The position numbers were made by a program, and so were the translations under genes. Below, one piece after another: positions 1 to 64,000 of a DNA stretch of 64,000 nucleotides. How positions within the stretch are numbered: position 1 is the first letter of the stretch; each line of letters starts with the position of its first letter. Source of the DNA: an uncultured Gammaproteobacteria bacterium (GTDB lineage Bacteria > Patescibacteriota > Microgenomatia > UBA8517). The notes beneath the pieces are model-generated. The model was given only the letters and a program-made list of their open reading frames with translations, was not told the origin of the DNA and made no database searches. The stretch lies in assembly GCA_965231135.1 (NCBI GenBank), contig OZ246419.1:184754-248753 (forward strand), in the 5' to 3' direction.

Positions 1-234
1 TTCTTTACGCCATGGGCACTATCTCCGCGCATTATGTTTTTGTATCACTATCTGCCCTCAATTCCCTTTATGGCGATTTTAATTGCATATGTTTTAAGAA
101 GATTTAAAGAATGGAGAATTCCATTTTTTGTTCTTGCCCTAATTTTATTTATTTATTTTTATCCACACTGGGCGGGACTTAAAATTCCATTGCAACTTGA
201 TACTTCATATTACTGGTTCCCAAGCTGGAGATAA
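1..234 (+). CDS. 3' end of an integral membrane protein; the gene continues upstream of the window
   Basis: A hydrophobic ORF (helices such as IPFMAILIAYVL and FFVLALILFIYFY) runs off the 5' edge. The tail resembles family-39 glycosyltransferase (PMT-like) tails, but the match is weak. Confidence 0.3.
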   Translation, partial: FFTPWALSPRIMFLYHYLPSIPFMAILIAYVLRRFKEWRIPFFVLALILFIYFYPHWAGLKIPLQLDTSYYWFPSWR

Positions 235-635
235 TCTAATTTTTCTTTTGCTTCTTTGTAACTAATACACCAAAGATAAAGTGGGCCTGATAAATATTTT
301 GCTCTGCGAGCTGTATCGAATTTCATATTTTTACTCTTTAGATATTTTATTTGCGTTTTTATTGCTTCAAATTCTTCATTAAAACGAAAGTTTCTCGAGA
401 AACAGTATTTTAAACCCCAAATAAACCAGCCAGCTTGTTTTTGTCTTTTGATGTGAGTTTGTTCGTGTAATAAAACTGAAACGTATTCTGGATTTGGATT
501 TTTTGACTTTAAGTTTTCGTAAATATTTTTTGGAATATAAATATTTGGATAAATTGCGTGAGCTGTATATTTGCCAAGAAGTGGCAAAGCTGTCCATGGA
601 AAAGTTTTGATTTTTACATTAGAAGGCAATTCCAT
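210..635 (-). CDS. putative Zn-dependent hydrolase with an HExxH motif (YgjP/DUF45-like)
   Basis: A 141-aa ORF carries LLHEQTHIKRQ followed by an aromatic-rich segment (WFIWGLKYCF). No other recognisable domain. Confidence 0.4.
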   Translation of the reverse strand: MELPSNVKIKTFPWTALPLLGKYTAHAIYPNIYIPKNIYENLKSKNPNPEYVSVLLHEQTHIKRQKQAGWFIWGLKYCFSRNFRFNEEFEAIKTQIKYLKSKNMKFDTARRAKYLSGPLYLWCISYKEAKEKLDYLQLGNQ

Positions 636-769
636 ATTGGAATTATATAATTTTATTTAATAAGGTAAAAACTTAAAACCCAGAAAGTTGAAAATAAAAT
701 TCCGGAGCCAATAAAATTTGATTAAAAAAGGAGCTGCAAATAAACCTGAGTAACTGATGAAGTTTGGCA

Positions 770-1330
770 TTAAAGTACTAATGCAAGGCTTATAACTAAC
801 AGTACAGCTCCTGCACCAATACCGATAATTGTTGGTTCAACTGTACCAGAGTTTGGCAATTGAGGGGCTGGGGTTGGAGACGCTGTTGCGATAAACGGTG
901 TTGCTGTTGCAGTAGATGTTGGCGTTGGTGACGGTGTTGGTGATGCTGTTTGGCAAACACAGGAAGTACTATCAGTACATGATGGATTTCTACAAACTCC
1001 GCCTGAGCAAGCCATTCCTGATATACAATCTGAATTGGTTGAACATGTTGTTCCACACTGGGGAACTGGAGTTGGGGTGGGGGTTGGAGAAACTGTTGGC
1101 GTTGGGCTAGCTGACGCTGTTGGGGTAGGTGTTGCAATAGTGAAAGTTAAGGCAGTGCAAGCTGGTGCTGGAGTTGCTGCATGAGGCTCACTGACAGGTG
1201 CATTTGGTGCAACTGCAGTTTGGCGAGATTGATAAAGCTTGATAGCAGTAAAGACCGCAATTCCTGCTAAAACAAGAGTTGCGATGACAATTATTATTGT
1301 GATAATATTTTTCTTTAAAAAATCTTGCAT
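770..1330 (-). CDS. Cys-rich cell-surface protein with Pro/Thr linkers, a candidate sortase substrate
   Basis: Has an N-terminal signal anchor and PTPTPS linkers. Its 8-Cys module PQCGTTCSTNSDCISGMACSGGVCRNPSCTDSTSCVCQ is shared with the next gene. The C terminus carries LPNSG followed by a hydrophobic tail. Confidence 0.5.
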   Translation of the reverse strand: MQDFLKKNIITIIIVIATLVLAGIAVFTAIKLYQSRQTAVAPNAPVSEPHAATPAPACTALTFTIATPTPTASASPTPTVSPTPTPTPVPQCGTTCSTNSDCISGMACSGGVCRNPSCTDSTSCVCQTASPTPSPTPTSTATATPFIATASPTPAPQLPNSGTVEPTIIGIGAGAVLLVISLALVL

Positions 1331-1331
1331 A

Positions 1332-2414
1332 TTAGAACCATTGATTTAAGCTTGCTTCATGAACTTCTGCTGTAATACTGAAACTTGAAACTCCTGATGG
1401 AATTGTATAGACCATATAAAAAGTTGAAGCGTCACCCGGCTTTGTTGATGTAACTGATGGTTGGAGGCTGCCATTGATCGTGAATCTTGCCATGTCTAGA
1501 GTACCAGTTGTCGTTCCGGTTACTGCAAGATTAACGTTTGTACCTGGAGTAAGCTGAGAAAGTTGGGCGATTGTTAAAGGTGCCCAGTTTGTGTCATATG
1601 CTTGTATATTTGAACAGGAAGCAGTAATTGTTGATGGTGTTGGAGTAGGTGTTTGACAGACACACGTTGCGGAAGTTATACAAGAAGGATTTCGACAAAC
1701 TCCTGCAGAGCAAGTCATACCATTTGCACAGTTAGCATTTGTTGTACAAGTACTTCCACATTGAGGAACTGGAGTTGGTATTGGTGTTGGGGCTGGAGTT
1801 TGAGCTGCGGCGCAACTGCAAACACCATTGCCTGAACCGACAACATCTATTTGTTGACAGGAACCTGCAGCTGGGGTTGTACAATAAGTACCAGTACCAA
1901 CTGTTTGGGTACCTTGATTGTTTTGAGAGGTAGGACAATTTGGACCACTGAATCTTTGGATCTGGACTGTGCCTGATGTTACATTAATACAACTTCCCGA
2001 TGCATTCCAATTTGAACCGCTTCCTCCGCCTCCGCCACAATTGTTTCCTCCATTACAAAACCCTCCTTGAGGTGCGCATTCAGGATGATTACTGCTTGAT
2101 GCTGCAGACCACGATCCACCTCTGCCCGCACAAGATCCAGCATCACTGCAGATATTGGAACAATTTCCTGCTGCTTCCTGGGGAATTAATTGTTTATTGT
2201 TTTGATTTTTGACAACTGCGACTCCTGCAACTAATGCCCCAATCATAAGTAGAAGGCTAAACATAGTTACGACGACTCTTTTTAAATTACTTTTTGGGCC
2301 TGGAGTAGAAGATGAAGTAACAACTGGATTTGGATCTGTTGGGCCGATTTGAGAAACTGGCGGAATTACCTGCTCGGTTGGGTTTTGAGGAACAGAACTA
2401 TCCATATATTTCAT
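1332..2414 (-). CDS. secreted Cys-rich protein paralogous to 770..1330
   Basis: Has a TM anchor and Gly/Cys-rich regions. It contains the same 8-Cys module (PQCGSTCTTNANCANGMTCSAGVCRNPSCITSATCVCQ) and PT linkers as its neighbour. Confidence 0.5.
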   Translation of the reverse strand: MKYMDSSVPQNPTEQVIPPVSQIGPTDPNPVVTSSSTPGPKSNLKRVVVTMFSLLLMIGALVAGVAVVKNQNNKQLIPQEAAGNCSNICSDAGSCAGRGGSWSAASSSNHPECAPQGGFCNGGNNCGGGGGSGSNWNASGSCINVTSGTVQIQRFSGPNCPTSQNNQGTQTVGTGTYCTTPAAGSCQQIDVVGSGNGVCSCAAAQTPAPTPIPTPVPQCGSTCTTNANCANGMTCSAGVCRNPSCITSATCVCQTPTPTPSTITASCSNIQAYDTNWAPLTIAQLSQLTPGTNVNLAVTGTTTGTLDMARFTINGSLQPSVTSTKPGDASTFYMVYTIPSGVSSFSITAEVHEASLNQWF

Positions 2415-2455
2415 AATATTGCAGTATCTTATGTGGAGTCAAGCAGAATTTCAGT

Positions 2456-3166
2456 TTAGGGAAGATTTATCTGTACAGATGGAACTTGATTTGAACCTGT
2501 GTTATTAGTTTGATTTCTGAAATCGTAAGCGTTTCCAAGAATTATTAAAGGAACTGGATTTGCGTCCTGTAAATTAATTTTTGCGGATGCAATTGAAGTT
2601 ACCGAGCTTTCAACAAGGATTTGTAAAAGAGTATTACCATCAACTTTTGGAATTGTTGCTATCCAATTTCCGCTTGGAGTAACAATACTTGCAAAATTAC
2701 TATTTCCTTCGACAATATAAACCAAAGCGTTTTTGGCTGGAAAATTATCTTTGTCAAAGACTTGTCCAGAAATGATTTGAGTATTTGTTGAAGAATTTTT
2801 TGTTACCGCTGATGAAACGGGCAAATTGTCAAAAAAGCTACCACTTGAGTTTATACGAAATGAATAATTGGTATTATTTTGCAGATTGGTTATTTTTACA
2901 AAATGAGTTAGAGTTTTGGTTGTGATTTCACTTTCGTTTGTTTGGCCGTTTCCTGAATATTCTACAAAACCAATTGAAGGATTATCTGTCAGCCAAGTGA
3001 CAGTAAAAGAATTGCTTTCAATATTTGTAACTCTTACATCTTGAGGATTGTCGAGAGTGTCTGCATTTGAAGTAAAAACTTTTGCTTCGTTGATTATAAA
3101 AACAGACGAAGTAATAGCAGTTAATAAAATAAAAATTGCTAGGACACTTGGAATTTTTGCTTTCAT
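2456..3166 (-). CDS. secreted protein with a fibronectin-III-like beta-sandwich
   Basis: Has a signal peptide (MKAKIPSVLAIFILLTAITSS). The pattern VRVTNIESNSFTVTW...NTNYSFRI is typical of FN3 domains. Confidence 0.4.
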   Translation of the reverse strand: MKAKIPSVLAIFILLTAITSSVFIINEAKVFTSNADTLDNPQDVRVTNIESNSFTVTWLTDNPSIGFVEYSGNGQTNESEITTKTLTHFVKITNLQNNTNYSFRINSSGSFFDNLPVSSAVTKNSSTNTQIISGQVFDKDNFPAKNALVYIVEGNSNFASIVTPSGNWIATIPKVDGNTLLQILVESSVTSIASAKINLQDANPVPLIILGNAYDFRNQTNNTGSNQVPSVQINLP

Positions 3167-3495
3167 GGTGTTGCAGATGGTGACGGGGTAACACTTGCTG
3201 AAGGCGTACTTACTGATATTGGAGTTGGAGAAGGCGTAAGCGATGGAATTGGTGTTCCTGTTTCTGATACTGCTTCGGTATTTCCTATTTGATCATCTGT
3301 AAGATAGTTTCTTGCTTGTATTGCATCTAAACTTTTTGTATCAAGAGTTGGATCAAGGGGATTAATTATTGCTTGGGGAACAGGAGGGACAGGTTTGGTT
3401 GTAAGGCTGTGATAAACTTCAAATCCAGTCCAAAAGATCACTGTTATTAGTGTAAGAATTGCTGTTATTAATATTCCAGGTTTTTTTGCTTTCAT
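3163..3495 (-). CDS. small membrane-anchored Pro/Ser/Thr-rich protein (possibly PilP-like, an accessory pilus protein)
   Basis: N-terminal TM segment followed by a PSPTP-rich tail. The ATGA overlap with the downstream gene indicates operon coupling. Confidence 0.35.
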   Translation of the reverse strand: MKAKKPGILITAILTLITVIFWTGFEVYHSLTTKPVPPVPQAIINPLDPTLDTKSLDAIQARNYLTDDQIGNTEAVSETGTPIPSLTPSPTPISVSTPSASVTPSPSATP

Positions 3496-3496
3496 A

Positions 3497-4102
3497 TTAT
3501 TGTATGTAAGGAATTTGTGGCGTAATTGTCAAATTCAAAACATTATTTTGAATACTAAGATCAAATTTGATAAAGTTTGCCGGTCTTCTTAAATTTTCAA
3601 TATCTTTTATCATGTTTTCAAGACTTGAATAATCTCCTGTAGCTAAGAAAGTAATTTGTGCGGACTGAGCAGCAGGAGCTGCACTTGATGATGCAACTAA
3701 AGGAATATTTGATGTTTGCATACTTTGAATACTAACATTTTCTTTTTGCGCAAGACCAACAATTTGGCGAATGTAATCTTGTATACCAGGATTAAACGGA
3801 ACTGCCTGGTCTAATAATTTGATTTTATCTTCGTTTTGGTTGAAGAGATTTTGGGCAATCCCTAAATTTTTAATTTTGGTGTCAAGAGCGTCGGATGTTT
3901 GCTGTTCTGCTTGTATTTTTGTAAGTAGATCGCTTATTGTTACAAGAGTTGGTTTAATTGCGAACACAAAAAAGATTGCAACTGCAGTGATAGAAAGAAG
4001 GACTTCCAGATAAGATTTCAGATCCTGTCTTTGTCTATACAAGGCAAAGATATTTGCAAAATATCTTTGATAAGTAACTTCTCGAAAACTATTAGTTGCC
4101 AT
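3497..4102 (-). CDS. pilO: type IV pilus assembly protein PilO-like
   Basis: Single TM helix, a coiled-coil region, and a size and position immediately after the pilN-like gene that fit PilO. Confidence 0.5.
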   Translation of the reverse strand: MATNSFREVTYQRYFANIFALYRQRQDLKSYLEVLLSITAVAIFFVFAIKPTLVTISDLLTKIQAEQQTSDALDTKIKNLGIAQNLFNQNEDKIKLLDQAVPFNPGIQDYIRQIVGLAQKENVSIQSMQTSNIPLVASSSAAPAAQSAQITFLATGDYSSLENMIKDIENLRRPANFIKFDLSIQNNVLNLTITPQIPYIQ

Positions 4103-4655
4103 TTGCCCTCCCTTTAATTGTCGCAGTTATCATGAAAGTTAAATCAGGATTTCCTTCTTTTGCGTTAACTGAAGTTACGGCAGCGCTTGTGAAATTTGTT
4201 CCTGAATTTAAACTTTGAAGAAATAAAGAAATGTCGTTTTGGTTTTGGGTGGTGCCTGTTAATTCTAGTTTTGATCCGTTAATATTTGTTTCTGTCAGAA
4301 TAATATCTGAGGGAATTTTACCGCTTATTTCGTCTAGAATTGGGCTTAAATTATTGGATGCTACATTATAAGTTGCAAAGAGGGCAATTTGAGACTGGGT
4401 TTGACGAAATTTATTTTCAAAAATGGAATATGAAGAGACAATGGTTTTTTTTTGGTTTATATCGTCTATCAACTGCGAAGATTTGGCATCAAGGACAAAA
4501 CGAGACAAGAAGGCAGCCATAACAATCATTTCTGTAGCTATAACAATATAACGAAATGTAGTTAAGACCCATTTTAGAGTACGGCCGAATGTTGAAGCTT
4601 CAAATTCTTCTTGGGGAAGAAGATTAATTTGTTTTTCTTTGATTTTTTTAGCCAT
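4092..4655 (-). CDS. pilN: type IV pilus assembly protein PilN-like
   Basis: The conserved N-terminal INLLP motif, then a TM helix and a periplasmic domain. Confidence 0.6.
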   Translation of the reverse strand: MAKKIKEKQINLLPQEEFEASTFGRTLKWVLTTFRYIVIATEMIVMAAFLSRFVLDAKSSQLIDDINQKKTIVSSYSIFENKFRQTQSQIALFATYNVASNNLSPILDEISGKIPSDIILTETNINGSKLELTGTTQNQNDISLFLQSLNSGTNFTSAAVTSVNAKEGNPDLTFMITATIKGRANGN

Positions 4656-4714
4656 GGCAGGATAGTTATTTCAATATACCATATGAAAGAATGTGAAAGA
4701 ACTATCGCGAAGCG

Positions 4715-4729
4715 ACAAGCTTCGCTTAT
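4715..4729 (-). repeat. stop-codon-embedded hairpin motif ATAAGCGAAGCTTGT at the 3' end of rpsT (a member of the dispersed family)
   Basis: The reverse complement of 4715..4729 reads ATAAGC-GAA-GCTTGT with the rpsT TAA stop inside it. It extends to a 7-bp stem GCGAAGC/GCTTCGC. Confidence 0.5.
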
Positions 4730-4974
4730 TTTTTCTTTGAAGTTTTATTTAACTTTGAGAGAGAGGATTTGATTCTTGCAGCTTTGTTTTTATGAATAGT
4801 GTGCTTTTTAGCAGCACGATCTGCAAGAGACATTGCAGATTTAATTGCTTTATCGCTTTTTGATTTTTTTGCTTGTCTAATTGCTGCCTCAAGCTTTTTT
4901 ATAATAGATAAATTAATGATTCCTTTTTTTGTGGAACCTCTTAACGCTCTTTTTGCTGATACTGTTACTGGCAT
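4726..4974 (-). CDS. rpsT: 30S ribosomal protein S20
   Basis: Basic 82-aa protein carrying the IHKNKAAR signature of S20. Confidence 0.85.
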   Translation of the reverse strand: MPVTVSAKRALRGSTKKGIINLSIIKKLEAAIRQAKKSKSDKAIKSAMSLADRAAKKHTIHKNKAARIKSSLSKLNKTSKKK

Positions 4975-5001
4975 ATCTTCAAGTATAATATAAATTCAGG
5001 C

Positions 5002-6681
5002 ATGAATCAAATTCTTAATAAGTCCAAGAAAATATTTTTATCAGAGCAGACTTCAATCCTTTCTGCTGCAAATGTAATTATGGTGATGACATTTTCATCG
5101 CTTATTTTGGGATTGCTGCAAAAGCGTGTGATATTAACCTTTTTTGATCAGGACCAATTTTCGCTTTTTTCTGCAGCATTTAGATTGCCTGATCTTGTTT
5201 TTTCTGTTCTTGTTTATGGAATGTTTGCTTCTGCTTTTATACCGATTTTTACAAAATTACTTCGACGAGGGAATAAAGAAGCATGGGAGACTGCAAGCCG
5301 CACTGTAAATATTTGTTTAATTTCATTTGCCTTTTTTGCAATACTGATTGGGATTTTTGCAGACCAATTTTATTCTTTGATTGCACCAGGATATACAGGA
5401 GCTGAGATTCATTTAATTGCAAACTTGGCACGGGTGATGTTTTTTGCACAAGGAATTTTTGTGATTAGTTATGTATTAACTAGTGTTCTTGAATCTTTGA
5501 GAAGATTTTTGATTCCTGCACTTGCTCCTGTATTTTATAATTTGGGATTAATAATTGGAACAGTGCTACTTCATAAACAACTTGGGCTTATGGCACCTGC
5601 TGTTGGAGTAGTTCTTGGAGCATTAACGCATTTTTTGATTCAATTACCACTTGCTTATCAGCTTGGATTTAGATTTGGAAAAAATATAAAACCAAACGAC
5701 GGAGTGAAAGATATTGCAAAACTTGCTGCTCCAAGGCTTGTTGATTTGGGATTTCAACAAATTGCTGATACAGTCGTGCTTTATTTTGCATCTTTAATTT
5801 CTGTTGCTTCTTATGGATATTTTACCCTTGCCAATTCATTACAGGCTGCGCCTGTCCGGCTTTTTGGAACAAGTTTGGCAAAGGCAGCACTGCCAACTTT
5901 AACTCGGGAAAATGAAAACTTACCAAAATTCCGCGATATTTTATTTAGGACAATTTACCAAATGTTTTTTTTGGTTGCTCCTGTTGTTACTTTATTGATA
6001 GTTCTTCGTATTCCTATTGTTAGAATTTTATTTGGAACTTATAAATTTGATTGGGATGCAACAGTCGAGACAGGGATGGTATTAACGGGATTTAGCGTAG
6101 GGATCGTCTTTCAGACTTTTGTGCCAATGCTTGCGAGAGGGTTTTATGCACTTCATGATACGCAAACTCCTGTAATTATTTCTGTAATTGGAGATTCGTT
6201 TGTGATTGTATCAAGTATATTTTTGGTAAGTAGCCTTCACATGTCTTCCTGGGCACTTGGATTTGCTTATTCGATTGGCGCTTTCATTGAAACAATAATT
6301 TTACTGATTGTTTTGAAACGTAAAATCAAAAACTTTTCTTTGGTCAAAGTAATATTGCCATTGTCAAAAACATTCTTTGCTTGCATTGTTTCAGGGGGAG
6401 TAATGTATTATTTACTTAAGTTTTTTGATAAATGGGATCCTATCAAAATAGCAAGACCAATTGCATTTCAGACGCTTGTAATTGATACAAGATATACTCT
6501 TAATTTGATTGTGCTTACAGGGCTTGTTGCAATTATTGGGATGGTTATATATATAGTATTGTCTTTTGTTTTGAAGTCACAGGAGTTAAATGACATATGG
6601 ATGACAATTTGGTCGAAGAGAGGATTTATTTTGCGAACACCTACAGAACCAGCCGAAGACCTTGAAAACGGAGTATCGTGA
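5002..6681 (+). CDS. murJ: lipid II flippase MurJ
   Basis: A 559-aa polytopic membrane protein. The N-terminal FRLPDLVF...GMFASAFIPIFTK block is typical of MurJ/MviN. Confidence 0.85.
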   Translation: MNQILNKSKKIFLSEQTSILSAANVIMVMTFSSLILGLLQKRVILTFFDQDQFSLFSAAFRLPDLVFSVLVYGMFASAFIPIFTKLLRRGNKEAWETASRTVNICLISFAFFAILIGIFADQFYSLIAPGYTGAEIHLIANLARVMFFAQGIFVISYVLTSVLESLRRFLIPALAPVFYNLGLIIGTVLLHKQLGLMAPAVGVVLGALTHFLIQLPLAYQLGFRFGKNIKPNDGVKDIAKLAAPRLVDLGFQQIADTVVLYFASLISVASYGYFTLANSLQAAPVRLFGTSLAKAALPTLTRENENLPKFRDILFRTIYQMFFLVAPVVTLLIVLRIPIVRILFGTYKFDWDATVETGMVLTGFSVGIVFQTFVPMLARGFYALHDTQTPVIISVIGDSFVIVSSIFLVSSLHMSSWALGFAYSIGAFIETIILLIVLKRKIKNFSLVKVILPLSKTFFACIVSGGVMYYLLKFFDKWDPIKIARPIAFQTLVIDTRYTLNLIVLTGLVAIIGMVIYIVLSFVLKSQELNDIWMTIWSKRGFILRTPTEPAEDLENGVS

Positions 6682-6683
6682 GC

Positions 6684-6721
6684 TTGACAAGGTCCTAGCA
6701 GTCGTATTATATTAGTGCTAA
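6684..6721 (+). promoter_or_regulatory. sigma70-like promoter (TTGACA, then TTATAT 17 nt later) overlapping CIRCE-like operator no. 1 (CTAGCAGTC-N9-TAGTGCTAA)
   Basis: TTGACA at 6684-6689. The inverted repeat at 6695-6721 resembles the CIRCE consensus TTAGCACTC-N9-GAGTGCTAA. The hrcA ATG at 6723 follows 2 nt later, which implies a leaderless or near-leaderless mRNA. Confidence 0.6.
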
Positions 6722-6722
6722 G

Positions 6723-7448
6723 ATGACTGGTGCTTTAACTTCGAGACAAACTCAGATACTTAAATCGATTATTGAAGAGTTTATTGCAACTGCGACTCCT
6801 GTTGGGTCAAATGCTCTTGAAAAAAAATATAATTTAGGAATTTCTCCTGCAACAATCCGCGCTGAAATGGTTAATTTGACAGCTATGAAATATTTAAAGC
6901 AACCTCATACTTCAAGCGGAAGAATTCCTACTCCAATGGCGATGAAATTTTATATAAACCAACTTATGGAAGAGAAACAACTGGGAGTAGTTGATGAAGT
7001 GCAGGCAAAAGAACAAGTAGCAAGTGCAAAGGATGACTTTGATAAATTAATGAGTAATGCAACACAAGCGCTAGCTAATAAAACACATAGCTTGGCTGTA
7101 GCTGCAACTGACGAAGGAGATGTTTGGAGAGCGGGAATGAAAAATGTTTTTGATAATCCTGAATTTGAAACTTTGGAAGTTTGCCAGAGAATTTTTTCCA
7201 TGATTGAAGAAGCGAATTTGGTACATGAACTTTTTTTTGAGAGACTTACAGGAATGAGCCCGGTTGAAATTCTTTTTGGACAGGAGCTTTCTTGGCCAAT
7301 GCTATCTGACCTTGGAGTTGTTGCAACAAGATTTGATATAAATGGACGACACGGTGCAATTGGAGTAATTGGACCATTTAGACAGGCGCCAAATATGATT
7401 CCAAGTGTTCGGTATTTTAGAACTTTACTTGAAGAATTATTAGTATAA
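6723..7448 (+). CDS. hrcA: heat-inducible transcription repressor HrcA (short form)
   Basis: The N-terminal winged helix (LTSRQTQILKSIIEEFIATATPVGS...ISPATIRAEM...QPHTSSGRIPT) matches HrcA. It is followed by grpE-dnaK. Confidence 0.85.
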   Translation: MTGALTSRQTQILKSIIEEFIATATPVGSNALEKKYNLGISPATIRAEMVNLTAMKYLKQPHTSSGRIPTPMAMKFYINQLMEEKQLGVVDEVQAKEQVASAKDDFDKLMSNATQALANKTHSLAVAATDEGDVWRAGMKNVFDNPEFETLEVCQRIFSMIEEANLVHELFFERLTGMSPVEILFGQELSWPMLSDLGVVATRFDINGRHGAIGVIGPFRQAPNMIPSVRYFRTLLEELLV

Positions 7449-7450
7449 CT

Positions 7451-7478
7451 CGTACTTTCTTTTAAAAGAAAGATACGG
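7451..7478 (+). other. long AU-rich hairpin between hrcA and grpE
   Basis: The near-perfect palindrome cgtactttctttt/aaaagaaagatacg gives a roughly 13-bp stem with one bulge and no U tract. Confidence 0.35.
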
Positions 7479-7487
7479 CAAAGAAAT

Positions 7488-7952
7488 ATGAAACAAAAGA
7501 AACAGGAAAATAAAAAAGAAAATATTGAAGTTGAGATACTTAAAAATCAACTTGCTCGCACTCTTGCTGATTATGATAATCTGCAAAAGAGAACCCAAGA
7601 AGAAAAAATCACATGGATAAAATTTGCAACTGAAAAATTAATTCAAAACCTACTTCCTGTGCTTGATGGTTTTGAAATGGCACAAAAACATTTGAAAGAT
7701 GCTGGGCTTGCAATAACAGTTGGACAATTTAAGGATGTTTTAAAACAAGAAGGACTTGAGGAGATAAATCCAAAAGTTGATGAAACTTTTGATGAAAATA
7801 CAATGGAGGCAATTGAAATAGTTGAAGATAAAGAAAAGAATAATCAAATTGCTGAAGTTTTAACAAATGGATGGAAATTTATGGACGGAATGGTTGTAAG
7901 GCATGCAAGAGTAAAAGTTTTTAAGAAAAATGAGGCTGAAAAAGCCTCTTGA
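7488..7952 (+). CDS. grpE: nucleotide exchange factor GrpE
   Basis: 154-aa protein with a coiled-coil N terminus and a GrpE-like C terminus. It sits between hrcA and dnaK. Confidence 0.85.
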   Translation: MKQKKQENKKENIEVEILKNQLARTLADYDNLQKRTQEEKITWIKFATEKLIQNLLPVLDGFEMAQKHLKDAGLAITVGQFKDVLKQEGLEEINPKVDETFDENTMEAIEIVEDKEKNNQIAEVLTNGWKFMDGMVVRHARVKVFKKNEAEKAS

Positions 7953-7986
7953 CAAGGAATTGGCAGTCGTTATATATTAGTGCTAA
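7949..7986 (+). promoter_or_regulatory. sigma70-like promoter (TTGACA overlapping the grpE stop) plus CIRCE-like operator no. 2 (TTGGCAGTC-N9-TAGTGCTAA)
   Basis: Nearly the same sequence block as the hrcA element. It lies 20 nt upstream of the dnaK ATG. Confidence 0.6.
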
Positions 7987-8006
7987 TAGAGCTTTATTAA
8001 ATAAAT

Positions 8007-9905
8007 ATGTCGAAAATAATTGGAATTGATTTAGGGACTACAAACAGCTGCGTTGCTGTACTTGAAGCCGGAAGACCAAAAGTTATTCCTGGAGTTGATA
8101 CTGGAAAAAATACTACACCTTCTGTGGTTGAGCCAATTAAAAATCTTGTAGGGGACGTTGCAAAGCGCCAAATGATTCTTAATCCAAAAAATACAATTTA
8201 CTCTGCAAAACGTTTAATGGGTCGTCGATTTGAAGACAAAGAAGTACAAAGAACTATCGATATGGTGCCTTACAAAATTGTTAAGGGTAAAAATGAAATG
8301 GCTGATATTGAAGTTGATGGTAAAACATTTACTCCCCAGGAAATTGGATCACGAGTTTTGATGAAACTCAAAAAAGATGCTGAGAAATATTTAGGGGAAA
8401 CTGTAGACCGCGCTGTAATTACAGTCCCTGCATATTTTGATGATGCGCAAAGACAAGCTACAAAACAAGCTGGAGAAATTGCAGGACTTAAAGTAGAACG
8501 CATTATAAACGAACCAACTGCTGCTGCTCTTGCTTACGGAATGGAAAAGAAAGCAAATCAGAAAATCGCAGTTTACGATCTTGGAGGAGGAACCTTTGAT
8601 ATTTCAGTACTTGAACTTGGAGACGGAGTCTTTGAGGTAAAAGCCACAAACGGAGATACACACCTTGGAGGAGATGATTTTGATGCAAAGATAGTTGATT
8701 ATATTTGTGAAGAATTTAAGAAAGAAACGAGCGTTGATCTTAAAAAAGATCCACAAGCGCTTCAAAGAGTTCGAGATGCAGCTGAAAAAGCAAAAATTGA
8801 ATTAAGCGCTGCTGAAGAGGTAGAAATTAATCAGCCTTATATTACACAACACGACGGACAGCCGCTTCATTTAACAATGAAATTAACACGCGCCAAACTT
8901 GAAGGATTAGTTGATGATTTGATTCAAAAAACAATTAAACCAGTCGAAGAGTGTTTGAAGGATTCTAAATTAAGCGCGAAAGATATTGACGAAGTGATTA
9001 TGGTTGGAGGAATGACTCGTATGCCAAAGGTTGTAGAAACAGTTAAGCAATTTTTTGGAAAAGATCCAAACCAATCAGTTAATCCAGATGAGGTTGTTGC
9101 TGTTGGAGCTGCAATTCAAGGAGGAATTCTTGGAGGAGAAGTAAAAGATATTTTGTTACTTGATGTAACACCACTTACTTTGGCAATTGAAACAATGGGA
9201 GGAGTTGCAACGCCAATGATTCCAAGAAATACAACTATTCCAACAAGCAAGACAGAAACTTTTTCGACGGCAAGCGATAACCAAACACAGGTACAAATTC
9301 ATGTGACTCAAGGAGAGAGACCACTCAGTAATGACAATAAAACTTTGGGAACATTTACACTTGATGGAATTCCACCAGCACCAAGAGGAGTTCCTCAAGT
9401 TGAAGTTACTTTTGATATGGACAGCAGCGGAATTCTTAAGGTGACTGCAAAAGATAAAGCAACTGGAAAGACACAAAATATTCAAATTACTGGAGCTGTA
9501 GGCCTTTCTGATGATGAAGTAAAACGAATGCAGGAAGAAGCTGAGAAAAATAAAGCAGAGGATGAGAAAAAAGCTGAAGAAATTAAGCTCAAAAATCAAG
9601 CTGATGCTTTGATTACAACCGCTGAGAAGGCACTTAAAGATGGAGGAGATAAAGTGCCAGCTGATGTAAAAGAAAAAGTTGAAGCCAAAATAAAAGACCT
9701 TAAAGATGTAATGGAAAAAGGCTCTAAAGATGAAATTGAAGAGAAAACTAAAGCTTTGTCTGAAACTTTATCTGAAATAGGACAGGCAATGTATAAAGGT
9801 CAACAACCAGCTTCTGGAGAACAAAAAGAAGAGAACACAGAAGAAAAGAAAGATGAGAATGCTTCAGAAAAAGATAAAGCTGAAGAGGGACAGGTAGTGG
9901 AATGA
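8007..9905 (+). CDS. dnaK: molecular chaperone DnaK (Hsp70)
   Basis: [22 protein letters not shown] and the full Hsp70 architecture, with an acidic Lys/Glu-rich tail. Confidence 0.95.
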
Positions 9906-10135
9906 GTAGAGAACATCATACTTCGCACCCAGTTGGTTTATCATTAGATCTTGATCAGTATTATGCAAGGAATCTTAAGTTTTTAGAGGGAGGATTTAAT
10001 CCATATCCGAAATTAACACCGGACGAATCAAAAGAATATTTATTGCTCGGTATAAATATATGCAGTGCAATAGATTTTGATGAAAACTCTGTAAACAGAA
10101 TGAGAGAACTTGAGATTAAGCTGATTGGTAAATAA
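9902..10135 (+). CDS. hypothetical small protein, translationally coupled to dnaK by an ATGA overlap
   Basis: 77-aa ORF with no recognisable motif. Confidence 0.3.
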
Positions 10136-10714
10136 TTATTTAAACTTCAGAGTAGAAAGGATTTGGATGTCAAGAGGATTTGTGGAATCATAAGTGATTC
10201 CGTAGACTTTGTTTTTATTTTCAATAACTGCAGTGTCTAATTTATTTTGGATTCCATCAAATTTATAAGCTTGCCCAAAAATACTTCCAATTCCTGGATT
10301 ACCGTCGAAATTTAGATTTGGATAAATTATCATTAAATATTTTTGTGGATAAGTTGCATCTATATTTGCTTTTTCATAAGCTATTTGCCAATCTGTTGTA
10401 GTGCTAAAAGTTGTTGGGTATACAGAAACTTCACTAACACTACATGAAGCGTCGCCTACAAAACAGAGAGCAAAACCATCATGATCCTCGCCATCTTGGA
10501 CATGTTTTTCGATTCTATCTGCAGGATAATAAATTGAAAAATCATCTGCATCGTATTTTGCCCAACCTTTTGGCGGATTTGAGGAGTTGATCTCAATTTT
10601 AGTGTAATTTATTTGAAGAGTTGGTTTTTTGTAATTTATATATGGAAGAGTTAGAACACTAATTATCAATGTAATTAGAATTGAAATAAATGTGGCAGTT
10701 TTTAAATTCATCAA
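10136..10714 (-). CDS. hypothetical secreted or membrane-anchored protein
   Basis: Has an N-terminal signal anchor (LKTATFISILITLIISVLTL). No recognisable domain. Confidence 0.4.
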   Translation of the reverse strand: MMNLKTATFISILITLIISVLTLPYINYKKPTLQINYTKIEINSSNPPKGWAKYDADDFSIYYPADRIEKHVQDGEDHDGFALCFVGDASCSVSEVSVYPTTFSTTTDWQIAYEKANIDATYPQKYLMIIYPNLNFDGNPGIGSIFGQAYKFDGIQNKLDTAVIENKNKVYGITYDSTNPLDIQILSTLKFK

Positions 10715-10748
10715 TTTTATTATTGCAGAAAAAGAATAGTTTGTGTAG

Positions 10749-10780
10749 TATAATTAGCACTGGGAATATATGGCTGCTAA
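10749..10780 (+). promoter_or_regulatory. a -10 element (TATAAT) plus CIRCE-like operator no. 3 (TTAGCACTG-N9-GGCTGCTAA) that overlaps the dnaJ start codon
   Basis: The left half-site matches the CIRCE consensus at 8 of 9 positions. The element spans the dnaJ ATG at 10770. Confidence 0.5.
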
Positions 10781-11624
10781 TTATTACGATACACTTGGGG
10801 TATCAAAATCTGCAACAGCAGAAGAAATAAAAAAGGCTTACCGTAAGCTTGCTTTGGAGTGGCATCCTGACCGTCATCCGAATGACAAAGAAGCTGCAGA
10901 GAAAAAATTTAAAGAAATAAATGAAGCTTATCAAGTGTTGAGTAATCCACAAAAGAAACAAATGTTTGATGCTGGAGCTGACCCAAATGCACGAGGAGGA
11001 GGCAATCCTTTTGCAGGGGGAAATCCTTTTGGGGGAAACGGAAGCTATAGTTATACATATAGTACCGCTGACGGGCAAAACCCTTTTGGAGATTTTGGAG
11101 ATCCTTTTGATATATTTTCTCAATTTTTTGGAGGGGGAAATCCGTTTGGAGGAAGACAAGCTGCAAAACCTCGCTATTCATTAACAATTGATTTTATGGA
11201 AGCAATGAAGGGAGTTTCTAGAAATGTAGAGATTGATGGAAAGAAGAGAACAATTAAAATCCCTGCTGGAGTTAATAATGGGAATACAATTGATTTTCGC
11301 GACTTTAGAGTCACAGTGAATGTTAAACCACATGAAATGTTTGAACGAGATGGTGATGATATTTTGGTGAATGTAAAAATTCCTTTTTCGATGGCCATCT
11401 TAGGCGGAGAAATAAAAGTGCCAACAATTGAAAAGGAAATAAAAATAAAGATAAGAAATGGAACACAAGCTGGTACCATGATGAGACTGCATGGAGAAGG
11501 AGCTCCGAGAATTAGCGGACGAGGGCGAGGAGATGAATATATAAAAATAAATATTGAAACTCCATCGCGTTTAACAAGGGAACAGAAACAAATTGTGGAA
11601 GAGATGAAAAGAGAAGGTTTATGA
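10770..11624 (+). CDS. dnaJ: class-B J-domain co-chaperone (DnaJ/CbpA-like, no zinc finger)
   Basis: Has a J domain with the HPD motif, then a Gly/Phe-rich region, then a C-terminal substrate-binding domain. It has no cysteines at all, so the CxxCxGxG zinc finger is absent. Confidence 0.8.
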   Translation: MAANYYDTLGVSKSATAEEIKKAYRKLALEWHPDRHPNDKEAAEKKFKEINEAYQVLSNPQKKQMFDAGADPNARGGGNPFAGGNPFGGNGSYSYTYSTADGQNPFGDFGDPFDIFSQFFGGGNPFGGRQAAKPRYSLTIDFMEAMKGVSRNVEIDGKKRTIKIPAGVNNGNTIDFRDFRVTVNVKPHEMFERDGDDILVNVKIPFSMAILGGEIKVPTIEKEIKIKIRNGTQAGTMMRLHGEGAPRISGRGRGDEYIKINIETPSRLTREQKQIVEEMKREGL

Positions 11625-11629
11625 GTAAA

Positions 11630-12649
11630 TTAAGGATGAATGCCTGGATAAAGAGCATACTTTCGTTTCACTTTTTCCCACATTCGTTGTAAATCCAGAT
11701 CTTTGTATTCAGTAGTTCTTTTTTCATCTTTTTCGTATGGTCTTTGAATGTTGTAAAGTTTTGGTGTTGGAAGATTATCGTTTTGTTTACTCAGATAATC
11801 ATGAAGTCGCTTTATTGTTGTTTGGAATCCGTAATCAACAGAACACCAGCTTCCCGTCATTGCAACTCCTGAGTCAAACATCCATCCACCTGAAGGATTT
11901 TTGACTTCTGGAATTCCATAATAAGAGATAATATTGCCATATTCTGTAAGTGATTTAAGATTCTCGTTATCTCTTATCGGGCTTGCTATAACTACTCCTT
12001 CAATTATTTTTTTAGGATCCAACTCCTTTTTTAAAAGTTCACTGTTAACTTGACCCATAGCTCCTTTTAGTTTGGTTCCACTTAATATGAAATCGTCTGG
12101 TATGAGAACCTTTGAATGGTCTGGATCTATTGCACAGCGCCTAGCTATTGCTGAAGTGTCTGTTTCTAATTTAATCCTTCCTCTTATTTCAGGGAATTGT
12201 TCTGTTTGTGAATCTATCTCTTCTAGAATTCTAAGTGTTATGTATTGCGGGCTTCTGTCTTGATAGGGATATAAGTAGACTGTTTTTCCTTGTTGTGCGG
12301 TTTCAATAATGTGTCGTGCTAGTCCATATGATGCTTCTTGGAGTTCGTGTTCGCCAAGAAATACTAAGTTTTCTCCGAACGATGTTGCGAGTTGGAGAGT
12401 TTCCTGCGAATTTTTGTTACTATTTTTTTGTGAAATTGTTTTGACCTCATTTATATAATTGGAAATTTGATTAATTCCTTCTGCTTCAGTTATTTTATTT
12501 TCATACCCTCGATTGAATGGAACACCTTCTGGAATTGATGTGATCATATTGGTTCGAGGAACGGGATGGTCGAGGACTTGTTTTAATTTTGGGCCCTCTT
12601 TAAAGTATATAAAACTCTGTTCACGGTTATTGATTTCTGTTTCTGACAC
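11630..12649 (-). CDS. hypothetical protein with a PRTase-like PRPP-binding motif
   Basis: VLIPDDFILSGTKL fits the phosphoribosyltransferase motif, but the protein is not an obvious purine or pyrimidine salvage enzyme. Confidence 0.35.
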   Translation of the reverse strand: MSETEINNREQSFIYFKEGPKLKQVLDHPVPRTNMITSIPEGVPFNRGYENKITEAEGINQISNYINEVKTISQKNSNKNSQETLQLATSFGENLVFLGEHELQEASYGLARHIIETAQQGKTVYLYPYQDRSPQYITLRILEEIDSQTEQFPEIRGRIKLETDTSAIARRCAIDPDHSKVLIPDDFILSGTKLKGAMGQVNSELLKKELDPKKIIEGVVIASPIRDNENLKSLTEYGNIISYYGIPEVKNPSGGWMFDSGVAMTGSWCSVDYGFQTTIKRLHDYLSKQNDNLPTPKLYNIQRPYEKDEKRTTEYKDLDLQRMWEKVKRKYALYPGIHP

Positions 12650-12677
12650 AATTAATTATAAAACAAAAAACATTTGT

Positions 12678-12706
12678 TTGACTTCAAAAAGTAATAAGCG
12701 TAAACT
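12678..12706 (+). promoter_or_regulatory. sigma70-like promoter TTGACT-17-TAAACT upstream of nusA
   Basis: Good -35 and -10 hexamers with 17-nt spacing. No other plus-strand gene lies upstream. Confidence 0.45.
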
Positions 12707-12717
12707 ACTTTTAGTTA

Positions 12718-12741
12718 GGTGGGAAAGTTCCCGCCTTTTTT
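12718..12741 (+). terminator. intrinsic-terminator-like hairpin plus U6 in the nusA leader (candidate attenuator)
   Basis: GGUGGGA-AAGU-UCCCGCC forms a 7-bp stem with a 4-nt loop, followed by UUUUUU. It ends 12 nt before the nusA ATG. Confidence 0.5.
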
Positions 12742-12752
12742 ATTAACACATT

Positions 12753-13841
12753 ATGCCAGCACAAACAGCTAGAACAGAATTTGCACAAGCACTTAAAGCA
12801 GTTGCTACCCAAACAGGGCTTGATGCAGATGTAATTATTGAACAAGTAAAGCAAGCAATAATTGCTGCATATAAGCGAGATGCAAGAGAAGAAGGAATTG
12901 ATACAGAAATTAAAAATTATGATGTCGAGATTCATCCAGTAAGCGGTGAAATGAGAATTTTTGCATCAGATGTCGAAACTGGAGAAAACAAAGAAGACGT
13001 AACTCCTCCTGGATTTGGACGTATTGCTGCACAAACTGCAAAACAAGTAATTCATCAGAAACTTCGAGAAGCAGAACACGGAGCAGTTATTGCACAATTT
13101 GAAGGGAAAGTGGGAACTTTGGTTTCAGGAATGGTTCTTCGCTTTGATGGCGGAGATGTGCGAGTTGAAATTGGGAAAGCTGAAGGAATAATGCCTTATG
13201 ACAAAAGGATTCCAAACGAAAGATTAAATCTTAACCAAAGATTAACTTTTTTATTTGAAGAAGTAAAAGAAACTCCACGAGGACAAGAAATAATATTATC
13301 GCGCAATTCTGAAGAGTTTGTAAAGAAATTATTTGAACGAGAAGTTCCTGAAATCTCCTCAGGCAATGTACAGATAAAAGCAATTTCAAGAGAAGCTGGA
13401 ATTCGTACTAAAATCGCCGTTTATTCAAATCAAAGCGGCGTTGATCCAGTTGGAAGCTGTGTTGGGCAAAAAGGAGTGCGTGTACAGGCTGTTACAAATG
13501 AACTTGGAGGAGAGCGAATTGATATTATAGCTTGGACTGATGAAGAAAAAGATTTTGTAAAAGCATCACTTTCTCCAGTTGAAGTAATTTCAATTAAACT
13601 TGAGAAGAAAGAGAAAAAAGCTACTGTTGAAGTAGCTGCCGATGCACTTTCAATTGCAATTGGAGCAAACGGGCAAAATGTACGCCTTGCATCGAAGTTA
13701 ACTGGATACGAGATAGACATAAAAGCTGACGAAACGAAGAAAGCTGAAGAGGTACATGAAGAGCTAAAAGAAGAAAAACCAAAAGAAAGCGATGAGAAAA
13801 AAGAAGAGTTTTTAGCAAAAGAAGAAACTCAAGAGAAATGA
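12753..13841 (+). CDS. nusA: transcription termination/antitermination factor NusA
   Basis: N-terminal domain, S1 domain and two KH domains (VGSCVGQKGVRVQAVTNELGGERIDII). Confidence 0.9.
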   Translation: MPAQTARTEFAQALKAVATQTGLDADVIIEQVKQAIIAAYKRDAREEGIDTEIKNYDVEIHPVSGEMRIFASDVETGENKEDVTPPGFGRIAAQTAKQVIHQKLREAEHGAVIAQFEGKVGTLVSGMVLRFDGGDVRVEIGKAEGIMPYDKRIPNERLNLNQRLTFLFEEVKETPRGQEIILSRNSEEFVKKLFEREVPEISSGNVQIKAISREAGIRTKIAVYSNQSGVDPVGSCVGQKGVRVQAVTNELGGERIDIIAWTDEEKDFVKASLSPVEVISIKLEKKEKKATVEVAADALSIAIGANGQNVRLASKLTGYEIDIKADETKKAEEVHEELKEEKPKESDEKKEEFLAKEETQEK

Positions 13842-13853
13842 TAGGCGCAATTT

Positions 13854-15227
13854 ATGAATACAAGAGTTCCCATTGTAACTGTAGTCGGCCATGTCGATCA
13901 TGGAAAAACTTCACTGCTTGATGCAATACGCAAAACATCTGTAACAAAAAGGGAAGCTGGAGGAATTACACAATCAATTGGAGCAAGCGTAGCTACAACT
14001 TCGAACGATTCAAAAATAACTTTTATTGATACTCCAGGGCATGCACTTTTTGCAAACATGAGATCGCGGGGAGTAAATATGGCAGATATTGCGATTTTGG
14101 TTGTTGCAGCGGATGACGGAGCGCAACCGCAAACTAAAGAAGCAATAAAGCTTTTACAAGAATCACAAACACCATTTGTGGTTGCTGTAACAAAAATCGA
14201 TTTACCAACAGCTAATATTGAAATAGCATTGCAATCGCTTGAAAAAGAAGGAGTCTATTTTGAAAAACGCGGAGGAGATGTGAGTTATATTGGCGTTTCT
14301 TCGAAGACTGGAGAAGGAATAAATGAACTTTTGGATTTAATCAGTTTAGTAAGTGAAGTAAATGAAATAAAAGGGAACGAAAATGACCCACTTAATGGAT
14401 ATGTAATTGAAACTGCAAAAGATAAAAGAGGACAGCTTGTATCAATTGTTTTAAAGAGCGGAAAAATTAAAATAGGGGATGAAATTTTTGCAAATACTTT
14501 AAAAGCAAAAGTAAAAGGTTTATTTGATGACAATCAAAAACCGACTAAAGAAGTGATTGCTGGGTATCCAGCGCAGGTGCTTGGATTTGATGAACTTCCA
14601 AAAGTAGGTAGTATTATTTCTTCTGAAGTACATGAAGAAAAGAAAGTTGAAAATAAGATTTCTAATAACACAGAAGCTAAATTAAAAATATTTGTGAAGG
14701 CAAAAACGGCAGGAAGCCTTGAGGCACTTCTTGCTAATGTTCCAGCAGGGGTTCAAGTTGTTGCGTCAGGGGTGGGCGATGTTATTGAATCAGATATTTT
14801 TATTGCAAAAGCAGGAAACGCTGATATTTATTTGTTTGAATCAAAATTTTCAAATCAAATAAAGAAACTTGCTGAAACAGAAAGCGTTAAATTAGAAAGA
14901 TATGATGTAATTTACGATTTGCTTGATAAACTTTCTGAAATTTTAGAAAAGGGAAAGGAAGAAATTTTAGGGAAGGCTGAAATAATTGCAAGTTTTCCGT
15001 TTAATGATAAAAGAGTTGCCGGATGCAAAATTATAAGCGGGAAAATTACTAAAGGAACAAGCGTGAAACTAATGAGAGGAGAAAAAGAATTAGGGAGAGT
15101 CAAGATCACTTCGATAAGAAAACAAAAAGTAGAAGCGCTTGAAGTAAAGCAGGGAGAAGAATGTGGAATCTTAATGCTGCCGCAACTTGATTTTGAGGCT
15201 CATGATATGTTACTATCGGTCGCGTAA
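13854..15227 (+). CDS. infB: translation initiation factor IF-2, minimal form that starts at the G domain
   Basis: [24 protein letters not shown] and the C-terminal beta-barrels. It is only 457 aa. Confidence 0.9.
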   Translation: MNTRVPIVTVVGHVDHGKTSLLDAIRKTSVTKREAGGITQSIGASVATTSNDSKITFIDTPGHALFANMRSRGVNMADIAILVVAADDGAQPQTKEAIKLLQESQTPFVVAVTKIDLPTANIEIALQSLEKEGVYFEKRGGDVSYIGVSSKTGEGINELLDLISLVSEVNEIKGNENDPLNGYVIETAKDKRGQLVSIVLKSGKIKIGDEIFANTLKAKVKGLFDDNQKPTKEVIAGYPAQVLGFDELPKVGSIISSEVHEEKKVENKISNNTEAKLKIFVKAKTAGSLEALLANVPAGVQVVASGVGDVIESDIFIAKAGNADIYLFESKFSNQIKKLAETESVKLERYDVIYDLLDKLSEILEKGKEEILGKAEIIASFPFNDKRVAGCKIISGKITKGTSVKLMRGEKELGRVKITSIRKQKVEALEVKQGEECGILMLPQLDFEAHDMLLSVA

Positions 15228-15235
15228 GTTGAAAT

Positions 15236-16063
15236 ATGCAAAATTCACTTAAATCAGTTATAAGTACAGCAAAATCTATTTTGATTTTATTACCGGAGAA
15301 TCCATCTTTTGATGAGGTGGCTTCAGCTACGGCTCTTTATCAAGCTATGACAACTGATAAAGATAAAGAGGTAAACGAATATTGCCCAAGCCCAATGATT
15401 GTTGAATATAACCGATTAATTGGCGTAAATAAGATAAAAAGCGAACTTGGAAATAAAAATCTTACTTTAAGTTTTTCAGGATATAATCCTCAAGGAATTG
15501 AGAAAGTTTCCTGGGATATTGACGATGGACAATTTAAATTGACAATAGTTCCAAAAGTGAATGTTGCTCCGCCAAATCAGGATCAAGTAATTGTGGGCTA
15601 CGAAGGAATTGCAGCTGATTATGTCATTTTAATTGGAGGAAAAGGAGATGAAAGTTTCCCAGTTTTGAAAAAAGAAGAGCTTGCAAGTGTAGCACTTGCT
15701 CATGTGGGAATTAACCCATTAACATTGACCGGAAAAACAATTGCATCTTTGGCATCACAAGCTTCAAGTATTTCAGAATTAACAGCAAATTTAATTAAAG
15801 CAAGCGGATACGAAATTACAAACGATATTGCAACAAACTTGCTTATGGGAATTGAAGAAACAACAAACCATTTTGCAAATTCTGGTGTAACTGCTGATAC
15901 ATTTGCACTTATTTCAGAATTAATGCGCGACGGAGGGAAGAGATTGAATCAAGGACAAGTGCAAGCTGAAGATTTTCCAACTGGAGCCATCCCAACTATG
16001 CCAAGCGATGTTCCAACTTCATGGACAGAACCAAAGATTTTTAAAGGGACTTCAGTAAGTTAA
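15236..16063 (+). CDS. NrnA-like DHH/DHHA1 family protein, apparently catalytically degenerate
   Basis: The spacing pattern matches NrnA, but DHH and the Asp ligands are replaced (ILILLPENPSFDEVAS). Confidence 0.35.
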   Translation: MQNSLKSVISTAKSILILLPENPSFDEVASATALYQAMTTDKDKEVNEYCPSPMIVEYNRLIGVNKIKSELGNKNLTLSFSGYNPQGIEKVSWDIDDGQFKLTIVPKVNVAPPNQDQVIVGYEGIAADYVILIGGKGDESFPVLKKEELASVALAHVGINPLTLTGKTIASLASQASSISELTANLIKASGYEITNDIATNLLMGIEETTNHFANSGVTADTFALISELMRDGGKRLNQGQVQAEDFPTGAIPTMPSDVPTSWTEPKIFKGTSVS

Positions 16064-16064
16064 A

Positions 16065-16427
16065 ATGTCAAAAGCGGATAACGAACAAAATTTAGGAGCT
16101 GCAGAATTAAATTCGAGATTAACCAATCCAGAGTTTTTGATTGAAGCTGGTGCGAAGTTTATTGCAGATAATGATGAAGAATTTTTCGCTATTGCTGAAT
16201 ATTATCGTGATTTTGGAAATGTACTGCCTATGAATATTGAAAGGATGGGTGAATTATTAGATGGCTTGGACTTTTTGGTTGGAAGACTTTCTATACTTTT
16301 TCCTGAATACAAACAAAGACTTGGTGACTTAAACAGTTTTGGTCAAAGCCATACAGTACTACACAAAAAAGTAGAGACAGAGTTGTTTTTGAAGAGAGCA
16401 AAGGCTTTTGCAGATTTAACAAAGTAG
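16065..16427 (+). CDS. hypothetical protein
   Basis: 120-aa acidic ORF in the nusA-infB-rpsO operon. It is not RbfA-like. Confidence 0.35.
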   Translation: MSKADNEQNLGAAELNSRLTNPEFLIEAGAKFIADNDEEFFAIAEYYRDFGNVLPMNIERMGELLDGLDFLVGRLSILFPEYKQRLGDLNSFGQSHTVLHKKVETELFLKRAKAFADLTK

Positions 16428-16496
16428 TGATATACTACTTAAGATCGTAAACACAGTTTTGATTGAAATATCATTACTTTGTTACTGATGACATGT

Positions 16497-16787
16497 ATGG
16501 CATTACAAATAGACGAGAAACAATCTATAATTAAAAAGTACGCTCGAGAAAAAGGCGATACTGGAAGCCCTGAAGTACAAATTGCGTTACTTACTTCTCA
16601 GATTGAGAAATTAGTAAAACATTTAGGTGAACATGGAAAAGATGTAAACTCAAGACGCGGCCTTTTATCAATGGTTGCAAAGCGACGCAGACTTTTAAGC
16701 TATCTCCAAAAAAGAGATAAAGAGAGATTTGATAAACTCTCACAAGGATTAGGATTAAAGAAATCAAATAAAAATGAAGAAAAATAA
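16497..16787 (+). CDS. rpsO: 30S ribosomal protein S15
   Basis: GDTGSPEVQIALLTSQI...HSRRGLL matches S15. The start is taken at MALQI (ATG at 16497); the track ORF starts from TTG at 16479. Confidence 0.85.
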   Translation: MALQIDEKQSIIKKYAREKGDTGSPEVQIALLTSQIEKLVKHLGEHGKDVNSRRGLLSMVAKRRRLLSYLQKRDKERFDKLSQGLGLKKSNKNEEK

Positions 16788-16814
16788 GCAGAGCTTGTCA
16801 GCTAAAGCTGATAA
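16784..16814 (+). repeat. 31-nt compound palindromic element ATAAGCAGAGCTTGTCAGCTAAAGCTGATAA in the rpsO-pnp spacer
   Basis: It contains the rpsO TAA stop. A copy inside rpoB (37616-37646) matches it at 30 of 31 positions, and shorter copies sit at other gene ends. Confidence 0.6.
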
Positions 16815-16815
16815 C

Positions 16816-19128
16816 ATGATAGAAAAGTCCATTGATCTTGGCGGACGAAAACTTACACTTCAAACAGGAAAAATAGCTGGACAAGCTGATGGAGCAGTTC
16901 TAGCTACATACGGCGAAACAGTAGTGCTTGCGACTGTAGTATCTGCAACCCCAAAAATGGTTGTAGACTTTTTACCTCTAACAGTTGATTATCAGGAAAA
17001 ACTTTATGCTGGAGGAAGGATAAAAGGAAGCAGATGGGTAAAACGAGACGGAAAACCATCTGATGAAGAGATTTTAACTTCAAGAGTAATTGATCGTAGC
17101 ATTAGACCTTTGTTTCCAAAAGAATACCGCAATGAAGTACAGGTTATTGTTACAGTTTTATCAGTAGATAAAGAAAATGATCCAAAAATTGTTGGAGCTA
17201 CTGCAGTTTCTGCAGCACTTGCGATGAGCACTGTTCCTTGGATGGGGCCAGTTGCTCCAATCTGCGTAGGACTTAAAGATGGACAATACATTTTGAATCC
17301 AACAGATTCTCAAATGCAAGAATCAAGTCTTGATCTTGTAGTTTCTGCAACTGACAAAGCAGTTGTAATGGTTGAAGCAGGCGCCGCAGAAGTAAGCGAG
17401 GAAGAAGTACAAAAAGGAATTGCTTTTGCACAGGATGAAGGACAAGTTTTAATAAAATTGATAAATGAATTTGCAAAAGAAGTAGGGAAGACAAAACAAG
17501 TTGTAGTTGAACATAAATACGATAAAACAATTGAAGAGAAAGTTAAAAAGGCAATTGGAAACAAATTTGATGAAATTATTCCTGAAATGGCCACAAAAGA
17601 AATGGCTGGGGGGATGTTTTTTGAACTTAAGAATGCAATAATTGATTCTTTTGAAAAAGATAGCGAAAAAATAGAAGCTGCTGAAGTTTATGAAAAATTA
17701 TTTAAGAAAGCAGTACGAGAAATTTTACTTTCTGGAAAGCGACCAGACGGACGAAGCCACACAGAAATAAGACCAATTTGGATTGAAGTTGGCGTACTTC
17801 CACGAACACACGGATCTGCAATATTTACAAGAGGACAAACACAGGTCCTGTCGATTGCAACTCTTGGAACAAGCCAAGTATCACAACTGCTTGAAACAGC
17901 AGAAGGAGAAGAAGAGAAAAATTACATGCATTACTACACAATGGCTCCTTTTACAACTGGAGAGACCGGAAAAGTAGGATCTCCAAACAGACGCGAAATT
18001 GGACATGGGGCACTTGCAGAGCGAGCATTGCAACCAGTTGTTCCTTCTATGAAAGATTTTCCATATACAATTCAAGTAAATTCTGAAGTCATGAGCTCAA
18101 ATGGTTCAACTTCCATGGCAAGCACCTGCGGAAGCACACTTGCTTTGATGGATGCCGGAGTTCCAATAAAATCTCCAGTTTCAGGAATTGCAATGGGTTT
18201 AATTGTTGAAGATGATAAAAAATATGCAGTATTAACTGACATTATTGGACTTGAAGATTTTAATGGTGACATGGATTTTAAAGTTACAGGGACTGATAAA
18301 GGAATTACTGCACTTCAGCTTGATGTAAAAACTTTACAATTAACTCCTAAAATTTTGGGAGAAGCACTTGAACAATCAAAGGCAGCAAGAAAAGAAATTA
18401 TGGATAAAATAAAAGCTGCAATTGCAGAACCAAGGCAATCAGTTTCAAAATATGCACCAAAGATAAAGACAATCAAAATTGATCCAGCAAAAATCGGCGA
18501 AGTTGTAGGCAGCGGAGGCAAAACAATTAAGAAAATAGTTGCAGAAACTGGAGCTGATGTAAAAGTGGAAGATGATGGAAGCGTAAATATTTCTGCAATT
18601 GACAGTGAGGCAATGCAGAAAGCAGTAGATTGGATTGAAGGACTTGTAAAAGAAGTACAACCTGGAGAAATTTATGAAGGAGAAGTAGTTCGTATTCAGC
18701 CATTTGGAGCTTTTGTACAAATACTTCCAGGCAAAGACGGCATGGTTCATGTATCTGATATGAGCGAGAATCCAGAAGAATTTGTCGACAATGCTGAAAG
18801 CAAAGTAAAAGTAGGAGATAAAGTAAAGGTGAGAGTAAAAGAAGTTGATCAAATGGGCAGAATTAATCTTTCAATGAGAATGGATCCATCGACTGATAAA
18901 CAAAAATCTGACCGCAACGGCGGAGATCGAGGAGGACGTGGAGGCTTCAGAGGAGGAGACAGACGGGGCGGTTTTGGCAGACGAGATGATCGAGGGCCAA
19001 GAAGAAGTTTTGGCGGACAGAGGAGAGATTTTCACAGAAACGATAGAGGATTTTCACGAGGAAGAAATGATGGGGAACAAGGCGGACCTCATTTTCCAGC
19101 TAGCAGATTTGTTGAAGAAAACAAATAA
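16816..19128 (+). CDS. pnp: polyribonucleotide nucleotidyltransferase (PNPase) with a C-terminal RGG-rich tail
   Basis: Two RNase PH domains plus KH and S1 domains. The start is taken at MIEKSIDLGGRKLTLQTGK, which aligns with E. coli PNPase residue 1; the track ORF extends to 16774. The last roughly 75 aa are Arg/Gly-rich. Confidence 0.9.
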   Translation: MIEKSIDLGGRKLTLQTGKIAGQADGAVLATYGETVVLATVVSATPKMVVDFLPLTVDYQEKLYAGGRIKGSRWVKRDGKPSDEEILTSRVIDRSIRPLFPKEYRNEVQVIVTVLSVDKENDPKIVGATAVSAALAMSTVPWMGPVAPICVGLKDGQYILNPTDSQMQESSLDLVVSATDKAVVMVEAGAAEVSEEEVQKGIAFAQDEGQVLIKLINEFAKEVGKTKQVVVEHKYDKTIEEKVKKAIGNKFDEIIPEMATKEMAGGMFFELKNAIIDSFEKDSEKIEAAEVYEKLFKKAVREILLSGKRPDGRSHTEIRPIWIEVGVLPRTHGSAIFTRGQTQVLSIATLGTSQVSQLLETAEGEEEKNYMHYYTMAPFTTGETGKVGSPNRREIGHGALAERALQPVVPSMKDFPYTIQVNSEVMSSNGSTSMASTCGSTLALMDAGVPIKSPVSGIAMGLIVEDDKKYAVLTDIIGLEDFNGDMDFKVTGTDKGITALQLDVKTLQLTPKILGEALEQSKAARKEIMDKIKAAIAEPRQSVSKYAPKIKTIKIDPAKIGEVVGSGGKTIKKIVAETGADVKVEDDGSVNISAIDSEAMQKAVDWIEGLVKEVQPGEIYEGEVVRIQPFGAFVQILPGKDGMVHVSDMSENPEEFVDNAESKVKVGDKVKVRVKEVDQMGRINLSMRMDPSTDKQKSDRNGGDRGGRGGFRGGDRRGGFGRRDDRGPRRSFGGQRRDFHRNDRGFSRGRNDGEQGGPHFPASRFVEENK

Positions 19129-19139
19129 GCAGAGCTTGT
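19125..19139 (+). repeat. stop-embedded motif ATAAGCAGAGCTTGT at the pnp 3' end
   Basis: The same 17-nt AAATAAGCAGAGCTTGT as at the rpsO stop. The pnp TAA lies inside it. Confidence 0.5.
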
Positions 19140-19224
19140 GCCTTCGGCATAATACTTCAGAAGATTTGCATAAATTTTTGTAAAAAATTATTCAGCCTTA
19201 AAAATTTATTACCACTTCCCTATT

Positions 19225-19980
19225 TTATTTATTATTCAAAGGAGCAACTAATGGTTTAACGCGGGAGTAAGCTTGAAGAAGAAGCCATCTATCAATTTCA
19301 ATTCCTGGAATTAAGGAAAGTCTGTAACCACGGCCTTCTTTGAAGTTTTCAAGTCCTTGTAGGTTTTCAAAAGAACGCACGATTCTTGCACCCTGGGTTA
19401 GTCCAATTATTATGGTAGGATATATAGGGTAAGCTTCGCCGGCTATTATACTTCCAAAACATAATACAATTTGAAATCCATCCAGTTTGTCAGTTAGAGT
19501 GGTCTTACTAAGAAGTAAGTGTTCAGTGCCTTGTTTTCTAATTGCCTGTTTTATAGCTAAATTAATTTGATTAGACCATTCTGAGGAATTTTTGGTTGCT
19601 AAACCTTTGTCGTTTATTCTTTGTCTTATTTCACTTGTGTTTAAGTTAACTTGTAACTCTGGCCATGAGTAATGTTTACTATTTCCCTTTATATGTTTAT
19701 CTGGATTCAATTCATTTGATTGTATTGCAACTTCGTTTACTTTAGTTGCACCCATAATTGCAGAGTTTCCAGATCTGCCTATAATTTGAGCTTCGACAGA
19801 AGATACGTCACCATTATTTTTACTTACTATTTTTAAATGTCGGAATCCTGCTAAATGTATTAATTGTGTTGCATAAGTTGTGTCTATGCCGATTGAATCT
19901 TCTTGACCGTAAGGAAGCTGAACTTCAGTTCTGACACGGGAACTTTGGGCATTACCTATTGATTGTATTCTTTCTCCCAC
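19225..19980 (-). CDS. hypothetical protein
   Basis: 251-aa ORF convergent with pnp. No recognisable motif. Confidence 0.35.
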   Translation of the reverse strand: MGERIQSIGNAQSSRVRTEVQLPYGQEDSIGIDTTYATQLIHLAGFRHLKIVSKNNGDVSSVEAQIIGRSGNSAIMGATKVNEVAIQSNELNPDKHIKGNSKHYSWPELQVNLNTSEIRQRINDKGLATKNSSEWSNQINLAIKQAIRKQGTEHLLLSKTTLTDKLDGFQIVLCFGSIIAGEAYPIYPTIIIGLTQGARIVRSFENLQGLENFKEGRGYRLSLIPGIEIDRWLLLQAYSRVKPLVAPLNNK

Positions 19981-20038
19981 AGATGAGATTATAAGTTAAT
20001 TATAAAGTTTTATCAATTATGGTAAGCTTAGTTGGAAT

Positions 20039-21079
20039 ATGGCTCTCAATAATTCTGATTTAAATAATTTAGAAGATAAAATAAATAAAACATATTTACC
20101 TGAAGAACTGAGATCTCAAGTAAATGTGAAACTTAATCAACTTGATAAACTTAGTGGAACTGATGCATTTTTAACTGAAGTAGACAGATTAACCAGTTAT
20201 GTTGATTGGATCACTTCCCTACCTTGGCAAAATCGTACGAAAGATATTTTAGATTTAGATTATGCAAAGAAAGTTTTAGATTCACATCATTATGGCCTTG
20301 GAGAAATTAAAGACAGAATTTTTGAATATTTGTCTGTAATGAAACTAAAAGGAGCCGATACGAAAGATATAGCGAGAGCTCCAATTCTTTGCTTTGTGGG
20401 ACTTGTTGGAACTGGAAAAACGACAATTGCTTTAAGCATTGCTGAAGCTATGGGACGAAAGTTTGCAAGAATTCCCTTTGGAGGAATGGGAGATCCGCTT
20501 GATCTTCGCGGACAATCAAGACTTCATCCTGAAGCAGAACCGGGAAAAATTATAAAAGCACTTCGCACTTGCGGCAGTAAGAATCCTGTAATACTTCTTG
20601 ATGAAATTGATCGTGTAACTGCTGAGGGACGTTCATCGATCATGGGAGTTTTGGTTGAACTTCTTGATCCTGGACAAAATAGTGCATTTGTTGATCATTA
20701 CATAGATTTCCCATTTGATTTGTCTGAAGTGCTTTTTATTGCAACAGCAAATAATACAACAAATATTGCGACAGCAGTATTGGATCGCCTTGAGCCATTA
20801 CAAATGCCAAGTTATACAGATCAGGAAAAAATTATGATTGCAAGGCAATATGTCCTTCCGCATAAAATGAAAGAAGCAGGATTAACTGATCAACAGCTTT
20901 CGTTTGATGAAAATGTTTGGCCGCAAATTGTAAGACCACTTGGCTATGACGGCGGAATTCGTACACTTGAGAGAACAATTGATGGAGTTGTCCGTAAAGT
21001 TGCGAGAGAAATTGTGGAAGGAAAGTCGCAAAGCGTCACGATCTCCCCTACTAATGCCAAGAATTATTTACCACAATGA
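20039..21079 (+). CDS. Lon-family AAA+ ATPase module with no proteolytic domain
   Basis: The sequence YVDWITSLPW...HYGLGEIKDRIFEYLSV, the Walker A motif GLVGTGKTT, the Walker B motif ILLDEIDR and the sensor motif FIATANN align with the LonA ATPase region. The ORF ends before the Ser-Lys protease domain. Confidence 0.8.
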   Translation: MALNNSDLNNLEDKINKTYLPEELRSQVNVKLNQLDKLSGTDAFLTEVDRLTSYVDWITSLPWQNRTKDILDLDYAKKVLDSHHYGLGEIKDRIFEYLSVMKLKGADTKDIARAPILCFVGLVGTGKTTIALSIAEAMGRKFARIPFGGMGDPLDLRGQSRLHPEAEPGKIIKALRTCGSKNPVILLDEIDRVTAEGRSSIMGVLVELLDPGQNSAFVDHYIDFPFDLSEVLFIATANNTTNIATAVLDRLEPLQMPSYTDQEKIMIARQYVLPHKMKEAGLTDQQLSFDENVWPQIVRPLGYDGGIRTLERTIDGVVRKVAREIVEGKSQSVTISPTNAKNYLPQ

Positions 21080-21678
21080 GTAAAAGAGAAGAACTTACTA
21101 AACTTCGAGAGGAAATGCTTAAGGATGATCTGCTTCCACTTAAAAATGGCGCGACGAATCTGGTTTTTGGAAACGGCACACCAAACAGCAAAATACTTTT
21201 TATTGGCGAGGGGCCAGGGTTTAATGAAGATCAACAAGGATTGCCGTTTGTGGGAGCGGCAGGAAAATTACTTGATAAAACTTTGGAATCTATAGGACTA
21301 CATAGAAAAGATGTCTTTGTAACAAATGTGGTGCATCACCGGCCGCCGGAAAATCGCGATCCTCTTCCTGAAGAGCTTGGTGCTTATGGAAAATATTTAG
21401 ATAAAATTATTGAAATAATAAAACCAAAGGTGATTGTGACTTTGGGAAGATTTAGTATGGGGAAATTTTTGTCTGAAGTAAAAATCAGCACTGTTCATGG
21501 AAAAGAAAAAAGAATAAAATGGCATAACTTGAATTTAGTTGTGGTGCCGATGTATCATCCTGCAGCAGCACTTCGAAACGGAAATATGATGACAAGCTTT
21601 AAAGAAGATTTTTTGAAATTACCAAAAATTATTGAAGAGAATACAAAAGAAGAAATGAAACAAGATAGTTTAATATGA
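21076..21678 (+). CDS. family-4 uracil-DNA glycosylase
   Basis: Motif A is GEGPG...PFVGAAG and motif B is HPAAALRNG. An ATGA overlap couples it to the Lon-like gene. Confidence 0.8.
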   Translation: MSKREELTKLREEMLKDDLLPLKNGATNLVFGNGTPNSKILFIGEGPGFNEDQQGLPFVGAAGKLLDKTLESIGLHRKDVFVTNVVHHRPPENRDPLPEELGAYGKYLDKIIEIIKPKVIVTLGRFSMGKFLSEVKISTVHGKEKRIKWHNLNLVVVPMYHPAAALRNGNMMTSFKEDFLKLPKIIEENTKEEMKQDSLI

Positions 21679-23351
21679 GTCTTAAATTTATACCAATATC
21701 TGGAACAACTGGAGTTACTGAGAACTGCTATGTCTATGAGTCAGGTGACTCAATGATTGTAGTTGACTGCGGAGTTGGTTTTCCAGAACCTGAAATGTAC
21801 GGAGTTGATTTAATTATTCCGGACTTTACTTATATAAAAGAAAATAAAAATAAATTGAAGGGAATTTTTATTACTCATGGGCATGAAGATCATATTGGTG
21901 CTCTCCCCTTTTTACTTAAAGATGTTCAAGCTCCGATTTATGCAACTAAGTTAGTGGCAGCTTTTATTCAAGATAAATTTGAGGACTATGAAACTGCCGC
22001 TCCTAAAGTCACAATAATTGATCCGGAGAAAGATGTGATTGCGGCAGGGCCTTTTAAAGTAAGCAGTTTTAGAATTTCACACAGCGTTCCGGACGGCGTT
22101 GGTTTTTGTATAGAAACTCCCGAAGGAAAAGCTTTCCATGTACCGGATTATAAATTTGACTGGACCCCAGTTGACGGAAGACCTTTTGATGTACAACGAG
22201 CTGCTATTTTGGCTGCGGGAGGAAATACTTTAATGCTTGCATCTGATGCACTTGGAGCGACGAGCCCGGGCCATACTGAAAGCGAAGCTTCGCTTGAGGG
22301 GAAAATTTACAATATTGCTGAGAAAGCAAAAGGGCAAATATTTTTTACAACTATTTCTTCAAACATATCGCGCATGCAGCAAGCAATTAATGTGGCACAA
22401 AAACTAAACCGTAAAGTTGTTTTTGTGGGACGTTCGATAGATCGAAAAGCAAATATTGCGAAGAACTTAGGGTTTTTGAGTTATCCAAATGGTTTAGTTA
22501 TAAGTGCCAAGCAGGCAGGAAAGCTAAATGATAAGCGGAGCTTGTCACTTCGTGATAATCAAATAATGTACATAATATCAGGAAGTTATGGGCAGCCAGG
22601 AAGTGCACTTTATCGTGTTGCTTTAAATGAGCATGAATTTTTAAGTATTGCTAAAGATGATGTGGTGATATTTTCTTCAGATCCTGCGCCGCCAGGGAGC
22701 AAAACAAATGTTGATTTTGTAGTAGATCATATTATCGAAGACGGAGCTGATGTGCATTATTATGATTTACAGGAAGATCTTCATGTATCAGGACACGGGT
22801 GTATTGAGGATATTAAATTTTTATTTGGAATAATTAAACCAAAATATTTTGTGCCAATTGGAGGAACGATAAGACATAACAGAGAATATGCTCGAATAGC
22901 TGAAGATATGGGAAATGATATTCGTAATGTATTTCAATTAAAAGAAGGAGATGTTTTAGAATTTATAAACAAAAATGCACAAATTAATGGACATATTCCT
23001 GTAAAAAGCGTTTTAGTTGACGGACTTGGAGTTGGCGATGTTGGAAATGTAGTACTACGAGACCGCAATGTTTTAGCGAGAGAAGGAGTTGCAATTGCGA
23101 TAATACAAGTAGACTCTGCTACGCAAAAGATTGTAGATGCACCGGAAATAATTTCAAGAGGATTTGTATTCAGCGGAAAAAGTACTGGGCTACTTCAGGA
23201 AGCAGGAAAGGCTCTGATGCAGAATTTACAAAAGAAAAATCAGATGGATGGAAAGGTGGCGAAGGATGCAAGCGTTGATTTTCTTGAAAGATATTTCTTT
23301 GAGAAACTGCAGAGAAGGCCAATGATTTTACCTGTGATTGTGGAAGTATGA
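21675..23351 (+). CDS. rnj: ribonuclease J
   Basis: Metallo-beta-lactamase HGHEDHIG plus the beta-CASP domain and a C-terminal domain, 558 aa in total. Confidence 0.9.
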   Translation: MSLKFIPISGTTGVTENCYVYESGDSMIVVDCGVGFPEPEMYGVDLIIPDFTYIKENKNKLKGIFITHGHEDHIGALPFLLKDVQAPIYATKLVAAFIQDKFEDYETAAPKVTIIDPEKDVIAAGPFKVSSFRISHSVPDGVGFCIETPEGKAFHVPDYKFDWTPVDGRPFDVQRAAILAAGGNTLMLASDALGATSPGHTESEASLEGKIYNIAEKAKGQIFFTTISSNISRMQQAINVAQKLNRKVVFVGRSIDRKANIAKNLGFLSYPNGLVISAKQAGKLNDKRSLSLRDNQIMYIISGSYGQPGSALYRVALNEHEFLSIAKDDVVIFSSDPAPPGSKTNVDFVVDHIIEDGADVHYYDLQEDLHVSGHGCIEDIKFLFGIIKPKYFVPIGGTIRHNREYARIAEDMGNDIRNVFQLKEGDVLEFINKNAQINGHIPVKSVLVDGLGVGDVGNVVLRDRNVLAREGVAIAIIQVDSATQKIVDAPEIISRGFVFSGKSTGLLQEAGKALMQNLQKKNQMDGKVAKDASVDFLERYFFEKLQRRPMILPVIVEV

Positions 23352-23729
23352 AGAAATATTATTGTTTGGGTCAACGTAATCTTCAAGAAATTCTCCGTCA
23401 TCTCCTAATTTTATTTTTTCTCTACTTTTTCGTTTAGGTTTTTCAGGTTGATAGTTTAATGATTGTTTTAGTTTGTTTACTTTACTGTTTATTCTGTTTT
23501 GAATGAATAAATTTATTATTTCATAAGTGGTATTTAGTCCCCAAGTAATTACAGCAGTTTCATAGATAAATGTAGAGGTGGGAATGTGAGATTGATTGTT
23601 ATATAAAAGTGCCATAAATTCTGAGAGTTGTGTTATTCCCTGTATAATTAAAACGTTTCCTCTTGTTTTGCTTTGCTCTTGTAGTTTTCCTAATTCAACT
23701 GCTTGTTGTAGTTGTTCGTTTTCTAACAT
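23328..23729 (-). CDS. hypothetical protein
   Basis: 133-aa ORF whose 3' end overlaps rnj by 24 nt. No motif found. Confidence 0.25.
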   Translation of the reverse strand: MLENEQLQQAVELGKLQEQSKTRGNVLIIQGITQLSEFMALLYNNQSHIPTSTFIYETAVITWGLNTTYEIINLFIQNRINSKVNKLKQSLNYQPEKPKRKSREKIKLGDDGEFLEDYVDPNNNISSYFHNHR

Positions 23730-23788
23730 TTGTGAAAGGATTATAACAAATTATGATTTGAATATGTAGCTTTGTGCTAAAATGAATT

Positions 23789-25903
23789 ATGGCTCGTGAA
23801 CCCGTAAAAAAGCGCAAGGATAAGCGCGCTTATAAAATGAAAATGAAGCCTGAGACGGCTCAGAGTCTTGCCCAGATACTTTTTTTTGCACTTGCAGGAC
23901 TTGTTGTTGTTTCATTTTCTCGGGAAGGATTGATACTTGTTAAGTTAAACGACTATCTTCTACAGTTTTTTTCCTGGACTGCTATTTTTTTACCTTTTAT
24001 TTTTGTTGCTTGCGCTTTCTTTCTATCGAAATTTAAAAGGCCTTTGGGACAGCCAAATGTGATTGTAGGATTTTTGCTTTTTTTTATTTCATTAAATGCA
24101 ATTGTACAAGGAGGCCAAATTGGGGAAACTACTTTTGGATCAGTTGCTGCACTTCTTACAAATATTGGAGCATTTATAATGTATCTGGGAGTAATGATTA
24201 TTGGAATAATCATTTTATTTGATACTTCGCTTGATACAATACTTGCTTTGATTGCAAAAGGACTAATAAAGTTGAAGGGTTATATTTTGGGAGATAAAAC
24301 TCTGGCGACTATAAATTTGAAAGATAAAAGTGAATTGAAAGTCATAGGAGCCACTTCTTCTACAGAGAATCAAACACAAAAACAGAACACAGCGCCTGCT
24401 CAAAAAACTTCAGAAATGGAACAGAAAATTATTAGTAATGTTCCTGGCGAAACCAAAGTTTGGAAGTATCCTCCAAAATCTATTTTGACTCAGACTCAAG
24501 CAGGGCATGCTGACCGAGGCGATATAAAAGGCAATGCAAAAATTATTGAGCAAACACTCGAATCTTTTGGAGTGACAGCGCGCGTTGTTGAAGTAAACTT
24601 GGGACCTGCAGTTACTCAGTATGCACTTGAAGTAGCTCTTGGAACAAAACTTGCAAAAATTACAGGACTTGAGCGTGATTTGGCGAGAGCACTATCTTCT
24701 CCAACTGGAGCAATAAGAATTGAAGCGCCAATTCCCGGGCGAAACTTAGTGGGTATTGAACTTCCAAACAGAATGGCTGAATTTGTACCAATGAAGAAAA
24801 TGATGGATAGCGAGACTATGCAAAACGCTAAAAGCAAACTTGCTGTTGCTCTTGGATTTGATGTGACTGGAAAACCAATAATTGCTGATATTGGAAAAAT
24901 GCCACATGTACTTATTGCTGGACAAACAGGAAGCGGAAAATCTGTCTGTATAAATACTTTTTTGGCATCATTACTTTTTAGAGCATCACCAGCAGAACTT
25001 AAACTAATTCTTGTTGATCCGAAACGGGTTGAGCTTACTGGATATAATAATATTCCCCATTTGCTTACGCCAGTGATTGTTGAGCCGGAAAAAGTTGTTT
25101 CGGCGCTTCGTTGGCTGATGGCAGAAATGGACAGGCGATATAAACTTTTTGCTGAAGCTGGGGCGCGCAATATTGACGGATATAATGAAATGAGCGGATT
25201 TCAAGCACTTCCGTATATAGTTTTATTTATTGATGAGTTGGCTGATATTATGCTTTTTTCACCTGTAGAAGTTGAAGACTCCATAACTCGTATTGCGCAA
25301 ATGTCACGAGCTGTGGGAATCCATATGGTCCTTGCAACTCAGAGACCTTCAGTTGATGTTATTACAGGGCTTATTAAAGCAAATGTTCCAACTCGTATTG
25401 CTTTTGCTGTTTCGTCTTTAGTTGATTCAAGAGTTATTCTTGACACTCAAGGAGCTGAAAAATTATTGGGTAAAGGAGACATGCTTTATTTGCCACCGGA
25501 ATCTGCAAAGCCTGCACGTATTCAGGGAGCATTTGTTTCTGATAAAGAAATTGCAGATTTGGTGACATTTATTAAAAATGAAGGAGTGCCAACACAATAT
25601 ACTGAAGAAGTTACATCGATGTCTAAGGCTGGGCCTGGAGGAGCATCTTCTTCGGTTCCTGGAGCACCTGCTGATGCTGATGATTTATTTGCAGAGAGCG
25701 TGAGACTTATTTGCCAATATGACAAAGCTTCTGCTTCGTTACTTCAGCGAAGACTTTCAATTGGATATGCAAGAGCTGCACGTATACTTGATCAACTTGA
25801 AGCTGCTGGGGTTGTAGGACCTGCTGACGGAGCAAAACCACGCGAGGTGAAAATAAAAGATGCAGAAAGCTTTTTAAGCGGCGGACAAGCGGCTTCGGAA
25901 TAA
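23789..25903 (+). CDS. ftsK: DNA translocase FtsK/SpoIIIE
   Basis: N-terminal TM helices, a motor domain with LIAGQTGSGKS, and a C-terminal gamma winged helix (LLQRRLSIGYARAARILDQLE). Confidence 0.9.
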   Translation: MAREPVKKRKDKRAYKMKMKPETAQSLAQILFFALAGLVVVSFSREGLILVKLNDYLLQFFSWTAIFLPFIFVACAFFLSKFKRPLGQPNVIVGFLLFFISLNAIVQGGQIGETTFGSVAALLTNIGAFIMYLGVMIIGIIILFDTSLDTILALIAKGLIKLKGYILGDKTLATINLKDKSELKVIGATSSTENQTQKQNTAPAQKTSEMEQKIISNVPGETKVWKYPPKSILTQTQAGHADRGDIKGNAKIIEQTLESFGVTARVVEVNLGPAVTQYALEVALGTKLAKITGLERDLARALSSPTGAIRIEAPIPGRNLVGIELPNRMAEFVPMKKMMDSETMQNAKSKLAVALGFDVTGKPIIADIGKMPHVLIAGQTGSGKSVCINTFLASLLFRASPAELKLILVDPKRVELTGYNNIPHLLTPVIVEPEKVVSALRWLMAEMDRRYKLFAEAGARNIDGYNEMSGFQALPYIVLFIDELADIMLFSPVEVEDSITRIAQMSRAVGIHMVLATQRPSVDVITGLIKANVPTRIAFAVSSLVDSRVILDTQGAEKLLGKGDMLYLPPESAKPARIQGAFVSDKEIADLVTFIKNEGVPTQYTEEVTSMSKAGPGGASSSVPGAPADADDLFAESVRLICQYDKASASLLQRRLSIGYARAARILDQLEAAGVVGPADGAKPREVKIKDAESFLSGGQAASE

Positions 25904-25916
25904 CTTCTGAGACATC

Positions 25917-26555
25917 ATGAAAACTATTGGAGATTTAATAAAACAGGCACGTTATAAAGAAAATCTATCTCGAAGCGATTTGGGAGAGATGACTCATATA
26001 CGTACTGAATTTATTGCTGCAATTGAAGAAGCAAACTGGGAGAAATTGCCGCCATTTAGTATTACAAATGGATTTGTAAAATCAATTGCGCATTTTTTGG
26101 ATATTGATGAGAATCAAGCAGTTTCAATTTTTCGCCGTAGCTATCCCCCATCTTTGATAAAAATAGTTGATAAGCCAAAAAATTTTAAAGAAGTAAGACG
26201 GAGATTTAGCTGGGGTCCGCGTATGACTTTTATTGTTGGAGTTTTAATTATTATTTTAATTGTTGTCGGATACCTTGGATTTCAATATAGGAAATTTAAT
26301 AGTTCACCAAATTTAATAGTAAACAATCCGACACAAAATGAAATAATTAACCAACCTGAAGTGAATGTAAATGGAAAGACAGATCCTGATGCAACTGTCA
26401 TTATTAATGGGCAAAGCGTAATAGTGAATGATGACGGAAGCTTTGCGGCACAAGTTGATGTTGCAACTGACACAAAAGAAATTGATATTACGGCAAAATC
26501 TAGGGCTGGAAAAGTGAGCACTGTCGCGCGTACAATTAAGGTCCTGTTACAATAA
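25917..26555 (+). CDS. RodZ-like membrane protein with a helix-turn-helix
   Basis: XRE-type HTH (IGDLIKQARYKENLSRSDLGEMTHIRTEFIAAIEE), then one TM helix and an extracytoplasmic domain. Confidence 0.55.
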   Translation: MKTIGDLIKQARYKENLSRSDLGEMTHIRTEFIAAIEEANWEKLPPFSITNGFVKSIAHFLDIDENQAVSIFRRSYPPSLIKIVDKPKNFKEVRRRFSWGPRMTFIVGVLIIILIVVGYLGFQYRKFNSSPNLIVNNPTQNEIINQPEVNVNGKTDPDATVIINGQSVIVNDDGSFAAQVDVATDTKEIDITAKSRAGKVSTVARTIKVLLQ

Positions 26556-26559
26556 GATT

Positions 26560-26799
26560 ATGAGTGGAGTAGAAACTTTATTAACAATTGTCGTTGTAGC
26601 TTTAGCGATACTTTTTATTTTTGTGGGAGTTCAAGTGACTTTAGTCATACTTGATTTAAGACGCACGATAAGAAGATTAAATAGTTTACTTGAAGATGCA
26701 ATTTTGGGTGGAGGATTAATAAGACCTGATAAATTAACTGGAGTGTTGGAGTTTTTTAGAAAGAAAAGGGAAACAGGCAGCCACGGACAGCAAATTTAA
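26560..26799 (+). CDS. hypothetical small membrane protein
   Basis: 79 aa with one TM helix. Confidence 0.3.
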   Translation: MSGVETLLTIVVVALAILFIFVGVQVTLVILDLRRTIRRLNSLLEDAILGGGLIRPDKLTGVLEFFRKKRETGSHGQQI

Positions 26800-28625
26800 T
26801 TTATTTTATATCTGAAAACTCTTAAGGCGTTAAAAATTGGAAGAAAGTCAGTTGCAAAATTATAAGCTGCAGCACCTTGCGGACCTATAAAATTTCCAAA
26901 AACTAACCCAAGCCCTAATGCGTTTGTTGCTCCCCATAAAAAGAAATTTTGGCGAGCAATGTTTTTAGTGTATTTGCTTAAATTGATTGCAGTCGTGAGT
27001 TTTAACAAATTATCTTGCATTAGAGCAATATCTGCTGACTCGATTGCGCTATCTGCTCCAATTGCTCCCATTGCTATTCCAATATCGGCAAGCTTAAGAC
27101 TTGCAGCGTCATTGACACCATCGCCAACCATGGCAACCTTACCTTTAGAGGATTTCAGGTAGGACTTGATGTAATTTAATTTGTCTTCAGGAAGAAGATT
27201 GGCATGAAATGTTTCTATGCCTACAACTTTCGCAACGCGAGCGGCGACTAAGTCATTATCTCCTGTAATCATGACAATATTTTTAACACCTTGATTTTTG
27301 AGAGCTGAGATAGTAATTCTTGCTTCAGGACGAATTTGATCTGCAAGAGTGAGGATTGATGCTAATTTTTTATTAACTGCCAGGTAAACGACCTGGAAAC
27401 CCTGGCTTTGATTTTCTTTTGCAATTTTCATCTCTTCATTTGTTATTTTTACTTTTTCATTCTTCATAAACTGAAGTTTGCCAGCAATAACCTCGCGCTT
27501 TCCAAAATTTGCTTTGATACCAAAACCTGCATACTCTTCAAATTTTTCTGGAGATTCTATTTTTAGACCATCGTTTTTTGCGTGAGCAATGATTGCTTTT
27601 GCTATTGGATGTTCTGAAACAGATTCAAGATCTGCGATAAGCTTGAGCGCTTCGTGACTTTTATATTTATTAAAGGTAATTATTTTTTCTGTTTTAACAT
27701 TGCCTTTGGTAAGAGTTCCTGTTTTATCAAATAAAACTGTTTCTAAATTAGATAAACCTTCAAGATATTCACTACCTTTGATAATTATTCCCTGTTTCCC
27801 AGCTTTTGCGATAGCCCCCCAAAAAGCCATGGGAATAGAAACTGCGATATCATCAGCACATGTTACAAGAAGAATGGATAAAATTAAATCAATATTTTTA
27901 GTGATCGTGAAAATAATAATTGAAAGAGATAAGGTTACTACTATATAAATAGTTGTGAATTTGTCGGCAACTCCCTGGATTCCCTGTTTTTCGTTTTGAG
28001 CATTTTTAATTAAGGAAACGATTTTCTCAAAAGTTGTATCTGCGCCGACTTTTTCTGTTTTAATCTCAAGCGATCCTGATAAATTTAAAGTGGAAGATAA
28101 AACTTTCTGGCCAACACTTTTAGTAACTGGCAATGATTCTCCGGTGAGGCTTGATTGATCAATACTGCCTTCACCTTCGATAATTTTTCCGTCGACTGGA
28201 ATTCTATCTCCTGCTTCAACAACTACAATATCTCCGACTTGAACTTTTTGTATGTCTACAGTTTTAATATCGCGGCCAACTTTTATTTTTACTTTTTCGG
28301 GGCGAAGCTTTAATAAACTTTTAACTGCATCATCTGCTTTGCTTCTCGTGTAATCTCCAAAAATTCTTGCACTGGTGATCATTAAATTAATAAAGGCAAC
28401 CGATGACCATTCCTGATGAATAAGAGAAACAAACAAAGCAATTGAAGCTAGTAAATCTACAGAAACTTTTTTGTCCTTCAGGGATTCTGCCGCACTAATT
28501 ATTACTGGAACTGTTGCAATAACGCCTACTATAGTTATTAGAGAATTTGACCAGGTGGATTTAAAAAGATAATAGAAGATTAGTGAAAGAATTAAAGAAA
28601 CAAGAATAGTAAAATTTATTTTCAT
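26796..28625 (-). CDS. cation-transporting P-type ATPase (P1B-like, no N-terminal metal-binding domain)
   Basis: DKTGTLT, MITGDN and VAMVGDGVNDAASL motifs. The TM6 region reads CADD rather than the CPC seen in most P1B ATPases. Confidence 0.8.
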   Translation of the reverse strand: MKINFTILVSLILSLIFYYLFKSTWSNSLITIVGVIATVPVIISAAESLKDKKVSVDLLASIALFVSLIHQEWSSVAFINLMITSARIFGDYTRSKADDAVKSLLKLRPEKVKIKVGRDIKTVDIQKVQVGDIVVVEAGDRIPVDGKIIEGEGSIDQSSLTGESLPVTKSVGQKVLSSTLNLSGSLEIKTEKVGADTTFEKIVSLIKNAQNEKQGIQGVADKFTTIYIVVTLSLSIIIFTITKNIDLILSILLVTCADDIAVSIPMAFWGAIAKAGKQGIIIKGSEYLEGLSNLETVLFDKTGTLTKGNVKTEKIITFNKYKSHEALKLIADLESVSEHPIAKAIIAHAKNDGLKIESPEKFEEYAGFGIKANFGKREVIAGKLQFMKNEKVKITNEEMKIAKENQSQGFQVVYLAVNKKLASILTLADQIRPEARITISALKNQGVKNIVMITGDNDLVAARVAKVVGIETFHANLLPEDKLNYIKSYLKSSKGKVAMVGDGVNDAASLKLADIGIAMGAIGADSAIESADIALMQDNLLKLTTAINLSKYTKNIARQNFFLWGATNALGLGLVFGNFIGPQGAAAYNFATDFLPIFNALRVFRYKIN

Positions 28626-28652
28626 AAATTAATTATAGACGAAATTGAAGTT

Positions 28653-29132
28653 CTAAAGTTTGACTATATTGAAACCATCGACACCGTTGCCTGTAATATC
28701 TCCTGGATTTTTATCACTTGCAAAGTAGTAGAGAGGCATTCCACGCCACGCAAATTGTTTGCTGCCATCATCATCACTTCTTGTTATGACTGTAATTCCG
28801 TCTGGAAAACTCCCTTGGGCTGTTGCTTTTGAAGAATATGCTGGCCAAGCTTGCAAGCAACCTCCTGTGCAATTGCTAACTCCGTTTGTATCTTTGGCAT
28901 AAGTATAAAGAGTCATGCCTGCGAAATCTGTCATGTAATTTCCATATGACGCATTAGTTTTGGTTAAGTAAATATTGCTTGAGTCTGTTTGCGTATTAGG
29001 ACTAGTTTCGATACTTGTTTGAGTTGGTGGTTTTTCTGAGGTTATATGACTAGTTAGAAAACTGCAACTAAAAGAACTACTACTCCGATGCTTATATGAT
29101 TTACAATATATTAAATGGATACAAGGAAACAA
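28653..29132 (-). CDS. secreted lipoprotein repeat protein (Lipoprotein_15 / COG4315-like); start uncertain
   Basis: MTLYTYAKDTNG..SNCTGGCLQAWP...KQFAWRGMPLYYFASDKNPGDITGNG matches the secreted-repeat family. The ORF as called has no signal peptide. Confidence 0.4.
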   Translation of the reverse strand: MFPCIHLIYCKSYKHRSSSSFSCSFLTSHITSEKPPTQTSIETSPNTQTDSSNIYLTKTNASYGNYMTDFAGMTLYTYAKDTNGVSNCTGGCLQAWPAYSSKATAQGSFPDGITVITRSDDDGSKQFAWRGMPLYYFASDKNPGDITGNGVDGFNIVKL

Positions 29133-29420
29133 GGATTACTTCAAGCTGCTGGCGTAACTTTATATTGTTTAGCTGTTGGACTTTTCTTTGGACAAGCAAA
29201 TAAATTTTTGCCAAAACAAGATTCGTTTTTGACTCCGATTGTAGTTTTAACTCTTTTTTGTGCATCTGCACTTATATGTGCTTTGATTGTATTTTATAAA
29301 CCTTATTTATTGTTTTTTGCCGGTAAGAAAACGCAAGCAATTGAAACTGTGATGTATACAGCAGCCTGTATATTTGCCTTTGCAGTTATTGGACTGATTG
29401 GATTAATTATTTTAGGATAG
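29115..29420 (+). CDS. hypothetical small membrane protein
   Basis: 101 aa with three predicted TM helices. Confidence 0.3.
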   Translation: MDTRKQGLLQAAGVTLYCLAVGLFFGQANKFLPKQDSFLTPIVVLTLFCASALICALIVFYKPYLLFFAGKKTQAIETVMYTAACIFAFAVIGLIGLIILG

Positions 29421-29422
29421 GT

Positions 29423-29455
29423 ATAAGCTGAGCTTGTAACACTGCGTGTTATAAT
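29423..29455 (+). promoter_or_regulatory. motif copy ATAAGCTGAGCTTGTA followed by an extended -10 (TGtTATAAT) that gives a leaderless alaS transcript
   Basis: TGTTATAAT at 29447-29455. The alaS ATG at 29462 sits where the transcription start is expected. Confidence 0.4.
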
Positions 29456-29461
29456 AGCTTC

Positions 29462-30796
29462 ATGACTGGAAACGAAGTTCGTAAAAAATATTTAGAGTTT
29501 TTTGAAAAACGAGGACATAAAATAATTAAACCTGCTCCGCTTGTTTTGAAAGACGACCCAACTACTTTGTTTACGTCAGCTGGAATGCAACCATTAGTTC
29601 CATATCTTTTGGGTAAAGCTCATGATGAAGGTAAACGATTAACAGATTCTCAACCTTGTTTTAGATCTCAAGATATTGAAGAGGTTGGTGACAATCGACA
29701 CGATACGTTGTTTGAAATGCTTGGGAATTGGAGTTTAGGAGATTATTTCAAAAAGGAGCAAATCCCCTGGATTTGGGAATTTATTATAAAAGAACTTGGA
29801 CTTAATCCTGAAAATATTCATGTAACACTTTATGAAGGAAATGAAAGCGTACCTAAAGACGAGGAAACATATAAATTGTGGAGAGAATTGGGAATTTCTG
29901 ATGAAAGAATTCATTATTATAAAAATAAAAATTGGTGGAGTATTTCAGGGCCACCTGAAAATATGAGAGATGGAGAAGTAGGAGGACCTGATAGTGAAAT
30001 CTTTTTTGAGTTTGAAAACGTAAAGCACGATCCGAAATATGGTAAAGAATGTCATCCTAATTGTGACTGTGGTAGATTTTTGGAAATTGGGAATTCTGTT
30101 TTTATCCAGTACAAAAAGGTTGACGGGAAACTTGTAGAGCTTCCAAATAAAAATGTGGATTTTGGAGGAGGACTTGAGAGATTAACTGCTGCAACAAGTA
30201 ATGACCCTGATATTTTTAAGTCAGATTTATTTTGGCCTGTCATTGAAAAAATAGAAGAGCTTTCTGGTAAGAAATATGAAGATTATCAATCTTCAATGAG
30301 AATTATTACAGATCACATTAAGGCTTCAACATTTTTGATTGCAAACGGGGTCACCCCAAGTAATAAATTGCAAGGATATGTTTTAAGAAGATTGCTGCGA
30401 CGTGCGGCTCTTCAAATGAGAAATTTAAATATTGATTTGTCTCAAAAAGATTTTAATGAAATGTTTGTTATTGTAGAAAAAGTTTTTGATATTTATTCTT
30501 TATATTTGGATAAAAAAGATTTGGTAAAAGTGCAAGCTGAAATAACTTCTGAACTTGAAAAGTTTGGAAGAGCTTTGGAAAACGGAGTCAAAAGGATAAA
30601 TAAAACTGATATTAAAGATATAGATGAAAAATTTGCATTTGATTTGATGCAAAGTGAGGGATTTCCATTTGAAATCACACAAGAGTTGGTTGGAAAAAAA
30701 GGAGTTAATTTGGATAAAAATAAATTTGAAGAAATGCTTCGCGAACATCAGGAGCTTTCAAGGAAATCTTCAGAGGATAAATTTAAAATTAAATAA
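29462..30796 (+). CDS. alaS: alanyl-tRNA synthetase, catalytic plus tRNA-recognition domains only (no editing or C-Ala domains)
   Basis: FTSAGMQPL, FEMLGNWSLGDYFK and GGGLERL align to AlaRS residues 1 to about 460. The ORF stops at 444 aa, and the next gene is unrelated. Confidence 0.8.
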   Translation: MTGNEVRKKYLEFFEKRGHKIIKPAPLVLKDDPTTLFTSAGMQPLVPYLLGKAHDEGKRLTDSQPCFRSQDIEEVGDNRHDTLFEMLGNWSLGDYFKKEQIPWIWEFIIKELGLNPENIHVTLYEGNESVPKDEETYKLWRELGISDERIHYYKNKNWWSISGPPENMRDGEVGGPDSEIFFEFENVKHDPKYGKECHPNCDCGRFLEIGNSVFIQYKKVDGKLVELPNKNVDFGGGLERLTAATSNDPDIFKSDLFWPVIEKIEELSGKKYEDYQSSMRIITDHIKASTFLIANGVTPSNKLQGYVLRRLLRRAALQMRNLNIDLSQKDFNEMFVIVEKVFDIYSLYLDKKDLVKVQAEITSELEKFGRALENGVKRINKTDIKDIDEKFAFDLMQSEGFPFEITQELVGKKGVNLDKNKFEEMLREHQELSRKSSEDKFKIK

Positions 30797-30816
30797 GTTC
30801 TGCTACAATGAATTAA

Positions 30817-32916
30817 ATGCAAGAGTACTTCTGGTCTTTATGTGTGGAGATAAACTCTCTTCAGGCTGCTATCTGGACTGTAAAAGACGGCAGTGCTCAG
30901 ATTGTTTGTACCTCAAATCCAGTAGTATATGAAGATGATGAGACTTTGGTGAAAGCTGCCGATGAAGTTTTATCAAACTGCGTACAACTTCTTCCTGAGG
31001 AAATTGCAGAACCGACAAAATGTGTCTTTGGAGTTTCAGCATCTTGGGTTGTTGATGGACAAATTGAAAAAGCACATCTTGAGAAAATAAAATTAATTTG
31101 CAATAAACTTTCTTTAACTCCAACAGGATTTGTAGTTTTATCTGAGGCAATTTCTTATTTTGAAAAATCAACGGAAAAAACTCCGCTTTCGGCAATTTTG
31201 GTGGGAGTTTATGCGCAGAGTATTGACGTCACGATATTTCGCCTTGGAAATTTAACAGGCTCTGTCAATGTTGCAAGAAGCACGAGTATTACTGACGATG
31301 TTACTGAAGGACTTGCAAGATTTGAGAATGGAGATGCGTTGCCTTCTAGATTTTTGGTTTATGGAAGTAATGACGGGGATTTGGAAGAATTTAAACAGGA
31401 GCTAATTAAAGCTGACTGGGAGCGTGCGAATGAAAATATTAAATTTTTACACACCCCACAAGTGGAAATTTTTAATACCACTGCAAAAATGGCGGCAATA
31501 AGCCTTGCTGGAGCTGCCGAGACAGGAACTGCAACTGAAATTGTTTTTGAGCAAGCCCTGGAAACTGCGAAAGAAAATAAGCCTGAGATGCTTAGCGAAG
31601 ACATCAATAATGTGACAGAGCCTGAAAGTAAAAAGAGTTTGTTCGAATCCGAATTCGACAGTGTTGATCCTGCATCGCTTGGATTTGGAAATGGCTTTAA
31701 TACAACTCCACAAGAAGTAAAAGAAAACATTCAAAATACAATTCAGAATTTTGAACCGCAAGTAATTAAAAATAAAATGCAGGACTTTAAATTGCCGAAA
31801 TTTAAAAACACTAGAATTTTAAAAGAAAACTTTTTGTTTGTAGGAGTAATAGCTTTGTTTTTTATTTTGGTAATTGGATTTTGCTATGTATGGTTTGTTC
31901 CAAAAGCAACAGTAACAATTTTCATATCTCCACAGAAAATAAATGAAACAAAACAGGTGAAGTTTGATACTAATGCAAGTGGAGTTAATGCAAGTACACT
32001 TACAATTCCTGCGAAAATTGCAATAGCTTCTGTCAGTTCTTCAAAAACAAAAAGCACAACTGGAACGACAGTTGTTGGAACTCCATCTAAAGGAAGCGTG
32101 ACTTTTTATAATGTGGGAGGTTCGACAACAATTTCTGCTGGGACAACTCTTTCTGCATCAAGCCTTAATTTTAGTTTGGATAATGATGTACAAATAGCGA
32201 GCGCTTCGGGAGCGGCAGCGGCTTCTTCTGCAAACGGAAATATAACAGCCCAACAAGTTGGTGCTGATTCAAATTTGGCAAGCGGAACTTATTTTACTGT
32301 AGGAAATTTTTCATCAAGCCTTATTCAGGCAAAAAATGGAAATGATTTGGCAGGAGGAAGCAGCCAGGAAGTTGCCGCTGTTTCAAGCGATGATGCAACT
32401 AGCCTTCAAAACGATTTGAAACAAGATCTGACAACAAACGGAACGAATAATTTGAAATCGCAACTGAATGGAGGAAATTTACTGATACCTGACTCTGTAG
32501 CTTTGACAATTAGTTCTTCGACTTTTGATAACAAAGTGGGAGCACAGGCAAGTACTGTAAAATTAAATGAAAGTGCAAAAGTTACTGGAACAACTTTTAC
32601 AAAAAGCGATATGAATAATTTGGCAAAACAAATTTTTGCAAGCGAAATTCCTAGCGGCTATACATTAACTGATGACGCAATTGATTATCAGCCAGGTAAA
32701 ACATCGACACAATTTATAATTAACTTGCTGCCTGTGACTGATGCAAACAAAATTAAACAGGAAATTTTAGGAAAGAATATAAATGATTTGAAAAATGTTT
32801 TGGGAAATATACAAGGGCTTGAGGATGTACAAGTAACGGGGACTCCAAAATTATTGCAGCTGCCCTTCTTGCCCCATGTAGTTGATCATATTACAATTCA
32901 GTTTGTGGCGAAATGA
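30817..32916 (+). CDS. large bitopic membrane protein: cytoplasmic N domain of about 330 aa, one TM helix, and an extracellular Ser/Thr/Gly-rich domain
   Basis: TM helix at FLFVGVIALFFILVIGFCYVWFV. The N domain is faintly FtsA/PilM-like. It is coupled to the sortase gene by a 4-nt overlap. Confidence 0.4.
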   Translation: MQEYFWSLCVEINSLQAAIWTVKDGSAQIVCTSNPVVYEDDETLVKAADEVLSNCVQLLPEEIAEPTKCVFGVSASWVVDGQIEKAHLEKIKLICNKLSLTPTGFVVLSEAISYFEKSTEKTPLSAILVGVYAQSIDVTIFRLGNLTGSVNVARSTSITDDVTEGLARFENGDALPSRFLVYGSNDGDLEEFKQELIKADWERANENIKFLHTPQVEIFNTTAKMAAISLAGAAETGTATEIVFEQALETAKENKPEMLSEDINNVTEPESKKSLFESEFDSVDPASLGFGNGFNTTPQEVKENIQNTIQNFEPQVIKNKMQDFKLPKFKNTRILKENFLFVGVIALFFILVIGFCYVWFVPKATVTIFISPQKINETKQVKFDTNASGVNASTLTIPAKIAIASVSSSKTKSTTGTTVVGTPSKGSVTFYNVGGSTTISAGTTLSASSLNFSLDNDVQIASASGAAAASSANGNITAQQVGADSNLASGTYFTVGNFSSSLIQAKNGNDLAGGSSQEVAAVSSDDATSLQNDLKQDLTTNGTNNLKSQLNGGNLLIPDSVALTISSSTFDNKVGAQASTVKLNESAKVTGTTFTKSDMNNLAKQIFASEIPSGYTLTDDAIDYQPGKTSTQFIINLLPVTDANKIKQEILGKNINDLKNVLGNIQGLEDVQVTGTPKLLQLPFLPHVVDHITIQFVAK

Positions 32917-33575
32917 TTAAGAAAAAAAGAATTAAAATAATTGGAGCTGTTTGCGGATTTTTGGGATTCATTGTGATTGCATGGATTTTCTACCCAATTG
33001 TTGCTTATCAAATTAATGCACCAAAATTAATGACTTTTTTGTCCCCGATTGCACAAGCTGACGGTGTAATAAACACAGATGCAAATATTAATGATACTGA
33101 TGCTGCCACCTGGTTTCCGACTAAAGCTTCTAATTTATTTACAAATGATCCTGTTTCTTTTTATACAATTACAATACAAAGACTTGGAATAGTTAATGCA
33201 AAAGTTGCGATTGGAGGAGAGGATTTGTCACAATCTTTGATTCAATACCCAGGGACTGCGCTTCCCGGGCAAATAGGTAATACAACAATTTTTGGGCATA
33301 GCGTCTTGCCTGCTTTTTATAACCCTAAAAATTATTTAACAATTTTTTCTACAATTCCAACTCTTAATGAAGGAGATATTATAACGGTCAATTATGATGG
33401 AATAACCTATAAATATAGCGTTGAGCAAAAATATATAGTGGATCCGTCTGACGTGCAAGTGCTTTCTCAGGATGAAAGTGATTCGTTTTTGACTTTAGTT
33501 ACTTGTGTACCTCCCGGGCTTACAACTTATAGGGGAGTAATTAAGGCAAGGATTATGCCAGTAGGAGAGAATTAG
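32913..33575 (+). CDS. sortase family transpeptidase
   Basis: N-terminal TM anchor. The catalytic residues are His in TTIFGHSV, Cys in the TLxTC motif TLVTCVP, and Arg in TYRGVIKARI. Confidence 0.7.
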   Translation: MIKKKRIKIIGAVCGFLGFIVIAWIFYPIVAYQINAPKLMTFLSPIAQADGVINTDANINDTDAATWFPTKASNLFTNDPVSFYTITIQRLGIVNAKVAIGGEDLSQSLIQYPGTALPGQIGNTTIFGHSVLPAFYNPKNYLTIFSTIPTLNEGDIITVNYDGITYKYSVEQKYIVDPSDVQVLSQDESDSFLTLVTCVPPGLTTYRGVIKARIMPVGEN

Positions 33576-33576
33576 T

Positions 33577-33960
33577 ATGATAATAGCTTTTGATTTTGGA
33601 TTAAAAAAAGTTGGAGTTGCAATTGCCTCTTTGAAATTGGCAGAACCGCTTGTGGTGATTAGATATGAAACTCAGGAAGAGCTATTTAAAAAATTAAAAG
33701 AACTAATAGAGAAGGAAAAACCAGAAACGGTTGTTGTTGGTTTATCTGAAGGAATAATGGAAGAGAAATCAAAAGAGTTTGGAGATAAAATTTTTGAAGT
33801 GTTTAATATTCCGGTGAGATTTTCAGATGAAACACTTTCAACTCAAGATGCACAGAATTTATCGCTTGCAGCGGGATTAAAGAGGAAAAAAAGAAAAGAA
33901 ATGGAAGATGCTTATGCAGCAGCAGTGATGCTACAGAATTTTATTGATTTGAACTTATGA
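33577..33960 (+). CDS. ruvX: YqgF/RuvX-like nuclease (putative pre-16S rRNA nuclease)
   Basis: MIIAFDFGLKKVGVAIAS is the RNase H-like YqgF N terminus. The protein is 127 aa. Confidence 0.7.
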   Translation: MIIAFDFGLKKVGVAIASLKLAEPLVVIRYETQEELFKKLKELIEKEKPETVVVGLSEGIMEEKSKEFGDKIFEVFNIPVRFSDETLSTQDAQNLSLAAGLKRKKRKEMEDAYAAAVMLQNFIDLNL

Positions 33961-34481
33961 AGATTAGCTTTACACCTAAATCTCAAGATCGTAGAATTGT
34001 TGAGGCATTTGAAAGCTATAAAGACATTTGGAATAAAGATGGTTATAGAATTATTTCTTCAATAGAAAAAGTTACTGGGCTTAAATTTTCAAAAGATCAT
34101 TTAGAAGCTACTATCATTGATGGGCCAACTAGTCATTCTCATCCTTTACAACTTTCTTGTTTTGGTATTGATAAGGGAAGAAAAAGAACATTAATGCATG
34201 AATTAGGACATATTATTTTGGATGATAATGAAATTGATGTGCTAGCGGATAATGATGAAGACTTGAGTTTTGTAAATCACAAACTTCTTGATTTGGTTTT
34301 ATTTGATATTTTTTGTGAGTTTTATAACGGTGATGAGGAGATTGCAAGGCAACATGTTGAAAGAGATAAAGAAATTAATCCTCAATATTATTCGGATGCT
34401 TGGGATTGGGCATTATCTATGAATAGAGAAGAGAGACAAAAGTTATTTGCAAAAGCTCGGGAGTCTAAGAGATTCCCATAG
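33957..34481 (+). CDS. hypothetical protein with an HExxH motif
   Basis: TLMHELGHIILDD; otherwise acidic and unassigned. Confidence 0.35.
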   Translation: MKISFTPKSQDRRIVEAFESYKDIWNKDGYRIISSIEKVTGLKFSKDHLEATIIDGPTSHSHPLQLSCFGIDKGRKRTLMHELGHIILDDNEIDVLADNDEDLSFVNHKLLDLVLFDIFCEFYNGDEEIARQHVERDKEINPQYYSDAWDWALSMNREERQKLFAKARESKRFP

Positions 34482-34492
34482 AAGTTTAATGG

Positions 34493-34732
34493 TTGCATAA
34501 GGATTTCAATTTGTTAAACTACATTAATATGTTTAAGAATGTAATTGCTCCAATACAAGCATGGCTCCTTTCTCAAGGGAAATGTGTGGGATGCGGAACT
34601 CCGCTTTCTGAAGGCTCAAAGAAAAAATTTAAAGGGGATAATGAGCAGGTAACTTGCAAGAAATGTGGACGTATTTATGTTCATGAAACAAAAACAAACA
34701 AATATCGCCGAGCACTTCTTTCTGAAGTTTAA
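34493..34732 (+). CDS. small zinc-ribbon protein
   Basis: Cys ligands at CVGCG...CKKCG, 79 aa. Confidence 0.35.
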   Translation: MHKDFNLLNYINMFKNVIAPIQAWLLSQGKCVGCGTPLSEGSKKKFKGDNEQVTCKKCGRIYVHETKTNKYRRALLSEV

Positions 34733-34750
34733 ATAGTTTATACTCTTATC

Positions 34751-35704
34751 GTGAAGAAGTTAATTCTACTTTTTTTGGCCTTTATAATTGTAATTGTTAT
34801 TGCCGGTTTCTGGTTTGTTAATGGTCTTACTCCAAAAGATAATAATTCGCAAACAAAAAGATTTGTGATTGATCAGGGAGAAACAGCAAGTGCAATAGGA
34901 ATTGATTTAGCCAAAAATAACTTAATAAAAAGCGCGACGGCATTTAGAATTTATTCGCAAGTTACCCAAACTGCCAGAAAAATTAAACCTGGATCTTATG
35001 ATTTGAGCAGTAATCAGTGGGTGCCACAAATAATTGCCAAGCTTTTAAATGGGCCGACAGAAATTTGGGTAACAATTCCTGAAGGACTTCGTAAAGAAGA
35101 GATTGCTGAGAAGTTTACTGACTTTGATAAATTTAATAAACAGGAATTTTTAAATTTGACTAAAAATGATGAGGGATATTTATTCCCTGATACATATTTA
35201 CTTCCAAGAGATGCTACAGCAAGCACAATTGTGAAGATAATGACGGATAATTTTAATAAACAATACACAGAGGCAGCAAAAAATAAAACCAATCCCCTTT
35301 CTAAAAATGATATCGTGATTTTGGCCAGTATTGTTCAGAGAGAAGCGATAACTGCCGAGGATATGCGAGGAGTTGCATCAGTTCTAATGAACCGTTACAA
35401 CTCTGGAATGTCGCTTGGATCTGATGTGACCTTGGAATATGCACTTGGACAACAACCGGACGGAGGCTGGTGGAAAAAAGATCTAACAGTTGACGATTTG
35501 GCTTTAGATTCGCCTTACAATACAAGAACGAATGCCGGATTTCCGCCGACACCAATAAGTAATCCAGGATTGGTTGCTTTGGAAGCAGCAGCAAACCCAC
35601 CGAACACTTCGTATTTATATTATTTGTCAGATTCTGATGGAAAACTTCATTTTGCTCAAACCTTGGAAGAGCATAATGCCAATATACAGAAGTATTTACA
35701 ATAG
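34751..35704 (+). CDS. mltG: endolytic murein transglycosylase MltG (YceG-like)
   Basis: N-terminal TM helix, then KIKPGSY, LASIVQREA and NTRTNAGFPPTPISNPG motifs. Confidence 0.8.
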   Translation: MKKLILLFLAFIIVIVIAGFWFVNGLTPKDNNSQTKRFVIDQGETASAIGIDLAKNNLIKSATAFRIYSQVTQTARKIKPGSYDLSSNQWVPQIIAKLLNGPTEIWVTIPEGLRKEEIAEKFTDFDKFNKQEFLNLTKNDEGYLFPDTYLLPRDATASTIVKIMTDNFNKQYTEAAKNKTNPLSKNDIVILASIVQREAITAEDMRGVASVLMNRYNSGMSLGSDVTLEYALGQQPDGGWWKKDLTVDDLALDSPYNTRTNAGFPPTPISNPGLVALEAAANPPNTSYLYYLSDSDGKLHFAQTLEEHNANIQKYLQ

Positions 35705-35708
35705 GGTG

Positions 35709-35736
35709 TTGACAGACTTCAAAATACATGTATAAT
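35709..35736 (+). promoter_or_regulatory. sigma70-like promoter TTGACA-16-TATAAT upstream of rpoBC
   Basis: Near-perfect hexamers. A leader hairpin gtctac-ttggagt-gtagac follows at 35745-35763. Confidence 0.5.
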
Positions 35737-35778
35737 CGACCTTAGGTCTACTTGGAGTGTAGACATAATTCTCGTCTG

Positions 35779-38700
35779 ATGGCAAATAAACAAAATCGCC
35801 GCAATTTTGGCAGAACAGAAAACAATTTACCTGAGCTTGATTTGTCTTTGGTTCAAAGACAATCTTGGGATTGGTTTTTAAAAGAAGGAATTTCGGAAGA
35901 ACTTACAAATATTTCTCCAGTTGAAGATTTTGCAGGAAAAAATTGGGAACTTTCTTTTGGTAAACATACTCTTGAAGCCTCTCAAGTTACCCCAAAAGAA
36001 GCAAGAGAAAAAGGAATAACATACTCAACTCCATTTAAAGTCGAAACAACACTCACAAATAAAAGAACAGGAGCATCTGTCACACAGGAAGTTTTCTTTG
36101 GAAATATTCCACAAATGACAACTGTTGGAACATTTATTATTAATGGAATTGAAAGAACTGTTATTAACCAAATCGTTCGAAGCCCAGGAGCATATTTCTC
36201 AGGAACTTTGGATGCAGCAAGCGGCCGTATGCTTTATAAAGCAGAAATAAGACCACTTCATCACGGAAGCTGGCTTGAATTTGAAACTGGACGAAACGAT
36301 GTTATTTCAGCTCGCATTGATCGACGCCGAAAGGTAAATGCCGCAACCATACTTCGCGCTCTTGGAATTTATTCAAATGATGAAATTACAAGAATTTTTG
36401 CTGATGTGAATAAAGACGGAAATCATAATTATGTACAAAAGACTATTGAAAAAGATCCAACAAGAACAAGAGAAGATGCACTTCTTGAAATTTACAAGAA
36501 ACTTCGACCTGGAGAACCAGCTCTTTTGGATAATGCAGAAACACTTTTCCATAACCTTTTCTTTGATAACCGCCATTACGACTTAGGAAAAGTTGGAAGA
36601 TATAAAATTAATAAGAGATTAGGACTTAATGTTGAAAATAATAAACAAAACTGGGTACTTACAAAAGATGATATTGTCCAAACACTTCATTATTTAATTG
36701 GACTTCAAAATGGAATTGGACGAGTTGATGATATTGACCATCTTTCAAACAGACGCCTTCGATGTGTCGGGGAACTTGTTGCAACTCATGCATTTCGTAC
36801 AGGACTTTTAAGACTTGAAAGATCTATAAAAGAGAAAATGTCTTTGGTTTCTCAAGAAGAAAAACCAAATCCATCAGCTTTAATTAACGCAAGACCATTA
36901 ATCGCTTCTTTGAATGAATTTTTCAGAAGCAATCAGCTTTCAACAATACTTGATAATACAAATCCACTTTCAGAAATAGATAATTTACGAAGAGTATCTG
37001 TTTTAGGACCTGGAGGAATTAATCGAGAACGTGCGAGCTTTTCAATCCGAGACGTTAATCCTTCTCAATATGGAAGAATTGATCCTGTCAGGTCTCCAGA
37101 AGGAATGAACATTGGACTTGTTACTTATTTAACTCTTTATGCACGTGTAAACGAATTTGGATTTATTGAGACACCTTACAAAAAAGTTGATAATAGAAAA
37201 ATTACTAATGAAATTGTTTATTTAACTGCTGACGATGAAGAGAAATATTACATTACTCACAACGGAATTAATATTGATGACAGCGGAAAAATAACAGACG
37301 ACAGAGTTGCTATCCGATATGCAGGAAACTTTACAGAAGGATCTTCAAAGTTGGTTCAATATATCGATTTGACACCAAGGCAGGTATTTGGAGCATCTGC
37401 ATCTTTAATTCCTTTCCTTGACCACGATGAAGGAAACCGTGCTCTTATGGGAAGTAACATGCAATGTCAGGCTGTTCCACTTGTTGCGCCAAGCTCACCA
37501 GTTGTTGGAACAGGAATGGAAGCGACTGTTGCCTCTTCAATGGGAAGAGTTGTAAAAGCTGAATATCCAGGAACTGTTTCTTTTGTTGATGCAGACAAAA
37601 TTGAAATTAAACTTGATAAGCAAAGCTTGTCAGCTAAAGCTGATAAAAAATTGCCTGACGATGCTGTTTTGTCTAGAGATGGTAAAACAATTACTTATTA
37701 TTTGACTAAATTCTGGAGAACTTCACAATCAACTTGTTATAACCAGAAAGCTAAAGTAGTTCTCGGACAGAAATTAAACCCTGGAGACTTAATAATTGAT
37801 GGACCTGCTACAGAAGACGGAGAACTTGCACTGGGTCAAAATTTAGTTGTAGCTTATGCATCAATTTCCGGATACGGATTTGAAGATGCAATTTTGATTT
37901 CTGACAGAATAGTTAAGGATGACCTACTTACTTCAATTAACATTCGTGAATATACAGCTGACGTTGTTGAAACAAAACTTGGACCTGAAGTTGTTACAAA
38001 AGATATTCCAAACGTTTCTGAAGACCAATTAGCTAATTTGGCAAGTGATGGAATTGTTGTTGTCGGAGCTGAAGTTCATCCAAATGACATCTTGGTCGGA
38101 AAAATTGCACCAAAAGGTGAAATGGAACTTACTGCAGAAGAAAGACTTCTTCGTGCTATCTTTGGAGAGAAAGCAAGAGAAGTCCGAGATACATCACTTC
38201 GAGTGCCACACGGAGAAGAAGGAATTGTTATTGATGTACAAGTACTTAGCAAAGAAAAAGGAGATGAACTTGCACCTGGAGTAATATCTTCTGTAATTGT
38301 TAAAGTTGCACAACTTCGTAAAGTAACTGTAGGAGACAAAATTGCAGGGCGACATGGAAACAAAGGTGTTATTTCAAAAATAATGCCTGAAGCTGATATG
38401 CCTTACTTGCCAGATGGAACTCCAGTTGATTTGGTTATATCACCTCTTTCGGTACTTGCTCGTATGAATCTTGGACAATTACTCGAATGTCATTTGGGAT
38501 GGGCACTTGATAAGAATCATTCGAAAGCAAGCGTACCTGTCTTTGATAAGATTCCAGAAAGCAAGATTCACGATGAACTTAAAGAGGCTGGACTTCCAGT
38601 TTCTGGAAAAACAAGACTTATTGATGGAAGAACTGGAGAGGCACTTTCTGAAGATACAGTTGTTGGAATTGGATACATCATGAAGCTTAAGCACATGATT

Positions 38701-41700
38701 GAAGATAAGACACATGCACGTAGCACTGGTCCATATTCTCTTGTTACACAACAACCACTTGGAGGAAAAGCACAAATGGGAGGACAAAGACTTGGAGAAA
38801 TGGAAGTCTGGGCACTTGAAGCACATAGAGCAGCTCATACTTTGCAGGAAATGTTGACAATAAAATCTGATGATATTGTAGGACGCGCTGCAGCATTTGG
38901 AGCAATTGTTAAAGGACAGGAAATTCCTGAAGCTAAAATACCTGAAAGCTTTAAAGTATTGGTTCGAGAACTTAATGCACTTGGACTTGCAATTGATGTT
39001 GATGGAACAATGGCAGCAGTTACTGAAGAGCACACAACTGATGACGGAGTAGTAATCCAAGAAAAGAAACAACCAGTTACTGATCCACTTTTAAAGCTTC
39101 GCGAACTCGAAGATCTTAAATCTTTGCAAATTAAACTTGCCAGCGAAGGTGAAATAAGATCCTGGAGCCGAGGAGAAGTTACAAAACCAGAGACTATAAA
39201 CTACAGAACACTTAAACCTGAAAAAGACGGACTTTTTGATGAGAGAATATTTGGTCCAACACGCGACTGGGAATGTTACTGTGGAAAGTATAAAAGAATT
39301 CGTTATAAGGGAGTAATTTGCGATAAATGTGGAGTTGAAGTTACAGAAAGCAGAGTTCGACGAGAGAGAATGGGACATATTGCACTTGCAGCTCCTGTAG
39401 TTCATGTATGGTTTTTCAAAGGAGCACCAAGCAAAGTATCTTTACTTCTTGATTTGCCTCCTCGCGCTATTGAGCAAGTTGTCTATTTTGCAAGATATAT
39501 TGTTATGAGCGTTGATGATAAAAAGAGAAAAGAAGCAATTGATGTCTTAATAAAGACTCGAGAAGAAAAAATTAAAGAAACTCGAGAGATTTCTGCAGAA
39601 CGCCGAGAACTTATAAAACAAGACGGAGAAGATCGTAAAGGAAAGATAGCAAACAGAATCAAAGATAAAGAACAAGCAGCTCTTGCAATCAGCGAAGTTG
39701 ATCTTGATGTACGTAAGAAAGAAACTACTTTGGTTGAAGAAGAAAAAGCAACTATTGAGAAAACAACCGAACTTTTTGATCGCATGACTGATTTGGTTAA
39801 GAAAATTAGTCCTTTTGGATTTTTATCTGAGGATGAATACGATCAGCTTTCAACTTATGATGTATCTGATTTTCTTGAAGTAAAAATGGGAGCAGAAGCT
39901 CTTCTTATAGCCTTAAGCAAACTTAATTTGGATGAACTTTCAAAGAGTTTGCGAGCAGAACTTGAAGGATTGCAAGGAAAAGGTGCAAGATATTTGAAAG
40001 TTGCAAAAAGACTTAAGCTTATTGACGGACTTCGTGAGGCAAAAGTAAGCCCAACAAGCGTTATTTTGAAAGTAATCCCAATACTTCCACCAGATTTACG
40101 ACCAATGGTCCAACTTGCTGGAGGAAGATTTGCAACTTCTGACTTGAATGATTTATATAGACGCGTAATAAATAGAAATAACAGACTTAAGCATCTTATT
40201 GGCCTTGGTGCACCAGATATTATTTTAAGGAATGAAAAAAGAATGTTGCAGGAAGCTGTTGACTCTTTAATTGATGCATCTCAGCGAAAAGCTATGCGAC
40301 GTGGACGAGGAAGACTTGCACTTCGATCACTTTCTGACATGCTTAAAGGAAAGCAAGGAAGATTTAGAGCAAATCTTTTGGGTAAGCGTGTGGATTACTC
40401 CGGACGTTCAGTTATTATTGTTGGGCCTGAACTTAATTTGAATCAATGTGGACTTCCAAAGGAAATGGCGCTGGAAATGTTTAAGCCATTTGTACTTCGA
40501 GAAGTTATTAAGCGAGAAATTGCACCTAATGTGAAATCTGCAAAGAATTTACTTGAACGCCGACCACCAGAAGTGTTTGATATTTTGGAAGAAATTACAA
40601 AAGATCATCCAGTGTTACTTAATCGTGCACCAACACTTCATAAACTTGGAATTTTGGCATTTTACCCAGTTTTAATTGAAGGAAGCGCTATCAGACTTCA
40701 TCCAGCAGTATGTTCTGGGTTTGGAGCTGACTTTGACGGAGATCAAATGGCAGTACATGTCCCACTTTCTAAGAAAGCAATCGAAGAAGCTAAGACTCTT
40801 ATGATGTCTGATAAGAATTTACTTAAGACATCTGACGGATCGCCTGTTGCAACGCCCGCTTCAAAGGAAATGGCGCTTGGAGTTTATTATTTCACAAGTT
40901 TAGATACAAGAATGAAAGCTTCTGAAACAATTTTTGCTGACAAAGCTGAAGCAATATTTGCTTATCAAATTGGAAAAGTAGCTTTAAGACAACAAATCAA
41001 GGTCAAAGTTGATAATGAAGTAAATGAAACAACTGTTGGACGCATTTTATTTAATGAAATACTTCCAGAAGGATTTAGATTTGTAAACGAAAACGTTTCT
41101 TCTGGAATTATTAAAGATTTAGTCACTGAAGCTTATACAAAAGTATCTCAAGAGAGACTTGTAAAACTTATTGATGATATTAAGAACCTTGGATTTGTTG
41201 GAGGAACAATTTCAGGACTTTCATTTGCGGTGTCGGATGCTGCAATATTTGAAGGAAAAGCAAAAATTATTAAGGAAGCAGATAAAAAAGTCGACGAAAT
41301 TGAAAAAAGTTTCCATCAAGGTCTTATTACAAACGAAGAAAAGAAAAGAAGCATTCAACAAATCTGGATTGAAACAACTGAAGAAATTGCTGACAAAACC
41401 TGGAATGTAATACCTGCTGATTCACCAATTCGCACAGTTATTGATGCTAAAGTGGGACGCACTTCCCGTGACCAGATTAAGCAGCTTGGTGGAATGAGAG
41501 GTTTGGTCGTTGATCCGCTTGGAAAAATCGTTGAACTTCCTGTCAAAAGCAACTTTAGAGAAGGGCTTTCAGTTTTTGAATATGTTGCATCAGGACGCGG
41601 ATCTCGTAAAGGACTTACTGATACAGCTTTGAAAACAGCTGATGCAGGATATCTTACACGTCGATTAGTTGATGTAACTCATGATGTATTAATTCGTGAA

Positions 41701-42780
41701 GAAGACTGCGGAACAAAAGACGGAATTCTTATTAAAAAATCAGTACGAGGAGGAAGTTTCTACAAGAGAATTTTTGGAAGATTTGATACAAACGGAGAAC
41801 TTATTGATGAAAAGCGAGCAAAAGAACTGGCAGATGATGCAAATGTTACAGAATTTGTAGTTCGTTCCCCTCTTACATGTAAGACAAGATTTGGAGTTTG
41901 CCAGAAGTGTTATGGATGGGACCTTTCAAATAAACAGGTTGTAGAACTTGGAATGCCAATTGGAGTTATTGCGGCACAATCAATTGGAGAACCTGGAACT
42001 CAGCTTACACTTAGAACCAAACATAGCGGAGGAGTTGTTGGAGCTGACGTTACACAAGGACTTCCAAGAGTTGAAGAGTTATTTGAATCTCGTATTCCAA
42101 AAACAGTATCGCCAATTTCTGAAATAGCTGGAAAAGTATCTATCAAAGAGAGCGAAGACGGGAATGTTGTTAAAGTCACAAGTGTTAATACCAAACCAAA
42201 AGAAGAGCGAGAATATATTATCGCAAAGACAAACAAGATTAGTGTTGAGGATGGACAACTTATCGATGCAGGAACACAACTAGCTAGCGGATACCTTGAT
42301 ATTAAAGAAATATTACAAGTACGAGGACTTGGAGCAGCACAAGAATATTTGGTAAATGAATTACAGGCAGTTTATGAATCACAGGGAATTTCAATTAATG
42401 ATCGCCATTTTGAAATCATTGTCCGCAAGATGTGTGATACAGTCCGCATTTTGACAAGCGGAGACAGCAGATTCTTGCCAGAAGAGCTTACTGATAAATC
42501 AACATTTGAAGAAGAAGTTGAAAAAGTTATCGCATCAGGCGGAGAAGCAGCAACTGCAAGACAAATTATACTTGGAGTCACAAAGAGAGCTTTGTACACA
42601 AACAGCTGGCTATCTAGCGCATCTTTCGAACAGACAACTGATGTTTTGGCCGAGTCAGCACTAGAAGGAAGCAAAGATCGCTTACTTGGACTTAAAGAGA
42701 ATGTTATTATTGGCCGCCTAATTCCAATTGATCCAAAGAGAGCGGCTCTTCATGGACAAGCTGAGCCTGCTGCTGTATAA
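35779..42780 (+). CDS. rpoBC: fused DNA-directed RNA polymerase beta-beta' subunit (rpoB-rpoC in one ORF)
   Basis: The ORF is continuous. The beta C terminus ([27 protein letters not shown]...[17 protein letters not shown]) joins, through a linker of about 45 aa, the beta' N terminus ([35 protein letters not shown] plus the Zn finger CYCGKYKR...CDKCGVEV). The start is taken at the first ATG (MANKQ); the track ORF begins 27 nt upstream at a TTG. Confidence 0.9.
37616..37646 (+). repeat. in-frame copy of the 31-nt intergenic palindromic element, inside rpoB
   Basis: ATAAGCAAAGCTTGTCAGCTAAAGCTGATAA encodes [10 protein letters not shown]. It matches the rpsO-pnp spacer element at 30 of 31 positions. 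Confidence 0.6.
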
Positions 42781-42788
42781 TTTAGCCT

Positions 42789-43241
42789 ATGCCAACGATT
42801 GCACAATTAATTAGAAAACCAAGAAGCAAAAAACCAACAAAGCAAAAGGCAACGTCTTTAAAATGGTGGTTTAATGCAAAGGACAGAAAATTTAAAAGAG
42901 AGTCTTCTCCTTTCAAAAGAGGAGTGGTGCTATCTGTGCGTACAATGACTCCAAAGAAACCAAATTCAGCTCTTAGAAAAGTGGCAAGAGTTCGACTTTC
43001 AAATAAACAAGAAGTTACAGCTTATATTATGGGTGAAGGACATGAGCTTGCAGAACATGCAATTGTTTTAGTTCGCGGAGGCCGTGTCAAAGATTTACCA
43101 GGAGTTAAATATCATATAGTACGAGGCAAAAACGATACAACAGGAGTTGTTGGACGAAAGACTGCAAGAAGCCGATATGGTACAAAGAGGGAAGGAGGAT
43201 CCGCCAATGCGAAGACAGCAAGCGCGAGTGCGACAGCTTAA
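42789..43241 (+). CDS. rpsL: 30S ribosomal protein S12 with a short C-terminal extension
   Basis: [19 protein letters not shown] and [17 protein letters not shown]. The tail overlaps the rpsG start by 35 nt. Confidence 0.9.
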
Positions 43242-43683
43242 CCCTGATCCAATTTATAATGACGTTTTAGTAAGTAAACTTATTAATCGTTCAATGCGCG
43301 ATGGAAAGAAAAGTGTTGCCCAAACTCAAATTTATAAAGCTTTTGAAATTATTAAAGAACAAACAAAAGAGGATCCAATGAAAATTTTCCACGCTGCTAT
43401 GGAAAATATTTCTCCAAACATGGAAGTGCGACCAAGAAGAATTGGAGGAGCTGCTTATCAAGTCCCAATGAGTGTACGAGGAACAAGACGAGAAACTCTT
43501 GCAATAAGATGGCTTGTGACTGTAGCTCGTACAAAATCAAACACTGAATTTCATAGTTTTGGAGAAAAGATGGCTTCAGAATTAATGGATGCATATAAAG
43601 GTGAAGGAATGGCAATGAAGAAAAAGAAAGACGTTGAAAATATGGCAGAAGCAAATAGAGCATTTGCTCACTTCAAGTGGTAA
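43207..43683 (+). CDS. rpsG: 30S ribosomal protein S7
   Basis: [19 protein letters not shown]...MRDGKKS. A GGAGG Shine-Dalgarno sits 8 nt upstream of the ATG at 43207; the track ORF is over-extended. Confidence 0.9.
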
Positions 43684-43687
43684 GTAT

Positions 43688-43957
43688 ATGGCTGAGAATT
43701 TAAGACTAAATCCTGACGAAGAAGAAGCAGCAGGTTGGGTTGCTAAAATGAATGAACCGAATGTATCTAGAGTATTAGATAGTTTACAAGATGATTATCC
43801 AGATTCCGATGTGGTGGTTAAACCTTTAATTTTGAATGAAGTTTATGGTGTTATATTTGGAAATAGAGGTAGTTCTACTAATAGATATTTAGTTGTTAAT
43901 GTAAGTATTAGACAAGATAAAGTGTACGGTACAGAAGTGAAAGAAGGAAGAATTTGA
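43688..43957 (+). CDS. hypothetical 89-aa protein inserted between rpsG and fusA
   Basis: The ATG lies 5 nt after the rpsG stop. Its own stop abuts the fusA ATG. No recognisable motif. Confidence 0.4.
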   Translation: MAENLRLNPDEEEAAGWVAKMNEPNVSRVLDSLQDDYPDSDVVVKPLILNEVYGVIFGNRGSSTNRYLVVNVSIRQDKVYGTEVKEGRI

Positions 43958-43958
43958 T

Positions 43959-46139
43959 ATGGCACAGGTACAAGCAACAAAGAAAAAGGCAGCGATGGTG
44001 ATGAGTACGACTACTGATCGTAATCTTCCAATGGAAAAAATCCGAAATATCGGGATTATTGCCCATATTGACGCTGGAAAAACTACAACTACTGAAACAA
44101 TTCTTTTTGAAACAGGCAGAGTTTACAAAAAAGGAGATGTAACTGACGGAACAACAGCAACTGACTGGATGCCTCAAGAGAGAGAACGAGGAATTACAAT
44201 AGTTTCTGCTGCTATCACAACTTTTTGGGATCCAAGCGAGCGAATTAAAGATTTCAAGAGTGCAGTAGAGGGCGGTAAATACAGAATTAATATTATCGAT
44301 ACTCCAGGACATATTGATTTTACGGCTGAAGTAGAGCGATCGCTTCGTGTACTTGATGGAGCTGTAATGGTTTTTGATGGACGAACTGGAGTTGAATCAC
44401 AATCAGAAACTGTTTGGAGGCAAGCTAATAAATATAACGTGCCGCGTGTTTGTATTCTTAATAAATTAAATTTAATTGGAGCTGACTTTGAAGGAAGCAT
44501 AAAATCCATTCATGAAAGACTTGGAGCAAACGCAAGCCCAATTAATATTCCAATAGGCAATGAACACGAGCTTCGTGGAGCAGTTGATCTTATTAAAATG
44601 AAAGCTTACACATACAAAGGAATTGAAGATAAAGATCTTACCGAAGAAGAAATCCCAGGAGATTTAATGGACAAAGCAAAAGAATTTAGAACAAAACTTA
44701 TTGAAGCTGTTGCGGAGTTTGATGATGAAGTACTTTCTAAATACTTGGAAGGACAAGAACTTACAGAAGTTGAAATAAAACGAGCTATTCGAAAAGGAAC
44801 AGTACAAGGAAAATTCTTCCCAATTTTGGGCGGAGACAATCGTATGGCAACTGTCCAACTTTTACTTGATGCAGTTGTTGAATACTTACCTTCTCCAAAC
44901 GATGTCCCTCCTGTCAAAGGAATTAATCCAAAAACTGGTTTGGAAGAAGAAAGAAAGCCAGAAAACAGTGAACCTTTTTCAGGGCTTGCATTTAAAGTTA
45001 TTACAGATCCACATGTTGGACGACTTGTTTATGTCCGTATTTATTCAGGAACCTTGAAACCTGGAGATGAAGTTTATAATGTTACAAAATCTCGAGGAGA
45101 GAGAATTGGAAAATTGGTTTTAATGCATGCAGACCAGAGAGAACTTATTAACGAAGCTTATGCTGGAGAAATTGTTGCTGTTGTTGGAATTAAAGATACA
45201 ACCACAGGAGACTCAATAACAAACCCAGCACATCCACTTCATTTGGAATCAATTACTTTTCCTGAGCCAGTGGTGTCTTTGGCAATTGAACCTGCTACAA
45301 AATCAGATCAAGAGAAAATGGGAATTGCACTTTCAAAACTTTCTGACGAAGATCCAACTTTCCATATAAAAAGCAATCCTGAAACTGGGCAAACAATTAT
45401 TTCAGGAATGGGAGAACTTCAGCTTGAAGTCTTGGTTGACCGTATGAAACGTGAATTTAATGTTGTTGCGACAACCGGAGCTCCACAAGTAGCTTTCAAA
45501 GAAACTATTAAGAAAGAAGGAGAAGGAGAAGGGAAATATGTCAGGCAAACTGGAGGCCGCGGACAATATGGACACTGTTTGCTTCGCGTTGAGCCAAAGG
45601 GAAGAGGAGAAGGATTTGAGTTTGTTAATGCAATTAAAGGAGGAGCAATTCCAGCTGAGTTTATTGCTCCAATTGAAAAAGGAGTTAAAGAGAAGCTTGA
45701 AAACGGAATTTTGGCAGGATTTCCACTAGTAGATATAAAAGTTACAGTTTATGACGGAAGTTATCATGATGTTGACTCTTCAGAAATGGCTTTTAAGATT
45801 GCTGGAAGCATGGCAGTTGAAGCTGCGTGCCGTAAGGCTGATATGATTCTTCTTGAACCAATTGTAAAAGTTGAAGTTTCAACTCCAGCTGAGTTTATGG
45901 GAGATATTATTGGAAGCCTTTCAAGTAAACGTGGACAAATTAGCGGAACTGAAGAAAAAGGAATGATGACTGTAATTAATGGAACAGCTCCTTTGATGGA
46001 ACTTAGCGGATATGCGACACAGTTGAGATCAATTTCTCAAGGAAGAGCTTCAGCTTATATCGAGCCTTCTCACTACGAGGAAGTTCCTGCAAATATTACT
46101 GCACAGATAGTTGCGAAGAGCGGAAAAGCTATAAACTAA
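43959..46139 (+). CDS. fusA: elongation factor G
   Basis: NIGIIAHIDAGKTTTTE and DTPGHIDF plus domains II to V, 726 aa. Confidence 0.9.
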   Translation: MAQVQATKKKAAMVMSTTTDRNLPMEKIRNIGIIAHIDAGKTTTTETILFETGRVYKKGDVTDGTTATDWMPQERERGITIVSAAITTFWDPSERIKDFKSAVEGGKYRINIIDTPGHIDFTAEVERSLRVLDGAVMVFDGRTGVESQSETVWRQANKYNVPRVCILNKLNLIGADFEGSIKSIHERLGANASPINIPIGNEHELRGAVDLIKMKAYTYKGIEDKDLTEEEIPGDLMDKAKEFRTKLIEAVAEFDDEVLSKYLEGQELTEVEIKRAIRKGTVQGKFFPILGGDNRMATVQLLLDAVVEYLPSPNDVPPVKGINPKTGLEEERKPENSEPFSGLAFKVITDPHVGRLVYVRIYSGTLKPGDEVYNVTKSRGERIGKLVLMHADQRELINEAYAGEIVAVVGIKDTTTGDSITNPAHPLHLESITFPEPVVSLAIEPATKSDQEKMGIALSKLSDEDPTFHIKSNPETGQTIISGMGELQLEVLVDRMKREFNVVATTGAPQVAFKETIKKEGEGEGKYVRQTGGRGQYGHCLLRVEPKGRGEGFEFVNAIKGGAIPAEFIAPIEKGVKEKLENGILAGFPLVDIKVTVYDGSYHDVDSSEMAFKIAGSMAVEAACRKADMILLEPIVKVEVSTPAEFMGDIIGSLSSKRGQISGTEEKGMMTVINGTAPLMELSGYATQLRSISQGRASAYIEPSHYEEVPANITAQIVAKSGKAIN

Positions 46140-46141
46140 AT

Positions 46142-46414
46142 ATGGAAAATATTTCTAGAAGAGGAGTCGGATTTAGATTGGATAGTCGCAAAATTGGCGA
46201 AGAAGTTACTATTGTTCCAAGAAGTGTTGATCAATTGACAATGAATTATGTTGTCTTGGTTGTGGATCGTAAAGATTCAAAAAAACAACCAGGTAATCCC
46301 ATGATTAAGGTGAGGTTTGCGAATCAGGGTGGTAGTGGTTTTTATCTTGGCGGAGGTACGGCAGCCGTACCAGTTAAAACTTCATTTATAGGTCTTTCTG
46401 AAGAAGATTTCTAA
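46142..46414 (+). CDS. hypothetical 90-aa protein (inserted between fusA and tuf)
   Basis: No motif. It starts 3 nt after the fusA stop. Confidence 0.35.
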   Translation: MENISRRGVGFRLDSRKIGEEVTIVPRSVDQLTMNYVVLVVDRKDSKKQPGNPMIKVRFANQGGSGFYLGGGTAAVPVKTSFIGLSEEDF

Positions 46415-46440
46415 CGTGGAAAAGCTAAAGCATAAAATAA

Positions 46441-46941
46441 ATGAAAAGATCTTCAATTCCTAAGGAATTAGAACGTGAAGTTCTAGTTGAAGCTGGTCAC
46501 AGATGTGCGATTCCTACTTGTCAGAGAACTCCCGTAGAAATAGCTCATATAGATCCATGGTTTAAAGTGAAAGAGCATAGATTTGAAAATTTGATTGCTC
46601 TTTGTCCAAATTGTCATGATAGATATGATAAAAAACATGAAATTGATAGGAAATCTATGCTTCGATATAAAGCTAATCTTTCGGTAATTAATAATAGATA
46701 TGGCGACCTAGAGAAAAGAATACTTACACTTTTTGCTGAAAGTCCAAATGATGAATTTGTTTGGGTTGTTGGAGGATTGGATATATTATTAATGTATTTA
46801 TTGAGAGATGGATTATTAGTTCCTTCAGGTAAGGATAGTGGAGTTATACTTTCCGGTATTCCTTCTGCTAAAGAATATCGTTTGACTACAAAAGGCAGAG
46901 GGTTTGTTAATAACTGGGTTTCACCAAGAAAATTAAGTTGA
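46441..46941 (+). CDS. HNH endonuclease
   Basis: EAGHRCAIPTC...EIAHIDPW...NLIALCPNCHDRYD is a Cys4 HNH core. A C-terminal domain of about 80 aa follows. Confidence 0.7.
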   Translation: MKRSSIPKELEREVLVEAGHRCAIPTCQRTPVEIAHIDPWFKVKEHRFENLIALCPNCHDRYDKKHEIDRKSMLRYKANLSVINNRYGDLEKRILTLFAESPNDEFVWVVGGLDILLMYLLRDGLLVPSGKDSGVILSGIPSAKEYRLTTKGRGFVNNWVSPRKLS

Positions 46942-46952
46942 TTAATTGCCTG

Positions 46953-46981
46953 TTGACAGGCTTAAACTAGCCTCATATAAT
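46953..46981 (+). promoter_or_regulatory. consensus sigma70 promoter TTGACA-17-TATAAT for tuf
   Basis: Perfect hexamers at 46953-46958 and 46976-46981. A leader of about 70 nt with a small hairpin (ccctagaattaggg) follows. Confidence 0.6.
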
Positions 46982-47055
46982 ACCTACAGTTATCTCGGCA
47001 AATGTCGGGATTTACTTTTCCCTAGAATTAGGGTAATATACAAGAATAAATAAAT

Positions 47056-48252
47056 ATGGCAGGAGATGTAAAACAACATTTTGATCGCAGCAAACCACAT
47101 GTCAACATTGGTACTATTGGCCACGTTGATCACGGAAAAACAACTTTAACTTCAGCAATTGCTACAGTTTTATCAAAGCAACCAGGAAACACATCAAAAG
47201 CTATGGCTTATGACCAAATCGATTCTTCTCCTGAAGAAAAAGCAAGAGGCGTCACCATTAACATTACGCACGTCGAATACGAAACAAAGAAAAGACATTA
47301 TGCTCATATCGATGCTCCAGGACATGCAGATTATATTAAGAACATGATTACAGGTGCAGCTCAAATGGACGGAGCAATCTTGGTTGTCTCAGCACCAGAT
47401 GGAGCAATGCCACAAACAAGAGAACACGTAATCCTTGCAAGACAAGTCAACGTTCCAGCACTTGTTGTAGCACTTAACAAAATTGATATGGTTCAAGATG
47501 AAGAGCTTGTACAATTGGTTGAAGATGATATCAGAAGCTTGCTTGAGAAATATCAATATCCAAAAGATACTCCAATAGTTAGAGTTTCAGCTCTTAAAGC
47601 ACTTGAAGGAGATAAAGATGCTGAAGCGCAGATCATGAAATTAATGGATACAGTTGATGAATATATTCCAGATCCAGTTCGAGAAACAGATAAACCTTTC
47701 TTAATGCCTGTTGAAGATGTCTTCTCTATAAAGGGGCGAGGAACAGTTGTTACCGGACGCGTTGAACGTGGAATGCTTAAAGTAAATGAAGAAGTTGAGA
47801 TTGTTGGAATTAAAGCAACTGCAAAATCAGTTGTTACGGGAATTGAAATGTTCCGCAAAACACTTGATGAAGCACAAGCTGGAGATAACACAGGACTTTT
47901 ACTTCGAGGAATTGAAAAAGATGATATAGAACGCGGACAAGTTTTGGCAAAGCCAGGCTCAATTACACCTCATACAGAATTTGATGCTGAAGTTTATATT
48001 CTTAGTAAAGAAGAGGGCGGACGCCATACACCATTCTTTACAGGATACAAACCACAATTTTACATTAGAACAGCTGATGTAACTGGAGAAGTCACACTTA
48101 ATGAAGGGGTTGAAATGATAGTGCCTGGAGATAATGCCAAAATGAAAGTTAAATTAATAGTCCCTGTAGCTATGGAAGAGGGACTACGCTTTGCAATTCG
48201 AGAAGGAAGCAAAACAGTAGGCGCTGGTGTTATCACCAAGATTATAGCCTAA
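47056..48252 (+). CDS. tuf: elongation factor Tu
   Basis: [19 protein letters not shown] and NKIDMV motifs, 398 aa. Confidence 0.95.
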
Positions 48253-48269
48253 GCACTTTAAAACGATTT

Positions 48270-48581
48270 ATGCCAGTTGGAAGACTTAGAGTCAAATTAA
48301 AAGCATATGATGCTCGCGTTCTAGATGAAGCAGCAAGTAAAATACTTGAGACTGCTATTGCAACCGGCGCAAAAATCGTTGGACCAATCCCCTTACCTAC
48401 AAAAAGAAGTATAGTTTCTATTGTGCCATCAACCTCAAGAGGAATTAAAAATCATCAAGATCATTATGAAATGTTAGTTCATAAAAGATTAATTGACATT
48501 GTGGATCCATCTGATCGTACAATTGATTCATTATCTAATTTAGATCTTCCAGCAGGTGTCTCCATTGAGATTAAGATGTAA
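48270..48581 (+). CDS. rpsJ: 30S ribosomal protein S10
   Basis: RLRVKLKAYD...GPIPLPT matches S10. Confidence 0.9.
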   Translation: MPVGRLRVKLKAYDARVLDEAASKILETAIATGAKIVGPIPLPTKRSIVSIVPSTSRGIKNHQDHYEMLVHKRLIDIVDPSDRTIDSLSNLDLPAGVSIEIKM

Positions 48582-48587
48582 GATTGC

Positions 48588-49022
48588 TTATATCTTAAAA
48601 TCCTTCTTAATTTTATTAAGTATTTTTTCTTTAATGATTGGAAAATTGACTATTTCTTGAGTGTATTGTTCTTTATTTAGGTCCGAAATTAGATTTCCAA
48701 AGCCAGACTTGCTTTGTTCTGATTTCTCTGGTCTAATTCCTGCAAAACCAACTGCTCCACAGTGAGGGCATGGTCCTTCTATCCACTCTTTGGCAGTACA
48801 TTTCCAGCATTTACCACATCTACAACAATCTCTTAATATGCATTCATCCGGACTGTTTGTATCTTTTATGCCACAAAAAGGTAAAACCTCTTTTGGTTTT
48901 GTCATGGTAGTTACAACTTTATTGCAATCTGGACAGACGCTTCCTGCTGGGAGAAATGCCCCGCATATTTGACAGAAAGATGTGTTGTCTAGTTTTTCTG
49001 AAGACATTTGATGATTATACAA
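48588..49022 (-). CDS. cysteine-rich small metal-binding protein (15 Cys) on the opposite strand to the flanking ribosomal genes
   Basis: CQIC...CPDC form a zinc-ribbon pair. A dense CILRDCCRCGKCWKC...CPHC cluster follows; it contains CxxCxxC...CP. Confidence 0.45.
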   Translation of the reverse strand: MYNHQMSSEKLDNTSFCQICGAFLPAGSVCPDCNKVVTTMTKPKEVLPFCGIKDTNSPDECILRDCCRCGKCWKCTAKEWIEGPCPHCGAVGFAGIRPEKSEQSKSGFGNLISDLNKEQYTQEIVNFPIIKEKILNKIKKDFKI

Positions 49023-49101
49023 TAAATCGAACTTAAATTCTATTATTATAGGTTTAAATAGAGTATTTTATTTTTTTGTAACGCATAGCATTTAGCCTTG
49101 C

Positions 49102-49130
49102 TTGCAAGCTTGCCTTCAGTTTGATATAAT
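49102..49130 (+). promoter_or_regulatory. promoter TTGCAA-17-TATAAT with an extended -10 (TGaTATAAT) for the rplC operon
   Basis: The -10 is at 49125-49130, preceded by TG at 49122-49123. Confidence 0.5.
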
Positions 49131-49201
49131 TTCACTTAATAAATGAGGAGGGGAACCGCCTAACTAACCTCGAGGTAGTCTTGATTTGAAACCAGTAACT
49201 G

Positions 49202-49224
49202 GGTGTCGACGAGACACCTTTTTT
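49202..49224 (+). terminator. hairpin ggtgtc-gacga-gacacc plus U6 in the rplC leader (candidate attenuator)
   Basis: 6-bp GC-rich stem and TTTTTT, lying 38 nt upstream of the rplC ATG. An orphan AGGAGG and a 6-codon mini-ORF (49143-49163) lie upstream in the same leader. Confidence 0.45.
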
Positions 49225-49261
49225 ATTGTCTCTAGCTAGGCATGTTAGCGTTACGACTAAT

Positions 49262-49930
49262 ATGATAAATAAAGTCCTTGGAATTAAAAAAGAAATGGGA
49301 GCTACTTTTAACGAAGGAGTAAGAGTTCCTGTGACTAAAGTTGCAATTGAAAATTGTGTTGTGACTGAAGTCAAAACACAAGACCGTGACGGCTACTGGT
49401 CAGTCCAACTTGGTGTAGGACACAAGAAAGCAAAGAATATTACCAAACCAATGAAAGGCCATCTTCTCAAAACAAAAGACGCAAAAGAAACTCCAAAATA
49501 TTTACCAAGATTTATTAAAGAAATAAGAACTCAAGAAGAACCTACGGAAAAAGTCGGAAATGAAATAAAAGCTTCCGACATTTTTGTTTCTGGAGATAAG
49601 GTTAGCGTTACTGGAGTTTCTAAGGGAAAAGGGTTTGCTGGAGGAGTTAAAAGGTGGCACTTTAGAGGAGGAAGCAAGACTCATGGACAATCAGACCGTT
49701 GGAGAGCACCAGGATCAATTGGACAAGGAACAACTCCAGGAAGAGTTTATAAAGGCAAACACATGGCAGGACACATGGGAGTAGAACAAATAAAAGTTAA
49801 AGGACTCAAAATAGTTTCAGTTGATGCAGAAAAGAATGAAATACTTGTAAGCGGAGCAATTCCAGGAACAGTCGGAGGTTTAGTAATTCTTGAAAGAATT
49901 GGAGAAAGAAAGGAACAAGCAAATGCTTAA
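49262..49930 (+). CDS. rplC: 50S ribosomal protein L3
   Basis: MINKVLGIKKEMG...VPVTKV...GKGFAGGVKRW. The start is taken at the internal ATG at 49262. Confidence 0.9.
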   Translation: MINKVLGIKKEMGATFNEGVRVPVTKVAIENCVVTEVKTQDRDGYWSVQLGVGHKKAKNITKPMKGHLLKTKDAKETPKYLPRFIKEIRTQEEPTEKVGNEIKASDIFVSGDKVSVTGVSKGKGFAGGVKRWHFRGGSKTHGQSDRWRAPGSIGQGTTPGRVYKGKHMAGHMGVEQIKVKGLKIVSVDAEKNEILVSGAIPGTVGGLVILERIGERKEQANA

Positions 49931-50555
49931 AGTAGATTCATATTCAGCAAAAGGAATTAAAGGGACAACACAGGTAAACTTGCCAAAAGAATGGGAAGCT
50001 GAAGCAAACGAAAGTTTACTTGCACAAGCAATTCGAGTTTACGATGACCGAAATCATATTGGACTTCGTAAAGCAAAAACTCGAGCTGAAGTTTTAAGAA
50101 CTGGTAAAAAACTTTACAGCCAGAAAGGAACTGGAGGAGCAAGACATGGATCAAGAAGAGCACCTGTATTTGTTGGCGGAGGAGTCGCTTTAGGACCTCG
50201 ACCAGTAAAAAGAGAATTAACTTTATCGACAGCTTTGAAGCGAAAAGCAATTGCTGTAACGATGACAATGGCTGTTAAAGAAAAAAGAGTGATAGTAAGT
50301 GATATGAATTTTGCTAAGACAAAAGACGCAAATAATTTTATTGAAAAAGTTTTAGGAAAAAATACAAAGATGGTTACTTTTGTAATTGCAAAAGATAACT
50401 TTAAAAATGAAAAGTTTTTAAGAAATATAGAAAAAGCACGAGTAAATGTTTTTCCAAGCATTAATGCATATGATATTTATTTTGGAGGAAATATAGTTTT
50501 GGACAAAGCAATTTTTGGAAAAGAAGAAAAGAAAGGAAAACAAATAAGCAAATAA
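49923..50555 (+). CDS. rplD: 50S ribosomal protein L4
   Basis: KGTGGARHGSRRAPVFVGGG. The ATG at 49923 overlaps the rplC stop. Confidence 0.85.
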   Translation: MLKVDSYSAKGIKGTTQVNLPKEWEAEANESLLAQAIRVYDDRNHIGLRKAKTRAEVLRTGKKLYSQKGTGGARHGSRRAPVFVGGGVALGPRPVKRELTLSTALKRKAIAVTMTMAVKEKRVIVSDMNFAKTKDANNFIEKVLGKNTKMVTFVIAKDNFKNEKFLRNIEKARVNVFPSINAYDIYFGGNIVLDKAIFGKEEKKGKQISK

Positions 50556-50567
50556 GAATTTGCTTGT
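50544..50567 (+). repeat. long variant of the stop-embedded hairpin, ATAAGCAAATAAGAATTTGCTTGT, followed by GATTACA (rplD-rplW spacer)
   Basis: 10-bp stem with an AAGA loop. The rplD TAA stop is in the stem. An identical 24-mer sits at 55131-55154. Confidence 0.55.
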
Positions 50568-50579
50568 GACGATTACATC

Positions 50580-50903
50580 ATGAAAATAATGCCAATAATG
50601 ACAGAAAAATCAATGAAGTTATCTAAAAATAATATTTATACTTTTTGGATGCCTGTAGCATTAACCAAAACAGAAATTAAAAATTTGATTGCTAAGAATT
50701 TTAAGGTTGAAGTAGTTGACATCAAAACCGTTAATTATAAAGCTCGCAAACACAGGAATATGAGAGGACAAGAGCAGAAAGTAAAAGCAGCCAAGAAAGC
50801 AATTGTAGTTTTGAAAGAAGGACAAAAGCTTGATTTTTTTGAAGAGGAAAAGAAAGTAACAAAGAAAGCTAAAACAAAAACAAAGAAAGAAGGTACAAAA
50901 TGA
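50580..50903 (+). CDS. rplW: 50S ribosomal protein L23
   Basis: The 107-aa protein matches the L23 family. It has a Lys-rich tail. Confidence 0.85.
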   Translation: MKIMPIMTEKSMKLSKNNIYTFWMPVALTKTEIKNLIAKNFKVEVVDIKTVNYKARKHRNMRGQEQKVKAAKKAIVVLKEGQKLDFFEEEKKVTKKAKTKTKKEGTK

Positions 50904-51667
50904 TAATAGGGAGTTTATCGAAGCGCCGCTTCGTATTAAAGAAACATTCCGGAAGATCTAAAGGAAAAGTTACTGTTCGCCATCAAGGAGGACGAAACAA
51001 AAGATTTTTCAGAGAAATTGATTTTAACAGGCATATTAAAGAAGGGGTCCAGGGAACTGTAGTTGCAATTGAGGTTGATCCAAATCGAAATGCAAGGATA
51101 GCACTTGTCCATTATACAGACGGAGATAAAAGATATATAATTGCACCTAATGGCCTTAAAATTGGGCAGAAAGTAATGGCTAGCGAAAATGCATCTCTTG
51201 AAATAGGAAATGCAACAGCCCTTTCTAAAATCATTATTGGTACACAAATACACAATATTGAAATAAGTCCAAATAAAGGCGGACAGATTGTAAGAGGAGC
51301 AGGATCAGTTGCGATTTTACAAGGAAAAGAAGATTATTATGTCTTGGTTAAAATGCCAAGCGGGGAAATTAAAAGATTTAATCCGCAGTCATGGGCGAGC
51401 ATTGGACAGGTTGGAAATATTGAGGTTGCAAACCAAAGAATTCGAAAAGCTGGAATTAACATAAGACGAGGAATACGACCGACAGTAAGAGGAGTTGCTC
51501 AAGATCCTCATTCTCATCCACACGGAGGGGGAGAAGGAAGAAGCGGAGTTGGACTTAAATATCCAAAGACCCCTTGGGGAAAGCCAGCTGTTGGAAAAAC
51601 AAGACGACATGGTAAATATTCTGATAAACTTGTTGTTTCAGGACGAAAGTTAGGAAAACATCATTAA
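50900..51667 (+). CDS. rplB: 50S ribosomal protein L2
   Basis: [12 protein letters not shown]...PHGGGEGR. Confidence 0.9.
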
Positions 51668-51668
51668 T

Positions 51669-51950
51669 ATGAGCAGAAGTAGTAAAAAAGGACCATACGT
51701 AGACGATAGACTTTTAAAGAAGGTCGACAAGGGTATGGGAACAAAAGGAAATGCAATTAAGACTTGGAGCCGTGATAGCCAAATCCCACCAGCATTTGTT
51801 GGAAAGTATTTCCAAGTACATAATGGTCATATTTTTATTGAAGTATTTATAAGCGAAGATATGGTAGGACATCGCCTTGGTGAATTTTCACCAACACGTA
51901 CATTCCATGGACATGGACAAATTGTGAAGAGAACAATGGATAAGACATAA
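51669..51950 (+). CDS. rpsS: 30S ribosomal protein S19
   Basis: SKKGPYVD...HNGH...VGHRLGEF. Confidence 0.9.
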
Positions 51951-51958
51951 GGAGAAAT

Positions 51959-52375
51959 ATGGCAGAATATATAGCAACACAAAAATTTTTAAGAATGAGT
52001 CCTAAGAAAATTAGGATAGTAGTTGATGCAGTTAAAAAGATGAAACCAACCCAAGCTGTTGAAGTCTTGCTTTATGTAAATAAAAGAGCAAGCGAGCCTG
52101 TACAAAAAACTATAAAGACAGCAATTGCCAATGCACGAATGCAGGGAGCAAATGTTGAGGAATTGGTTTTTAAAGAGATACAAATTGGACAAGGGCCAAC
52201 ACTTAAGCGAGGTATGGCAGCTCCTCGCGGACGATATCATCCGATTATGAAACGCATGAGCCATATTCGAGTCGTGTTGCAAACAAAGCCAGTTGAAGTT
52301 AAGAAATTGGAAGAGAAAAAAGTTGAAGAGCCAAAGAAAGAAGTTAAGAAAACAGTAAAGAAAGGAAAAAAATAA
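51959..52375 (+). CDS. rplV: 50S ribosomal protein L22 (Lys-rich C-terminal tail)
   Basis: AEYIATQKFLRMSPKKIRIVVD...GPTLKRGMA. Confidence 0.85.
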   Translation: MAEYIATQKFLRMSPKKIRIVVDAVKKMKPTQAVEVLLYVNKRASEPVQKTIKTAIANARMQGANVEELVFKEIQIGQGPTLKRGMAAPRGRYHPIMKRMSHIRVVLQTKPVEVKKLEEKKVEEPKKEVKKTVKKGKK

Positions 52376-52376
52376 A

Positions 52377-53027
52377 ATGGGACAGAAAGTTAATCCAATA
52401 GGATTTAGAACAGGAAGATTTATATCCTGGAAATCAAGATGGTTTGATGAGGGAACTGATTATAAGAACTTTTTGGTTGAGGATGTAAAACTACGCGAAA
52501 TGTTAATGGAAAAATTGAAGCTTGCTGGAATAGAAACCGTTGAAATTGAAAGATTGCCAAAGGCAATTGTTATAACTCTTTATGTAGCAAGACCTGGAGT
52601 TGTTATCGGACGAGGCGGAAGCGGAATTGAAGAGATTAAAAAGCAAGTTGTTGCTTTGATGAGAACATTAAGGGGCGGAAAAGCAGTACAAACGAAAATT
52701 GATTTACATGTAAATGAAATCAAAAATCCAGATTTGAGCGCTTATTTAGTAGCTGGCAGAGTTATTTCAGATCTTGAACGCCGTATGCCATCAAGAAGAG
52801 TTGCTACAAAAGCGATGGAAAAAGTAATGCAATCTGGAGCTAAGGGAGTAAAAATAGTTTTTGCAGGACGTGTTAATGGAGCTGATATCGGACGTACTGA
52901 AGCTTATCATGTAGGAAGCGTCCCAACTCAAACATTAAGAAAAGAAATTGATTATGCAGAAATGCCAGCGCTTTTGAAAAGAGGATATGTAGGAGTTAAG
53001 GTTTGGATTTATAAGGAGGAAAAATAA
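52377..53027 (+). CDS. rpsC: 30S ribosomal protein S3
   Basis: MGQKVNPIGFR has the KH fold, and GRGGSGIEEIKK follows. Confidence 0.9.
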   Translation: MGQKVNPIGFRTGRFISWKSRWFDEGTDYKNFLVEDVKLREMLMEKLKLAGIETVEIERLPKAIVITLYVARPGVVIGRGGSGIEEIKKQVVALMRTLRGGKAVQTKIDLHVNEIKNPDLSAYLVAGRVISDLERRMPSRRVATKAMEKVMQSGAKGVKIVFAGRVNGADIGRTEAYHVGSVPTQTLRKEIDYAEMPALLKRGYVGVKVWIYKEEK

Positions 53028-53039
53028 GCGAAAGCTTGT
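53024..53039 (+). repeat. stop-embedded hairpin ATAAGC-GAAA-GCTTGT at the rpsC 3' end
   Basis: 6-bp stem with a GAAA tetraloop. The rpsC TAA lies inside the 5' arm. Confidence 0.5.
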
Positions 53040-53049
53040 GTAAACATAA

Positions 53050-53463
53050 ATGTTACAGCCAAAAAGAAGTAAATATCGAAAAGCATTTAGAGGAAGAAGA
53101 AGAGGATTATCCTCAAGAGGATCGACACTTGCTTTTGGAGAATTTGGAATTAAAGCATTAGAACATTCTTGGATGAGTGCAGCACAGATGGAAGCAGTAA
53201 GGCGCACTGTAACAGGAGATATGAAGAGAAAAGGAAGAGTATGGTTAAGAGTCTTTCCTGATAAGCCAGTTACTGCACGCGCTGCAGGACAACGTATGGG
53301 AAGCGGAAAAGGAGAGATTGACAGGTATGTTATGGTTGTAAGACCAGGAAGAATGATTTTGGAAGTTGCAGGAGTTGATGAATTAACAGCACGCAAAGCT
53401 TTAAGAGGCGCAACTTATAAAATGCCTTTTAAATCAAGAATTATTGCGAAGGGAGAACTTTAA
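53050..53463 (+). CDS. rplP: 50S ribosomal protein L16
   Basis: MLQPKRSKYRK...RMGSGKGEID. Confidence 0.9.
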   Translation: MLQPKRSKYRKAFRGRRRGLSSRGSTLAFGEFGIKALEHSWMSAAQMEAVRRTVTGDMKRKGRVWLRVFPDKPVTARAAGQRMGSGKGEIDRYVMVVRPGRMILEVAGVDELTARKALRGATYKMPFKSRIIAKGEL

Positions 53464-53467
53464 AGAT

Positions 53468-53677
53468 ATGAAAGCAAAAGAATTAAAAGATTTGAGAACA
53501 AAAGAAAAAAGCGAATTATTGAAAATGGTTAGGAGCGCAAAAATGGAACTTATTAATTTAACAGGAAAAATGTATGCAGGAAAAGAAAAGAATTTAAAGA
53601 AAACTAGAAATATGAGAAAAGAAATTGCACAATTATTAACAATTGCAAAAGAGATGAAGGAGGTAAAGAAAAAATAA
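53468..53677 (+). CDS. rpmC: 50S ribosomal protein L29
   Basis: MKAKELKDL...ELINL. The ATG lies 4 nt after the rplP stop. Confidence 0.8.
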   Translation: MKAKELKDLRTKEKSELLKMVRSAKMELINLTGKMYAGKEKNLKKTRNMRKEIAQLLTIAKEMKEVKKK

Positions 53678-53680
53678 AGT

Positions 53681-53911
53681 ATGAAAATATTTACAGGAAA
53701 AGTAGTAGCAACTAAGAATGCAAAGACGGCAACTATTGAAGTTGAACGTTTTGTAACGCATCCAATATATGACAAGAAAATTAAAAGATCACGAACTTTC
53801 CAAGTTCATGATGAAATTGGAGTAAATGTTGGGGATGTTGTGAATTTTATAGCGAGTAAACCACATAGCAAGACAAAAAAGTGGGAAATTTATGTGGAGG
53901 GTAAGAAATGA
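53681..53911 (+). CDS. rpsQ: 30S ribosomal protein S17
   Basis: GKVVATKNAKTATIEVER...NVGDVV. Confidence 0.85.
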   Translation: MKIFTGKVVATKNAKTATIEVERFVTHPIYDKKIKRSRTFQVHDEIGVNVGDVVNFIASKPHSKTKKWEIYVEGKK

Positions 53912-54273
53912 TATATCTAAGAACAGTTTTAAATCCAGCTGACAATAGCGGTGCTAAAAAATTAATGGTAATGGGAGTTCCTGGAAGACTTGGAAAGAAA
54001 GCTCATTTAGGACAAGTTGTGAAATGTGTTGTCCATGGAGCTGATTCTGCCGGAGTGGTTCTTGATCAGGAAAAAGTAAATGTTGTGATTGTACGAACAC
54101 ACAAAGAAACAAGAAGAGCTGATGGGACTTATGTACGATTTGATGATAATGCAGGGGTTGTTATTGATAAAGACGGATTACCAAGAGGGACTAGAATTTT
54201 GGGGCCTATTGCAAGAGAAGTTAAAGAAGCTGGATATACAAAAATTGCATCTTTAGCAAGGGAGGTTATTTAA
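53908..54273 (+). CDS. rplN: 50S ribosomal protein L14
   Basis: MIYLRTVLNPADNSGAKK. Confidence 0.9.
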   Translation: MIYLRTVLNPADNSGAKKLMVMGVPGRLGKKAHLGQVVKCVVHGADSAGVVLDQEKVNVVIVRTHKETRRADGTYVRFDDNAGVVIDKDGLPRGTRILGPIAREVKEAGYTKIASLAREVI

Positions 54274-54585
54274 ATGTTTAAATTTAAAAAAGGAGACGAA
54301 GTTAAAATTACAGCTGGAAAAGATAAAGGAAAGACGGGAAAAATTGAACAAGTAATGCCAAAAAAATCTGCTGTCTTAGTTCCTGGAGTAAATATTTACA
54401 AGAAACATGTTAAAGCGCAGCTTACAGCTGACGGAAAAGGTGGAGTTTATGAACTTTCCAGACCTTTAACACTTGGAAAAATTGCTTTAATTTGCCCAAA
54501 TTGTAAAAAAATTACAAGAGTTGGAGTAAAGATTGTTGATGGTAAGAAGGTTCGAATTTGTAGAAAGTGCGGGAAAACTATATGA
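54274..54585 (+). CDS. rplX: 50S ribosomal protein L24 with a C-terminal CxxC...CxxC zinc ribbon
   Basis: KOW motif KKGDEVKITAGKDKGKTGKI, with a tail reading CPNCKK...CRKCGK. Confidence 0.85.
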   Translation: MFKFKKGDEVKITAGKDKGKTGKIEQVMPKKSAVLVPGVNIYKKHVKAQLTADGKGGVYELSRPLTLGKIALICPNCKKITRVGVKIVDGKKVRICRKCGKTI

Positions 54586-55142
54586 GTTTACAAGAAGATT
54601 ATAAAAAAACAATTAAAGATGAGTTAGTTAAAGAATTTGCTATTAAAAATGTGATGGCAATTCCAAAATTGACTAAAATTGTTGTGAACTGCGGAACTGG
54701 AGAAGCTTTGAAGAGTAAAGAAATTGCAACACAAATTGCAGAAGATTTAGCAACAATTACTGGGCAAAAAGTAAAAATTACTAAAGCAAGAGTTTCGATT
54801 GCAGGATTTAATTTGAGACTTGGAATGAATGTGGGAATGGTTGTGACACTTCGCGGAAAGCGAATGTATGATTTTTACGAAAAATTGGTTAAAATAGTGC
54901 TTCCAAGACTAAGAGATTTTAGAGGAGTGCCTTTGAAAAGTTTTGATCAGGCAGGAAATTATACTTTGGGAATTGTAGAGCATACAGTTTTTCCTGAAAT
55001 TGATTTGGCAAAAGTTACAAATCCACGAGGAATGGAAATCACTTTTGTAACAAATGTAAAAAATGTAGAGCAATCGAGAAAATTATTGGAATTAATGGGA
55101 ATGCCGTTTGAAAAACTTGAAAGGAGAAATATAAGCAAATAA
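54582..55142 (+). CDS. rplE: 50S ribosomal protein L5
   Basis: PKLTKIVVNCGTGEA...GMEITFVT. Confidence 0.9.
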   Translation: MSLQEDYKKTIKDELVKEFAIKNVMAIPKLTKIVVNCGTGEALKSKEIATQIAEDLATITGQKVKITKARVSIAGFNLRLGMNVGMVVTLRGKRMYDFYEKLVKIVLPRLRDFRGVPLKSFDQAGNYTLGIVEHTVFPEIDLAKVTNPRGMEITFVTNVKNVEQSRKLLELMGMPFEKLERRNISK

Positions 55143-55154
55143 GAATTTGCTTGT
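55131..55154 (+). repeat. second copy of the long stop-embedded hairpin ATAAGCAAATAAGAATTTGCTTGT, followed by GATTACA (rplE-rpsN spacer)
   Basis: Identical 24-mer to 50544-50567. The rplE TAA is in the stem. Confidence 0.55.
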
Positions 55155-55168
55155 AATTGATTACAATT

Positions 55169-55354
55169 ATGGCAACAACAGCTAAAGAAGTAAGAGAACA
55201 TAAAAAATTAAAGTACAAGGTTCAATACAGAAACCGATGTAGGCTTTGTGGCCGAAGCCGTGGTTATATGAGAAAATTCGGAATTTGCAGACTTTGTTTT
55301 AGGGAACTTGCCAATAAAGGCGAAATTCCAGGAGTTAGAAAGGCGTCTTGGTAA
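55169..55354 (+). CDS. rpsN: 30S ribosomal protein S14, zinc-binding Z-type
   Basis: 61 aa with CRLCGR...CRLCFRE. The start is taken at the ATG at 55169. Confidence 0.85.
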
Positions 55355-55355
55355 T

Positions 55356-55736
55356 ATGGTAAATTATACAGTTGGAGATTTTTTAATTAGAGTAAAGAAT
55401 GCAGCAAGAGCTGATCGCACTGATTTAACAGTTAATTCGACAAAGCTTGTAAAAGCAATTGCAGAATGTTTAAAAACTGAAGGATTTTTGAGCGAGGTTT
55501 CTGTAAATGAAGGAAAATTAACAGCAAAAATTGCAATTTCTCATAAGAAACCAGTTTTGATGGATCTTACACTTATTTCAAAACCAGGACTACGCGTTTA
55601 TCGCAATATCGATGAACTAAAACTTAGAAAGAAAGGATCGTCAATATTAATTTTAACGACACCAAAAGGAATTATTTCAAATAAAAAAGCAATTAAAGAG
55701 AATGTTGGTGGAGAAGTAATCGCGGAGATTTGGTAA
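55356..55736 (+). CDS. rpsH: 30S ribosomal protein S8
   Basis: DFLIRVKNA...LILTTPKGI. The ATG lies 2 nt after the rpsN stop. Confidence 0.85.
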   Translation: MVNYTVGDFLIRVKNAARADRTDLTVNSTKLVKAIAECLKTEGFLSEVSVNEGKLTAKIAISHKKPVLMDLTLISKPGLRVYRNIDELKLRKKGSSILILTTPKGIISNKKAIKENVGGEVIAEIW

Positions 55737-55737
55737 T

Positions 55738-56289
55738 ATGTCAAAATTTGCAAAAAGACCAGTAACAATACCAGCAGGAGTTCAAATTCAATTGGATTCC
55801 AATAAGATTAAAGTAACCGGAGCAAAAGGAAATCTTGAAAGAGAAATTCCAGAAACTGTTCAGGTTTCTATGAAAGAAAATGAATTAAGTTTTGGTTCAA
55901 AAGAAAAGACAGAAACTAAATTTGGAAGAAGCATACTTGGAACTACAAAAAGCCATGTAGTTAACATGATTGAGGGAGTTACTAATGGATTTAATAAAAA
56001 GCTTGAATTGCAAGGAACAGGATACCGCGCGGAAGTAAGAGGAAATGATTTGGTTTTGACAATTGGATTTTCTCACCCAGTTACTTTTACTGCACCAACT
56101 AATGTGAAATTTGTAGTAGAAAAAAATGTTGTTACTGTTGAAGGAATTGATCTTAATACAGTTACACAACTTGCAGCAAATATAAGACGTGCAAAAGAAC
56201 CAGATCCATACAAAGGAAAAGGAATAAGATATTTGGGAGAAGTTTTGAAGTTGAAACCTGGAAAACAGGCAGCAAAGACAGCAGCTTAA
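55738..56289 (+). CDS. rplF: 50S ribosomal protein L6
   Basis: [14 protein letters not shown] and the two-domain L6 pattern. Confidence 0.9.
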
Positions 56290-56299
56290 ATTTAATACT

Positions 56300-56569
56300 A
56301 TGAAAAAAACTAACAAAACTGAACAAAGATTTAGACTTAGTGTATTTAGAAGTAATAAATTTATTTATGCTCAAGTGATTGATGATATTAAAGGACATAC
56401 AATTGCAGCAGCAAAAGGAACTGATGCAGTAAAAGTTGGAGAGGAAGTTGCAGAAAAAGCAATTAAGGCAAAAGCTAAAAAGATTACATATGACAGACGC
56501 AAATATAGATATCATGGAAAAGTTAAAGCTTTGGCTGATGCAGCTCGTGCGAAAGGATTAGAATTTTAA
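56300..56569 (+). CDS. rplR: 50S ribosomal protein L18 (short)
   Basis: [18 protein letters not shown], 89 aa. Confidence 0.85.
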
Positions 56570-56570
56570 T

Positions 56571-57083
56571 ATGCAAAACAATAACCGAAACAACAATAGA
56601 AGAAATAATAATTTTTATCAGGCTGAAAAAGAATTTACTGAGACAGTTGTGCAAATAAATAGAATTTCCAAGAAAACAAAAGGCGGAAACCAAATGAGAT
56701 TTGCAGCTCTTGTAGTTGTTGGAGATAAAAAAGGAAAAGTTGGAGTCGGACTTGCAAAAGCAAAAGACGTGCGTAGTGCAGTCCAAAAAGCTATAACTGC
56801 AGCAAAACGTAAATTGATTGTAGTTCCGCTTCGCGGAACAACAGTTGCCTATGAAGTTAATGTGAAATATGGAGCAGCAAAAATAGTTTTGAAGCCGGCA
56901 CCACAAGGAAGCGGAATTATTGCAGGAGGAGCAATTCGAGTTGTACTTGATGCCGCAGGAGTGCGCGACGCAAGTGCAAAAATTTTGGGAACAAAAAATA
57001 AAATTAGTAATGTATATGCGACAATCTCGGCACTTGAGAAAATAAGTGATATTGTAGAAAGGAAAAACATAAATGCAAAATGA
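56571..57083 (+). CDS. rpsE: 30S ribosomal protein S5 with an Asn/Arg-rich N-terminal extension
   Basis: RISKKTKGGNQMRFAALVVVGD...GSGIIAGG. The next gene is rplO, so no rpmD (L30) lies between them. Confidence 0.9.
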   Translation: MQNNNRNNNRRNNNFYQAEKEFTETVVQINRISKKTKGGNQMRFAALVVVGDKKGKVGVGLAKAKDVRSAVQKAITAAKRKLIVVPLRGTTVAYEVNVKYGAAKIVLKPAPQGSGIIAGGAIRVVLDAAGVRDASAKILGTKNKISNVYATISALEKISDIVERKNINAK

Positions 57084-57495
57084 TTTGCAAAAATTAGTAA
57101 AGCCTCGCCATAAAAGAGTTGGACGTGGAGGGGGAAGTGGAAAGGGATTTCATACTGCAGGGCGCGGACAAAAAGGACAAAAAACAAGAAGAACGATCAA
57201 TGTGCTTTTTGAAGGATATAAAGTAAAGAAATCATTGCTTCGTCGTCTTCCAATGCAGAGAGGAAGAAGCAAATTTAAAGCTAACGATAAGCCATTAATT
57301 ATTAATTTAGAAGTGCTTAATTTAATGAAAGATGGAGAAACTGTAACAATTGAAACGCTTGCAAAAGCTGGAATAGTAGACATTAAAGATGCAAAACGAT
57401 TTGGGGTCAAAATTTTGGGTAAAGGAGAACTCAAGAAGAAACTTAAAATAGAATTACCGATGTCTAAATCAGTTGCTAAACGAATAAATGCTTAA
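57073..57495 (+). CDS. rplO: 50S ribosomal protein L15
   Basis: [23 protein letters not shown]. Confidence 0.9.
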
Positions 57496-58780
57496 GTCTA
57501 TTGCAGATTTTTTTGTAAAGTGCGCAAAGTCTGACGTCGTCAGAAAGAAAATTTTTATAACAGCCCTACTTCTGGTTGTATTTCGTTTTATAGCTCATGT
57601 TCCTGTTGCAGGAATTGATAGAACTTCACTTCAACAACTTTTTAATGGAAGCCCGCTTTTATCTCTTCTTGATGTTTTTTCTGGAGGAACACTTGCAAAT
57701 TTTTCTATTATGGCGCTTGGACTTAACCCTTATATTAATGCCTCGATTATCTTGCAACTTCTTGGATATGTGATTCCATCAATTGAAGAATTACAAGAAG
57801 AAGGAGAGTATGGACAAGATAAAATTAATCAATACACAAGATTTTTAACTGTACCCTTGGCTGCGCTTCAGGGAATGGGTGCTTATTTGCTTCTTAAAGG
57901 ACAAGGAATTATTGGGACTTTGGGACCAGTACAGTTGCTTGCATTTATTTTAACTTTGGTTGCTGGAACAATGTTTGCTGTCTGGCTTGGGGAACTTATT
58001 ACTGAATACGGGGTTACAAACGGAGTTTCATTTCTTATTTTTGCAGGAATTATTTCAAGGCTTCCTGTAGCACTTGGAACTTCAATTGGAACAATTACAA
58101 AAACTGACTTAACAAAAGTGGGAATATTTGTAGTAGTTGCGCTTCTTATTATTACTTTAGTTGTCTATGTATCTGAAGCTGTTAGGCGCATTCCGATTAA
58201 ATATGCAAGACGAAATAACGGCTCTTCTCCAATTGCGCAGGCGTCTTATATTCCATTACAACTAAACCAAGCTGGAGTAATTCCAATAATTTTTGCAATT
58301 GCACTTGTATCGGCGCCTTCTTTGATTGCTCAATTTGCTGGAGGAATTGCACATGGAGCTGTCTCGAAGTTTTTTACGCAGCTTCTGGTTTATATGAACC
58401 CAAATACAATTCTTTACAATGTGTTTTATTTTCTTTTGGTGGTTGGGTTTACTTATTTTTATACTGCGACAGTTGTTTTTAATCCTGAAAAAGTTACTGA
58501 AAGATTACAGCGAAATGGTGCTTTTATTCCCGGGAAAAGGCCTGGAATGCAGACTCAGAAATATTTAGGATATGTGGTAAACAGAGTTACTCTTGCTGGA
58601 GCGGTATTTTTGGGATTTATTGCAATCTTACCATCAATACTTCAATCAACATTACAAATTTCCAATTTGGTTATTGGAGGAACTGGAGTATTGATTGTTG
58701 TTTCAGTAATTCTTGAAATGGTTCGAGATCTTCAGGCGCAGCTTTCTATGAAGAAATATGAGAGATTTGTGGCAGAATAA
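57488..58780 (+). CDS. secY: preprotein translocase SecY
   Basis: Protein of 430 aa with 10 TM helices, in the conserved position after rplO. Confidence 0.9.
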
Positions 58781-58785
58781 ATTTT

Positions 58786-59334
58786 ATGAATATAGTAATA
58801 CTTGGACCTCAAGGAAGCGGAAAAGGAACACAAGCAAAATTACTTGTTGAAAAATTTGGTTTTTTTTATTTTGAGAGCGGAGAATTTCTAAGGCAGATAG
58901 CCGAAAATAATGAAGTGCTTCGCAATATGATGGATGAAGGGAAATTGGTCCCAAGCGAAGAGCTGGTAGCTTATATTGAAGCATATTTGGATGAAAAACA
59001 AGTTTATGACAATATTCTTTTTGATGGATTTCCAAGGCAGCTTGAACAGTATAAATTTGTAAAGGGATGGCTTTCTGATAAAAAAGTAAAAATAGATCTT
59101 GTTTTAGTTTTGAATATCAGTGAAGAGACAACACTTAATAGATTAAGTTTGCGAAAGCGCGAAGATGATACAGAAGAATCTATAAAAGAAAGATTAAAAC
59201 TTTATAATGACCAGACTGTGCCTTTAATTGATGAATTAAGAAAAGATACTAAAGTTGTTGAAGTTGATGGAGAAAGAACAGTTGATGCAATACAAAAAGA
59301 TTTGGAAAGAATAATTGAAAATGCGAAAAATTAG
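58786..59334 (+). CDS. adk: adenylate kinase (short, no zinc lid)
   Basis: P-loop ILGPQGSGKGTQ. The LID domain is reduced and has no Cys. Confidence 0.85.
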   Translation: MNIVILGPQGSGKGTQAKLLVEKFGFFYFESGEFLRQIAENNEVLRNMMDEGKLVPSEELVAYIEAYLDEKQVYDNILFDGFPRQLEQYKFVKGWLSDKKVKIDLVLVLNISEETTLNRLSLRKREDDTEESIKERLKLYNDQTVPLIDELRKDTKVVEVDGERTVDAIQKDLERIIENAKN

Positions 59335-60076
59335 TTTAAAAACAGAGGCAGAAATGCAAATAATGCTTGAAGGAGGCAAAAAACTTGGAAGAGTTAAAAA
59401 AGCATTGGGTAAAGCAGTAAAACCTGGAGTTAATGCCATGGAAATTGAAAACCTAGCCCGCAAACTTATTAAAGAAGAAGGGGCTAAGGGAAGCTTTGAT
59501 AAAGTACCTCACTATAAATGGGTGACTTGTATTAATGTAAATGACGGAGTTGTTCATGGCATTCCAAAAGAAACAACTATTTTTAAAGAAGGAGATGTTG
59601 TGAGCGTTGATGTGGGAATTTATTATAAAGGATTTCATACTGACACAGCTTTGACTGTATATTTAGGTAAAGATCAGGGCAAAAAGGATTTTTTGGCTTA
59701 CGGAAGAAAGGCGGATTTAGCTGGGATTGCCCAAGTGAAAAAAGGGAAAACTATTGGAGATATAGCGAAAGCTATTGAGAAGGAACTAATTGCACATAAT
59801 TTGAGGCCGATTTGGGTACTTACAGGACATGGTGTGGGGCATGAATTACACGAAGAGCCTTCTATTCCTAATTATTTTAGCGATGATCCTGTTATGGATT
59901 TGGTTATAGGAGAGGGAATGGTGCTTGCAGTTGAGGTGATGTATACGCCTGGAGATGGCGAAATTCGGCAGGATAAAGACGGGTGGACACTACGCACAAA
60001 AGATGGTACAATAGCAGGACTTTGGGAAGAGACCGTAGCGATAACTAGCCGCGGTCCTATTGTGTTAACTGAATGA
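59315..60076 (+). CDS. map: methionine aminopeptidase type I
   Basis: Pita-bread fold with metal ligands in DVGIYYKGFHTD and TGHGVGHELHE. Confidence 0.85.
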   Translation: MKMRKISLKTEAEMQIMLEGGKKLGRVKKALGKAVKPGVNAMEIENLARKLIKEEGAKGSFDKVPHYKWVTCINVNDGVVHGIPKETTIFKEGDVVSVDVGIYYKGFHTDTALTVYLGKDQGKKDFLAYGRKADLAGIAQVKKGKTIGDIAKAIEKELIAHNLRPIWVLTGHGVGHELHEEPSIPNYFSDDPVMDLVIGEGMVLAVEVMYTPGDGEIRQDKDGWTLRTKDGTIAGLWEETVAITSRGPIVLTE

Positions 60077-60288
60077 AAACGACTAATACAGAAATTTTTG
60101 AAGGGGAAGTACGAGAAGCGCTGCCAAATACAATGTTTAGGATAGTTTTGGCAGATGGTCGTGTGATTCTGGCAACACTTACTGGAAAAATGAGAAGAGG
60201 GTTTGTGAGAGTTTTTCCGGGAGATAGAGTGAAAGTAGAAATGACGCCTTACGATAAAGATCGAGGACGTATAGTTTGGAAGAGATAG
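60073..60288 (+). CDS. infA: translation initiation factor IF-1
   Basis: 71-aa S1-like OB fold (MFRIVLADGRVILATLTGKMR). Confidence 0.9.
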   Translation: MKTTNTEIFEGEVREALPNTMFRIVLADGRVILATLTGKMRRGFVRVFPGDRVKVEMTPYDKDRGRIVWKR

Positions 60289-60300
60289 AAAGGAAAATAT

Positions 60301-60414
60301 ATGAAAGTTAAATCGTCAATAAAAGTAATGTGTAAAGATTGTAAAATTGTTAAACGTAAAGGATTTCTGTATGTGATTTGCAAAAATCCTAAGCACAAAC
60401 AAAGACAGGGTTAA
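60301..60414 (+). CDS. rpmJ: 50S ribosomal protein L36 (not in the ORF track)
   Basis: Translates to [37 protein letters not shown]. This matches the L36 consensus, including the Cys3His ligands. Confidence 0.85.
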
Positions 60415-60420
60415 AAAAAT

Positions 60421-60840
60421 ATGGCAAGACTAGCTGGAATAGAAATGAACGACAATTTGAGACTCGCATACGCGTTAACGCGTATTAATGGTATTGGCTG
60501 GAGCAAATCAGAGGAAATTATGAAAGCTTTAAAAATGGATGAAAGCAAAAGATTAAAAGATTTAGGTCCTGATGATTTTTCTGTAATTACAACAAAACTT
60601 GATGAATATACAACTGAGGGAGATTTAGTAAGACAGATAAGAGGAAATATAGCAAGACTTCGAGAAATTGGAACGTACCGCGGAACAAGACATGCAAAAG
60701 CGCTTCCTGTACGAGGACAGCGAACAAGAACAAACGCACGTACAAAGCGAGGAAAACGTAAGACTGTTGGAGCATTTAAGAAAGAAGTTTTAACAAAGAT
60801 GGACACAACCGCAAAGGAGGATGCAAATGCCAAGAAGTAA
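60421..60840 (+). CDS. rpsM: 30S ribosomal protein S13
   Basis: MARLAGIEMNDNLRLAYALTRINGIG. Confidence 0.9.
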   Translation: MARLAGIEMNDNLRLAYALTRINGIGWSKSEEIMKALKMDESKRLKDLGPDDFSVITTKLDEYTTEGDLVRQIRGNIARLREIGTYRGTRHAKALPVRGQRTRTNARTKRGKRKTVGAFKKEVLTKMDTTAKEDANAKK

Positions 60841-61201
60841 TGATAAGCGTTTATCGCAAGATAAAGGTAAAGCATATATTTATGCTTCGTTTAATAACAC
60901 ACTTGTAACTATTACTGATGATGAAGGAAGAACACTTTCTTGGGGAAGTAGCGGTAAAAGCGGATTTAAAGGAACACGCAAAGCAACACCATTTGCAGCA
61001 ACAACTGCAGTTGAGAGTGTTACAAAAACAGCAAAAGATAAAGGAATTTCTGAAGTTGAAGTTTATATTAAAGGACCTGGACCAGGGCGAGATGCAGCAC
61101 TTCGAGCAATTCGAGCAGCTAACATGAAAATTTCTATGATAGCTGATCTTACACCACAGCCATTTGACGGACCGAGACCAAAGAAAAGGAGAAGAGGGTA
61201 A
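60827..61201 (+). CDS. rpsK: 30S ribosomal protein S11
   Basis: AYIYASFNNTLVTITD...GPGPGRDAALRA. A GGAGG Shine-Dalgarno sits 6 nt before the ATG at 60827. Confidence 0.85.
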   Translation: MPRSNDKRLSQDKGKAYIYASFNNTLVTITDDEGRTLSWGSSGKSGFKGTRKATPFAATTAVESVTKTAKDKGISEVEVYIKGPGPGRDAALRAIRAANMKISMIADLTPQPFDGPRPKKRRRG

Positions 61202-61202
61202 T

Positions 61203-61805
61203 ATGGCACGTTATACAGGACCACTCGACAGATTAAGCAGACGAGAGAATTTCGATTTGTTTAGTAAGGGAGCTAAATTAACTCGCCTTTCACAGACCCC
61301 TGGAATGCACGGACCAAAAGGACAAATGAGAGCGCAATCTCAATTTGGACGCCAACTTCGCGAGAAACAGAAAGTAAAGAGAATGTATGGAATATTGGAA
61401 CGTCAATTTGCAAAATATATGGAGGCAGCACTTAAATTTAAAGGAAACTCTGCAAATGAACTTTTCGTGCTACTTGAAAGTAGACTTGATAATGTAGTAT
61501 ACAGACTTGGATTTGCAAAGACCCGCCCACAGGCCCGCCAGCTTGTATCACATAGGCATGTGTTAGTTAACGGAAAAACTGTTAATATTCCATCATATCA
61601 ATTGAAACCTGGAGATACAGTTGCACTTGATCAGTCTGCAATGACTGTGCCTAATGTTTCTAAGTTACTTGCTGATAAGGAACCAACAATTCCAGGCTGG
61701 TTAAATAGAAAAGCAGGAGCTGGAAAAGTCGAGAGAACAGTAAAAAGAGACGATATTAAGGAATTAATTAATGAATCTGATATAATAGAGTTTTACTCTA
61801 GATGA
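61203..61805 (+). CDS. rpsD: 30S ribosomal protein S4
   Basis: MARYTGP...RLDNVVYRLGFA. The ATG at 61203 follows the rpsK stop; the track ORF is over-extended. Confidence 0.9.
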   Translation: MARYTGPLDRLSRRENFDLFSKGAKLTRLSQTPGMHGPKGQMRAQSQFGRQLREKQKVKRMYGILERQFAKYMEAALKFKGNSANELFVLLESRLDNVVYRLGFAKTRPQARQLVSHRHVLVNGKTVNIPSYQLKPGDTVALDQSAMTVPNVSKLLADKEPTIPGWLNRKAGAGKVERTVKRDDIKELINESDIIEFYSR

Positions 61806-61811
61806 AAAGAG

Positions 61812-62735
61812 GTGAATTTTATGGAGCCAATGTTTGAAATTACAGAAGAAAAACAAGGAGATAATTATTCTAAATTTATAATTTCTCCTCTTCCATATGG
61901 TTATGGAAATACTTTGGGAGTAGCCCTTCGCAGGGTTTTACTTTCGAGTCTTAAAGGATCAGCTATTACTCAAGTTAAGATTGCTGGAGTTAAACATCAA
62001 TTTTCAAGCCTTACAGGAATGAAAGAAGATGTCTTAGACTTTTTGCTTAATCTTAAAAAAGTGAGATTTACTAATGTAAGCGAAACTGCGAAAGCAACAC
62101 TTGATGTAACAACAAGCGGTGAAGTGAAAGCAGGCGACATTAAAGTCTCAGGAGGAGTTAAAGTAGCAAATCCTGATTTAGTTTTGGCAAACCTTTCAAA
62201 AGGAGCAAAATTATCAGCAGCCTTAACTATTGAAAGTGGAGTTGGATATTCTCCATTTGAAGAAAGAGTCAAAGAGGGCGTTGGAGTTATTGCTCTTGAT
62301 GCGCTTTTTTCACCAATTGTTCGAGTTAACTACAAAGTTGAAGAAACTCGTGTTGGACGAATTACCAATTACGATAAACTTTCAATGGAAGTCTGGACTG
62401 ATGGAACAATTAAACCAAATGAAGCAGTAAAAGCTGCATCAAATATTTTAGTTTCTTGCTTTAATCAAATCGTTAACCCTAAAGAAGTTAGCAAAAAAGT
62501 TGATGCTGAAGTAAAGACAGTTTCCGGACTTGGACAAGTTGGAAAACTTTCAGTTGAAGAAATCGGACTTCCAACAAGAGTAGCTAATGCTCTTGCAAAA
62601 GCCGGTTATGAAACAGTTGAAAAACTTGTTAATGCCAAACGCGAAGATTTAATGCATGTACGAAATCTTGGAGAGAAATCTTTGAAGATAATCCGCGCAG
62701 CATTAATGGAGAAAGGAGTGGAGTTTAATGTATAA
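61812..62735 (+). CDS. rpoA: DNA-directed RNA polymerase alpha subunit
   Basis: N-terminal dimerisation domain plus a C-terminal domain (EEIGLPTRVANAL), 307 aa. Confidence 0.9.
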   Translation: MNFMEPMFEITEEKQGDNYSKFIISPLPYGYGNTLGVALRRVLLSSLKGSAITQVKIAGVKHQFSSLTGMKEDVLDFLLNLKKVRFTNVSETAKATLDVTTSGEVKAGDIKVSGGVKVANPDLVLANLSKGAKLSAALTIESGVGYSPFEERVKEGVGVIALDALFSPIVRVNYKVEETRVGRITNYDKLSMEVWTDGTIKPNEAVKAASNILVSCFNQIVNPKEVSKKVDAEVKTVSGLGQVGKLSVEEIGLPTRVANALAKAGYETVEKLVNAKREDLMHVRNLGEKSLKIIRAALMEKGVEFNV

Positions 62736-63078
62736 AAAAGTTTACGGGAAAAAACTTTCCCGCGATACTGATACAAGACAAGCTCTTTTTCGGTCTTTGA
62801 TTGTCTCTTTGATTCTTAATGGAAAAATTGAGACAACAAAGACTAAAGCGAAAGCTATTCAGGCTGATGTAGATAAACTATTTACACTTGTAGCTAAAGA
62901 CAATGTTGCAAATCGAAGACTCGTTTTATCAAAGCTTGCTAATGATAGTGTCGCTATGGAAAAGATCTTTTCTTTGAAAAAGAAAACGGAAGAAAGGAAA
63001 TCTGGATTTACCAGAATTACTGTACTTCCTAATAGAAGAGGAGATAATGCACCAATGGTGCGAATGGAATTTGTATGA
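62728..63078 (+). CDS. rplQ: 50S ribosomal protein L17
   Basis: RQALFRSLIVSLILNGKIETT. Confidence 0.85.
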   Translation: MYKKVYGKKLSRDTDTRQALFRSLIVSLILNGKIETTKTKAKAIQADVDKLFTLVAKDNVANRRLVLSKLANDSVAMEKIFSLKKKTEERKSGFTRITVLPNRRGDNAPMVRMEFV

Positions 63079-63503
63079 TGAAGAATTTGTTTGTTTCATA
63101 CCAACCTAAAGCAAAAGAAGTAAAAAGAGACTGGAAGCTATTTGATGCAAAAGATCAAGTACTTGGCAGACTTGCAACTCAAATAGCAATGTCTCTTATG
63201 GGTAAAACTAAAGCTACCTACAGCCCACATATGGACAATGGAGATAATGTGGTTGTAATTAATGCAGCAGAAATTACTGTAACAGGCAAAAAAGCTGAAC
63301 AAAAGAGATATTACGGACATTCAGGATATCCTGGAGGATTTAAAGATATATCTTATGCTCATATGAAGGCAACTCATCCAGAAAGAATAATTGAATTAGC
63401 TGTAAAAAGAATGTTACCTGAAAATCGTTTGAGAGATAAAAGAATGGCAAGACTTTTTATAAGCAATGATAGTAATAATCCAAAGAAGGAAATGTTTAAA
63501 TAA
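63075..63503 (+). CDS. rplM: 50S ribosomal protein L13
   Basis: WKLFDAKDQVLGRLATQIA...GDNVVVINA. Confidence 0.9.
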   Translation: MMKNLFVSYQPKAKEVKRDWKLFDAKDQVLGRLATQIAMSLMGKTKATYSPHMDNGDNVVVINAAEITVTGKKAEQKRYYGHSGYPGGFKDISYAHMKATHPERIIELAVKRMLPENRLRDKRMARLFISNDSNNPKKEMFK

Positions 63504-63931
63504 TGGCAACTAAAAAGAATTACACTTATGGAGTAGGTAAGCGAAAAAACGCTTCTGCAAGAGTGCGACTTTATAAGCAAAGCTTGCACGGCGATGCCGG
63601 TAAAGGAAGCGAGGAAAATACAGTAAACGGACAAGTTGTCGGAAAATATTTTCCAGGAGATGCTGCAAGAGTTTCCTGGAGCAAACCGCTTGAACTACTG
63701 ATGTTAACTGATAAATATTTCTTTACAGCAAGAGTTACTGGAGGAGGAAAAGAAGGACAACTTGATGCAGTAGTTCATGGGCTTTCAAGAGCTCTTTCAA
63801 AAGTAAAAACAGAACACCGTCAGCCTCTTAAAAAAGCAGGACTCTTGAAAAGAGATTCAAGAGAACGCGAAAGAAGAAAGATGAACACTGGTGGAAAAGC
63901 GAGACGTCGTAAGCAATCTCCAAAACGTTAA
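63503..63931 (+). CDS. rpsI: 30S ribosomal protein S9 (with an internal insertion)
   Basis: YGVGKRKNASARV...ARRRKQSPKR. It overlaps rplM in a TAATG arrangement. Confidence 0.9.
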   Translation: MATKKNYTYGVGKRKNASARVRLYKQSLHGDAGKGSEENTVNGQVVGKYFPGDAARVSWSKPLELLMLTDKYFFTARVTGGGKEGQLDAVVHGLSRALSKVKTEHRQPLKKAGLLKRDSRERERRKMNTGGKARRRKQSPKR

Positions 63932-64000
63932 TTCTTTTTTGCAACTAAAATAATTCTTTGCTGGTTTTTACCTGATTTAGTTTGACCAATAAAATTATTT

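Follow-up and report, generated by a model that had tools for sequence, protein, structure and literature searches.

A rimP-leader-type candidate attenuator directly before nusA in a Patescibacteria (CPR) genome, with NusA as the most likely effector

The 64-kb stretch of DNA analyzed here (hereafter the window) is densely coded, has a G+C content of 36%, and belongs to a Patescibacteria (CPR) bacterium placed near Woesebacteria/Microgenomates, with Woesebacteria as the nearest named relatives. An open reading frame on its plus strand (12753–13841, 362 aa) was identified as nusA by the TIGR01953 model (327.5 bits against a cutoff of 253.4) together with the Pfam families NusA_N and KH_5; the encoded protein carries the N-terminal, S1, KH1 and KH2 domains and is devoid of the C-terminal AR domains. 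It is followed on the same strand (13854–19128) by infB, two unassigned ORFs of 275 and 120 aa, rpsO and pnp, and the tight spacing and common strand make it likely that nusA-infB...pnp is co-transcribed. The IF2 encoded here (13854–15227) has only 457 aa (456–474 aa in relatives), as it extends from the GTPase domain to the C-terminus and lacks the long N-terminal region. The two unassigned ORFs (15236–16427) occupy the positions of truB and rbfA in other bacteria; neither of them matched any Pfam or NCBIfam model, and the 275-aa ORF is kept in relatives. The neighborhood is the classical nusA-infB...rpsO-pnp arrangement minus rimP: searches with Pfam and NCBIfam families found no RimP encoded at the nusA locus, so the leader directly precedes nusA.

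On the other side of the leader, no tRNA gene such as metY was found upstream of nusA, and the neighboring gene (11630–12649, 339 aa) is divergent. Since it lies on the minus strand, no plus-strand gene ends just upstream of nusA, in line with the initial annotation, which had pointed out that nothing upstream needs terminating there. The GTG start region of this divergent gene (12647–12660, minus strand) has a TATAAT hexamer 5 nt upstream (12655–12660), i.e., a leaderless-type promoter, and the segment 12650–12752 is a divergent intergenic promoter region.

Within this region, a consensus scan placed a −35 hexamer (TTGACT, 12678–12683) and, after a 17-nt spacer, a −10 hexamer (TAAACT, 12701–12706) on the plus strand, as the promoter of the nusA operon, which confirms the TTGACT-17-TAAACT promoter proposed previously for nusA. 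Judging from the promoter geometry, transcription would start at the A or G at 12713/12714, 7–8 nt past the −10 hexamer, and an AG at this distance is kept in the closest relatives. The predicted start is separated by 3–4 unpaired nucleotides from a terminator hairpin (12717–12736) that reads AGGTGGGA (12717–12724), loop AAGT, and TCCCGCCT (12729–12736) in the DNA, and that pairs in the RNA as 5′ arm AGGUGGGA and 3′ arm UCCCGCCU around the loop AAGU. The stem has eight pairs (five G-C and one G·U), a folding energy of −12.7 kcal/mol, and contains the core G(U)GGG...CCC(G/A)C of the attenuator class known as rimP-leader. It runs directly into a U-tract (T6, 12736–12741, then ATTAA), the first T of which is able to pair with A12717. 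The GC-rich hairpin with six U residues noted earlier before nusA was thus recovered, and its distance to the gene, given then as 12 nt, was effectively right, as the A/U-rich spacer between the U-tract and the ATG at 12753 measures 11 nt (12742–12752); this spacer is without a Shine-Dalgarno sequence. When the segment 12713–12800 was folded, the leader hairpin was the sole stable structure, and no competing or antiterminator fold and no larger sensor domain was found in it. The fold z-score of the whole leader (−1.13) is unremarkable, as expected for a single short hairpin.

Such motifs are within chance expectation when a single sequence is considered, as five promoter-like sites were counted between 11500 and 14000 (6.8 expected) and two terminator-like sites (1.4 expected), neither of which is above chance; their significance comes from conservation and from an independent covariance model. 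Canonical terminators are scarce across the 64-kb window, and the nusA leader terminator is the strongest of them. Its stem includes one internal G·U and an A-U pair at the base, but the U6 that follows, before AUU, is unbroken. The idea that all strong hairpin plus T-run sites of the window sit in 5′ leaders was dropped because one such site (4707–4725) ends a small S20-like gene of the minus strand. At this site the hairpin GCGAAGC-ttgtc-GCTTCGC lies right past the S20-like stop codon, with the T-run on the plus-strand side; the gene (4707–4990, coding part approximately 4726–4990) is rpsT (S20)-like by eye and falls below the 90-aa ORF cutoff.

Two further observations in the window concern leaders elsewhere. 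A second leader-type terminator was seen at 49124–49262, where a TATAAT hexamer (49124–49129) is followed by an RNA of approximately 75 nt containing GGAGG and by the hairpin GGGTGTCGACGAGACACCT with T6 (49201–49225); rplC probably starts approximately 40 nt further on (ATG at 49263, MINKVLGIKKEMG). This element may be an attenuator of the L3-L4 ribosomal protein operon; it had no Rfam match, and its fold z-score is unremarkable. Next to it (48270–49262), rpsJ (S10) is separated from rplC by approximately 680 bp, so the usual S10-L3 adjacency is broken, and the gap holds a minus-strand, Cys-rich ORF of 144 aa (48588–49022) that was assigned to no Pfam or NCBIfam family. The other observation is that TATAAT-like hexamers lie 5–8 nt before the start codons of many first genes of transcription units (e.g., 12655–12660 on the minus strand, 29445–29450, and 26632–26637 on the minus strand), a pattern that suggests, at the level of sequence, that leaderless mRNAs are widespread in this CPR bacterium. 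Many internal genes of the window also have no Shine-Dalgarno sequence.

The conservation of the leader was followed in nusA loci collected from metagenomes and genomes, for which an alignment-based scan was needed (a single-protein scan gave none), and the set considered here consists of the 22 Microgenomates-like loci with enough upstream DNA, in which NusA is 49–81% identical. All 22 have the pattern GGYGGG-loop-CCYRCC, with a loop of 3–10 nt, followed by T5–8, and the 41-nt segments ending at the T-run folded with −10.5 to −14.8 kcal/mol. All but one of these loci, i.e., 21, also place the hairpin 11–36 nt 3′ of a promoter with TTGAC[TG] as the −35 hexamer at the matching position and, 17–18 nt past it, TAnAnT as the −10 hexamer. 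The initial annotation had named the absence of a leader structure in related genomes among the results that would refute its reading, and with the hairpin present in 22/22 and the promoter in 21/22 loci, the reading passed this check. The relatives differ in the sequence of the loop, in the spacing between U-run and ATG (2–91 nt) and in the upstream gene, which may be dnaJ, another plus-strand gene, or a divergent minus-strand gene. Hairpin and U-run are thus linked to the promoter and to nusA, whereas they follow neither the start codon nor the gene upstream.

The pairing itself is also kept. In a MAFFT alignment, 90.8% of the cells were paired, vs. 41–62% when the partners were slid, and this alignment (A4) includes some noise, since one locus (L081) is cut at a contig end and another (L091) is misaligned. 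The pair at the base of the stem switches between U-A (12 loci) and A-U (8 loci), and the fourth pair is U·G in 10 loci, U-A in 9 and C-G in 2. The frequent G·U pairs fit a helix in plus-strand RNA, and not a DNA palindrome or a structure of minus-strand RNA.

In more distant CPR lineages (Paceibacteria, Saccharibacteria, and others), different hairpins with T-runs precede nusA, often just past a TATAAT. A terminator-like site within 200 nt of nusA was counted in 15 of 20 CPR loci, where approximately 0.1 was expected per locus; the corresponding binomial tail of approximately 1e−11 is to be read with the reservation that the loci are not phylogenetically independent. One Paceibacterota locus (L062, 2215–2264) has a TATAAT followed after 10 nt by AAGAGCGGA-gaaa-TCCGCTCTTTTT, approximately 570 nt 5′ of nusA. 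Its hairpin has the shape of a firmicute rimP-leader, with CGGA/TCCG replacing TGGG/CCCA, and between hairpin and nusA there may be a gene, perhaps rimP.

Outside the CPR, the same motif was found in five phyla. Chloroflexi have A-GTGGG-loop-CCCAC-T with a T-rich tail before nusA, Firmicutes have (A)AGAGTGGG-loop-CCCACTCTTTC upstream of rimP (Bacillus, Neobacillus, Paenibacillus, Brevibacillus, Planococcus, Thermosediminibacter, Desulfitobacteriaceae, Selenomonas, Anaerovibrio), and the motif is also present in Acidimicrobiia (Actinobacteria), Acidobacteriota and Omnitrophota, so that the core GUGGG...CCCAC with a U-rich tail lies upstream of rimP-nusA or nusA in all five. The pattern used for collection was found at the expected place in most of the non-CPR loci. 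In an alignment of 36 such leaders (A2), the five apical pairs G-U-G-G-G / C-C-C-A-C are fixed except for a change from U-A to U-G, an invariance that is partly by construction and hence inflated, since some core positions were prescribed by the collection pattern. Covariation was seen in the four basal pairs (A-U/C-G and G-C/A-U), with 19 double changes, a value reached by none of 500 shuffles.

These 36 non-CPR leaders only were used to build a covariance model (R1; 31 positions, 7 pairs). Searched against both strands of the 64-kb window with filters off, R1 returned the nusA leader as its top match (12715–12746, 20.8 bits, E = 0.0022), ahead of the next match at E = 0.045; these E-values are rough because the calibration was shortened. 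The second match (107–136, plus strand, AAGAATGGAgaaTTCCATTTTTTG) lies near the window edge, convergent with a minus-strand gene (210–635), and resembles a common terminator, belonging to a gene beyond the left edge of the window. When R1 was run over 360 kb of CPR loci, 22 matches had E ≤ 1, and 19 of these were nusA-leader hairpins. Rfam 15 gave no relevant match in the window at gathering or relaxed thresholds, and it also gave none on the Bacillus, Paenibacillus and Selenomonas leaders or on the Chloroflexi loci.

These features correspond to the rimP-leader, which the relevant section of Naville & Gautheret (2010, Genome Biol 11:R97; PMC2965389) describes as a terminator, short and conserved, that precedes rimP-nusA-infB in the 5′ UTR, and as the most widespread attenuator class at that time. 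According to that section, the hairpin has a G-rich 5′ arm and a C-rich 3′ arm, its conserved GGGc(...)gCCC motif is unusual, a T-stretch comes next, there is no antiterminator, and it lies 4–130 nt from the gene start; in Gammaproteobacteria a tandem terminator with the inverse motif is present. The regulator proposed there is a motif-specific termination protein, most probably NusA, with feedback by RimP also considered. The leader in the window likewise places a terminator in the nusA-infB 5′ leader, between a conserved promoter and the genes, with G-rich and C-rich arms whose GGG...CCC core is kept in 22/22 relatives and shared with the 36 non-CPR leaders. Further points in common are the U-stretch directly past the stem (T6 here, T5–8 in relatives), the lack of an antiterminator (here approximately 4 nt would be transcribed before the hairpin), a short and variable distance to the gene (11 nt here, 2–91 nt in relatives, compared to 4–130 nt), and the fact that the site is the top match of the non-CPR model R1 in the window.

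There are differences as well. Unlike in the rimP-leader, no rimP lies between leader and nusA, the leader is only approximately 40 nt long with the hairpin approximately 4 nt past the predicted start, the stem base is G-C/A-U (AGGUGGG) and not AAGAGUGGG, and the U-tract is an unbroken U6 and not UCUUUCGUU. The host belongs to the CPR, a group that goes without mention in the rimP-leader section of PMC2965389. Compared to the known members, the leader in the window is very short and its terminator is stronger-looking. Judged by its sequence, we assign the element to the rimP-leader class, as a member located directly before nusA in a CPR genome, and not to a new kind of element or mechanism.

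Two members of this arrangement have been studied in model organisms. In Bacillus subtilis, NusA-stimulated termination in the leader autoregulates nusA (Mondal et al. 2016, as summarized in PMC12288461), and the ylxS(rimP)-nusA leader resembles the one in the window in its operon position and in the core GUGGG...CCCAC common to leaders of the Bacillus group; the proposed logic, in which NusA-stimulated termination limits nusA transcription, would by analogy be the same. The NusA dependence of the B. subtilis leader has been measured according to that summary, whereas for the element in the window we infer it. Unlike the one described here, the Bacillus leader spans approximately 180 nt, its terminator lies more than 100 nt upstream of rimP, and its U-tract is interrupted; the firmicute homologues have interrupted U-tracts as well (UCUUUCGUU). 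NusA-dependent terminators are typically suboptimal, with a weak stem base or, as tends to be the case in B. subtilis, distal interruptions of the U-tract (PMC8060035). In Escherichia coli, NusA controls its own operon, and two terminators, t1 and t2, lie upstream of rimP (PMC6511841). The metY-rimP-nusA-infB operon has the hairpin GGGC-tttag-GCCC with T7 approximately 20 nt before rimP, similar to the leader in the window, and NusA represses this operon (PMC6511841). Unlike the locus described here, the E. coli operon includes a tRNA gene and is served by several promoters, and a terminator with the inverse motif CCCCG...CGGGG stands in tandem upstream. In E. coli K-12 the top match of R1 was the hairpin before rimP, with 6.5 bits only, a score that is low because the stem is much shorter.

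Taken as a regulatory element, the locus is probably a rimP-leader-type attenuator placed directly before nusA, with NusA as the most likely effector; the transcription start, the termination event and the role of NusA are predicted from the arrangement. RNA polymerase would start at approximately 12713/12714 at the conserved near-consensus promoter, the hairpin would form from approximately +4 to +24, and a fraction of the polymerases would be released in the U-tract, at approximately +25 to +30. Only the read-through RNA would encode NusA, IF2 and the downstream products. As the leader is too short to hold a competing structure, control would have to come from a trans-acting factor that sets the read-through fraction. 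This factor is most likely NusA, which by promoting hairpin-driven termination would hold its own level constant (negative feedback), and homology to the characterized leaders makes it the best candidate. The conserved motif is an RNA hairpin with a U-tract 3′ of a conserved promoter, and its core is common to the rimP/nusA leaders of other phyla. With the hairpin only approximately 4 nt from the predicted 5′ end, termination would occur very near the promoter, which is a prediction of this model. The solid stem (8 bp, five of them G-C) and the unbroken U6 resemble a strong terminator, so the sensitivity to NusA could be small. The negative-feedback reading of the initial annotation is supported through homology (the rimP-leader signature, the B. 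subtilis member of the class, and the top match of R1) and through the comparison with relatives, and its effector, NusA, is the part that we infer. The idea of an autoregulatory leader terminator is not new, as the class has been known since 2010.

The same leader terminator could have its read-through set by another factor, such as Csp RNA chaperones melting the hairpin, NusG, or another product of the operon. Antitermination by Csp proteins was proposed in E. coli (a 2000 study cited in PMC6511841), RimP feedback was also considered in the rimP-leader section of Naville & Gautheret (PMC2965389), and a strong stem with U6 argues for a low NusA dependence (PMC8060035). However, the Csp model is contested in E. 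coli by PMC6511841, RimP is not encoded at the locus in the window, and NusA is the only effector reported experimentally for the leader class in PMC12288461 (B. subtilis) and PMC6511841 (E. coli, genetic evidence), which leaves another effector rather unlikely in our view. We consider it unlikely, too, that the hairpin terminates constitutively, shielding nusA from upstream read-through or fixing its expression level without any feedback. The terminator does look strong, and in many relatives a co-directional upstream gene (dnaJ or others) ends 60–120 nt before the hairpin, so that the hairpin could terminate that gene. Against this, in 21/22 loci a promoter follows the stop codon of the upstream gene and precedes the hairpin, which means that the nusA transcripts must cross the hairpin, and the element is kept despite a divergent upstream gene in the window and in four relatives (L085, L089, L092, L095). 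Moreover, nusA/rimP leaders are the only places where the core of the stem is kept from phylum to phylum, a cross-phylum conservation that ordinary terminators do not show according to the same section of PMC2965389.

The remaining two explanations assign no terminator function to the hairpin, and the geometry of the relatives speaks against both. It is very improbable that the hairpin serves as a 5′-terminal stabilizer of the mRNA, with the U-run as a ribosome (S1) landing site for a message without Shine-Dalgarno sequence. This would suit the closest clade, where the hairpin lies approximately 4 nt from the predicted 5′ end and the U-run 2–12 nt from an AUG lacking a Shine-Dalgarno sequence. 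In other relatives, though, the hairpin lies 19–36 nt from the −10 hexamer and as many as 91 nt separate the U-run from the ATG, which in some cases has a Shine-Dalgarno sequence of its own, and in Firmicutes the motif is found more than 100 nt upstream of rimP. A stabilizer needs no stem-adjacent U-tract, yet T5–8 is invariant; a role in stabilization or translation enhancement is therefore rejected, as the spacing to the 5′ end and to the ATG differs greatly among loci, whereas the U-tract always adjoins the stem. Hardly any probability is given to a leaderless nusA mRNA starting from the −10-like TATTAA (12741–12746), 6 nt before the ATG, with the hairpin being untranscribed promoter DNA. 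TATTAA + 6 nt + ATG does match a leaderless geometry, and a TATAAT-like hexamer precedes the start codon by 5–8 nt in 10 of the window's 69 genes, compared to 2.1% of random positions. However, TATTAA is without the final T, the sequence where a −35 hexamer would be expected (TAGGTG) is not one, the ATG follows directly on the T-run in two relatives (L083 and L092), and the promoter that is conserved is instead the upstream TTGACT/TAAACT. The leaderless reading is rejected because its geometry is not conserved.

With a rimP-leader-type attenuator as the preferred reading, the nusA/rimP leader terminator reaches into the reduced genomes of Patescibacteria, where it persists though the locus is devoid of rimP, the window has few canonical terminators, and leaderless mRNAs are apparently common. 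This persistence argues for feedback control of NusA being ancient and not easily lost. With its small size, the CPR leader also offers a compact natural substrate for asking whether NusA reads the GUGGG/CCCAC core. We tentatively entertain, with more doubt than confidence, the idea that this apical core, found in Patescibacteria, Chloroflexi, Firmicutes, Actinobacteria and others, may be an ancient sequence-specific recognition element for the S1/KH domains of NusA and not merely a stable stem. If this is true, it would be among the oldest protein-sensing regulatory RNAs in bacteria, and the CPR form, with its leader of approximately 40 nt, a hairpin at approximately +4, no rimP and no Shine-Dalgarno sequence, would be a minimal natural version and a convenient test system.

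Follow-up and report, generated by a model that had tools for sequence, protein, structure and literature searches.

In the current classification of Lon proteins all classes (LonA, B, C and BA) carry both the ATPase (A) and the protease (P) domain (PMC9569914). By definition, Lon is a single chain that combines an ATPase and a protease, and a lineage consisting of the A domain alone falls outside the current classes. LonA (MEROPS S16) is represented by Lon of E. coli, LonA of B. subtilis and M. taiwanensis, and human LONP1. In MtaLonA, residues Tyr397 and Trp431 touch the substrate and are needed for degradation (PMC8503904). In LonC the protease has been kept, whereas the ATPase is inactive (PMC3391209, PMC13069640). 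Here we describe LonAAA, a Lon-derived stand-alone AAA+ ATPase encoded in a 64,000-nucleotide stretch of DNA (hereafter the window), and the family of short Lon proteins to which it belongs. No protease-less Lon of the ultra-small CPR bacteria (Patescibacteria) came up in literature searches, and the short Lon family has apparently remained undescribed so far.

Domain content of LonAAA

The LonAAA gene is located at 20039–21079 on the plus strand and encodes a protein of 346 aa, assigned by Pfam, TIGR00763, alignments, AF2 and Foldseek. The protein consists of an N-terminal helical region, an alpha/beta ATPase subdomain and a Lon lid. Two Pfam domains scored above the cutoff, AAA (PF00004, 63.5 bits, 3.7e-17) and Lon_lid (PF22667, 44.3 bits, 1.4e-11), and no Pfam match to Lon_C (PF05362, the S16 domain with the Ser-Lys dyad) was obtained in LonAAA. 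The LON N-terminal substrate-binding domain (PF02190) is also absent from LonAAA, and the match to TIGR00763 (endopeptidase La, E=3.7e-100) begins only at model position 252 and covers positions 252–572 of 795. The scores are below the curated equivalog cutoffs of both TIGR00763 (336.6 vs. 608.05 bits) and NF008053 (254.4 vs. 891).

When the window, 64 kb out of a contig of approximately 810 kb, was searched in six frames with tblastn, residues 254–579 were the sole part of E. coli Lon matched, at 20069–21070 and with 38% identity to LonAAA; neither the N domain (E. coli residues 1–240) nor the protease domain gave a match. The C-terminal end of LonAAA corresponds approximately to E. coli Lon residue 579. 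Beyond the stop codon the Lon frame contains many stop codons and the DNA codes for a UDG, so that no frameshifted S16 domain is hidden there, and a 5' extension is not possible since the ORF was called from the start codon that comes first behind the preceding stop. LonAAA is a genuine LonA-type AAA+ module without the protease and without the N-terminal domain. The preliminary description of this locus had proposed a Lon module that ends where the Ser-Lys protease should start and has no N-terminal domain, and this is borne out by Pfam, TIGR00763 and tblastn; an S16 domain frameshifted or missed near 21070, which it had named as the point against itself, was not found, as tblastn was empty and the downstream frame is closed.

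The structure predicted for the 346-aa product matches the Lon AAA+ fold. In Foldseek the AF2 model (pLDDT 83.6, pTM 0.75) reached TM scores of 0.84–0.86 against protomers of LonA/LONP1 as well as against 6n2i, a construct of the E. coli Lon AAA+ domain, and the best matches in a PDB sequence search were all LonA/LONP1 (E of approximately 1e-76 to 1e-78). The N-terminal five-helix region (aa 1–110; 20039–20368, plus strand), which includes the LPW and HYGL motifs, is homologous to approximately residues 254–350 of E. coli Lon according to the alignments, and the model places its helices at residues 6–17, 22–37, 42–60, 73–83 and 88–104. The Lon-type lid (alpha) subdomain comprises aa 278–331 (20870–21031, plus strand; PF22667, 44.3 bits) and includes the sensor-2 Arg308 (GIRTLER).

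The short Lon family and its pore loops

More than 120 protein clusters of 344–352 aa share 67–100% identity with LonAAA, and genomic copies were found in Microgenomates, WWE3, Dojkabacteria and other Patescibacteria. In all complete genomic copies (109/109) the ORF ends 0–10 residues past the lid, at the end of LonAAA, and diverse 50%-identity representatives all stop at the junction of lid and protease; the protease-less Lon can thereby be accepted as a true architecture, as had been claimed. With tblastn (E<=1e-5), the P domain of E. coli Lon matched none of 80 downstream flanks of related loci and the N domain none of 73 upstream flanks. None of the short-family representatives is fused to Lon_C, and the C-terminal tails of two proteins, P0170 and P0167, contain no Pfam domain. 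The short family is monophyletic in an NJ tree (bootstrap 93/100). Judged by these sequence comparisons, the family is a real Lon offshoot of single origin, widespread in Patescibacteria. Its members are annotated in JGI/IMG as 'ATP-dependent Lon protease', and metabolic reconstructions of CPR that follow such labels may assign a Lon proteolysis that the LonAAA gene does not provide.

The catalytic motifs are located, all on the plus strand, at 20399–20422 (Walker A GLVGTGKT, aa 121–128, with K127 and T128; GPPGVGKT in canonical Lon), 20588–20611 (Walker B VILLDEID, aa 184–191, with D188 and E189), 20750–20752 (sensor-1 Asn238) and 20786–20788 (Arg finger Arg250 of DRLE). Residues K127, T128, D188, E189, N238, R250 and R308 show no variation, either among the genomic copies (97/97) or among the unbiased representatives (16/16). 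The full LonA ATPase signature reported previously therefore stands as far as the catalytic motifs are concerned, which are complete, but the pore loops that grip the substrate are unlike those of LonA.

Pore loop 1 of LonAAA, RGQSRLHPEAEPG (aa 157–169; 20507–20545, plus strand), stands in for RGHRRTY[IV]GxxPG of LonA and has His163-Pro164 in place of the invariant Tyr-Ile/Val, followed by the acidic PEAEPG. The signature of the short family is RGxS[RK]xxP[DE]AEPG. All full-length Lons of the unbiased set have RGH[RK][RK]TY[IV]Gxx[PA]G, and all its short members lack the Tyr-Ile/Val pair and have P[DE]AEPG. The genomic copies were gathered by a degenerate DNA pattern requiring [DE]AEPGx[IV][IV]K, which biases the frequency of the acidic motif among them; for this motif only the 16 unbiased representatives give frequencies that the pattern does not distort. 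In the pore loop 2 region, RVTAEGRSS (aa 192–200; 20612–20638, plus strand), Glu occupies the position of the canonical hydrophobic Trp/Met/Phe, and most short-family members have E, D, Q or N there. The idea that the aromatic residue of pore loop 1 was lost across the whole short family had to be rejected: the Tyr position is Phe in 32 and Tyr in eight of the 97 genomic copies (40/97), and is otherwise variable. What the alignments indicate to be common to the whole family is that the Tyr-Ile/Val pair was lost and the acidic PxAEPG gained. Some members with a pore-loop Phe or Tyr may still thread polypeptides. The proposal that LonAAA is a dedicated unfoldase is weakened, as the substrate-contact residues of LonA are replaced in both pore loops (cf. 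MtaLonA; PMC8503904). No shift towards a nucleic-acid-binding charge was seen, with a pI of 5.5 for LonAAA, a mean of 6.3 for the short family and 6.9 for canonical Lon AAA modules. Direct nucleic-acid binding argued from charge was rejected for want of a basic shift in pI.

Gene neighbourhood

LonAAA lies in a housekeeping block on one strand, nusA-infB-rpsO-pnp-LonAAA-(udg)-rnj-ftsK. The gene is followed by those of a family-4-type UDG (200 aa; 21076–21678, plus strand) and RNase J (558 aa; 21675–23351, plus strand), and the conserved part pnp-LonAAA-(udg)-rnj-ftsK ends, by gene context, with FtsK (23789–25903, plus strand). The 4-nt overlaps noticed earlier were both confirmed as ATGA, at 21076–21079 (...CCA CAA TGA / ATG AGT) between LonAAA and UDG and at 21675–21678 (...ATA TGA / ATG AGT) between UDG and RNase J. 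Upstream, the gene of PNPase (784 aa; 16774–19128, plus strand), a conserved neighbour in relatives, encodes an Arg/Gly-rich C-terminal tail (...GGPHFPASRFVEENK); the PNPases of the LonAAA-bearing clade have basic R/G-rich tails of 35–103 aa. Between pnp and LonAAA there is a lineage-specific 251-aa ORF on the minus strand (19225–19980), outside the conserved cluster, which has no Pfam or PADLOC match and was not found in 117 related loci or in close relatives. A promoter-like site is present ahead of this ORF at 20016–19988 on the minus strand.

In related loci, PNPase is upstream of LonAAA in 52/73 cases, on the same strand and with a median gap of approximately 116 bp, and RNase J, the best-conserved downstream neighbour, is found within 3 kb in 65/80, also on the same strand and with a median gap of approximately 72 bp. 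FtsK follows downstream in 30 of the 44 loci having enough flank. Synteny thus confirms RNase J and adds PNPase, which had been missed, but not UDG, which comes after LonAAA in only 30 of the 80 loci. Relatives with 83–84% identity have from zero to three additional genes between the cluster members, and in 11 loci of Dojkabacteria-like members (<46% identity) neither pnp nor rnj is nearby. In two closely related genomes (L014 and L088), the copies of which are 39–40% identical to LonAAA, the genes are arranged as sufS-sufU-LonAAA-UDG, and their stop and start codons touch. The tight three-gene operon proposed earlier is indeed ATGA-coupled here, but it is not a conserved unit. From the compared gene orders, the coupled LonAAA-UDG-RNase J arrangement is best described as a lineage-specific local compaction of the block and not as a conserved functional triad, and the order PNPase-LonAAA-RNase J may be an old synteny block instead of a functional operon.

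The UDG is recognised by Pfam and by TIGR00758 (180 bits, cutoff 125.3) and has motif A GEGPG (GE[GA]PG) and motif B HPAAALR (HPxxxxR). Family 4 UDGs typically have four Cys ligands of a [4Fe-4S] cluster, and these ligands are lacking in this protein, which has zero cysteines in 200 aa. Among the UDG homologues next to LonAAA in CPR, 19/34 have no or one Cys, and CxxCxLC is kept in approximately 12. In RNase J, Pfam recognised RNase_J_b_CASP, RNase_J_C and Lactamase_B (MBL); the protein scores 464.8 bits with TIGR00649 (cutoff 400) and remains below the cutoff of the curated RNase J1 model (526 vs. 820). An anti-phage defence role, as in BrxL-type Lon-like proteins, was considered and rejected: PADLOC gave generic P-loop matches only and no defence-system signature around LonAAA, and the neighbours are core housekeeping genes.

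Possible role of LonAAA and comparison with known systems

We regard it as rather probable that LonAAA belongs to a monophyletic, LonA-derived family of stand-alone, non-proteolytic AAA+ ATPases or remodellers. Such a family would have arisen from a LonA ancestor by loss of two domains, the one for substrate recognition at the N-terminus and the S16 protease at the C-terminus, and LonAAA probably no longer degrades proteins. The intact active site suggests that it hydrolyses ATP, and it may assemble as a Lon-like ring, since it retains sensor 2 and the Arg finger, which acts in trans. In LonA most of the stabilisation of the hexamer comes from the P and N domains; a counterpoint to the LonAAA ring is that both are absent here. 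Having no proteolytic chamber, LonAAA would act as a remodeller or chaperone-type ATPase, its client being remodelled or released rather than degraded. The altered pore loops, with a variable residue and Pro followed by the acidic D/E-A-E-P-G in loop 1 and an acidic or polar loop 2, argue against generic hydrophobic threading and suggest either an electrostatic grip on a specific basic client or an ATP switch that does not thread.

That LonAAA is a Lon cut by assembly error, frameshift or recent pseudogenisation has a practically negligible probability. The same length and end point recur in the >120 clusters and, across many lineages and assemblies, in 109/109 genomic copies, the catalytic residues are invariant, an intact UDG is coded directly downstream, and the family forms a single clade whose members share derived motifs; the conserved architecture rules out both artefact and pseudogene. 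An improbable alternative is a split Lon, in which a protease subunit encoded elsewhere, either a stand-alone S16 or another peptidase, rebuilds the protease in trans as in ClpX/ClpP. The fully intact ATPase site, the Phe or Tyr kept at the aromatic position of pore loop 1 in approximately 40% of the short family, and the extent of the S16 search, 64 kb out of the approximately 810-kb contig, are in line with it. On the other hand, S16 was not detected in the window or in the flanks of the 80 related loci, no short-family representative is fused to Lon_C, and the residues with which LonA pushes substrate into the chamber are gone from both pore loops. The C-termini vary across the family with no family-wide docking motif seen, and there is no known Lon that employs the P domain of a separate chain (PMC9569914).

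Rather unlikely, though deserving more weight, is that LonAAA organises or remodels the PNPase/RNase J decay complex, e.g., via the Arg/Gly-rich PNPase tail, or aids UDG in repair. Consistent with this are the short-gapped, same-strand PNPase (52/73) and RNase J (65/80), the touching LonAAA and UDG codons in L014 and L088 in spite of the low identity, and the basic PNPase tails of the clade next to an acidic LonAAA pore. Some Lon lid domains have been reported to bind DNA, and 6n2i was deposited as 'DNA-binding ATP-dependent protease La'. However, for the role in nucleic-acid repair or turnover suggested in the preliminary description, gene order is the whole of the evidence. In Bacillus subtilis, which is not known to have such an ATPase, rpsO-pnpA...rnjB-tepA-spoIIIE are linked too, and pnp-rnj-ftsK may therefore be an inherited synteny block. 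Further points against it are the 11 Dojkabacteria-like loci without pnp and rnj, the presence of UDG in only 30/80 loci, the frequent insertions among the cluster genes, close relatives included, and the acidic LonAAA (pI 5.5) with no basic charge shift. A bolder, quite improbable version sees the A-domain-only family as a fifth kind of Lon-lineage protein that replaces the Lon protease in Microgenomates, WWE3 and Dojkabacteria, and the acidic pore of which would grip and remodel disordered Arg-rich segments by ATP, such as the R/G tail of the PNPase whose gene lies next upstream, thereby controlling assembly or turnover of the PNPase/RNase J RNA-decay machine of these minimal cells.

As a non-proteolytic ATPase family, the conserved monophyletic A-domain-only lineage would represent a Lon motor turned to another use in a major bacterial radiation. 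Proteostasis and RNA decay in minimal-genome organisms would also become more accessible to study through LonAAA. In addition, with boundaries as in 6n2i, it provides a natural test system for the Lon motor without the chamber.

Compared with the described systems, LonAAA shares the AAA+ module type with LonA, including the Lon lid (PF22667), the LPW/HYGL helices, Walker A and B, sensor 1, the Arg finger and sensor 2, and differs from it by the missing N-terminal substrate domain and S16 Ser-Lys protease, the changed pore loops and the GLVGTGKT form of Walker A. The closest counterpart in extent is PDB 6n2i, an engineered E. coli Lon AAA+ fragment with a chain of 338 residues and nearly equal boundaries (TMq 0.86, TMt 0.88); in the sequence search LonAAA residues 10–344 align with residues 13–339 of its chain. 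6n2i is, however, a laboratory truncation of a protease, whereas LonAAA is a natural stand-alone product with diverged pore loops. ClpX and HslU, hexameric AAA+ unfoldases of the same clade (HCLR) that have no attached protease and whose peptidases are encoded by separate genes, are functional analogues of a Lon motor that works by itself or in trans. Their pore loops have stayed aromatic-hydrophobic and they possess defined elements for docking to the peptidase (IGF loops, C-terminal tail), neither of which is evident in LonAAA. LonC and the ATP-independent Lon-like proteases (e.g., MtaLonC) are, like LonAAA, degenerate Lon lineages left with only one of the two activities, and LonAAA is the mirror image of LonC, with the ATPase kept and the protease gone.

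Architecture and ATPase site of LonAAA

LonAAA, the Lon-derived AAA+ ATPase of 346 aa (20039-21079, forward strand), is followed on the same strand by a 200-aa uracil-DNA glycosylase (UDG; 21076-21678) and a 558-aa RNase J (21675-23351). The stop and start codons overlap as ATGA at both junctions; the three ORFs and their 4-nt overlaps are those of the preliminary description. Pfam assigns only AAA and the Lon-specific lid to the first product, a UDG-superfamily domain to the second, and MBL, beta-CASP and RNase J C-terminal domains to the third; in NCBIfam the latter two exceed the family-4 UDG and RNase J family cutoffs, respectively. The endopeptidase La model TIGR00763 matches LonAAA (E=3.7e-100) at model positions 252-572 of 795 only, and the score of 336.6 bits is below the cutoff of 608. 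When the whole 64-kb window was searched with E. coli Lon (six-frame tblastn), residues 254-579 gave the sole match, at 20069-21070, and no N-domain or protease-domain segments were found. The absence of both domains, proposed earlier, is therefore confirmed. A frameshifted or overlooked S16 protease domain can be dismissed as well, since the search returned no protease segment and the Lon frame past the LonAAA stop contains many stop codons, the same DNA coding for UDG.

Among PDB sequences, the top matches are without exception LonA or mitochondrial LONP1 (e.g., B. subtilis LonA 3m6a, E=6.8e-78), and the AlphaFold2 model of LonAAA (pLDDT 83.6, pTM 0.75) has TM values of 0.84-0.86 to LonA and LONP1 protomers. 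The five N-terminal helices (residues 1-110) carry LPW and HYGL and are homologous to E. coli Lon ~254-350. The catalytic residues, i.e., Walker A K127/T128, Walker B D188/E189, sensor-1 N238, Arg finger R250 and sensor-2 R308, are invariant in 97 of 97 genomic copies and in all 16 unbiased representatives, and purifying selection on the ATPase site is strong. That the Arg finger, which acts in trans, has been kept implies that LonAAA would assemble into an oligomeric ring.

Distribution and gene neighbourhood

A search of 5.8 billion proteins retrieved over 120 clusters with lengths of 344-352 aa and 67-100% identity to LonAAA; those with names belong to Patescibacteria, Microgenomates or Woesebacteria, and they are labelled 'AAA family ATPase' by NCBI and 'ATP-dependent Lon protease' by JGI. 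Divergent members of this short family, with 38-58% identity (P0130, P0139, P0149, P0150, P0158, P0189 and others), were found with HMMER among 1.84 billion 50%-identity representatives. Some of them have low-complexity N-terminal extensions, and the end point of all divergent representatives is the same lid/protease junction; C-terminal tails of 80-200 aa with no recognisable domain occur in two short-family members. A degenerate DNA pattern of the short-family pore loop, run against 185,579 species genomes, matched at least 120 loci, 117 of 120 being true family members. The lineages named for them are Levy-, Shapiro-, Ames-, Davies-, Gottesman-, Curtiss- and Woesebacteria, WWE3, Dojkabacteria, Nomurabacteria and unclassified Patescibacteria, and several of the source genomes are mislabelled MAGs. 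All 109 copies whose 3' end is complete terminate 0-10 residues past the LonAAA end point, and tblastn with E. coli Lon detected no protease domain in 80 downstream flanks and no N domain in 73 upstream flanks. Neighbour joining of AAA+ modules, 18 from the short family and 65 from canonical or tandem Lons, places the short proteins in one clade with a bootstrap of 93/100; the truncated architecture thus has a single origin and has been kept since then. Loss of a domain is a frequent event in evolution, and the function of LonAAA is a putative one.

The representative library also holds large proteins (P0121, P0122, P0140 and P0146) in which Lon-type AAA+ modules are repeated in tandem, two or three per protein, and several of these modules have non-canonical pore loops. 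A single terminal Lon_C protease domain is found in P0121, P0122 and P0146, and no Lon_C match was obtained for P0140.

The window covers a region of core housekeeping genes, with murJ, dnaK, dnaJ, nusA, infB, rpsO, pnp, LonAAA, udg, rnj and ftsK, and further a RodZ-like HTH gene, alaS, fused rpoBC, fusA, tuf and secY. Among the 117 related loci, each neighbour being scored only where the flank was long enough, RNase J lies within 3 kb downstream of LonAAA on the same strand in 65/80 loci and PNPase within 3 kb upstream on the same strand in 52/73. FtsK is found further downstream in 30 of 44 loci, UDG downstream in 30 of 80 and a Metallophos_2 gene downstream in six of 80. The median gap between pnp and LonAAA is about 116 bp, and that between LonAAA and the recognised gene after it about 72 bp. 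Of the relatives at 83-84% identity, locus L131 has the compact pnp-LonAAA-udg-rnj order as well, and L130 has several extra genes in between. Because of these counts and gene orders, the tight three-gene operon suggested earlier holds as an ATGA-coupled triad of the source genome but not as a conserved arrangement: what is conserved is the gene order pnp-LonAAA-...-rnj-ftsK, in which UDG is a frequent, dispensable insert. Across a large CPR clade LonAAA is shown to be kept as a single gene in a housekeeping cluster. Neither pnp nor rnj lies close by in the 11 loci whose family member is less than 46% identical to LonAAA, Dojkabacteria and Nomurabacteria among them, and two closely related genomes of this group carry sufS-sufU-LonAAA-udg, each stop codon touching the next start codon. 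In distant Dojkabacteria-like loci (L049, L059, L072, L106, L088 and L069) the place of pnp and rnj beside LonAAA is taken by a convergent ORF cluster (about 810, 211 and 278 aa).

Several neighbouring genes have features of their own. The C-terminal 84 aa of PNPase (18874-19128; gene at 16774-19128, forward strand) are Arg/Gly-rich (19 R and 19 G), apparently disordered, and end in ...GGPHFPASRFVEENK. Comparable tails of 35-103 aa occur in 66 related CPR loci, with GPHFP[TA]SR[LFY] or HPL[SA]RQF[RK]RER as recurring short end motifs. Family-4 UDGs typically carry a [4Fe-4S] cluster; the UDG of the window, above the family-4 threshold yet with zero cysteines, cannot bind one. CxxCxLC is retained in about 12 of the 34 UDG homologues adjoining LonAAA, and 19 of the 34 have at most one Cys, which suggests loss of the cluster within CPR. 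A lineage-specific 251-aa ORF on the minus strand (19225-19980) splits pnp from LonAAA; it has no Pfam or PADLOC match, is missing from the 117 related loci and from the relatives at 83-84% identity, and is directly preceded by a strong sigma-70-like site, TTGATA-17-TATAAT (11/12; 20016-19988, minus strand). A 133-aa minus-strand ORF (23328-23729), called in the public assembly and lacking a Pfam match, is convergent with RNase J and overlaps the rnj 3' end by 24 nt. The 2342-aa ORF at 35752-42780, having all RpoB (Rpb2) domains followed by all RpoC (Rpb1) domains, is a fused rpoB-rpoC gene. The alanyl-tRNA synthetase ORF (29462-30796, 444 aa) covers the class II catalytic core only (tRNA-synt_2c, profile 1-436 of 552), while the products of relatives are longer and include the tRNA_SAD domain.

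Pore loops and putative function

In the unbiased representative set, pore loop 1 of every full-length Lon (C-terminal tail of about 190-260 aa) reads RGH[RK][RK]TY[IV]Gxx[PA]G. It differs in every short protein (consensus RGxS[RK]xxP[DE]AEPG), and in LonAAA it is RGQSRLHPEAEPG. The position of the LonA Tyr is occupied by F in 32, H in 27, Y in 8 and other residues in 30 of the 97 genomic copies and is usually followed by Pro; loss of the aromatic across the whole short family is not borne out, as Phe or Tyr is found there in ~40% of members. The acidic D/E-A-E-P-G that comes next is kept in 13-15 of 16 unbiased representatives, its frequencies in the genomic sample being biased since those loci were found through that same motif. 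At the pore-loop-2 position, where canonical Lon has Trp, Met or Phe, most short-family members have E, D, Q or N. Tyr397 of pore loop 1 and Trp431 of pore loop 2 touch the translocating substrate in M. taiwanensis LonA, and degradation needs both (PMC8503904). The full LonA ATPase signature ascribed to LonAAA in the preliminary description therefore extends to the catalytic motifs but not to the substrate-gripping elements.

On balance we lean towards LonAAA being a stand-alone non-proteolytic ATPase. It would form a Lon-like ring that hydrolyses ATP, and because it has no degradation chamber it would act by remodelling, release or switching and not by proteolysis. Its acidic channel would argue against generic hydrophobic threading and against threading of nucleic acids, and may suit basic segments. 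Protease-independent Lon function has precedents. Proteolytically inactive yeast Pim1 still supports respiratory complex assembly. A dual chaperone-protease function is described for MtaLonC (PMC13069640).

Cooperation of LonAAA with PNPase, RNase J or UDG could be read from the gene order, and we consider it unlikely. Bacillus subtilis presumably has rpsO-pnpA ... rnjB-tepA-spoIIIE in one neighbourhood and no such ATPase; if this order holds, the pnp-rnj-ftsK block may be inherited synteny and not a sign of joint work with the RNases. LonAAA is also acidic, with a pI of 5.5 (short-family mean 6.3, canonical Lon AAA modules 6.9), which gives no support to direct nucleic-acid binding, and PADLOC showed no defence-system affiliation. 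LonAAA could also be part of a split Lon whose protease is supplied in trans, which seems to us quite improbable. An assembly artefact is scarcely conceivable, given the more than 120 clusters of the same length and the 109 copies that all stop alike.

Relation to known Lon classes

According to the most recent classification (PMC9569914), every Lon has a P domain C-terminal to its A domain. No description of the short family was found in the searchable full-text literature, which lacks many subscription papers, on Lon in Patescibacteria, CPR, Microgenomates or Saccharibacteria and on Lon without a protease domain. The family is a clean and conserved branch of a textbook protease, probably undescribed so far, and matters for the annotation of CPR genomes. 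The closest functional likeness of LonAAA is the A domain of LonA, the AAA+ module being all that it shares with the features defining the Lon protease family: it has no P domain, no N domain and no Tyr-Ile/Val pore loop, and it scores below the curated cutoff. Its natural boundaries are nearly those of a laboratory fragment, 6n2i, engineered from E. coli Lon ('Lon protease AAA+ domain'; TM 0.86/0.88 to the LonAAA model). In LonC and the ATP-independent Lon-like proteases it is the ATPase that is lost and the protease that is kept; LonAAA is their mirror image.

Follow-up and report, generated by a model that had tools for sequence, protein, structure and literature searches.

The window (the whole stretch of DNA analyzed, 64,000 nt) carries an alaS gene whose product, an alanyl-tRNA synthetase (AlaRS) of 444 aa, stops where its relatives continue into the editing domain. 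We consider this gene, with a probability of about 0.85, to be the functional housekeeping AlaRS of a member of the Patescibacteria (CPR), derived from the small AlaRS of these bacteria by a clean deletion of the editing domain in situ. We hereafter refer to the product as mini-AlaRS and classify it as a new, cellular and independently evolved form of aminoacylation-domain-only AlaRS. AlaRS has been described as unique among the synthetases in retaining its four-domain prototype in all of life, and the editing of Ser-tRNA-Ala is held to be so important that the free-standing protein AlaX backs it up (PMC10036535, PMC7373986, PMC6918089).

The sole Pfam domain of the 444-aa protein is PF01411 (tRNA-synt_2c), which is matched over profile positions 1-436 of 552 (E = 6.9e-109). 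HMM searches for tRNA_SAD (PF07973) and DHHA1 (PF02272), which the sequence-only reading had proposed, were run and gave no Pfam match in this protein even at E ≤ 1. Residues ~1-245 make up the class II catalytic domain and residues ~246-440 the helical tRNA-recognition domain. Along its whole length the protein aligns with the crystallised catalytic fragments of the A. aeolicus (1riq, residues 4-429) and E. coli (3hxu, residues 6-439) enzymes, and its AF2 model (pLDDT 84, pTM 0.84) superposes on the same two structures with TM scores of 0.82-0.84. In both the alignment and the superposition, the tRNA-recognition domain is intact through its last helix. Together, the single Pfam domain and the end-to-end alignment bear out the earlier description of an enzyme reduced to aminoacylation and tRNA recognition, with neither an editing nor a C-Ala domain; the three motifs named in that description (FTSAGMQPL, FEMLGNWSLGDYFK and GGGLERL) are each present in the ORF. 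The same reading had measured the protein against the canonical AlaRS of ~870 aa. The shortness is real, but the better baseline is the Patescibacteria small AlaRS of ~600 aa. As C-Ala is missing from this form too, the editing domain alone is newly lost in the mini form.

Homologues show where the loss occurred. In 35 of the 120 best homologue clusters, at 58-80% identity, the proteins are 402-461 aa long and have no domain other than PF01411; the remaining 85 clusters hold proteins of 562-624 aa with both PF01411 and PF07973. When the two are aligned, the short forms stop at ...HQELSRKSSxxKFKIK (KFKIK being the C-terminus of the mini-AlaRS itself), and the long forms run on at this point as ...FKGGLADHS...HTATHLL...CGGPHV into the editing domain. 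All mini-form ends lie within 0-3 residues of the FK/GGL junction. The editing motifs HxxxH and CxxxH are 100% conserved in the small forms (85/85), the sisters of the short proteins, indicating that the editing site that was lost had been intact.

We searched the window for what might be left of the domain, using tblastn with the 85 C-termini and an editing-domain HMM, built from the 85 sequences, on six-frame ORFs. Although this HMM picks up the editing domains of canonical AlaRS at ~1e-40, neither search revealed a remnant of the domain in any frame of the 64 kb. The spacer behind alaS (Table 1) has neither room for an editing domain nor a trace of one. The gene itself is under strong purifying selection, with dN/dS values of 0.07-0.09 against orthologues at 80% and 65% identity, synonymous sites being saturated in these comparisons.

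Table 1. Features of the mini-alaS locus, in window coordinates.
Feature	Position	Strand	Description
Extended -10, TGtTATAAT	29447..29455	+	Hexamer and start codon separated by 6 nt
mini-alaS	29462..30796	+	444-aa alanyl-tRNA synthetase, ATG start
Cys/His cluster codons, catalytic domain	30026..30070	+	H189 ... C197-H198-P-N-C201-D-C203, invariant
Asn301 codon	30362..30364	+	Equals E. coli Asn303, the U70 reader of G3:U70; invariant in 120/120 mini and small homologues
Gln397 codon	30650..30652	+	At the position of E. coli Asp400 (G3 reader)
Spacer from alaS stop to next gene, 20 nt	30797..30816	+	Next gene's own -10 (TGCTACAAT, 7 nt, ATG)
Downstream neighbours	30817..35704	+	p699 (FtsA-like and Baseplate_J-like), sortase, RuvX, two small ORFs, YceG/MltG
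p699	30817-32916	+	FtsA/PilM-like N-terminus, TM segment, weak Baseplate_J match

To place the truncation in a wider context, we combined a metagenome scan with HMM classification, which sorted 170 loci into 9 mini, 107 small and 31 canonical alaS genes. An 8-mer pattern scan of contigs with P0001 was too specific and returned no member of the window's clade; the small and canonical forms that it did return served as controls for synteny and promoters. Candidate representatives of ~440-470 aa also occur in the 50%-identity library, on short contigs.

Three of the mini forms, L112 and L113 (GC 0.64-0.67) and L131 (GC 0.51), have their nearest relatives among the small forms of Saccharibacteria and not in the window's clade. 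With the L131 protein as query, we recovered a Saccharibacteria group of mini forms of 466-470 aa at 64-98% identity, whose 90% clusters contain 711, 219, 100, 62 and 31 sequences and whose contigs reach 788 kb. These mini forms are interleaved with small forms of 637 aa at 72-78% identity; examples of the 466-468-aa form are MDO4271487.1 and the one on ERZ24773359 NODE_2. A mini form is also carried by the closed Woesebacteria chromosome CP066693.1 (GCA_016432525.1).

In a neighbor-joining tree of the catalytic region, bootstrapped with 200 replicates, the lineage of the window (lineage A) and that of Saccharibacteria (lineage B) are split with 99.5-100% support. Neither the monophyly of all lineage-B mini forms nor the grouping of L112/L113 with the lineage-B core minis was recovered in any replicate (0/200 each), and one small form falls inside the minis with 82% support. 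Within the window lineage resolution is poor, the monophyly of the short forms reaching at most 34%. Given the A/B split and the failure of the minis to form one group, the bootstrapped trees show at least three independent losses of the editing domain, all at the same junction. On this point the sequence-only reading needs refining, as we find in the Patescibacteria a conserved clade and a recurrent event rather than a one-off.

We then compared the residues involved in alanine binding and tRNA recognition between the mini and small forms. The amino-acid pocket has its counterparts in R68 (E. coli R69), D233 (E. coli D235) and G235 (E. coli G237), with N211 beside the position of E. coli N212, and these four residues are invariant across the 120 homologues. 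The Cys/His cluster of the catalytic domain occurs in Patescibacteria AlaRS of both the mini and the small form. Where E. coli has D400, mini and small forms of the window lineage alike have Gln, and the Saccharibacteria lineage has Asp. Altogether, 105 near-invariant positions are common to the mini forms and their editing-competent relatives, with R68, N211, D233, G235 and Asn301 among them.

Three positions alone (V6, K30 and Y348) tell mini and small forms apart. In this alignment we looked for active-site changes that might compensate for the loss of editing and found that none of the three lies in the amino-acid pocket. Misactivation of Ser and Gly is therefore expected as in any AlaRS, and the sequences give no sign of a gain in specificity that might offset the lost editing. 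A tRNA-Ala gene, sought as a check on the G3:U70 pair, was not found in the 64-kb window or in the related loci, and an Rfam scan of the window returned no match.

We propose that the mini-AlaRS would activate alanine and charge tRNA-Ala through recognition of the acceptor stem (G3:U70) alone. Its alanylation activity appears likely from the conservation of these residues, from the low dN/dS and from the activity of equivalent fragments (PMC10036535). Since C-Ala is absent from the whole Patescibacteria small-AlaRS family, binding by the acceptor stem alone would predate the truncation. The enzyme itself would be unable to hydrolyze Ser-tRNA-Ala or Gly-tRNA-Ala, so that proofreading would either take place in trans, by AlaX for Ser and DTD for Gly, or be absent and tolerated.

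We consider these two fates of the mischarged tRNA to have roughly equal odds, each somewhat short of an even chance. Under the first, fidelity stays normal through a separate protein similar to AlaX or to AlaRS-beta that is encoded elsewhere in the genome, perhaps joined by DTD in the case of Gly. AlaX is widespread, specific for Ser-tRNA-Ala and acts in trans, and DTD clears Gly-tRNA-Ala (PMC7373986, PMC6918089); the split enzyme of N. equitans shows that an AlaRS in separate pieces is workable (PMC10036535); and repeated loss of the domain in cis would be easiest where a redundant factor already exists in the phylum. However, we found no editing-domain ORF in the 64-kb window (of a genome of ~0.8 Mb) or in 195 kb of mini-form loci, with ~20 kb around each of the seven genes L001-L003, L088, L131, L171 and L173 among them. 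Nor was a free-standing one present in 2.5 Mb of fetched, mostly Patescibacteria, loci (~20 kb per gene). These searches covered less than 10% of each genome and are weak evidence against editing in trans. When the closest small form supplied its editing domain as query, the best 120 matches listed were all short, and none of those listed was traced to a mini-form genome. Seven of these matches of free-standing appearance, including P0133, P0169, P0182, P0226 and P0229, were checked through L084-L087 and L170 and rejected as contig-end fragments or frameshifted small alaS.

Under the second, Ser-tRNA-Ala is cleared neither in cis nor in trans, and raised misincorporation of Ser and Gly at Ala codons is tolerated, giving a "statistical proteome" of the kind proposed for other host-dependent organisms with reduced genomes. 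This would fit a phylum of reduced cells that depend on hosts and have cleanly lost the domain at least three times independently, the active site without a compensating change, and the absence of an editing homologue from the window, the mini-form loci and the other loci examined. Degenerate editing sites of other synthetases in host-restricted bacteria with small genomes, attributed in PMC7373986 to Melnikov et al. 2018, point the same way. Against it stands the unusually strong protection of AlaRS editing in evolution, with several redundant checkpoints (PMC6918089). The broader proposition that several Patescibacteria lineages (the Microgenomates-like clade to which this genome belongs, abundant Saccharibacteria and the GC-rich group) live without any proofreading of Ser-tRNA-Ala, in cis or in trans, is one that we put forward tentatively, as possible rather than probable.

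The surroundings of the gene bear on whether it is the housekeeping copy. The gene order P-type ATPase (on the minus strand), alaS, p699, sortase, RuvX, YceG is the same in the window and in L002, L003, L088 and L173. The downstream gene is unrelated to AlaRS, as the sequence-only reading had held; the domains of p699 (Table 1) agree with this. A p699-type gene of ~700 aa, a sortase gene and RuvX also lie directly behind alaS genes that do carry the editing domain, in Gottesmanbacteria (L084) and Woesebacteria (L085). The alaS-(p699)-ruvX-yceG linkage extends further to Saccharibacteria with small AlaRS and to bacteria with canonical AlaRS, and in L171, a mini form of the Saccharibacteria group, alaS again lies upstream of FtsA-like, Baseplate_J-like, RuvX and YceG genes. 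Because the same neighbours follow editing-competent alaS genes, we regard mini-alaS as the housekeeping orthologue from which the editing domain was removed in place.

It is improbable that the gene is instead a non-housekeeping paralogue or a decaying remnant, with a complete alaS elsewhere doing the work of translation. The NCBI name of the protein, "alanine--tRNA ligase-related protein", could suggest as much, but the name is explained by its score: the best NCBIfam model, NF002436 (595 aa), is matched over positions 1-443 with 418.1 bits, below the 529-bit family cut-off. The gene occupies the ancestral position of alaS, among the neighbours just described, the purifying selection on it is strong, its catalytic and tRNA-recognition residues are kept, and hundreds of sequences have the same length. 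An identical protein (HWA52207.1) is encoded on the 810,692-bp contig of a Patescibacteria MAG; the genome is small (~0.8 Mb), and no other of the best 120 homologues lies on this contig. The mini-AlaRS is presumably the sole AlaRS of its cell. That sequencing or assembly put a frameshift or premature stop into a normal small alaS has next to no chance of being correct: frameshifted or contig-end alaS pieces do exist in related draft assemblies (L086, L087, L170), but the identical 444-aa sequence is present in the NCBI assembly and in an independently assembled Logan contig, the stop position recurs in ~35 homologue clusters and in hundreds of sequences from Saccharibacteria, and the downstream DNA has no coding potential for an editing domain in any frame, with the next gene 21 nt past the stop. 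The lack of a remnant in any frame and the retention of the stop position across many assemblies likewise rule out a frameshift or pseudogene.

When examining the 5′ end of the housekeeping gene, we noted features of a leaderless transcript. The extended -10 (TGTTATAAT) that the sequence-only reading had seen in front of alaS is present at the spacing given in Table 1, and no SD-like motif occurs in the 41-nt spacer upstream of the gene. No in-frame start codon precedes this ATG in the ORF, and homology sets in at residue 2. Each of the five lineage-A loci (window, L002, L003, L088 and L173) has TATAAT at a distance of exactly 6 nt from the ATG and lacks an SD; the flanks of these loci have diverged (60-80% protein identity), and the TATAAT spacing is unchanged. 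A -35-like hexamer lies 17 nt upstream in L002, L003 and L088, and L173 has an extended -10 with a terminator hairpin just upstream. The fixed spacing in five loci and the absence of an SD support, in silico, the leaderless mRNA that had been suggested; transcription is predicted to start at or next to the start codon, and the protein would probably be translated from a leaderless, monocistronic mRNA.

We next asked how common this arrangement is, defining leaderless geometry as a -10-like hexamer that precedes the start by 5-9 nt in the absence of an SD. It was found in 36 of 101 small-AlaRS genes vs 0 of 31 canonical ones, 25 of which have an SD. Among the 77 predicted genes of the window, 13 show leaderless geometry and only 15 have an SD-like motif. 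Leaderless starts are thus frequent both in this genome and among the alaS genes of Patescibacteria, as a way in which the phylum often begins its transcription units, and are not linked to the truncation.

These observations place an aminoacylation-only AlaRS at the housekeeping alaS locus of cellular bacteria, where it is conserved, under purifying selection and has evolved at least three times. If AlaX is also absent, solving the "serine paradox" would not be the universal need that it is presumed to be, and natural exceptions would exist; if AlaX is present, these would be natural cases of a fully trans-edited AlaRS. Should editing indeed be missing altogether, these bacteria would provide the first known case of cellular life without AlaRS editing, and the repeated, independent loss of the domain at the same junction would mark a relaxation of selection for fidelity at alanine codons in episymbionts with reduced genomes. 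Closely related Saccharibacteria with (637 aa) or without (466-468 aa) the editing domain provide matched pairs for comparison. A full-text literature search, incomplete in its coverage, found no report that an AlaRS of CPR, Patescibacteria or Saccharibacteria lacks editing.

Among known systems, the Tupanvirus enzyme (TuAlaRS, 461 aa) resembles the mini-AlaRS in architecture: it too consists of the aminoacylation domain only, with a catalytic and a full tRNA-recognition part. Antika et al. 2023 called it the only naturally occurring aminoacylation-domain-only synthetase (PMC10036535). Both it and the A. aeolicus fragment N453 charge tRNA-Ala and acceptor-stem helices efficiently (PMC10036535). 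However, TuAlaRS is viral and akin to the eukaryotic AlaRS of its amoebal host, whereas the mini-AlaRS is bacterial, cellular and derived from Patescibacteria small AlaRS. TuAlaRS also lacks both readers of G3:U70, having P and T instead, while the mini-AlaRS keeps the Asn and the Saccharibacteria group the Asp as well. Finally, the host of Tupanvirus holds a complete AlaRS, and the mini-AlaRS is presumably the only one in its cell. We reject common descent of the two; with its nearest kin among the Patescibacteria small AlaRS at 55-60% identity, the mini-AlaRS is of independent origin.

The split AlaRS of N. equitans resembles the mini-AlaRS in being cellular and in having its N-terminal catalytic part as a separate polypeptide. 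Its break lies inside the tRNA-recognition domain, whereas this domain is complete in the mini-AlaRS. [quoted passage not shown]

The laboratory fragments AlaRS-N453 of A. aeolicus (1riq) and AlaRS-441/461N of E. coli (3hxu) share the domain boundaries and fold of the mini-AlaRS and are active in vitro. They are truncations of 870-aa enzymes made in the laboratory, whereas the mini-AlaRS is a natural product maintained by purifying selection.

The small AlaRS of CPR and DPANN (NF002436/PRK01584, 595 aa) comprises the catalytic, ATL and editing parts without C-Ala (bioRxiv 10.1101/2023.05.29.542759) and is 55-60% identical to the mini-AlaRS over the whole 444 aa. The two have in common the Cys/His cluster, the Gln at the position of E. 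coli D400, the genomic locus and the lack of both the beta-barrel and C-Ala. The small AlaRS differs in retaining an editing domain with intact HxxxH and CxxxH, before which the mini-AlaRS stops, at FK/GGL. By this comparison, the small AlaRS appears to be the direct ancestor type of the mini-AlaRS.

Downstream of the editing-less mini-alaS gene, neighborhood organization is shared in part with related loci. The gene for the 699-aa protein always lies downstream of alaS, with a sortase gene next, and has its own promoter, TGCTACAAT-N7-ATG, inside the 20-nt spacer 3′ of alaS. Its counterpart is split over two genes in the Saccharibacteria-lineage mini-alaS loci L131 and L171. Further along, rpoB and rpoC are fused in the window, as one 2342-aa ORF holds the RpoB domains and then the RpoC domains. 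The fusion also occurs in the related mini-alaS loci L003 and L088 (2344-2345 aa); L085 and L173, both from Woesebacteria, have rpoB and rpoC as separate genes.

Features of the alaS region and additional ORFs, in window coordinates
Feature	Position	Strand	Description
Pro/Thr-rich protein genes	770-2414	-	adjacent pair, 186 and 360 aa
Conserved-looking ORF	15236-16063	+	275 aa, preceded by infB
Conserved-looking ORF	19225-19980	-	251 aa
AlaRS His/Cys cluster, residues 189-203	30026-30070	+	H189, C197-H198-P-N-C201-D-C203
AlaRS Gln397 codon	30650-30652	+	position of E. coli Asp400, G3 reader of G3:U70
699-aa protein gene	30817-32916	+	FtsA/PilM-like N-terminus, TM segment, weak Baseplate_J-like region
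rpoB-rpoC ORF	35752-42780	+	RpoB domains, then RpoC domains

Across the whole window, a -10-like hexamer is located 5-9 nt 5′ of the start codon in 13/77 predicted genes. An SD-like motif accompanies only 15 of the 77. Taken together, these counts make leaderless or SD-independent initiation seem common in this genome. Elsewhere, the Pro/Thr-rich proteins, which are probably secreted, have a Cys-rich module in common (QCG.TC.TN..C..GM.CS.GVCRNPSC..S..CVCQT). Neither the 275-aa nor the 251-aa ORF had a Pfam match.

Assembly GCA_040960095.1 comprises two long contigs (749,656 bp and 688,316 bp) with one mini-alaS locus each, L003 and L088, whose proteins fall in separate clusters and have 65% and 64% identity to the window protein. 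This arrangement suggests that the assembly holds two related genomes. In the related draft assemblies at L086, L087, and L170, frameshifts place alaS in overlapping N- and C-terminal ORFs, which could be mistaken for a split AlaRS or a free-standing AlaX.

Within the AlaRS catalytic domain, the His/Cys cluster is invariant and common to the mini and small (~600-aa, editing-domain-containing) Patescibacteria forms, and may be a metal site. Cys and His are absent from the cluster positions when the catalytic fragments of E. coli and A. aeolicus are aligned with it. Gln occupies the E. coli Asp400 position throughout the AlaRS clade of the window protein, editing-competent relatives included; the Saccharibacteria lineage keeps Asp. 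The substitution hints that the window lineage recognizes the acceptor stem in an altered mode.

Follow-up and report, generated by a model that had tools for sequence, protein, structure and literature searches.

A fused rpoB-rpoC gene inherited by a subgroup of Woesebacteria most likely arose once through loss of the rpoB stop codon

[quoted passage not shown] On the + strand, the frame is open from 35752 to 42780, with neither a stop nor a frame change in the ORF translation, and the fused rpoBC gene occupies 35779..42780 (+), namely an ATG start at 35779, 2333 codons and a TAA. The sequence-only reading had counted 2342 codons, a length that is correct for the mechanical ORF from the TTG at 35752 but not from that reading's own ATG at 35779, which gives 2333 codons plus TAA and fits the N-termini of the homologues. 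The public protein HWA52200.1 (P0001), annotated in its record simply as "subunit beta'", is 100% identical to the window's 2333-residue product. Because this 7-kb frame matches two essential proteins over their full length, a chance ORF is impossible, and the claim that rpoB and rpoC share one uninterrupted ORF is borne out by the open translation and by full-length matches to both family models; the peptides that had been quoted for it, the Zn ribbon included, are all present in the translation. From our point of view, the locus represents, with a probability of roughly 85%, a functional rpoBC gene, whose product would be a complete beta tethered by a 24-residue linker to a complete beta' and which would have originated in the single event proposed below.

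The beta (RpoB) module spans aa 1-1076 (35779..39006, +) and was delimited with NF001616, the Rpb2 domains and PDB chains. NF001616 matches aa 6-1074 with 1398 bits (cut-off 896) and from model position 2 to 1094 of 1096, the beta model TIGR02013 scores 1379.6 bits (cut-off 801), Pfam finds the Rpb2 domains 1, 2, 3, 45, 6 and 7, and in a PDB search the C-terminal part of this half matches solved beta chains. The beta' (RpoC) module, aa 1101-2333 (39079..42777, +), was delimited with TIGR02386, the Rpb1 domains and PDB chains: TIGR02386 matches aa 1116-2316 with 1464.2 bits (cut-off 963.5) and covers model positions 2-1137 of 1147, Pfam finds the Rpb1 domains 1, 2, 3 and 5, and solved beta' chains match from aa ~1109, which corresponds to residue 13 of E. 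coli beta'. None of the 60 chains listed in the PDB search spans both halves, and since one that did would be expected to head the list, no natural fusion has apparently been solved. The translation further contains the four Cys of the beta' N-terminal Zn ribbon (aa 1166-1184, 39274-39330, +) and the catalytic DFDGD motif within ADFDGDQ (aa 1650-1656, 40726-40746, +), and the catalytic Asp triad is intact, the three Asp of the NADFDGD motif being kept. At this active site, NADFDGD reads GADFDGD, with Gly replacing the Asn before the motif.

Between the two modules, about 41 aa (1075-1115) are covered by neither family model, and comparison with fused and unfused relatives narrows the variable linker to 24 of these, aa 1077-1100 (39007..39078, +). 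As such, the linker of about 45 aa that had been proposed from the sequence does lie between two intact halves, but its truly variable part is only about half as long. Among 60 fused relatives, the linker varies from 3 to 55 aa (median 21), is always in frame and is rich in Glu (21%) and Lys (13%). Conservation falls from about 0.9 in the flanks (column identity 0.92 across aa 1000-1070 in 62 fused relatives) to 0.23, with 71% gaps, inside the linker only. Directly behind it, aa 1101-1113 (39079..39117, +) can be regarded as a putative relic of the beta' N-terminus, as this ungapped segment (column identity 0.53) is collinear with the head of the unfused beta', MEQLADLKNLTDF, and Thr1101 (ACT) occupies the place that the beta' start Met holds in the unfused sister clade. 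An AlphaFold2 model of a 401-aa junction fragment, which is poor overall (pLDDT 59, pTM 0.29), renders the linker as coil with pLDDT <50 and thus agrees weakly with a disordered linker.

Cluster representatives that share this in-frame fusion number at least 62; they were assembled independently, are 69-85% identical and come from four independent sources (NCBI, JGI, ENA and Logan). In neighbour-joining trees on corrected p-distances, in which the bootstrap support (BS) of the fused clade ranges from 89 to 100, these sequences are monophyletic with BS 100 for beta plus beta' (2205 columns), and with beta' alone and 48 unfused relatives added, the fused clade receives BS 89 and its unfused sister clade BS 100. 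Judged from these comparisons, the rpoBC fusion is genuine and inherited, and it marks an entire subgroup of Woesebacteria, bacteria with tiny cells. The suggestion that the fusion could serve as a phylogenetic marker and should be sought in related genomes hence proved fruitful, as fused and unfused Woesebacteria are reciprocally monophyletic in the neighbour-joining trees. It should be noted that the best-match list of our first protein search lacked the ~70%-identical unfused Woesebacteria and thereby overstated an exclusively fused neighbourhood. Since rpoB and rpoC adjoin in nearly all bacteria, scanning genome contigs with a junction peptide of 266 aa lacked specificity, and none of the 80 loci retrieved was fused; that all 80 were in the same frame reflects a ranking bias of tblastn, which reads through the stop, and is unusable as a frequency. 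The scan did, however, supply the key unfused relative, locus L001.

In the sister clade, rpoB and rpoC are separate; its representatives, at least 120 of them with a length of about 1240 aa, go by the names Woesebacteria or Microgenomates. Its members (UBA8517 locus L001; GW2011_GWE1) share about 70% identity with the window over beta plus beta', the synteny sortase-ruvX-mltG-rpoB-rpoC-rpsL-rpsG and the position of the promoter. They differ from it in having rpoB and rpoC as two genes with a stop codon and 2-14 nt in between, a longer and partly conserved beta tail that is acidic and about 45 aa in length, and a retained beta' start Met with a GGAGG 13-23 nt upstream. In the four sister loci examined as DNA, the spacers between rpoB and rpoC measure 3, 2, 14 and 12 nt; in two of them (L001 and L084), the genes lie in frame with a single TAA in between, whereas the other two are out of frame.

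These loci suggest a simple path, and we consider it most likely, on the basis of the sequences compared, that the fusion arose once through a lost rpoB stop codon. The path would have started in the ancestor of a single subclade of Woesebacteria with rpoB and rpoC 2-14 nt apart, as they are in the living sister clade, and once the stop between them was lost, translation would have run on from one frame into the other. The linker would then probably be what became of the acidic, disordered tail at the C-terminus of beta together with the tiny intergenic spacer. The first 12-13 residues of beta' would have been retained, while its start Met, now useless, would have given way to Thr.

The fused gene appears, from its sequence context, to form a transcription unit of its own that lies behind mltG and not behind rplJL. 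Pattern matching and conservation point to a putative sigma-70-type promoter, TTGACA-16 nt-TATAAT, at 35709..35736 (+), which agrees with the consensus in 12 of 12 positions; TTGACA and TATAAT occur at the same place in a fused (L083) and an unfused (L001) relative, and TTGACA also in L082. A candidate hairpin in the 5' leader (35746-35764) was no better than shuffled sequence (z = -0.82) and was dropped as a feature, and Rfam gave zero matches anywhere in the window. The alpha subunit is encoded separately by rpoA (61812..62735, +; PF01193, PF01000 and PF03118), for which Pfam finds the dimerisation and insert domains of the NTD as well as the CTD.

The mechanism that we propose for the product draws on the established structure of RNAP and on the engineered and Helicobacter fusions. 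A single mRNA with a single start at ATG 35779 would yield one chain of about 260 kDa, with the linker acting as a flexible, acidic and lysine-rich tether between beta and beta'. In the RNAP clamp, beta ends close to where beta' begins, and owing to this proximity the tether would leave the fold undisturbed. The tethered beta-beta' could then join the separately encoded alpha (61812-62735) in a core of alpha2 and beta-beta'. We infer that the tether would fix the ratio of beta to beta' at 1:1 and that the last assembly step, the meeting of alpha2-beta with beta', would become intramolecular.

Fusions of this kind are already known and recurrent, and the subgroup of Woesebacteria joins them as a lineage unreported so far. 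Natural beta-beta' fusions are established in Helicobacteraceae and Wolbachia. A synthetic rpoB-rpoC fusion is reported to be functional: in the engineered E. coli beta-beta' (Severinov et al. 1997, as cited in later work), the subunits are tethered in the same order as here and the polymerase is active, although that fusion is artificial and differs from the window's in organism and linker. The RpoBC of Helicobacteraceae and Wolinella (NF007172, about 2890 aa) resembles the window protein in that the beta C-terminus is joined in frame to the beta' N-terminus and in that a single gene has been inherited by a whole clade. However, the proteobacterial insertions are missing from the window protein, which is shorter by about 550 aa, and its gene lies behind mltG in place of the rplKAJL-rpoBC arrangement. 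The Wolbachia protein (NF011417, about 2839 aa) is likewise a natural fusion in a bacterium with a reduced genome, one that belongs to the Alphaproteobacteria. The window protein falls short of both equivalogs, reaching 2032 bits against a cut-off of 5372 for the Helicobacter-type NF007172 and 1917.5 bits against 4632 for the Wolbachia-type NF011417, each in 6 separate stretches, and its nearest outgroup is the large unfused Woesebacteria clade, which argues against common fused descent. Our trees contained neither Helicobacter nor Wolbachia, and it is by the unfused outgroups and the distance between the phyla that we judge the window's fusion to be independent of both.

Further, independent fusions came to light in Mycoplasma wenyonii (WP_014849752.1, 2648 aa), Candidatus Magnetobacterium casensis (P0077, 2710 aa), an Omnitrophica member (P0079), a deltaproteobacterial MAG (MDR1577725.1) and, within the Patescibacteria, the groups P0064-66, P0067-76 and P0070. 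All of them are single polypeptides with beta followed by beta', as in the window, but they are scattered over distinct branches of the tree, surrounded by unfused relatives, and their junctions are unrelated and differ in length. In the P0067-76 group, a linker is practically absent, and the spacing between the motifs that flank the junction is 103 in such linkerless clades versus 130 here; the termini of beta and beta' can hence be joined directly. Among the best 150 matches to the junction query in a library of 50%-identity clusters, 17 representatives exceed 2000 aa, a census that relied on lengths and matched ranges, as regular expressions for the junction missed most of the divergent 50%-identity representatives. 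The sequence-only reading was thus right that Helicobacter and Wolbachia are fused, but with 17 of these 150 matches and several lineages of Patescibacteria, fusions outside the two are less rare than it had assumed. A literature search for beta-beta' fusions in Patescibacteria or Woesebacteria found no paper.

With regard to the reality of the fusion, one could object that the genes are in fact separate and that a lost stop, a frameshift or a chimeric join made the long ORF, as the window stems from a metagenome-assembled genome ('MAG TPA') and an exact look-up of its protein gave zero second contigs on record. This concern, which the sequence-only reading had itself raised, is answered by the recurrence of the same junction, down to 69% identity, in relatives that group in a clade of their own, apart from the unfused ones; moreover, the synteny on both flanks matches that of relatives, and the exchange of the beta' Met for Thr together with the remodelled beta tail is beyond any single error. 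On these comparisons, we regard an artefact as effectively refuted. Very unlikely, too, is the possibility that the ORF is fused and two proteins are nevertheless made, either by initiation in the linker (e.g. at Met1078, ATG 39010) or by its proteolysis. The window's linker does contain one Met and, being exposed and probably disordered, would in principle be accessible to proteases. Of 60 relatives, however, no more than 16 have a Met in the linker, the closest ones, P0002 and P0003, not being among them, and when the DNA was inspected by eye, no motif resembling a Shine-Dalgarno sequence was seen before ATG 39010 and no start codon near the linker's only GGAG. The ancestral beta' Met has been lost, whereas the unfused sister clade keeps both this Met and the GGAGG before it, and the Helicobacter fusion is reportedly present as one large polypeptide.

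Turning from the product to its history, it is possible, though doubtful, that the fusion is older, dating from an ancestor which P0064-66 and the window's clade share with the unfused Woesebacteria, and that a stop and a start acquired within the linker secondarily split the genes again in the latter. The fused P0064-66 branch does lie outside the pair of fused core and unfused clade with BS 100 in both trees, and the scenario is equally parsimonious, as one fusion plus one fission equals two fusions in the number of events; splitting of the fused beta-beta' is also said to be tolerated in Helicobacter. Against it, the junctions of P0064/65 (…VEEKNEEEQKEKQIVDFSALKIKLAS) are shorter and lack the DPLxxLxxLED segment, which the core fused clade has in common with the unfused beta' head, the more distant Patescibacteria are unfused, and the unfused beta tail is partly conserved (AKAAGAE.VAT.EL..GPMEVEE) with the GGAGG embedded in it, so that it looks ancestral and not newly evolved. 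The single loss of the rpoB stop codon remains our preferred origin. Without an internal start, beta' would be lost to any new stop that arose within the linker, which makes the fusion self-locking. Its retention alone is no proof of an advantage. We consider it unlikely that the fusion was kept because it is adaptive, by virtue of a 1:1 stoichiometry or of chaperone-independent assembly in a very small genome. The recurrence in reduced genomes (at least three or four groups of Patescibacteria, Wolbachia and M. wenyonii) and the persistence of the fused state across a deep clade would fit such a benefit, but the ratchet alone also predicts retention, the large sister clade of similar lifestyle is unfused, and lineages that are not reduced, namely Magnetobacterium, Omnitrophica, the deltaproteobacterial MAG and Helicobacter, are fused as well.

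Overall, the long ORF represents real biology and not a MAG artefact, which bears on the annotation of the 2333-aa protein and affects marker-gene pipelines in which rpoB and rpoC are assumed to be two genes. The fusion state provides a clean and cheap character that divides the organisms labelled Woesebacteria into two clades. Since the unfused sister loci seem to preserve the state before the fusion, with genes 2-14 nt apart, a single stop and a shared frame in two of the four, it would rank with the clearer examples of a subunit fusion whose path can be followed in sequence. The finding leaves the understanding of RNA polymerase function unchanged and widens the distribution of beta-beta' fusions well past Helicobacter and Wolbachia. 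One could further speculate, although we rate this as rather improbable, that selection has repeatedly favoured the fusion in bacteria that are ultra-small or depend on a host, with its three to four or more origins in Patescibacteria and its occurrence in Wolbachia and a haemotropic Mycoplasma. If it is selected, the tether might free the assembly of the core from helpers that were lost in reduced genomes or buffer stoichiometry at low copy number, and the fused and unfused sister clades of Woesebacteria would then constitute a natural experiment.

On the plus strand of the window, rpoB and rpoC form one gene, as the sequence-only reading had proposed, since a single open frame (35752-42780) is translated without an internal stop and gives full-length matches to both the RpoB and the RpoC family. 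The start at ATG 35779 named in that reading agrees with the public protein P0001 (HWA52200.1; 100% identity and coverage) and with the N-termini of homologues (M..KRRNFG..), but its count of 2342 codons describes the mechanical ORF from TTG 35752; counted from the ATG, the gene has 2333 codons plus TAA. All peptides it had quoted were found in the translation. The complete beta set of Pfam domains (Rpb2_1, 2, 3, 45, 6, 7) is followed by Rpb1_1, 2, 3 and 5 of beta', and both NCBIfam models match at full length and above their curated cut-offs, namely RpoB NF001616 at aa 6-1074 (1398 vs 896 bits) and RpoC TIGR02386 at aa 1116-2316 (1464 vs 963.5 bits). The beta' half retains an intact Zn ribbon at aa 1166-1184 and, at aa 1651-1655, an intact catalytic motif, DFDGD; rpoA is a separate gene at 61812-62735.

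Comparison with relatives places the end of beta at aa 1076 (up to 39006), followed by a true variable linker of 24 aa (aa 1077-1100; 39007-39078) and a retained beta' N-terminus of 13 aa (aa 1101-1113; 39079-39117). Homology to solved beta' chains begins at about aa 1109, which equals E. coli beta' residue 13. The ~45 aa assigned to the linker in the sequence-only reading hence represent the stretch outside the family models, of which 24 aa are spacer. Among the relatives, the linker comprises 3-55 residues (median 21; Glu 21%, Lys 13%) between a conserved beta motif, ...ELN[AS]LGLA...EG, and a conserved beta' motif, DPLxxLxxLEDFxSLQIRLAS. Mean column identity is 0.92 and 0.90 in the two flanks but drops to 0.23 within the linker, where gaps make up 71%. 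A linker Met is present in 16 of 60 relatives, the window's Met1078 is absent from the closest ones, and no start codon was seen in the window DNA after the only GGAG of the linker. AlphaFold modelled the excised junction poorly.

The fusion was sought in relatives and found in at least 62 full-length representatives (2308-2366 aa, 69-85% identical) from four assembly sources (NCBI, JGI, ENA and Logan), all 62 of which read through the junction in frame despite a varying linker length. This comparison rules out an assembly or sequencing artefact, as one such error could not generate conserved flanks around a variable in-frame linker. The exact-sequence look-up returned no contig carrying the exact window protein. 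When 5.8 billion protein clusters were searched with the full-length query, ~80 fused proteins ranked before the first unfused one. With a fused query, however, the word-based preselection of 8000 candidates can miss close relatives that have a single domain.

An unfused relative, Candidatus Woesebacteria UBA8517 (locus L001), is ~70% identical over beta and beta' and shares the gene order sortase, ruvX, mltG, rpoB, rpoC, rpsL, rpsG with the window; its rpoB (1122 aa) ends with TAA and is followed after 12 nt by rpoC (1240 aa) in the same frame. The genome scan that gave this locus was unspecific; its ranking of in-frame loci only (80/80) is a tblastn bias and is of no use as a frequency. A second database search, with the beta' of L001 as query, gave stand-alone beta' proteins (~1240 aa, 75-99% identical) from at least 120 clusters, some of them named Woesebacteria or Microgenomates, which shows that separate genes are a real and common state. 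None of these unfused Woesebacteria proteins had been listed for the full-length query. In three further unfused loci, chosen via beta' alone, the spacers measure 3, 2 and 14 nt and the genes are in frame in one of the three. Here beta carries an acidic tail of ~45 residues (…AKAAGAE.VAT.EL..GPMEVEE), inside which a GGAGG lies 13-23 nt upstream of the beta' ATG. The unfused beta' N-terminus, MEQLADLKNLTDF, is collinear with aa 1101-1113 of the fused protein, which makes Thr1101 (ACT) in the window the counterpart of the ancestral start Met.

In neighbour-joining trees (Kimura-corrected distances, 100 bootstraps), the combined beta and beta' alignment (2205 columns) groups the 62 fused proteins in a single clade (BS 100) and places L001 as its sister (BS 100). 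With beta' only and 48 unfused Woesebacteria added (1178 columns), fused (BS 89) and unfused proteins (BS 100) separate and are united with full support (BS 100). On this evidence, the fusion acts as a derived trait common to the window's clade, and its suggested use as a phylogenetic marker gains support. A further fused group, P0064-66, with ~60% identity and the same synteny, branches just outside the pair of fused and unfused clades. This position could be explained by one older fusion that was later split again in the unfused clade, or by two separate fusions. We favour two separate fusions, as the junction sequences of P0064-66 and of the window's clade differ and as the tail and the GGAGG of the unfused clade look ancestral. 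As inferred from comparison, the simplest path would start from an in-frame gene pair in which rpoB lost its stop codon, after which the beta tail would have shortened and decayed to a linker and the internal beta' start would have been lost.

Beta-beta' fusions as a kind are already known, with natural cases documented in Helicobacteraceae/Wolinella and in Wolbachia, and a synthetic rpoB-rpoC fusion is functional. The fusion in the window is predicted to work like those of Helicobacter and Wolbachia, yet it belongs to neither family, since its scores fall far below the equivalog cut-offs of the Helicobacter type (2032 vs 5372 bits) and the Wolbachia type (1917.5 vs 4632 bits) and its nearest relatives are unfused. 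Outside these two groups, fusions are commoner than the sequence-only reading had assumed. With a 401-aa junction query against 1.84 billion 50%-identity representatives, 17 proteins of more than 2000 aa were found among the best 150 matches, in several of which one matched stretch crosses the junction. Fused proteins with an organism name include those of Mycoplasma wenyonii (WP_014849752.1), a deltaproteobacterial MAG, Candidatus Magnetobacterium casensis and Omnitrophica, and within the Patescibacteria the fused groups P0064-66, P0067-76 and P0070 form separate branches amid unfused relatives. The P0067-76 junction has essentially no linker (motif spacing 103 vs 130 in the window). The proteins of this group (P0067-69, P0072, P0074-76, with P0075 at L081:5001-11771) represent a second, separate patescibacterial clade, whose rpoBC of ~2250 aa has the linker-free junction …NIQPLYENETDRKDSFSALKISVAS and lies in a context that differs from that of the window (ftsW, mltG, rpoBC, rpsF, ssb, rplK). 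No chain among the 60 listed from the PDB for the junction query spans both halves. For years the fused sequences have been publicly available with the labels 'subunit beta' or "subunit beta'", and the literature, as far as it was covered, contained no description of a clade-defining Woesebacteria fusion with a pre-fusion sister. The case is clean and useful, though of little surprise to a polymerase specialist.

The active-site motif NADFDGD of beta', with its otherwise invariant Asn, reads GADFDGD in the window. Gly stands at aa 1649 of the fused protein and is encoded by GGA (40723-40725), which differs from an Asn codon (AAY) by two or more bases. The closest relatives (P0002-5, P0012, P0014 and P0026; 8 of 63 fused proteins) share this exchange, as do 5 of 120 beta' proteins of the unfused Woesebacteria and a single Omnitrophica protein, but none of the 80 loci with a readable motif (86 fetched), all of which have N. 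This Asn (E. coli beta' N458, Pol II Rpb1 N479) touches the ribose hydroxyls of the NTP that enters the active site and helps to discriminate rNTP from dNTP. From our point of view, the exchange may merit more attention than the fusion.

The Rpb1_1 match in beta' extends over 422 residues for a 312-position profile, owing to an insertion of ~110 aa (aa ~1230-1420) that looks lineage-specific; its Lys/Glu-rich segment (39517-39657) is predicted as one long helix (pLDDT 86-91) within an otherwise poor model and shows conservation across the aligned fused relatives. Downstream, ribosomal protein S12 (42789-43241) has 150 aa (142-156 aa in relatives), of which residues 1-135 match the 124-position bacterial model; the protein therefore has a short insertion in its interior and ~15 extra residues at the C-terminus. 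In the otherwise conserved str operon, an ORF of 166 aa with an HNH endonuclease domain (46441-46941) lies between fusA and tuf, and locus L086 has a DUF559/MTES_1575 endonuclease-like gene instead, between rpsG and fusA, which suggests that selfish nuclease genes were repeatedly inserted at this spot. Upstream, the alanyl-tRNA synthetase ORF (29462-30796; 444 aa) matches the catalytic domain only (PF01411 positions 1-436/552), and the following ORF begins 21 nt downstream; the gene of relatives at this position encodes 574-582 aa and also matches tRNA_SAD. Between alaS and the sortase gene lies a protein of 699 aa (30817-32916) with a weak Baseplate_J-like match, and the order large protein, sortase, ruvX, mltG, rpoB(C) is kept in the fused L083 and the more distant L082.

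The rpoBC gene stands without linkage to rplKAJL in the window. Between mltG and rpoBC, a perfect promoter-consensus match (TTGACA, 16 nt, TATAAT; 35709-35736) precedes a leader motif that is also conserved, (T)AGG(C/T)(G/C)TAC (region 35709-35765), and both are common to L083 and the unfused L001 and, in part, to L082. A candidate leader hairpin (35746-35764) was no better than shuffled sequence, and Rfam had no matches in the window.

The cell would make a single polypeptide of ~260 kDa. In all solved bacterial polymerases, the beta C-terminus adjoins the beta' N-terminus in the clamp. The flexible linker may serve as a mere tether between these termini, a role independently supported by the P0067-76 natural fusions. 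Tethering would fix a 1:1 ratio and turn the last assembly step into an intramolecular one. With the internal start gone, the cell would not survive a stop codon arising in the linker; the fusion would therefore lock itself in, and its persistence is by itself no proof of a benefit. Helicobacter reportedly remains viable when beta and beta' are experimentally separated, which would fit a near-neutral character.
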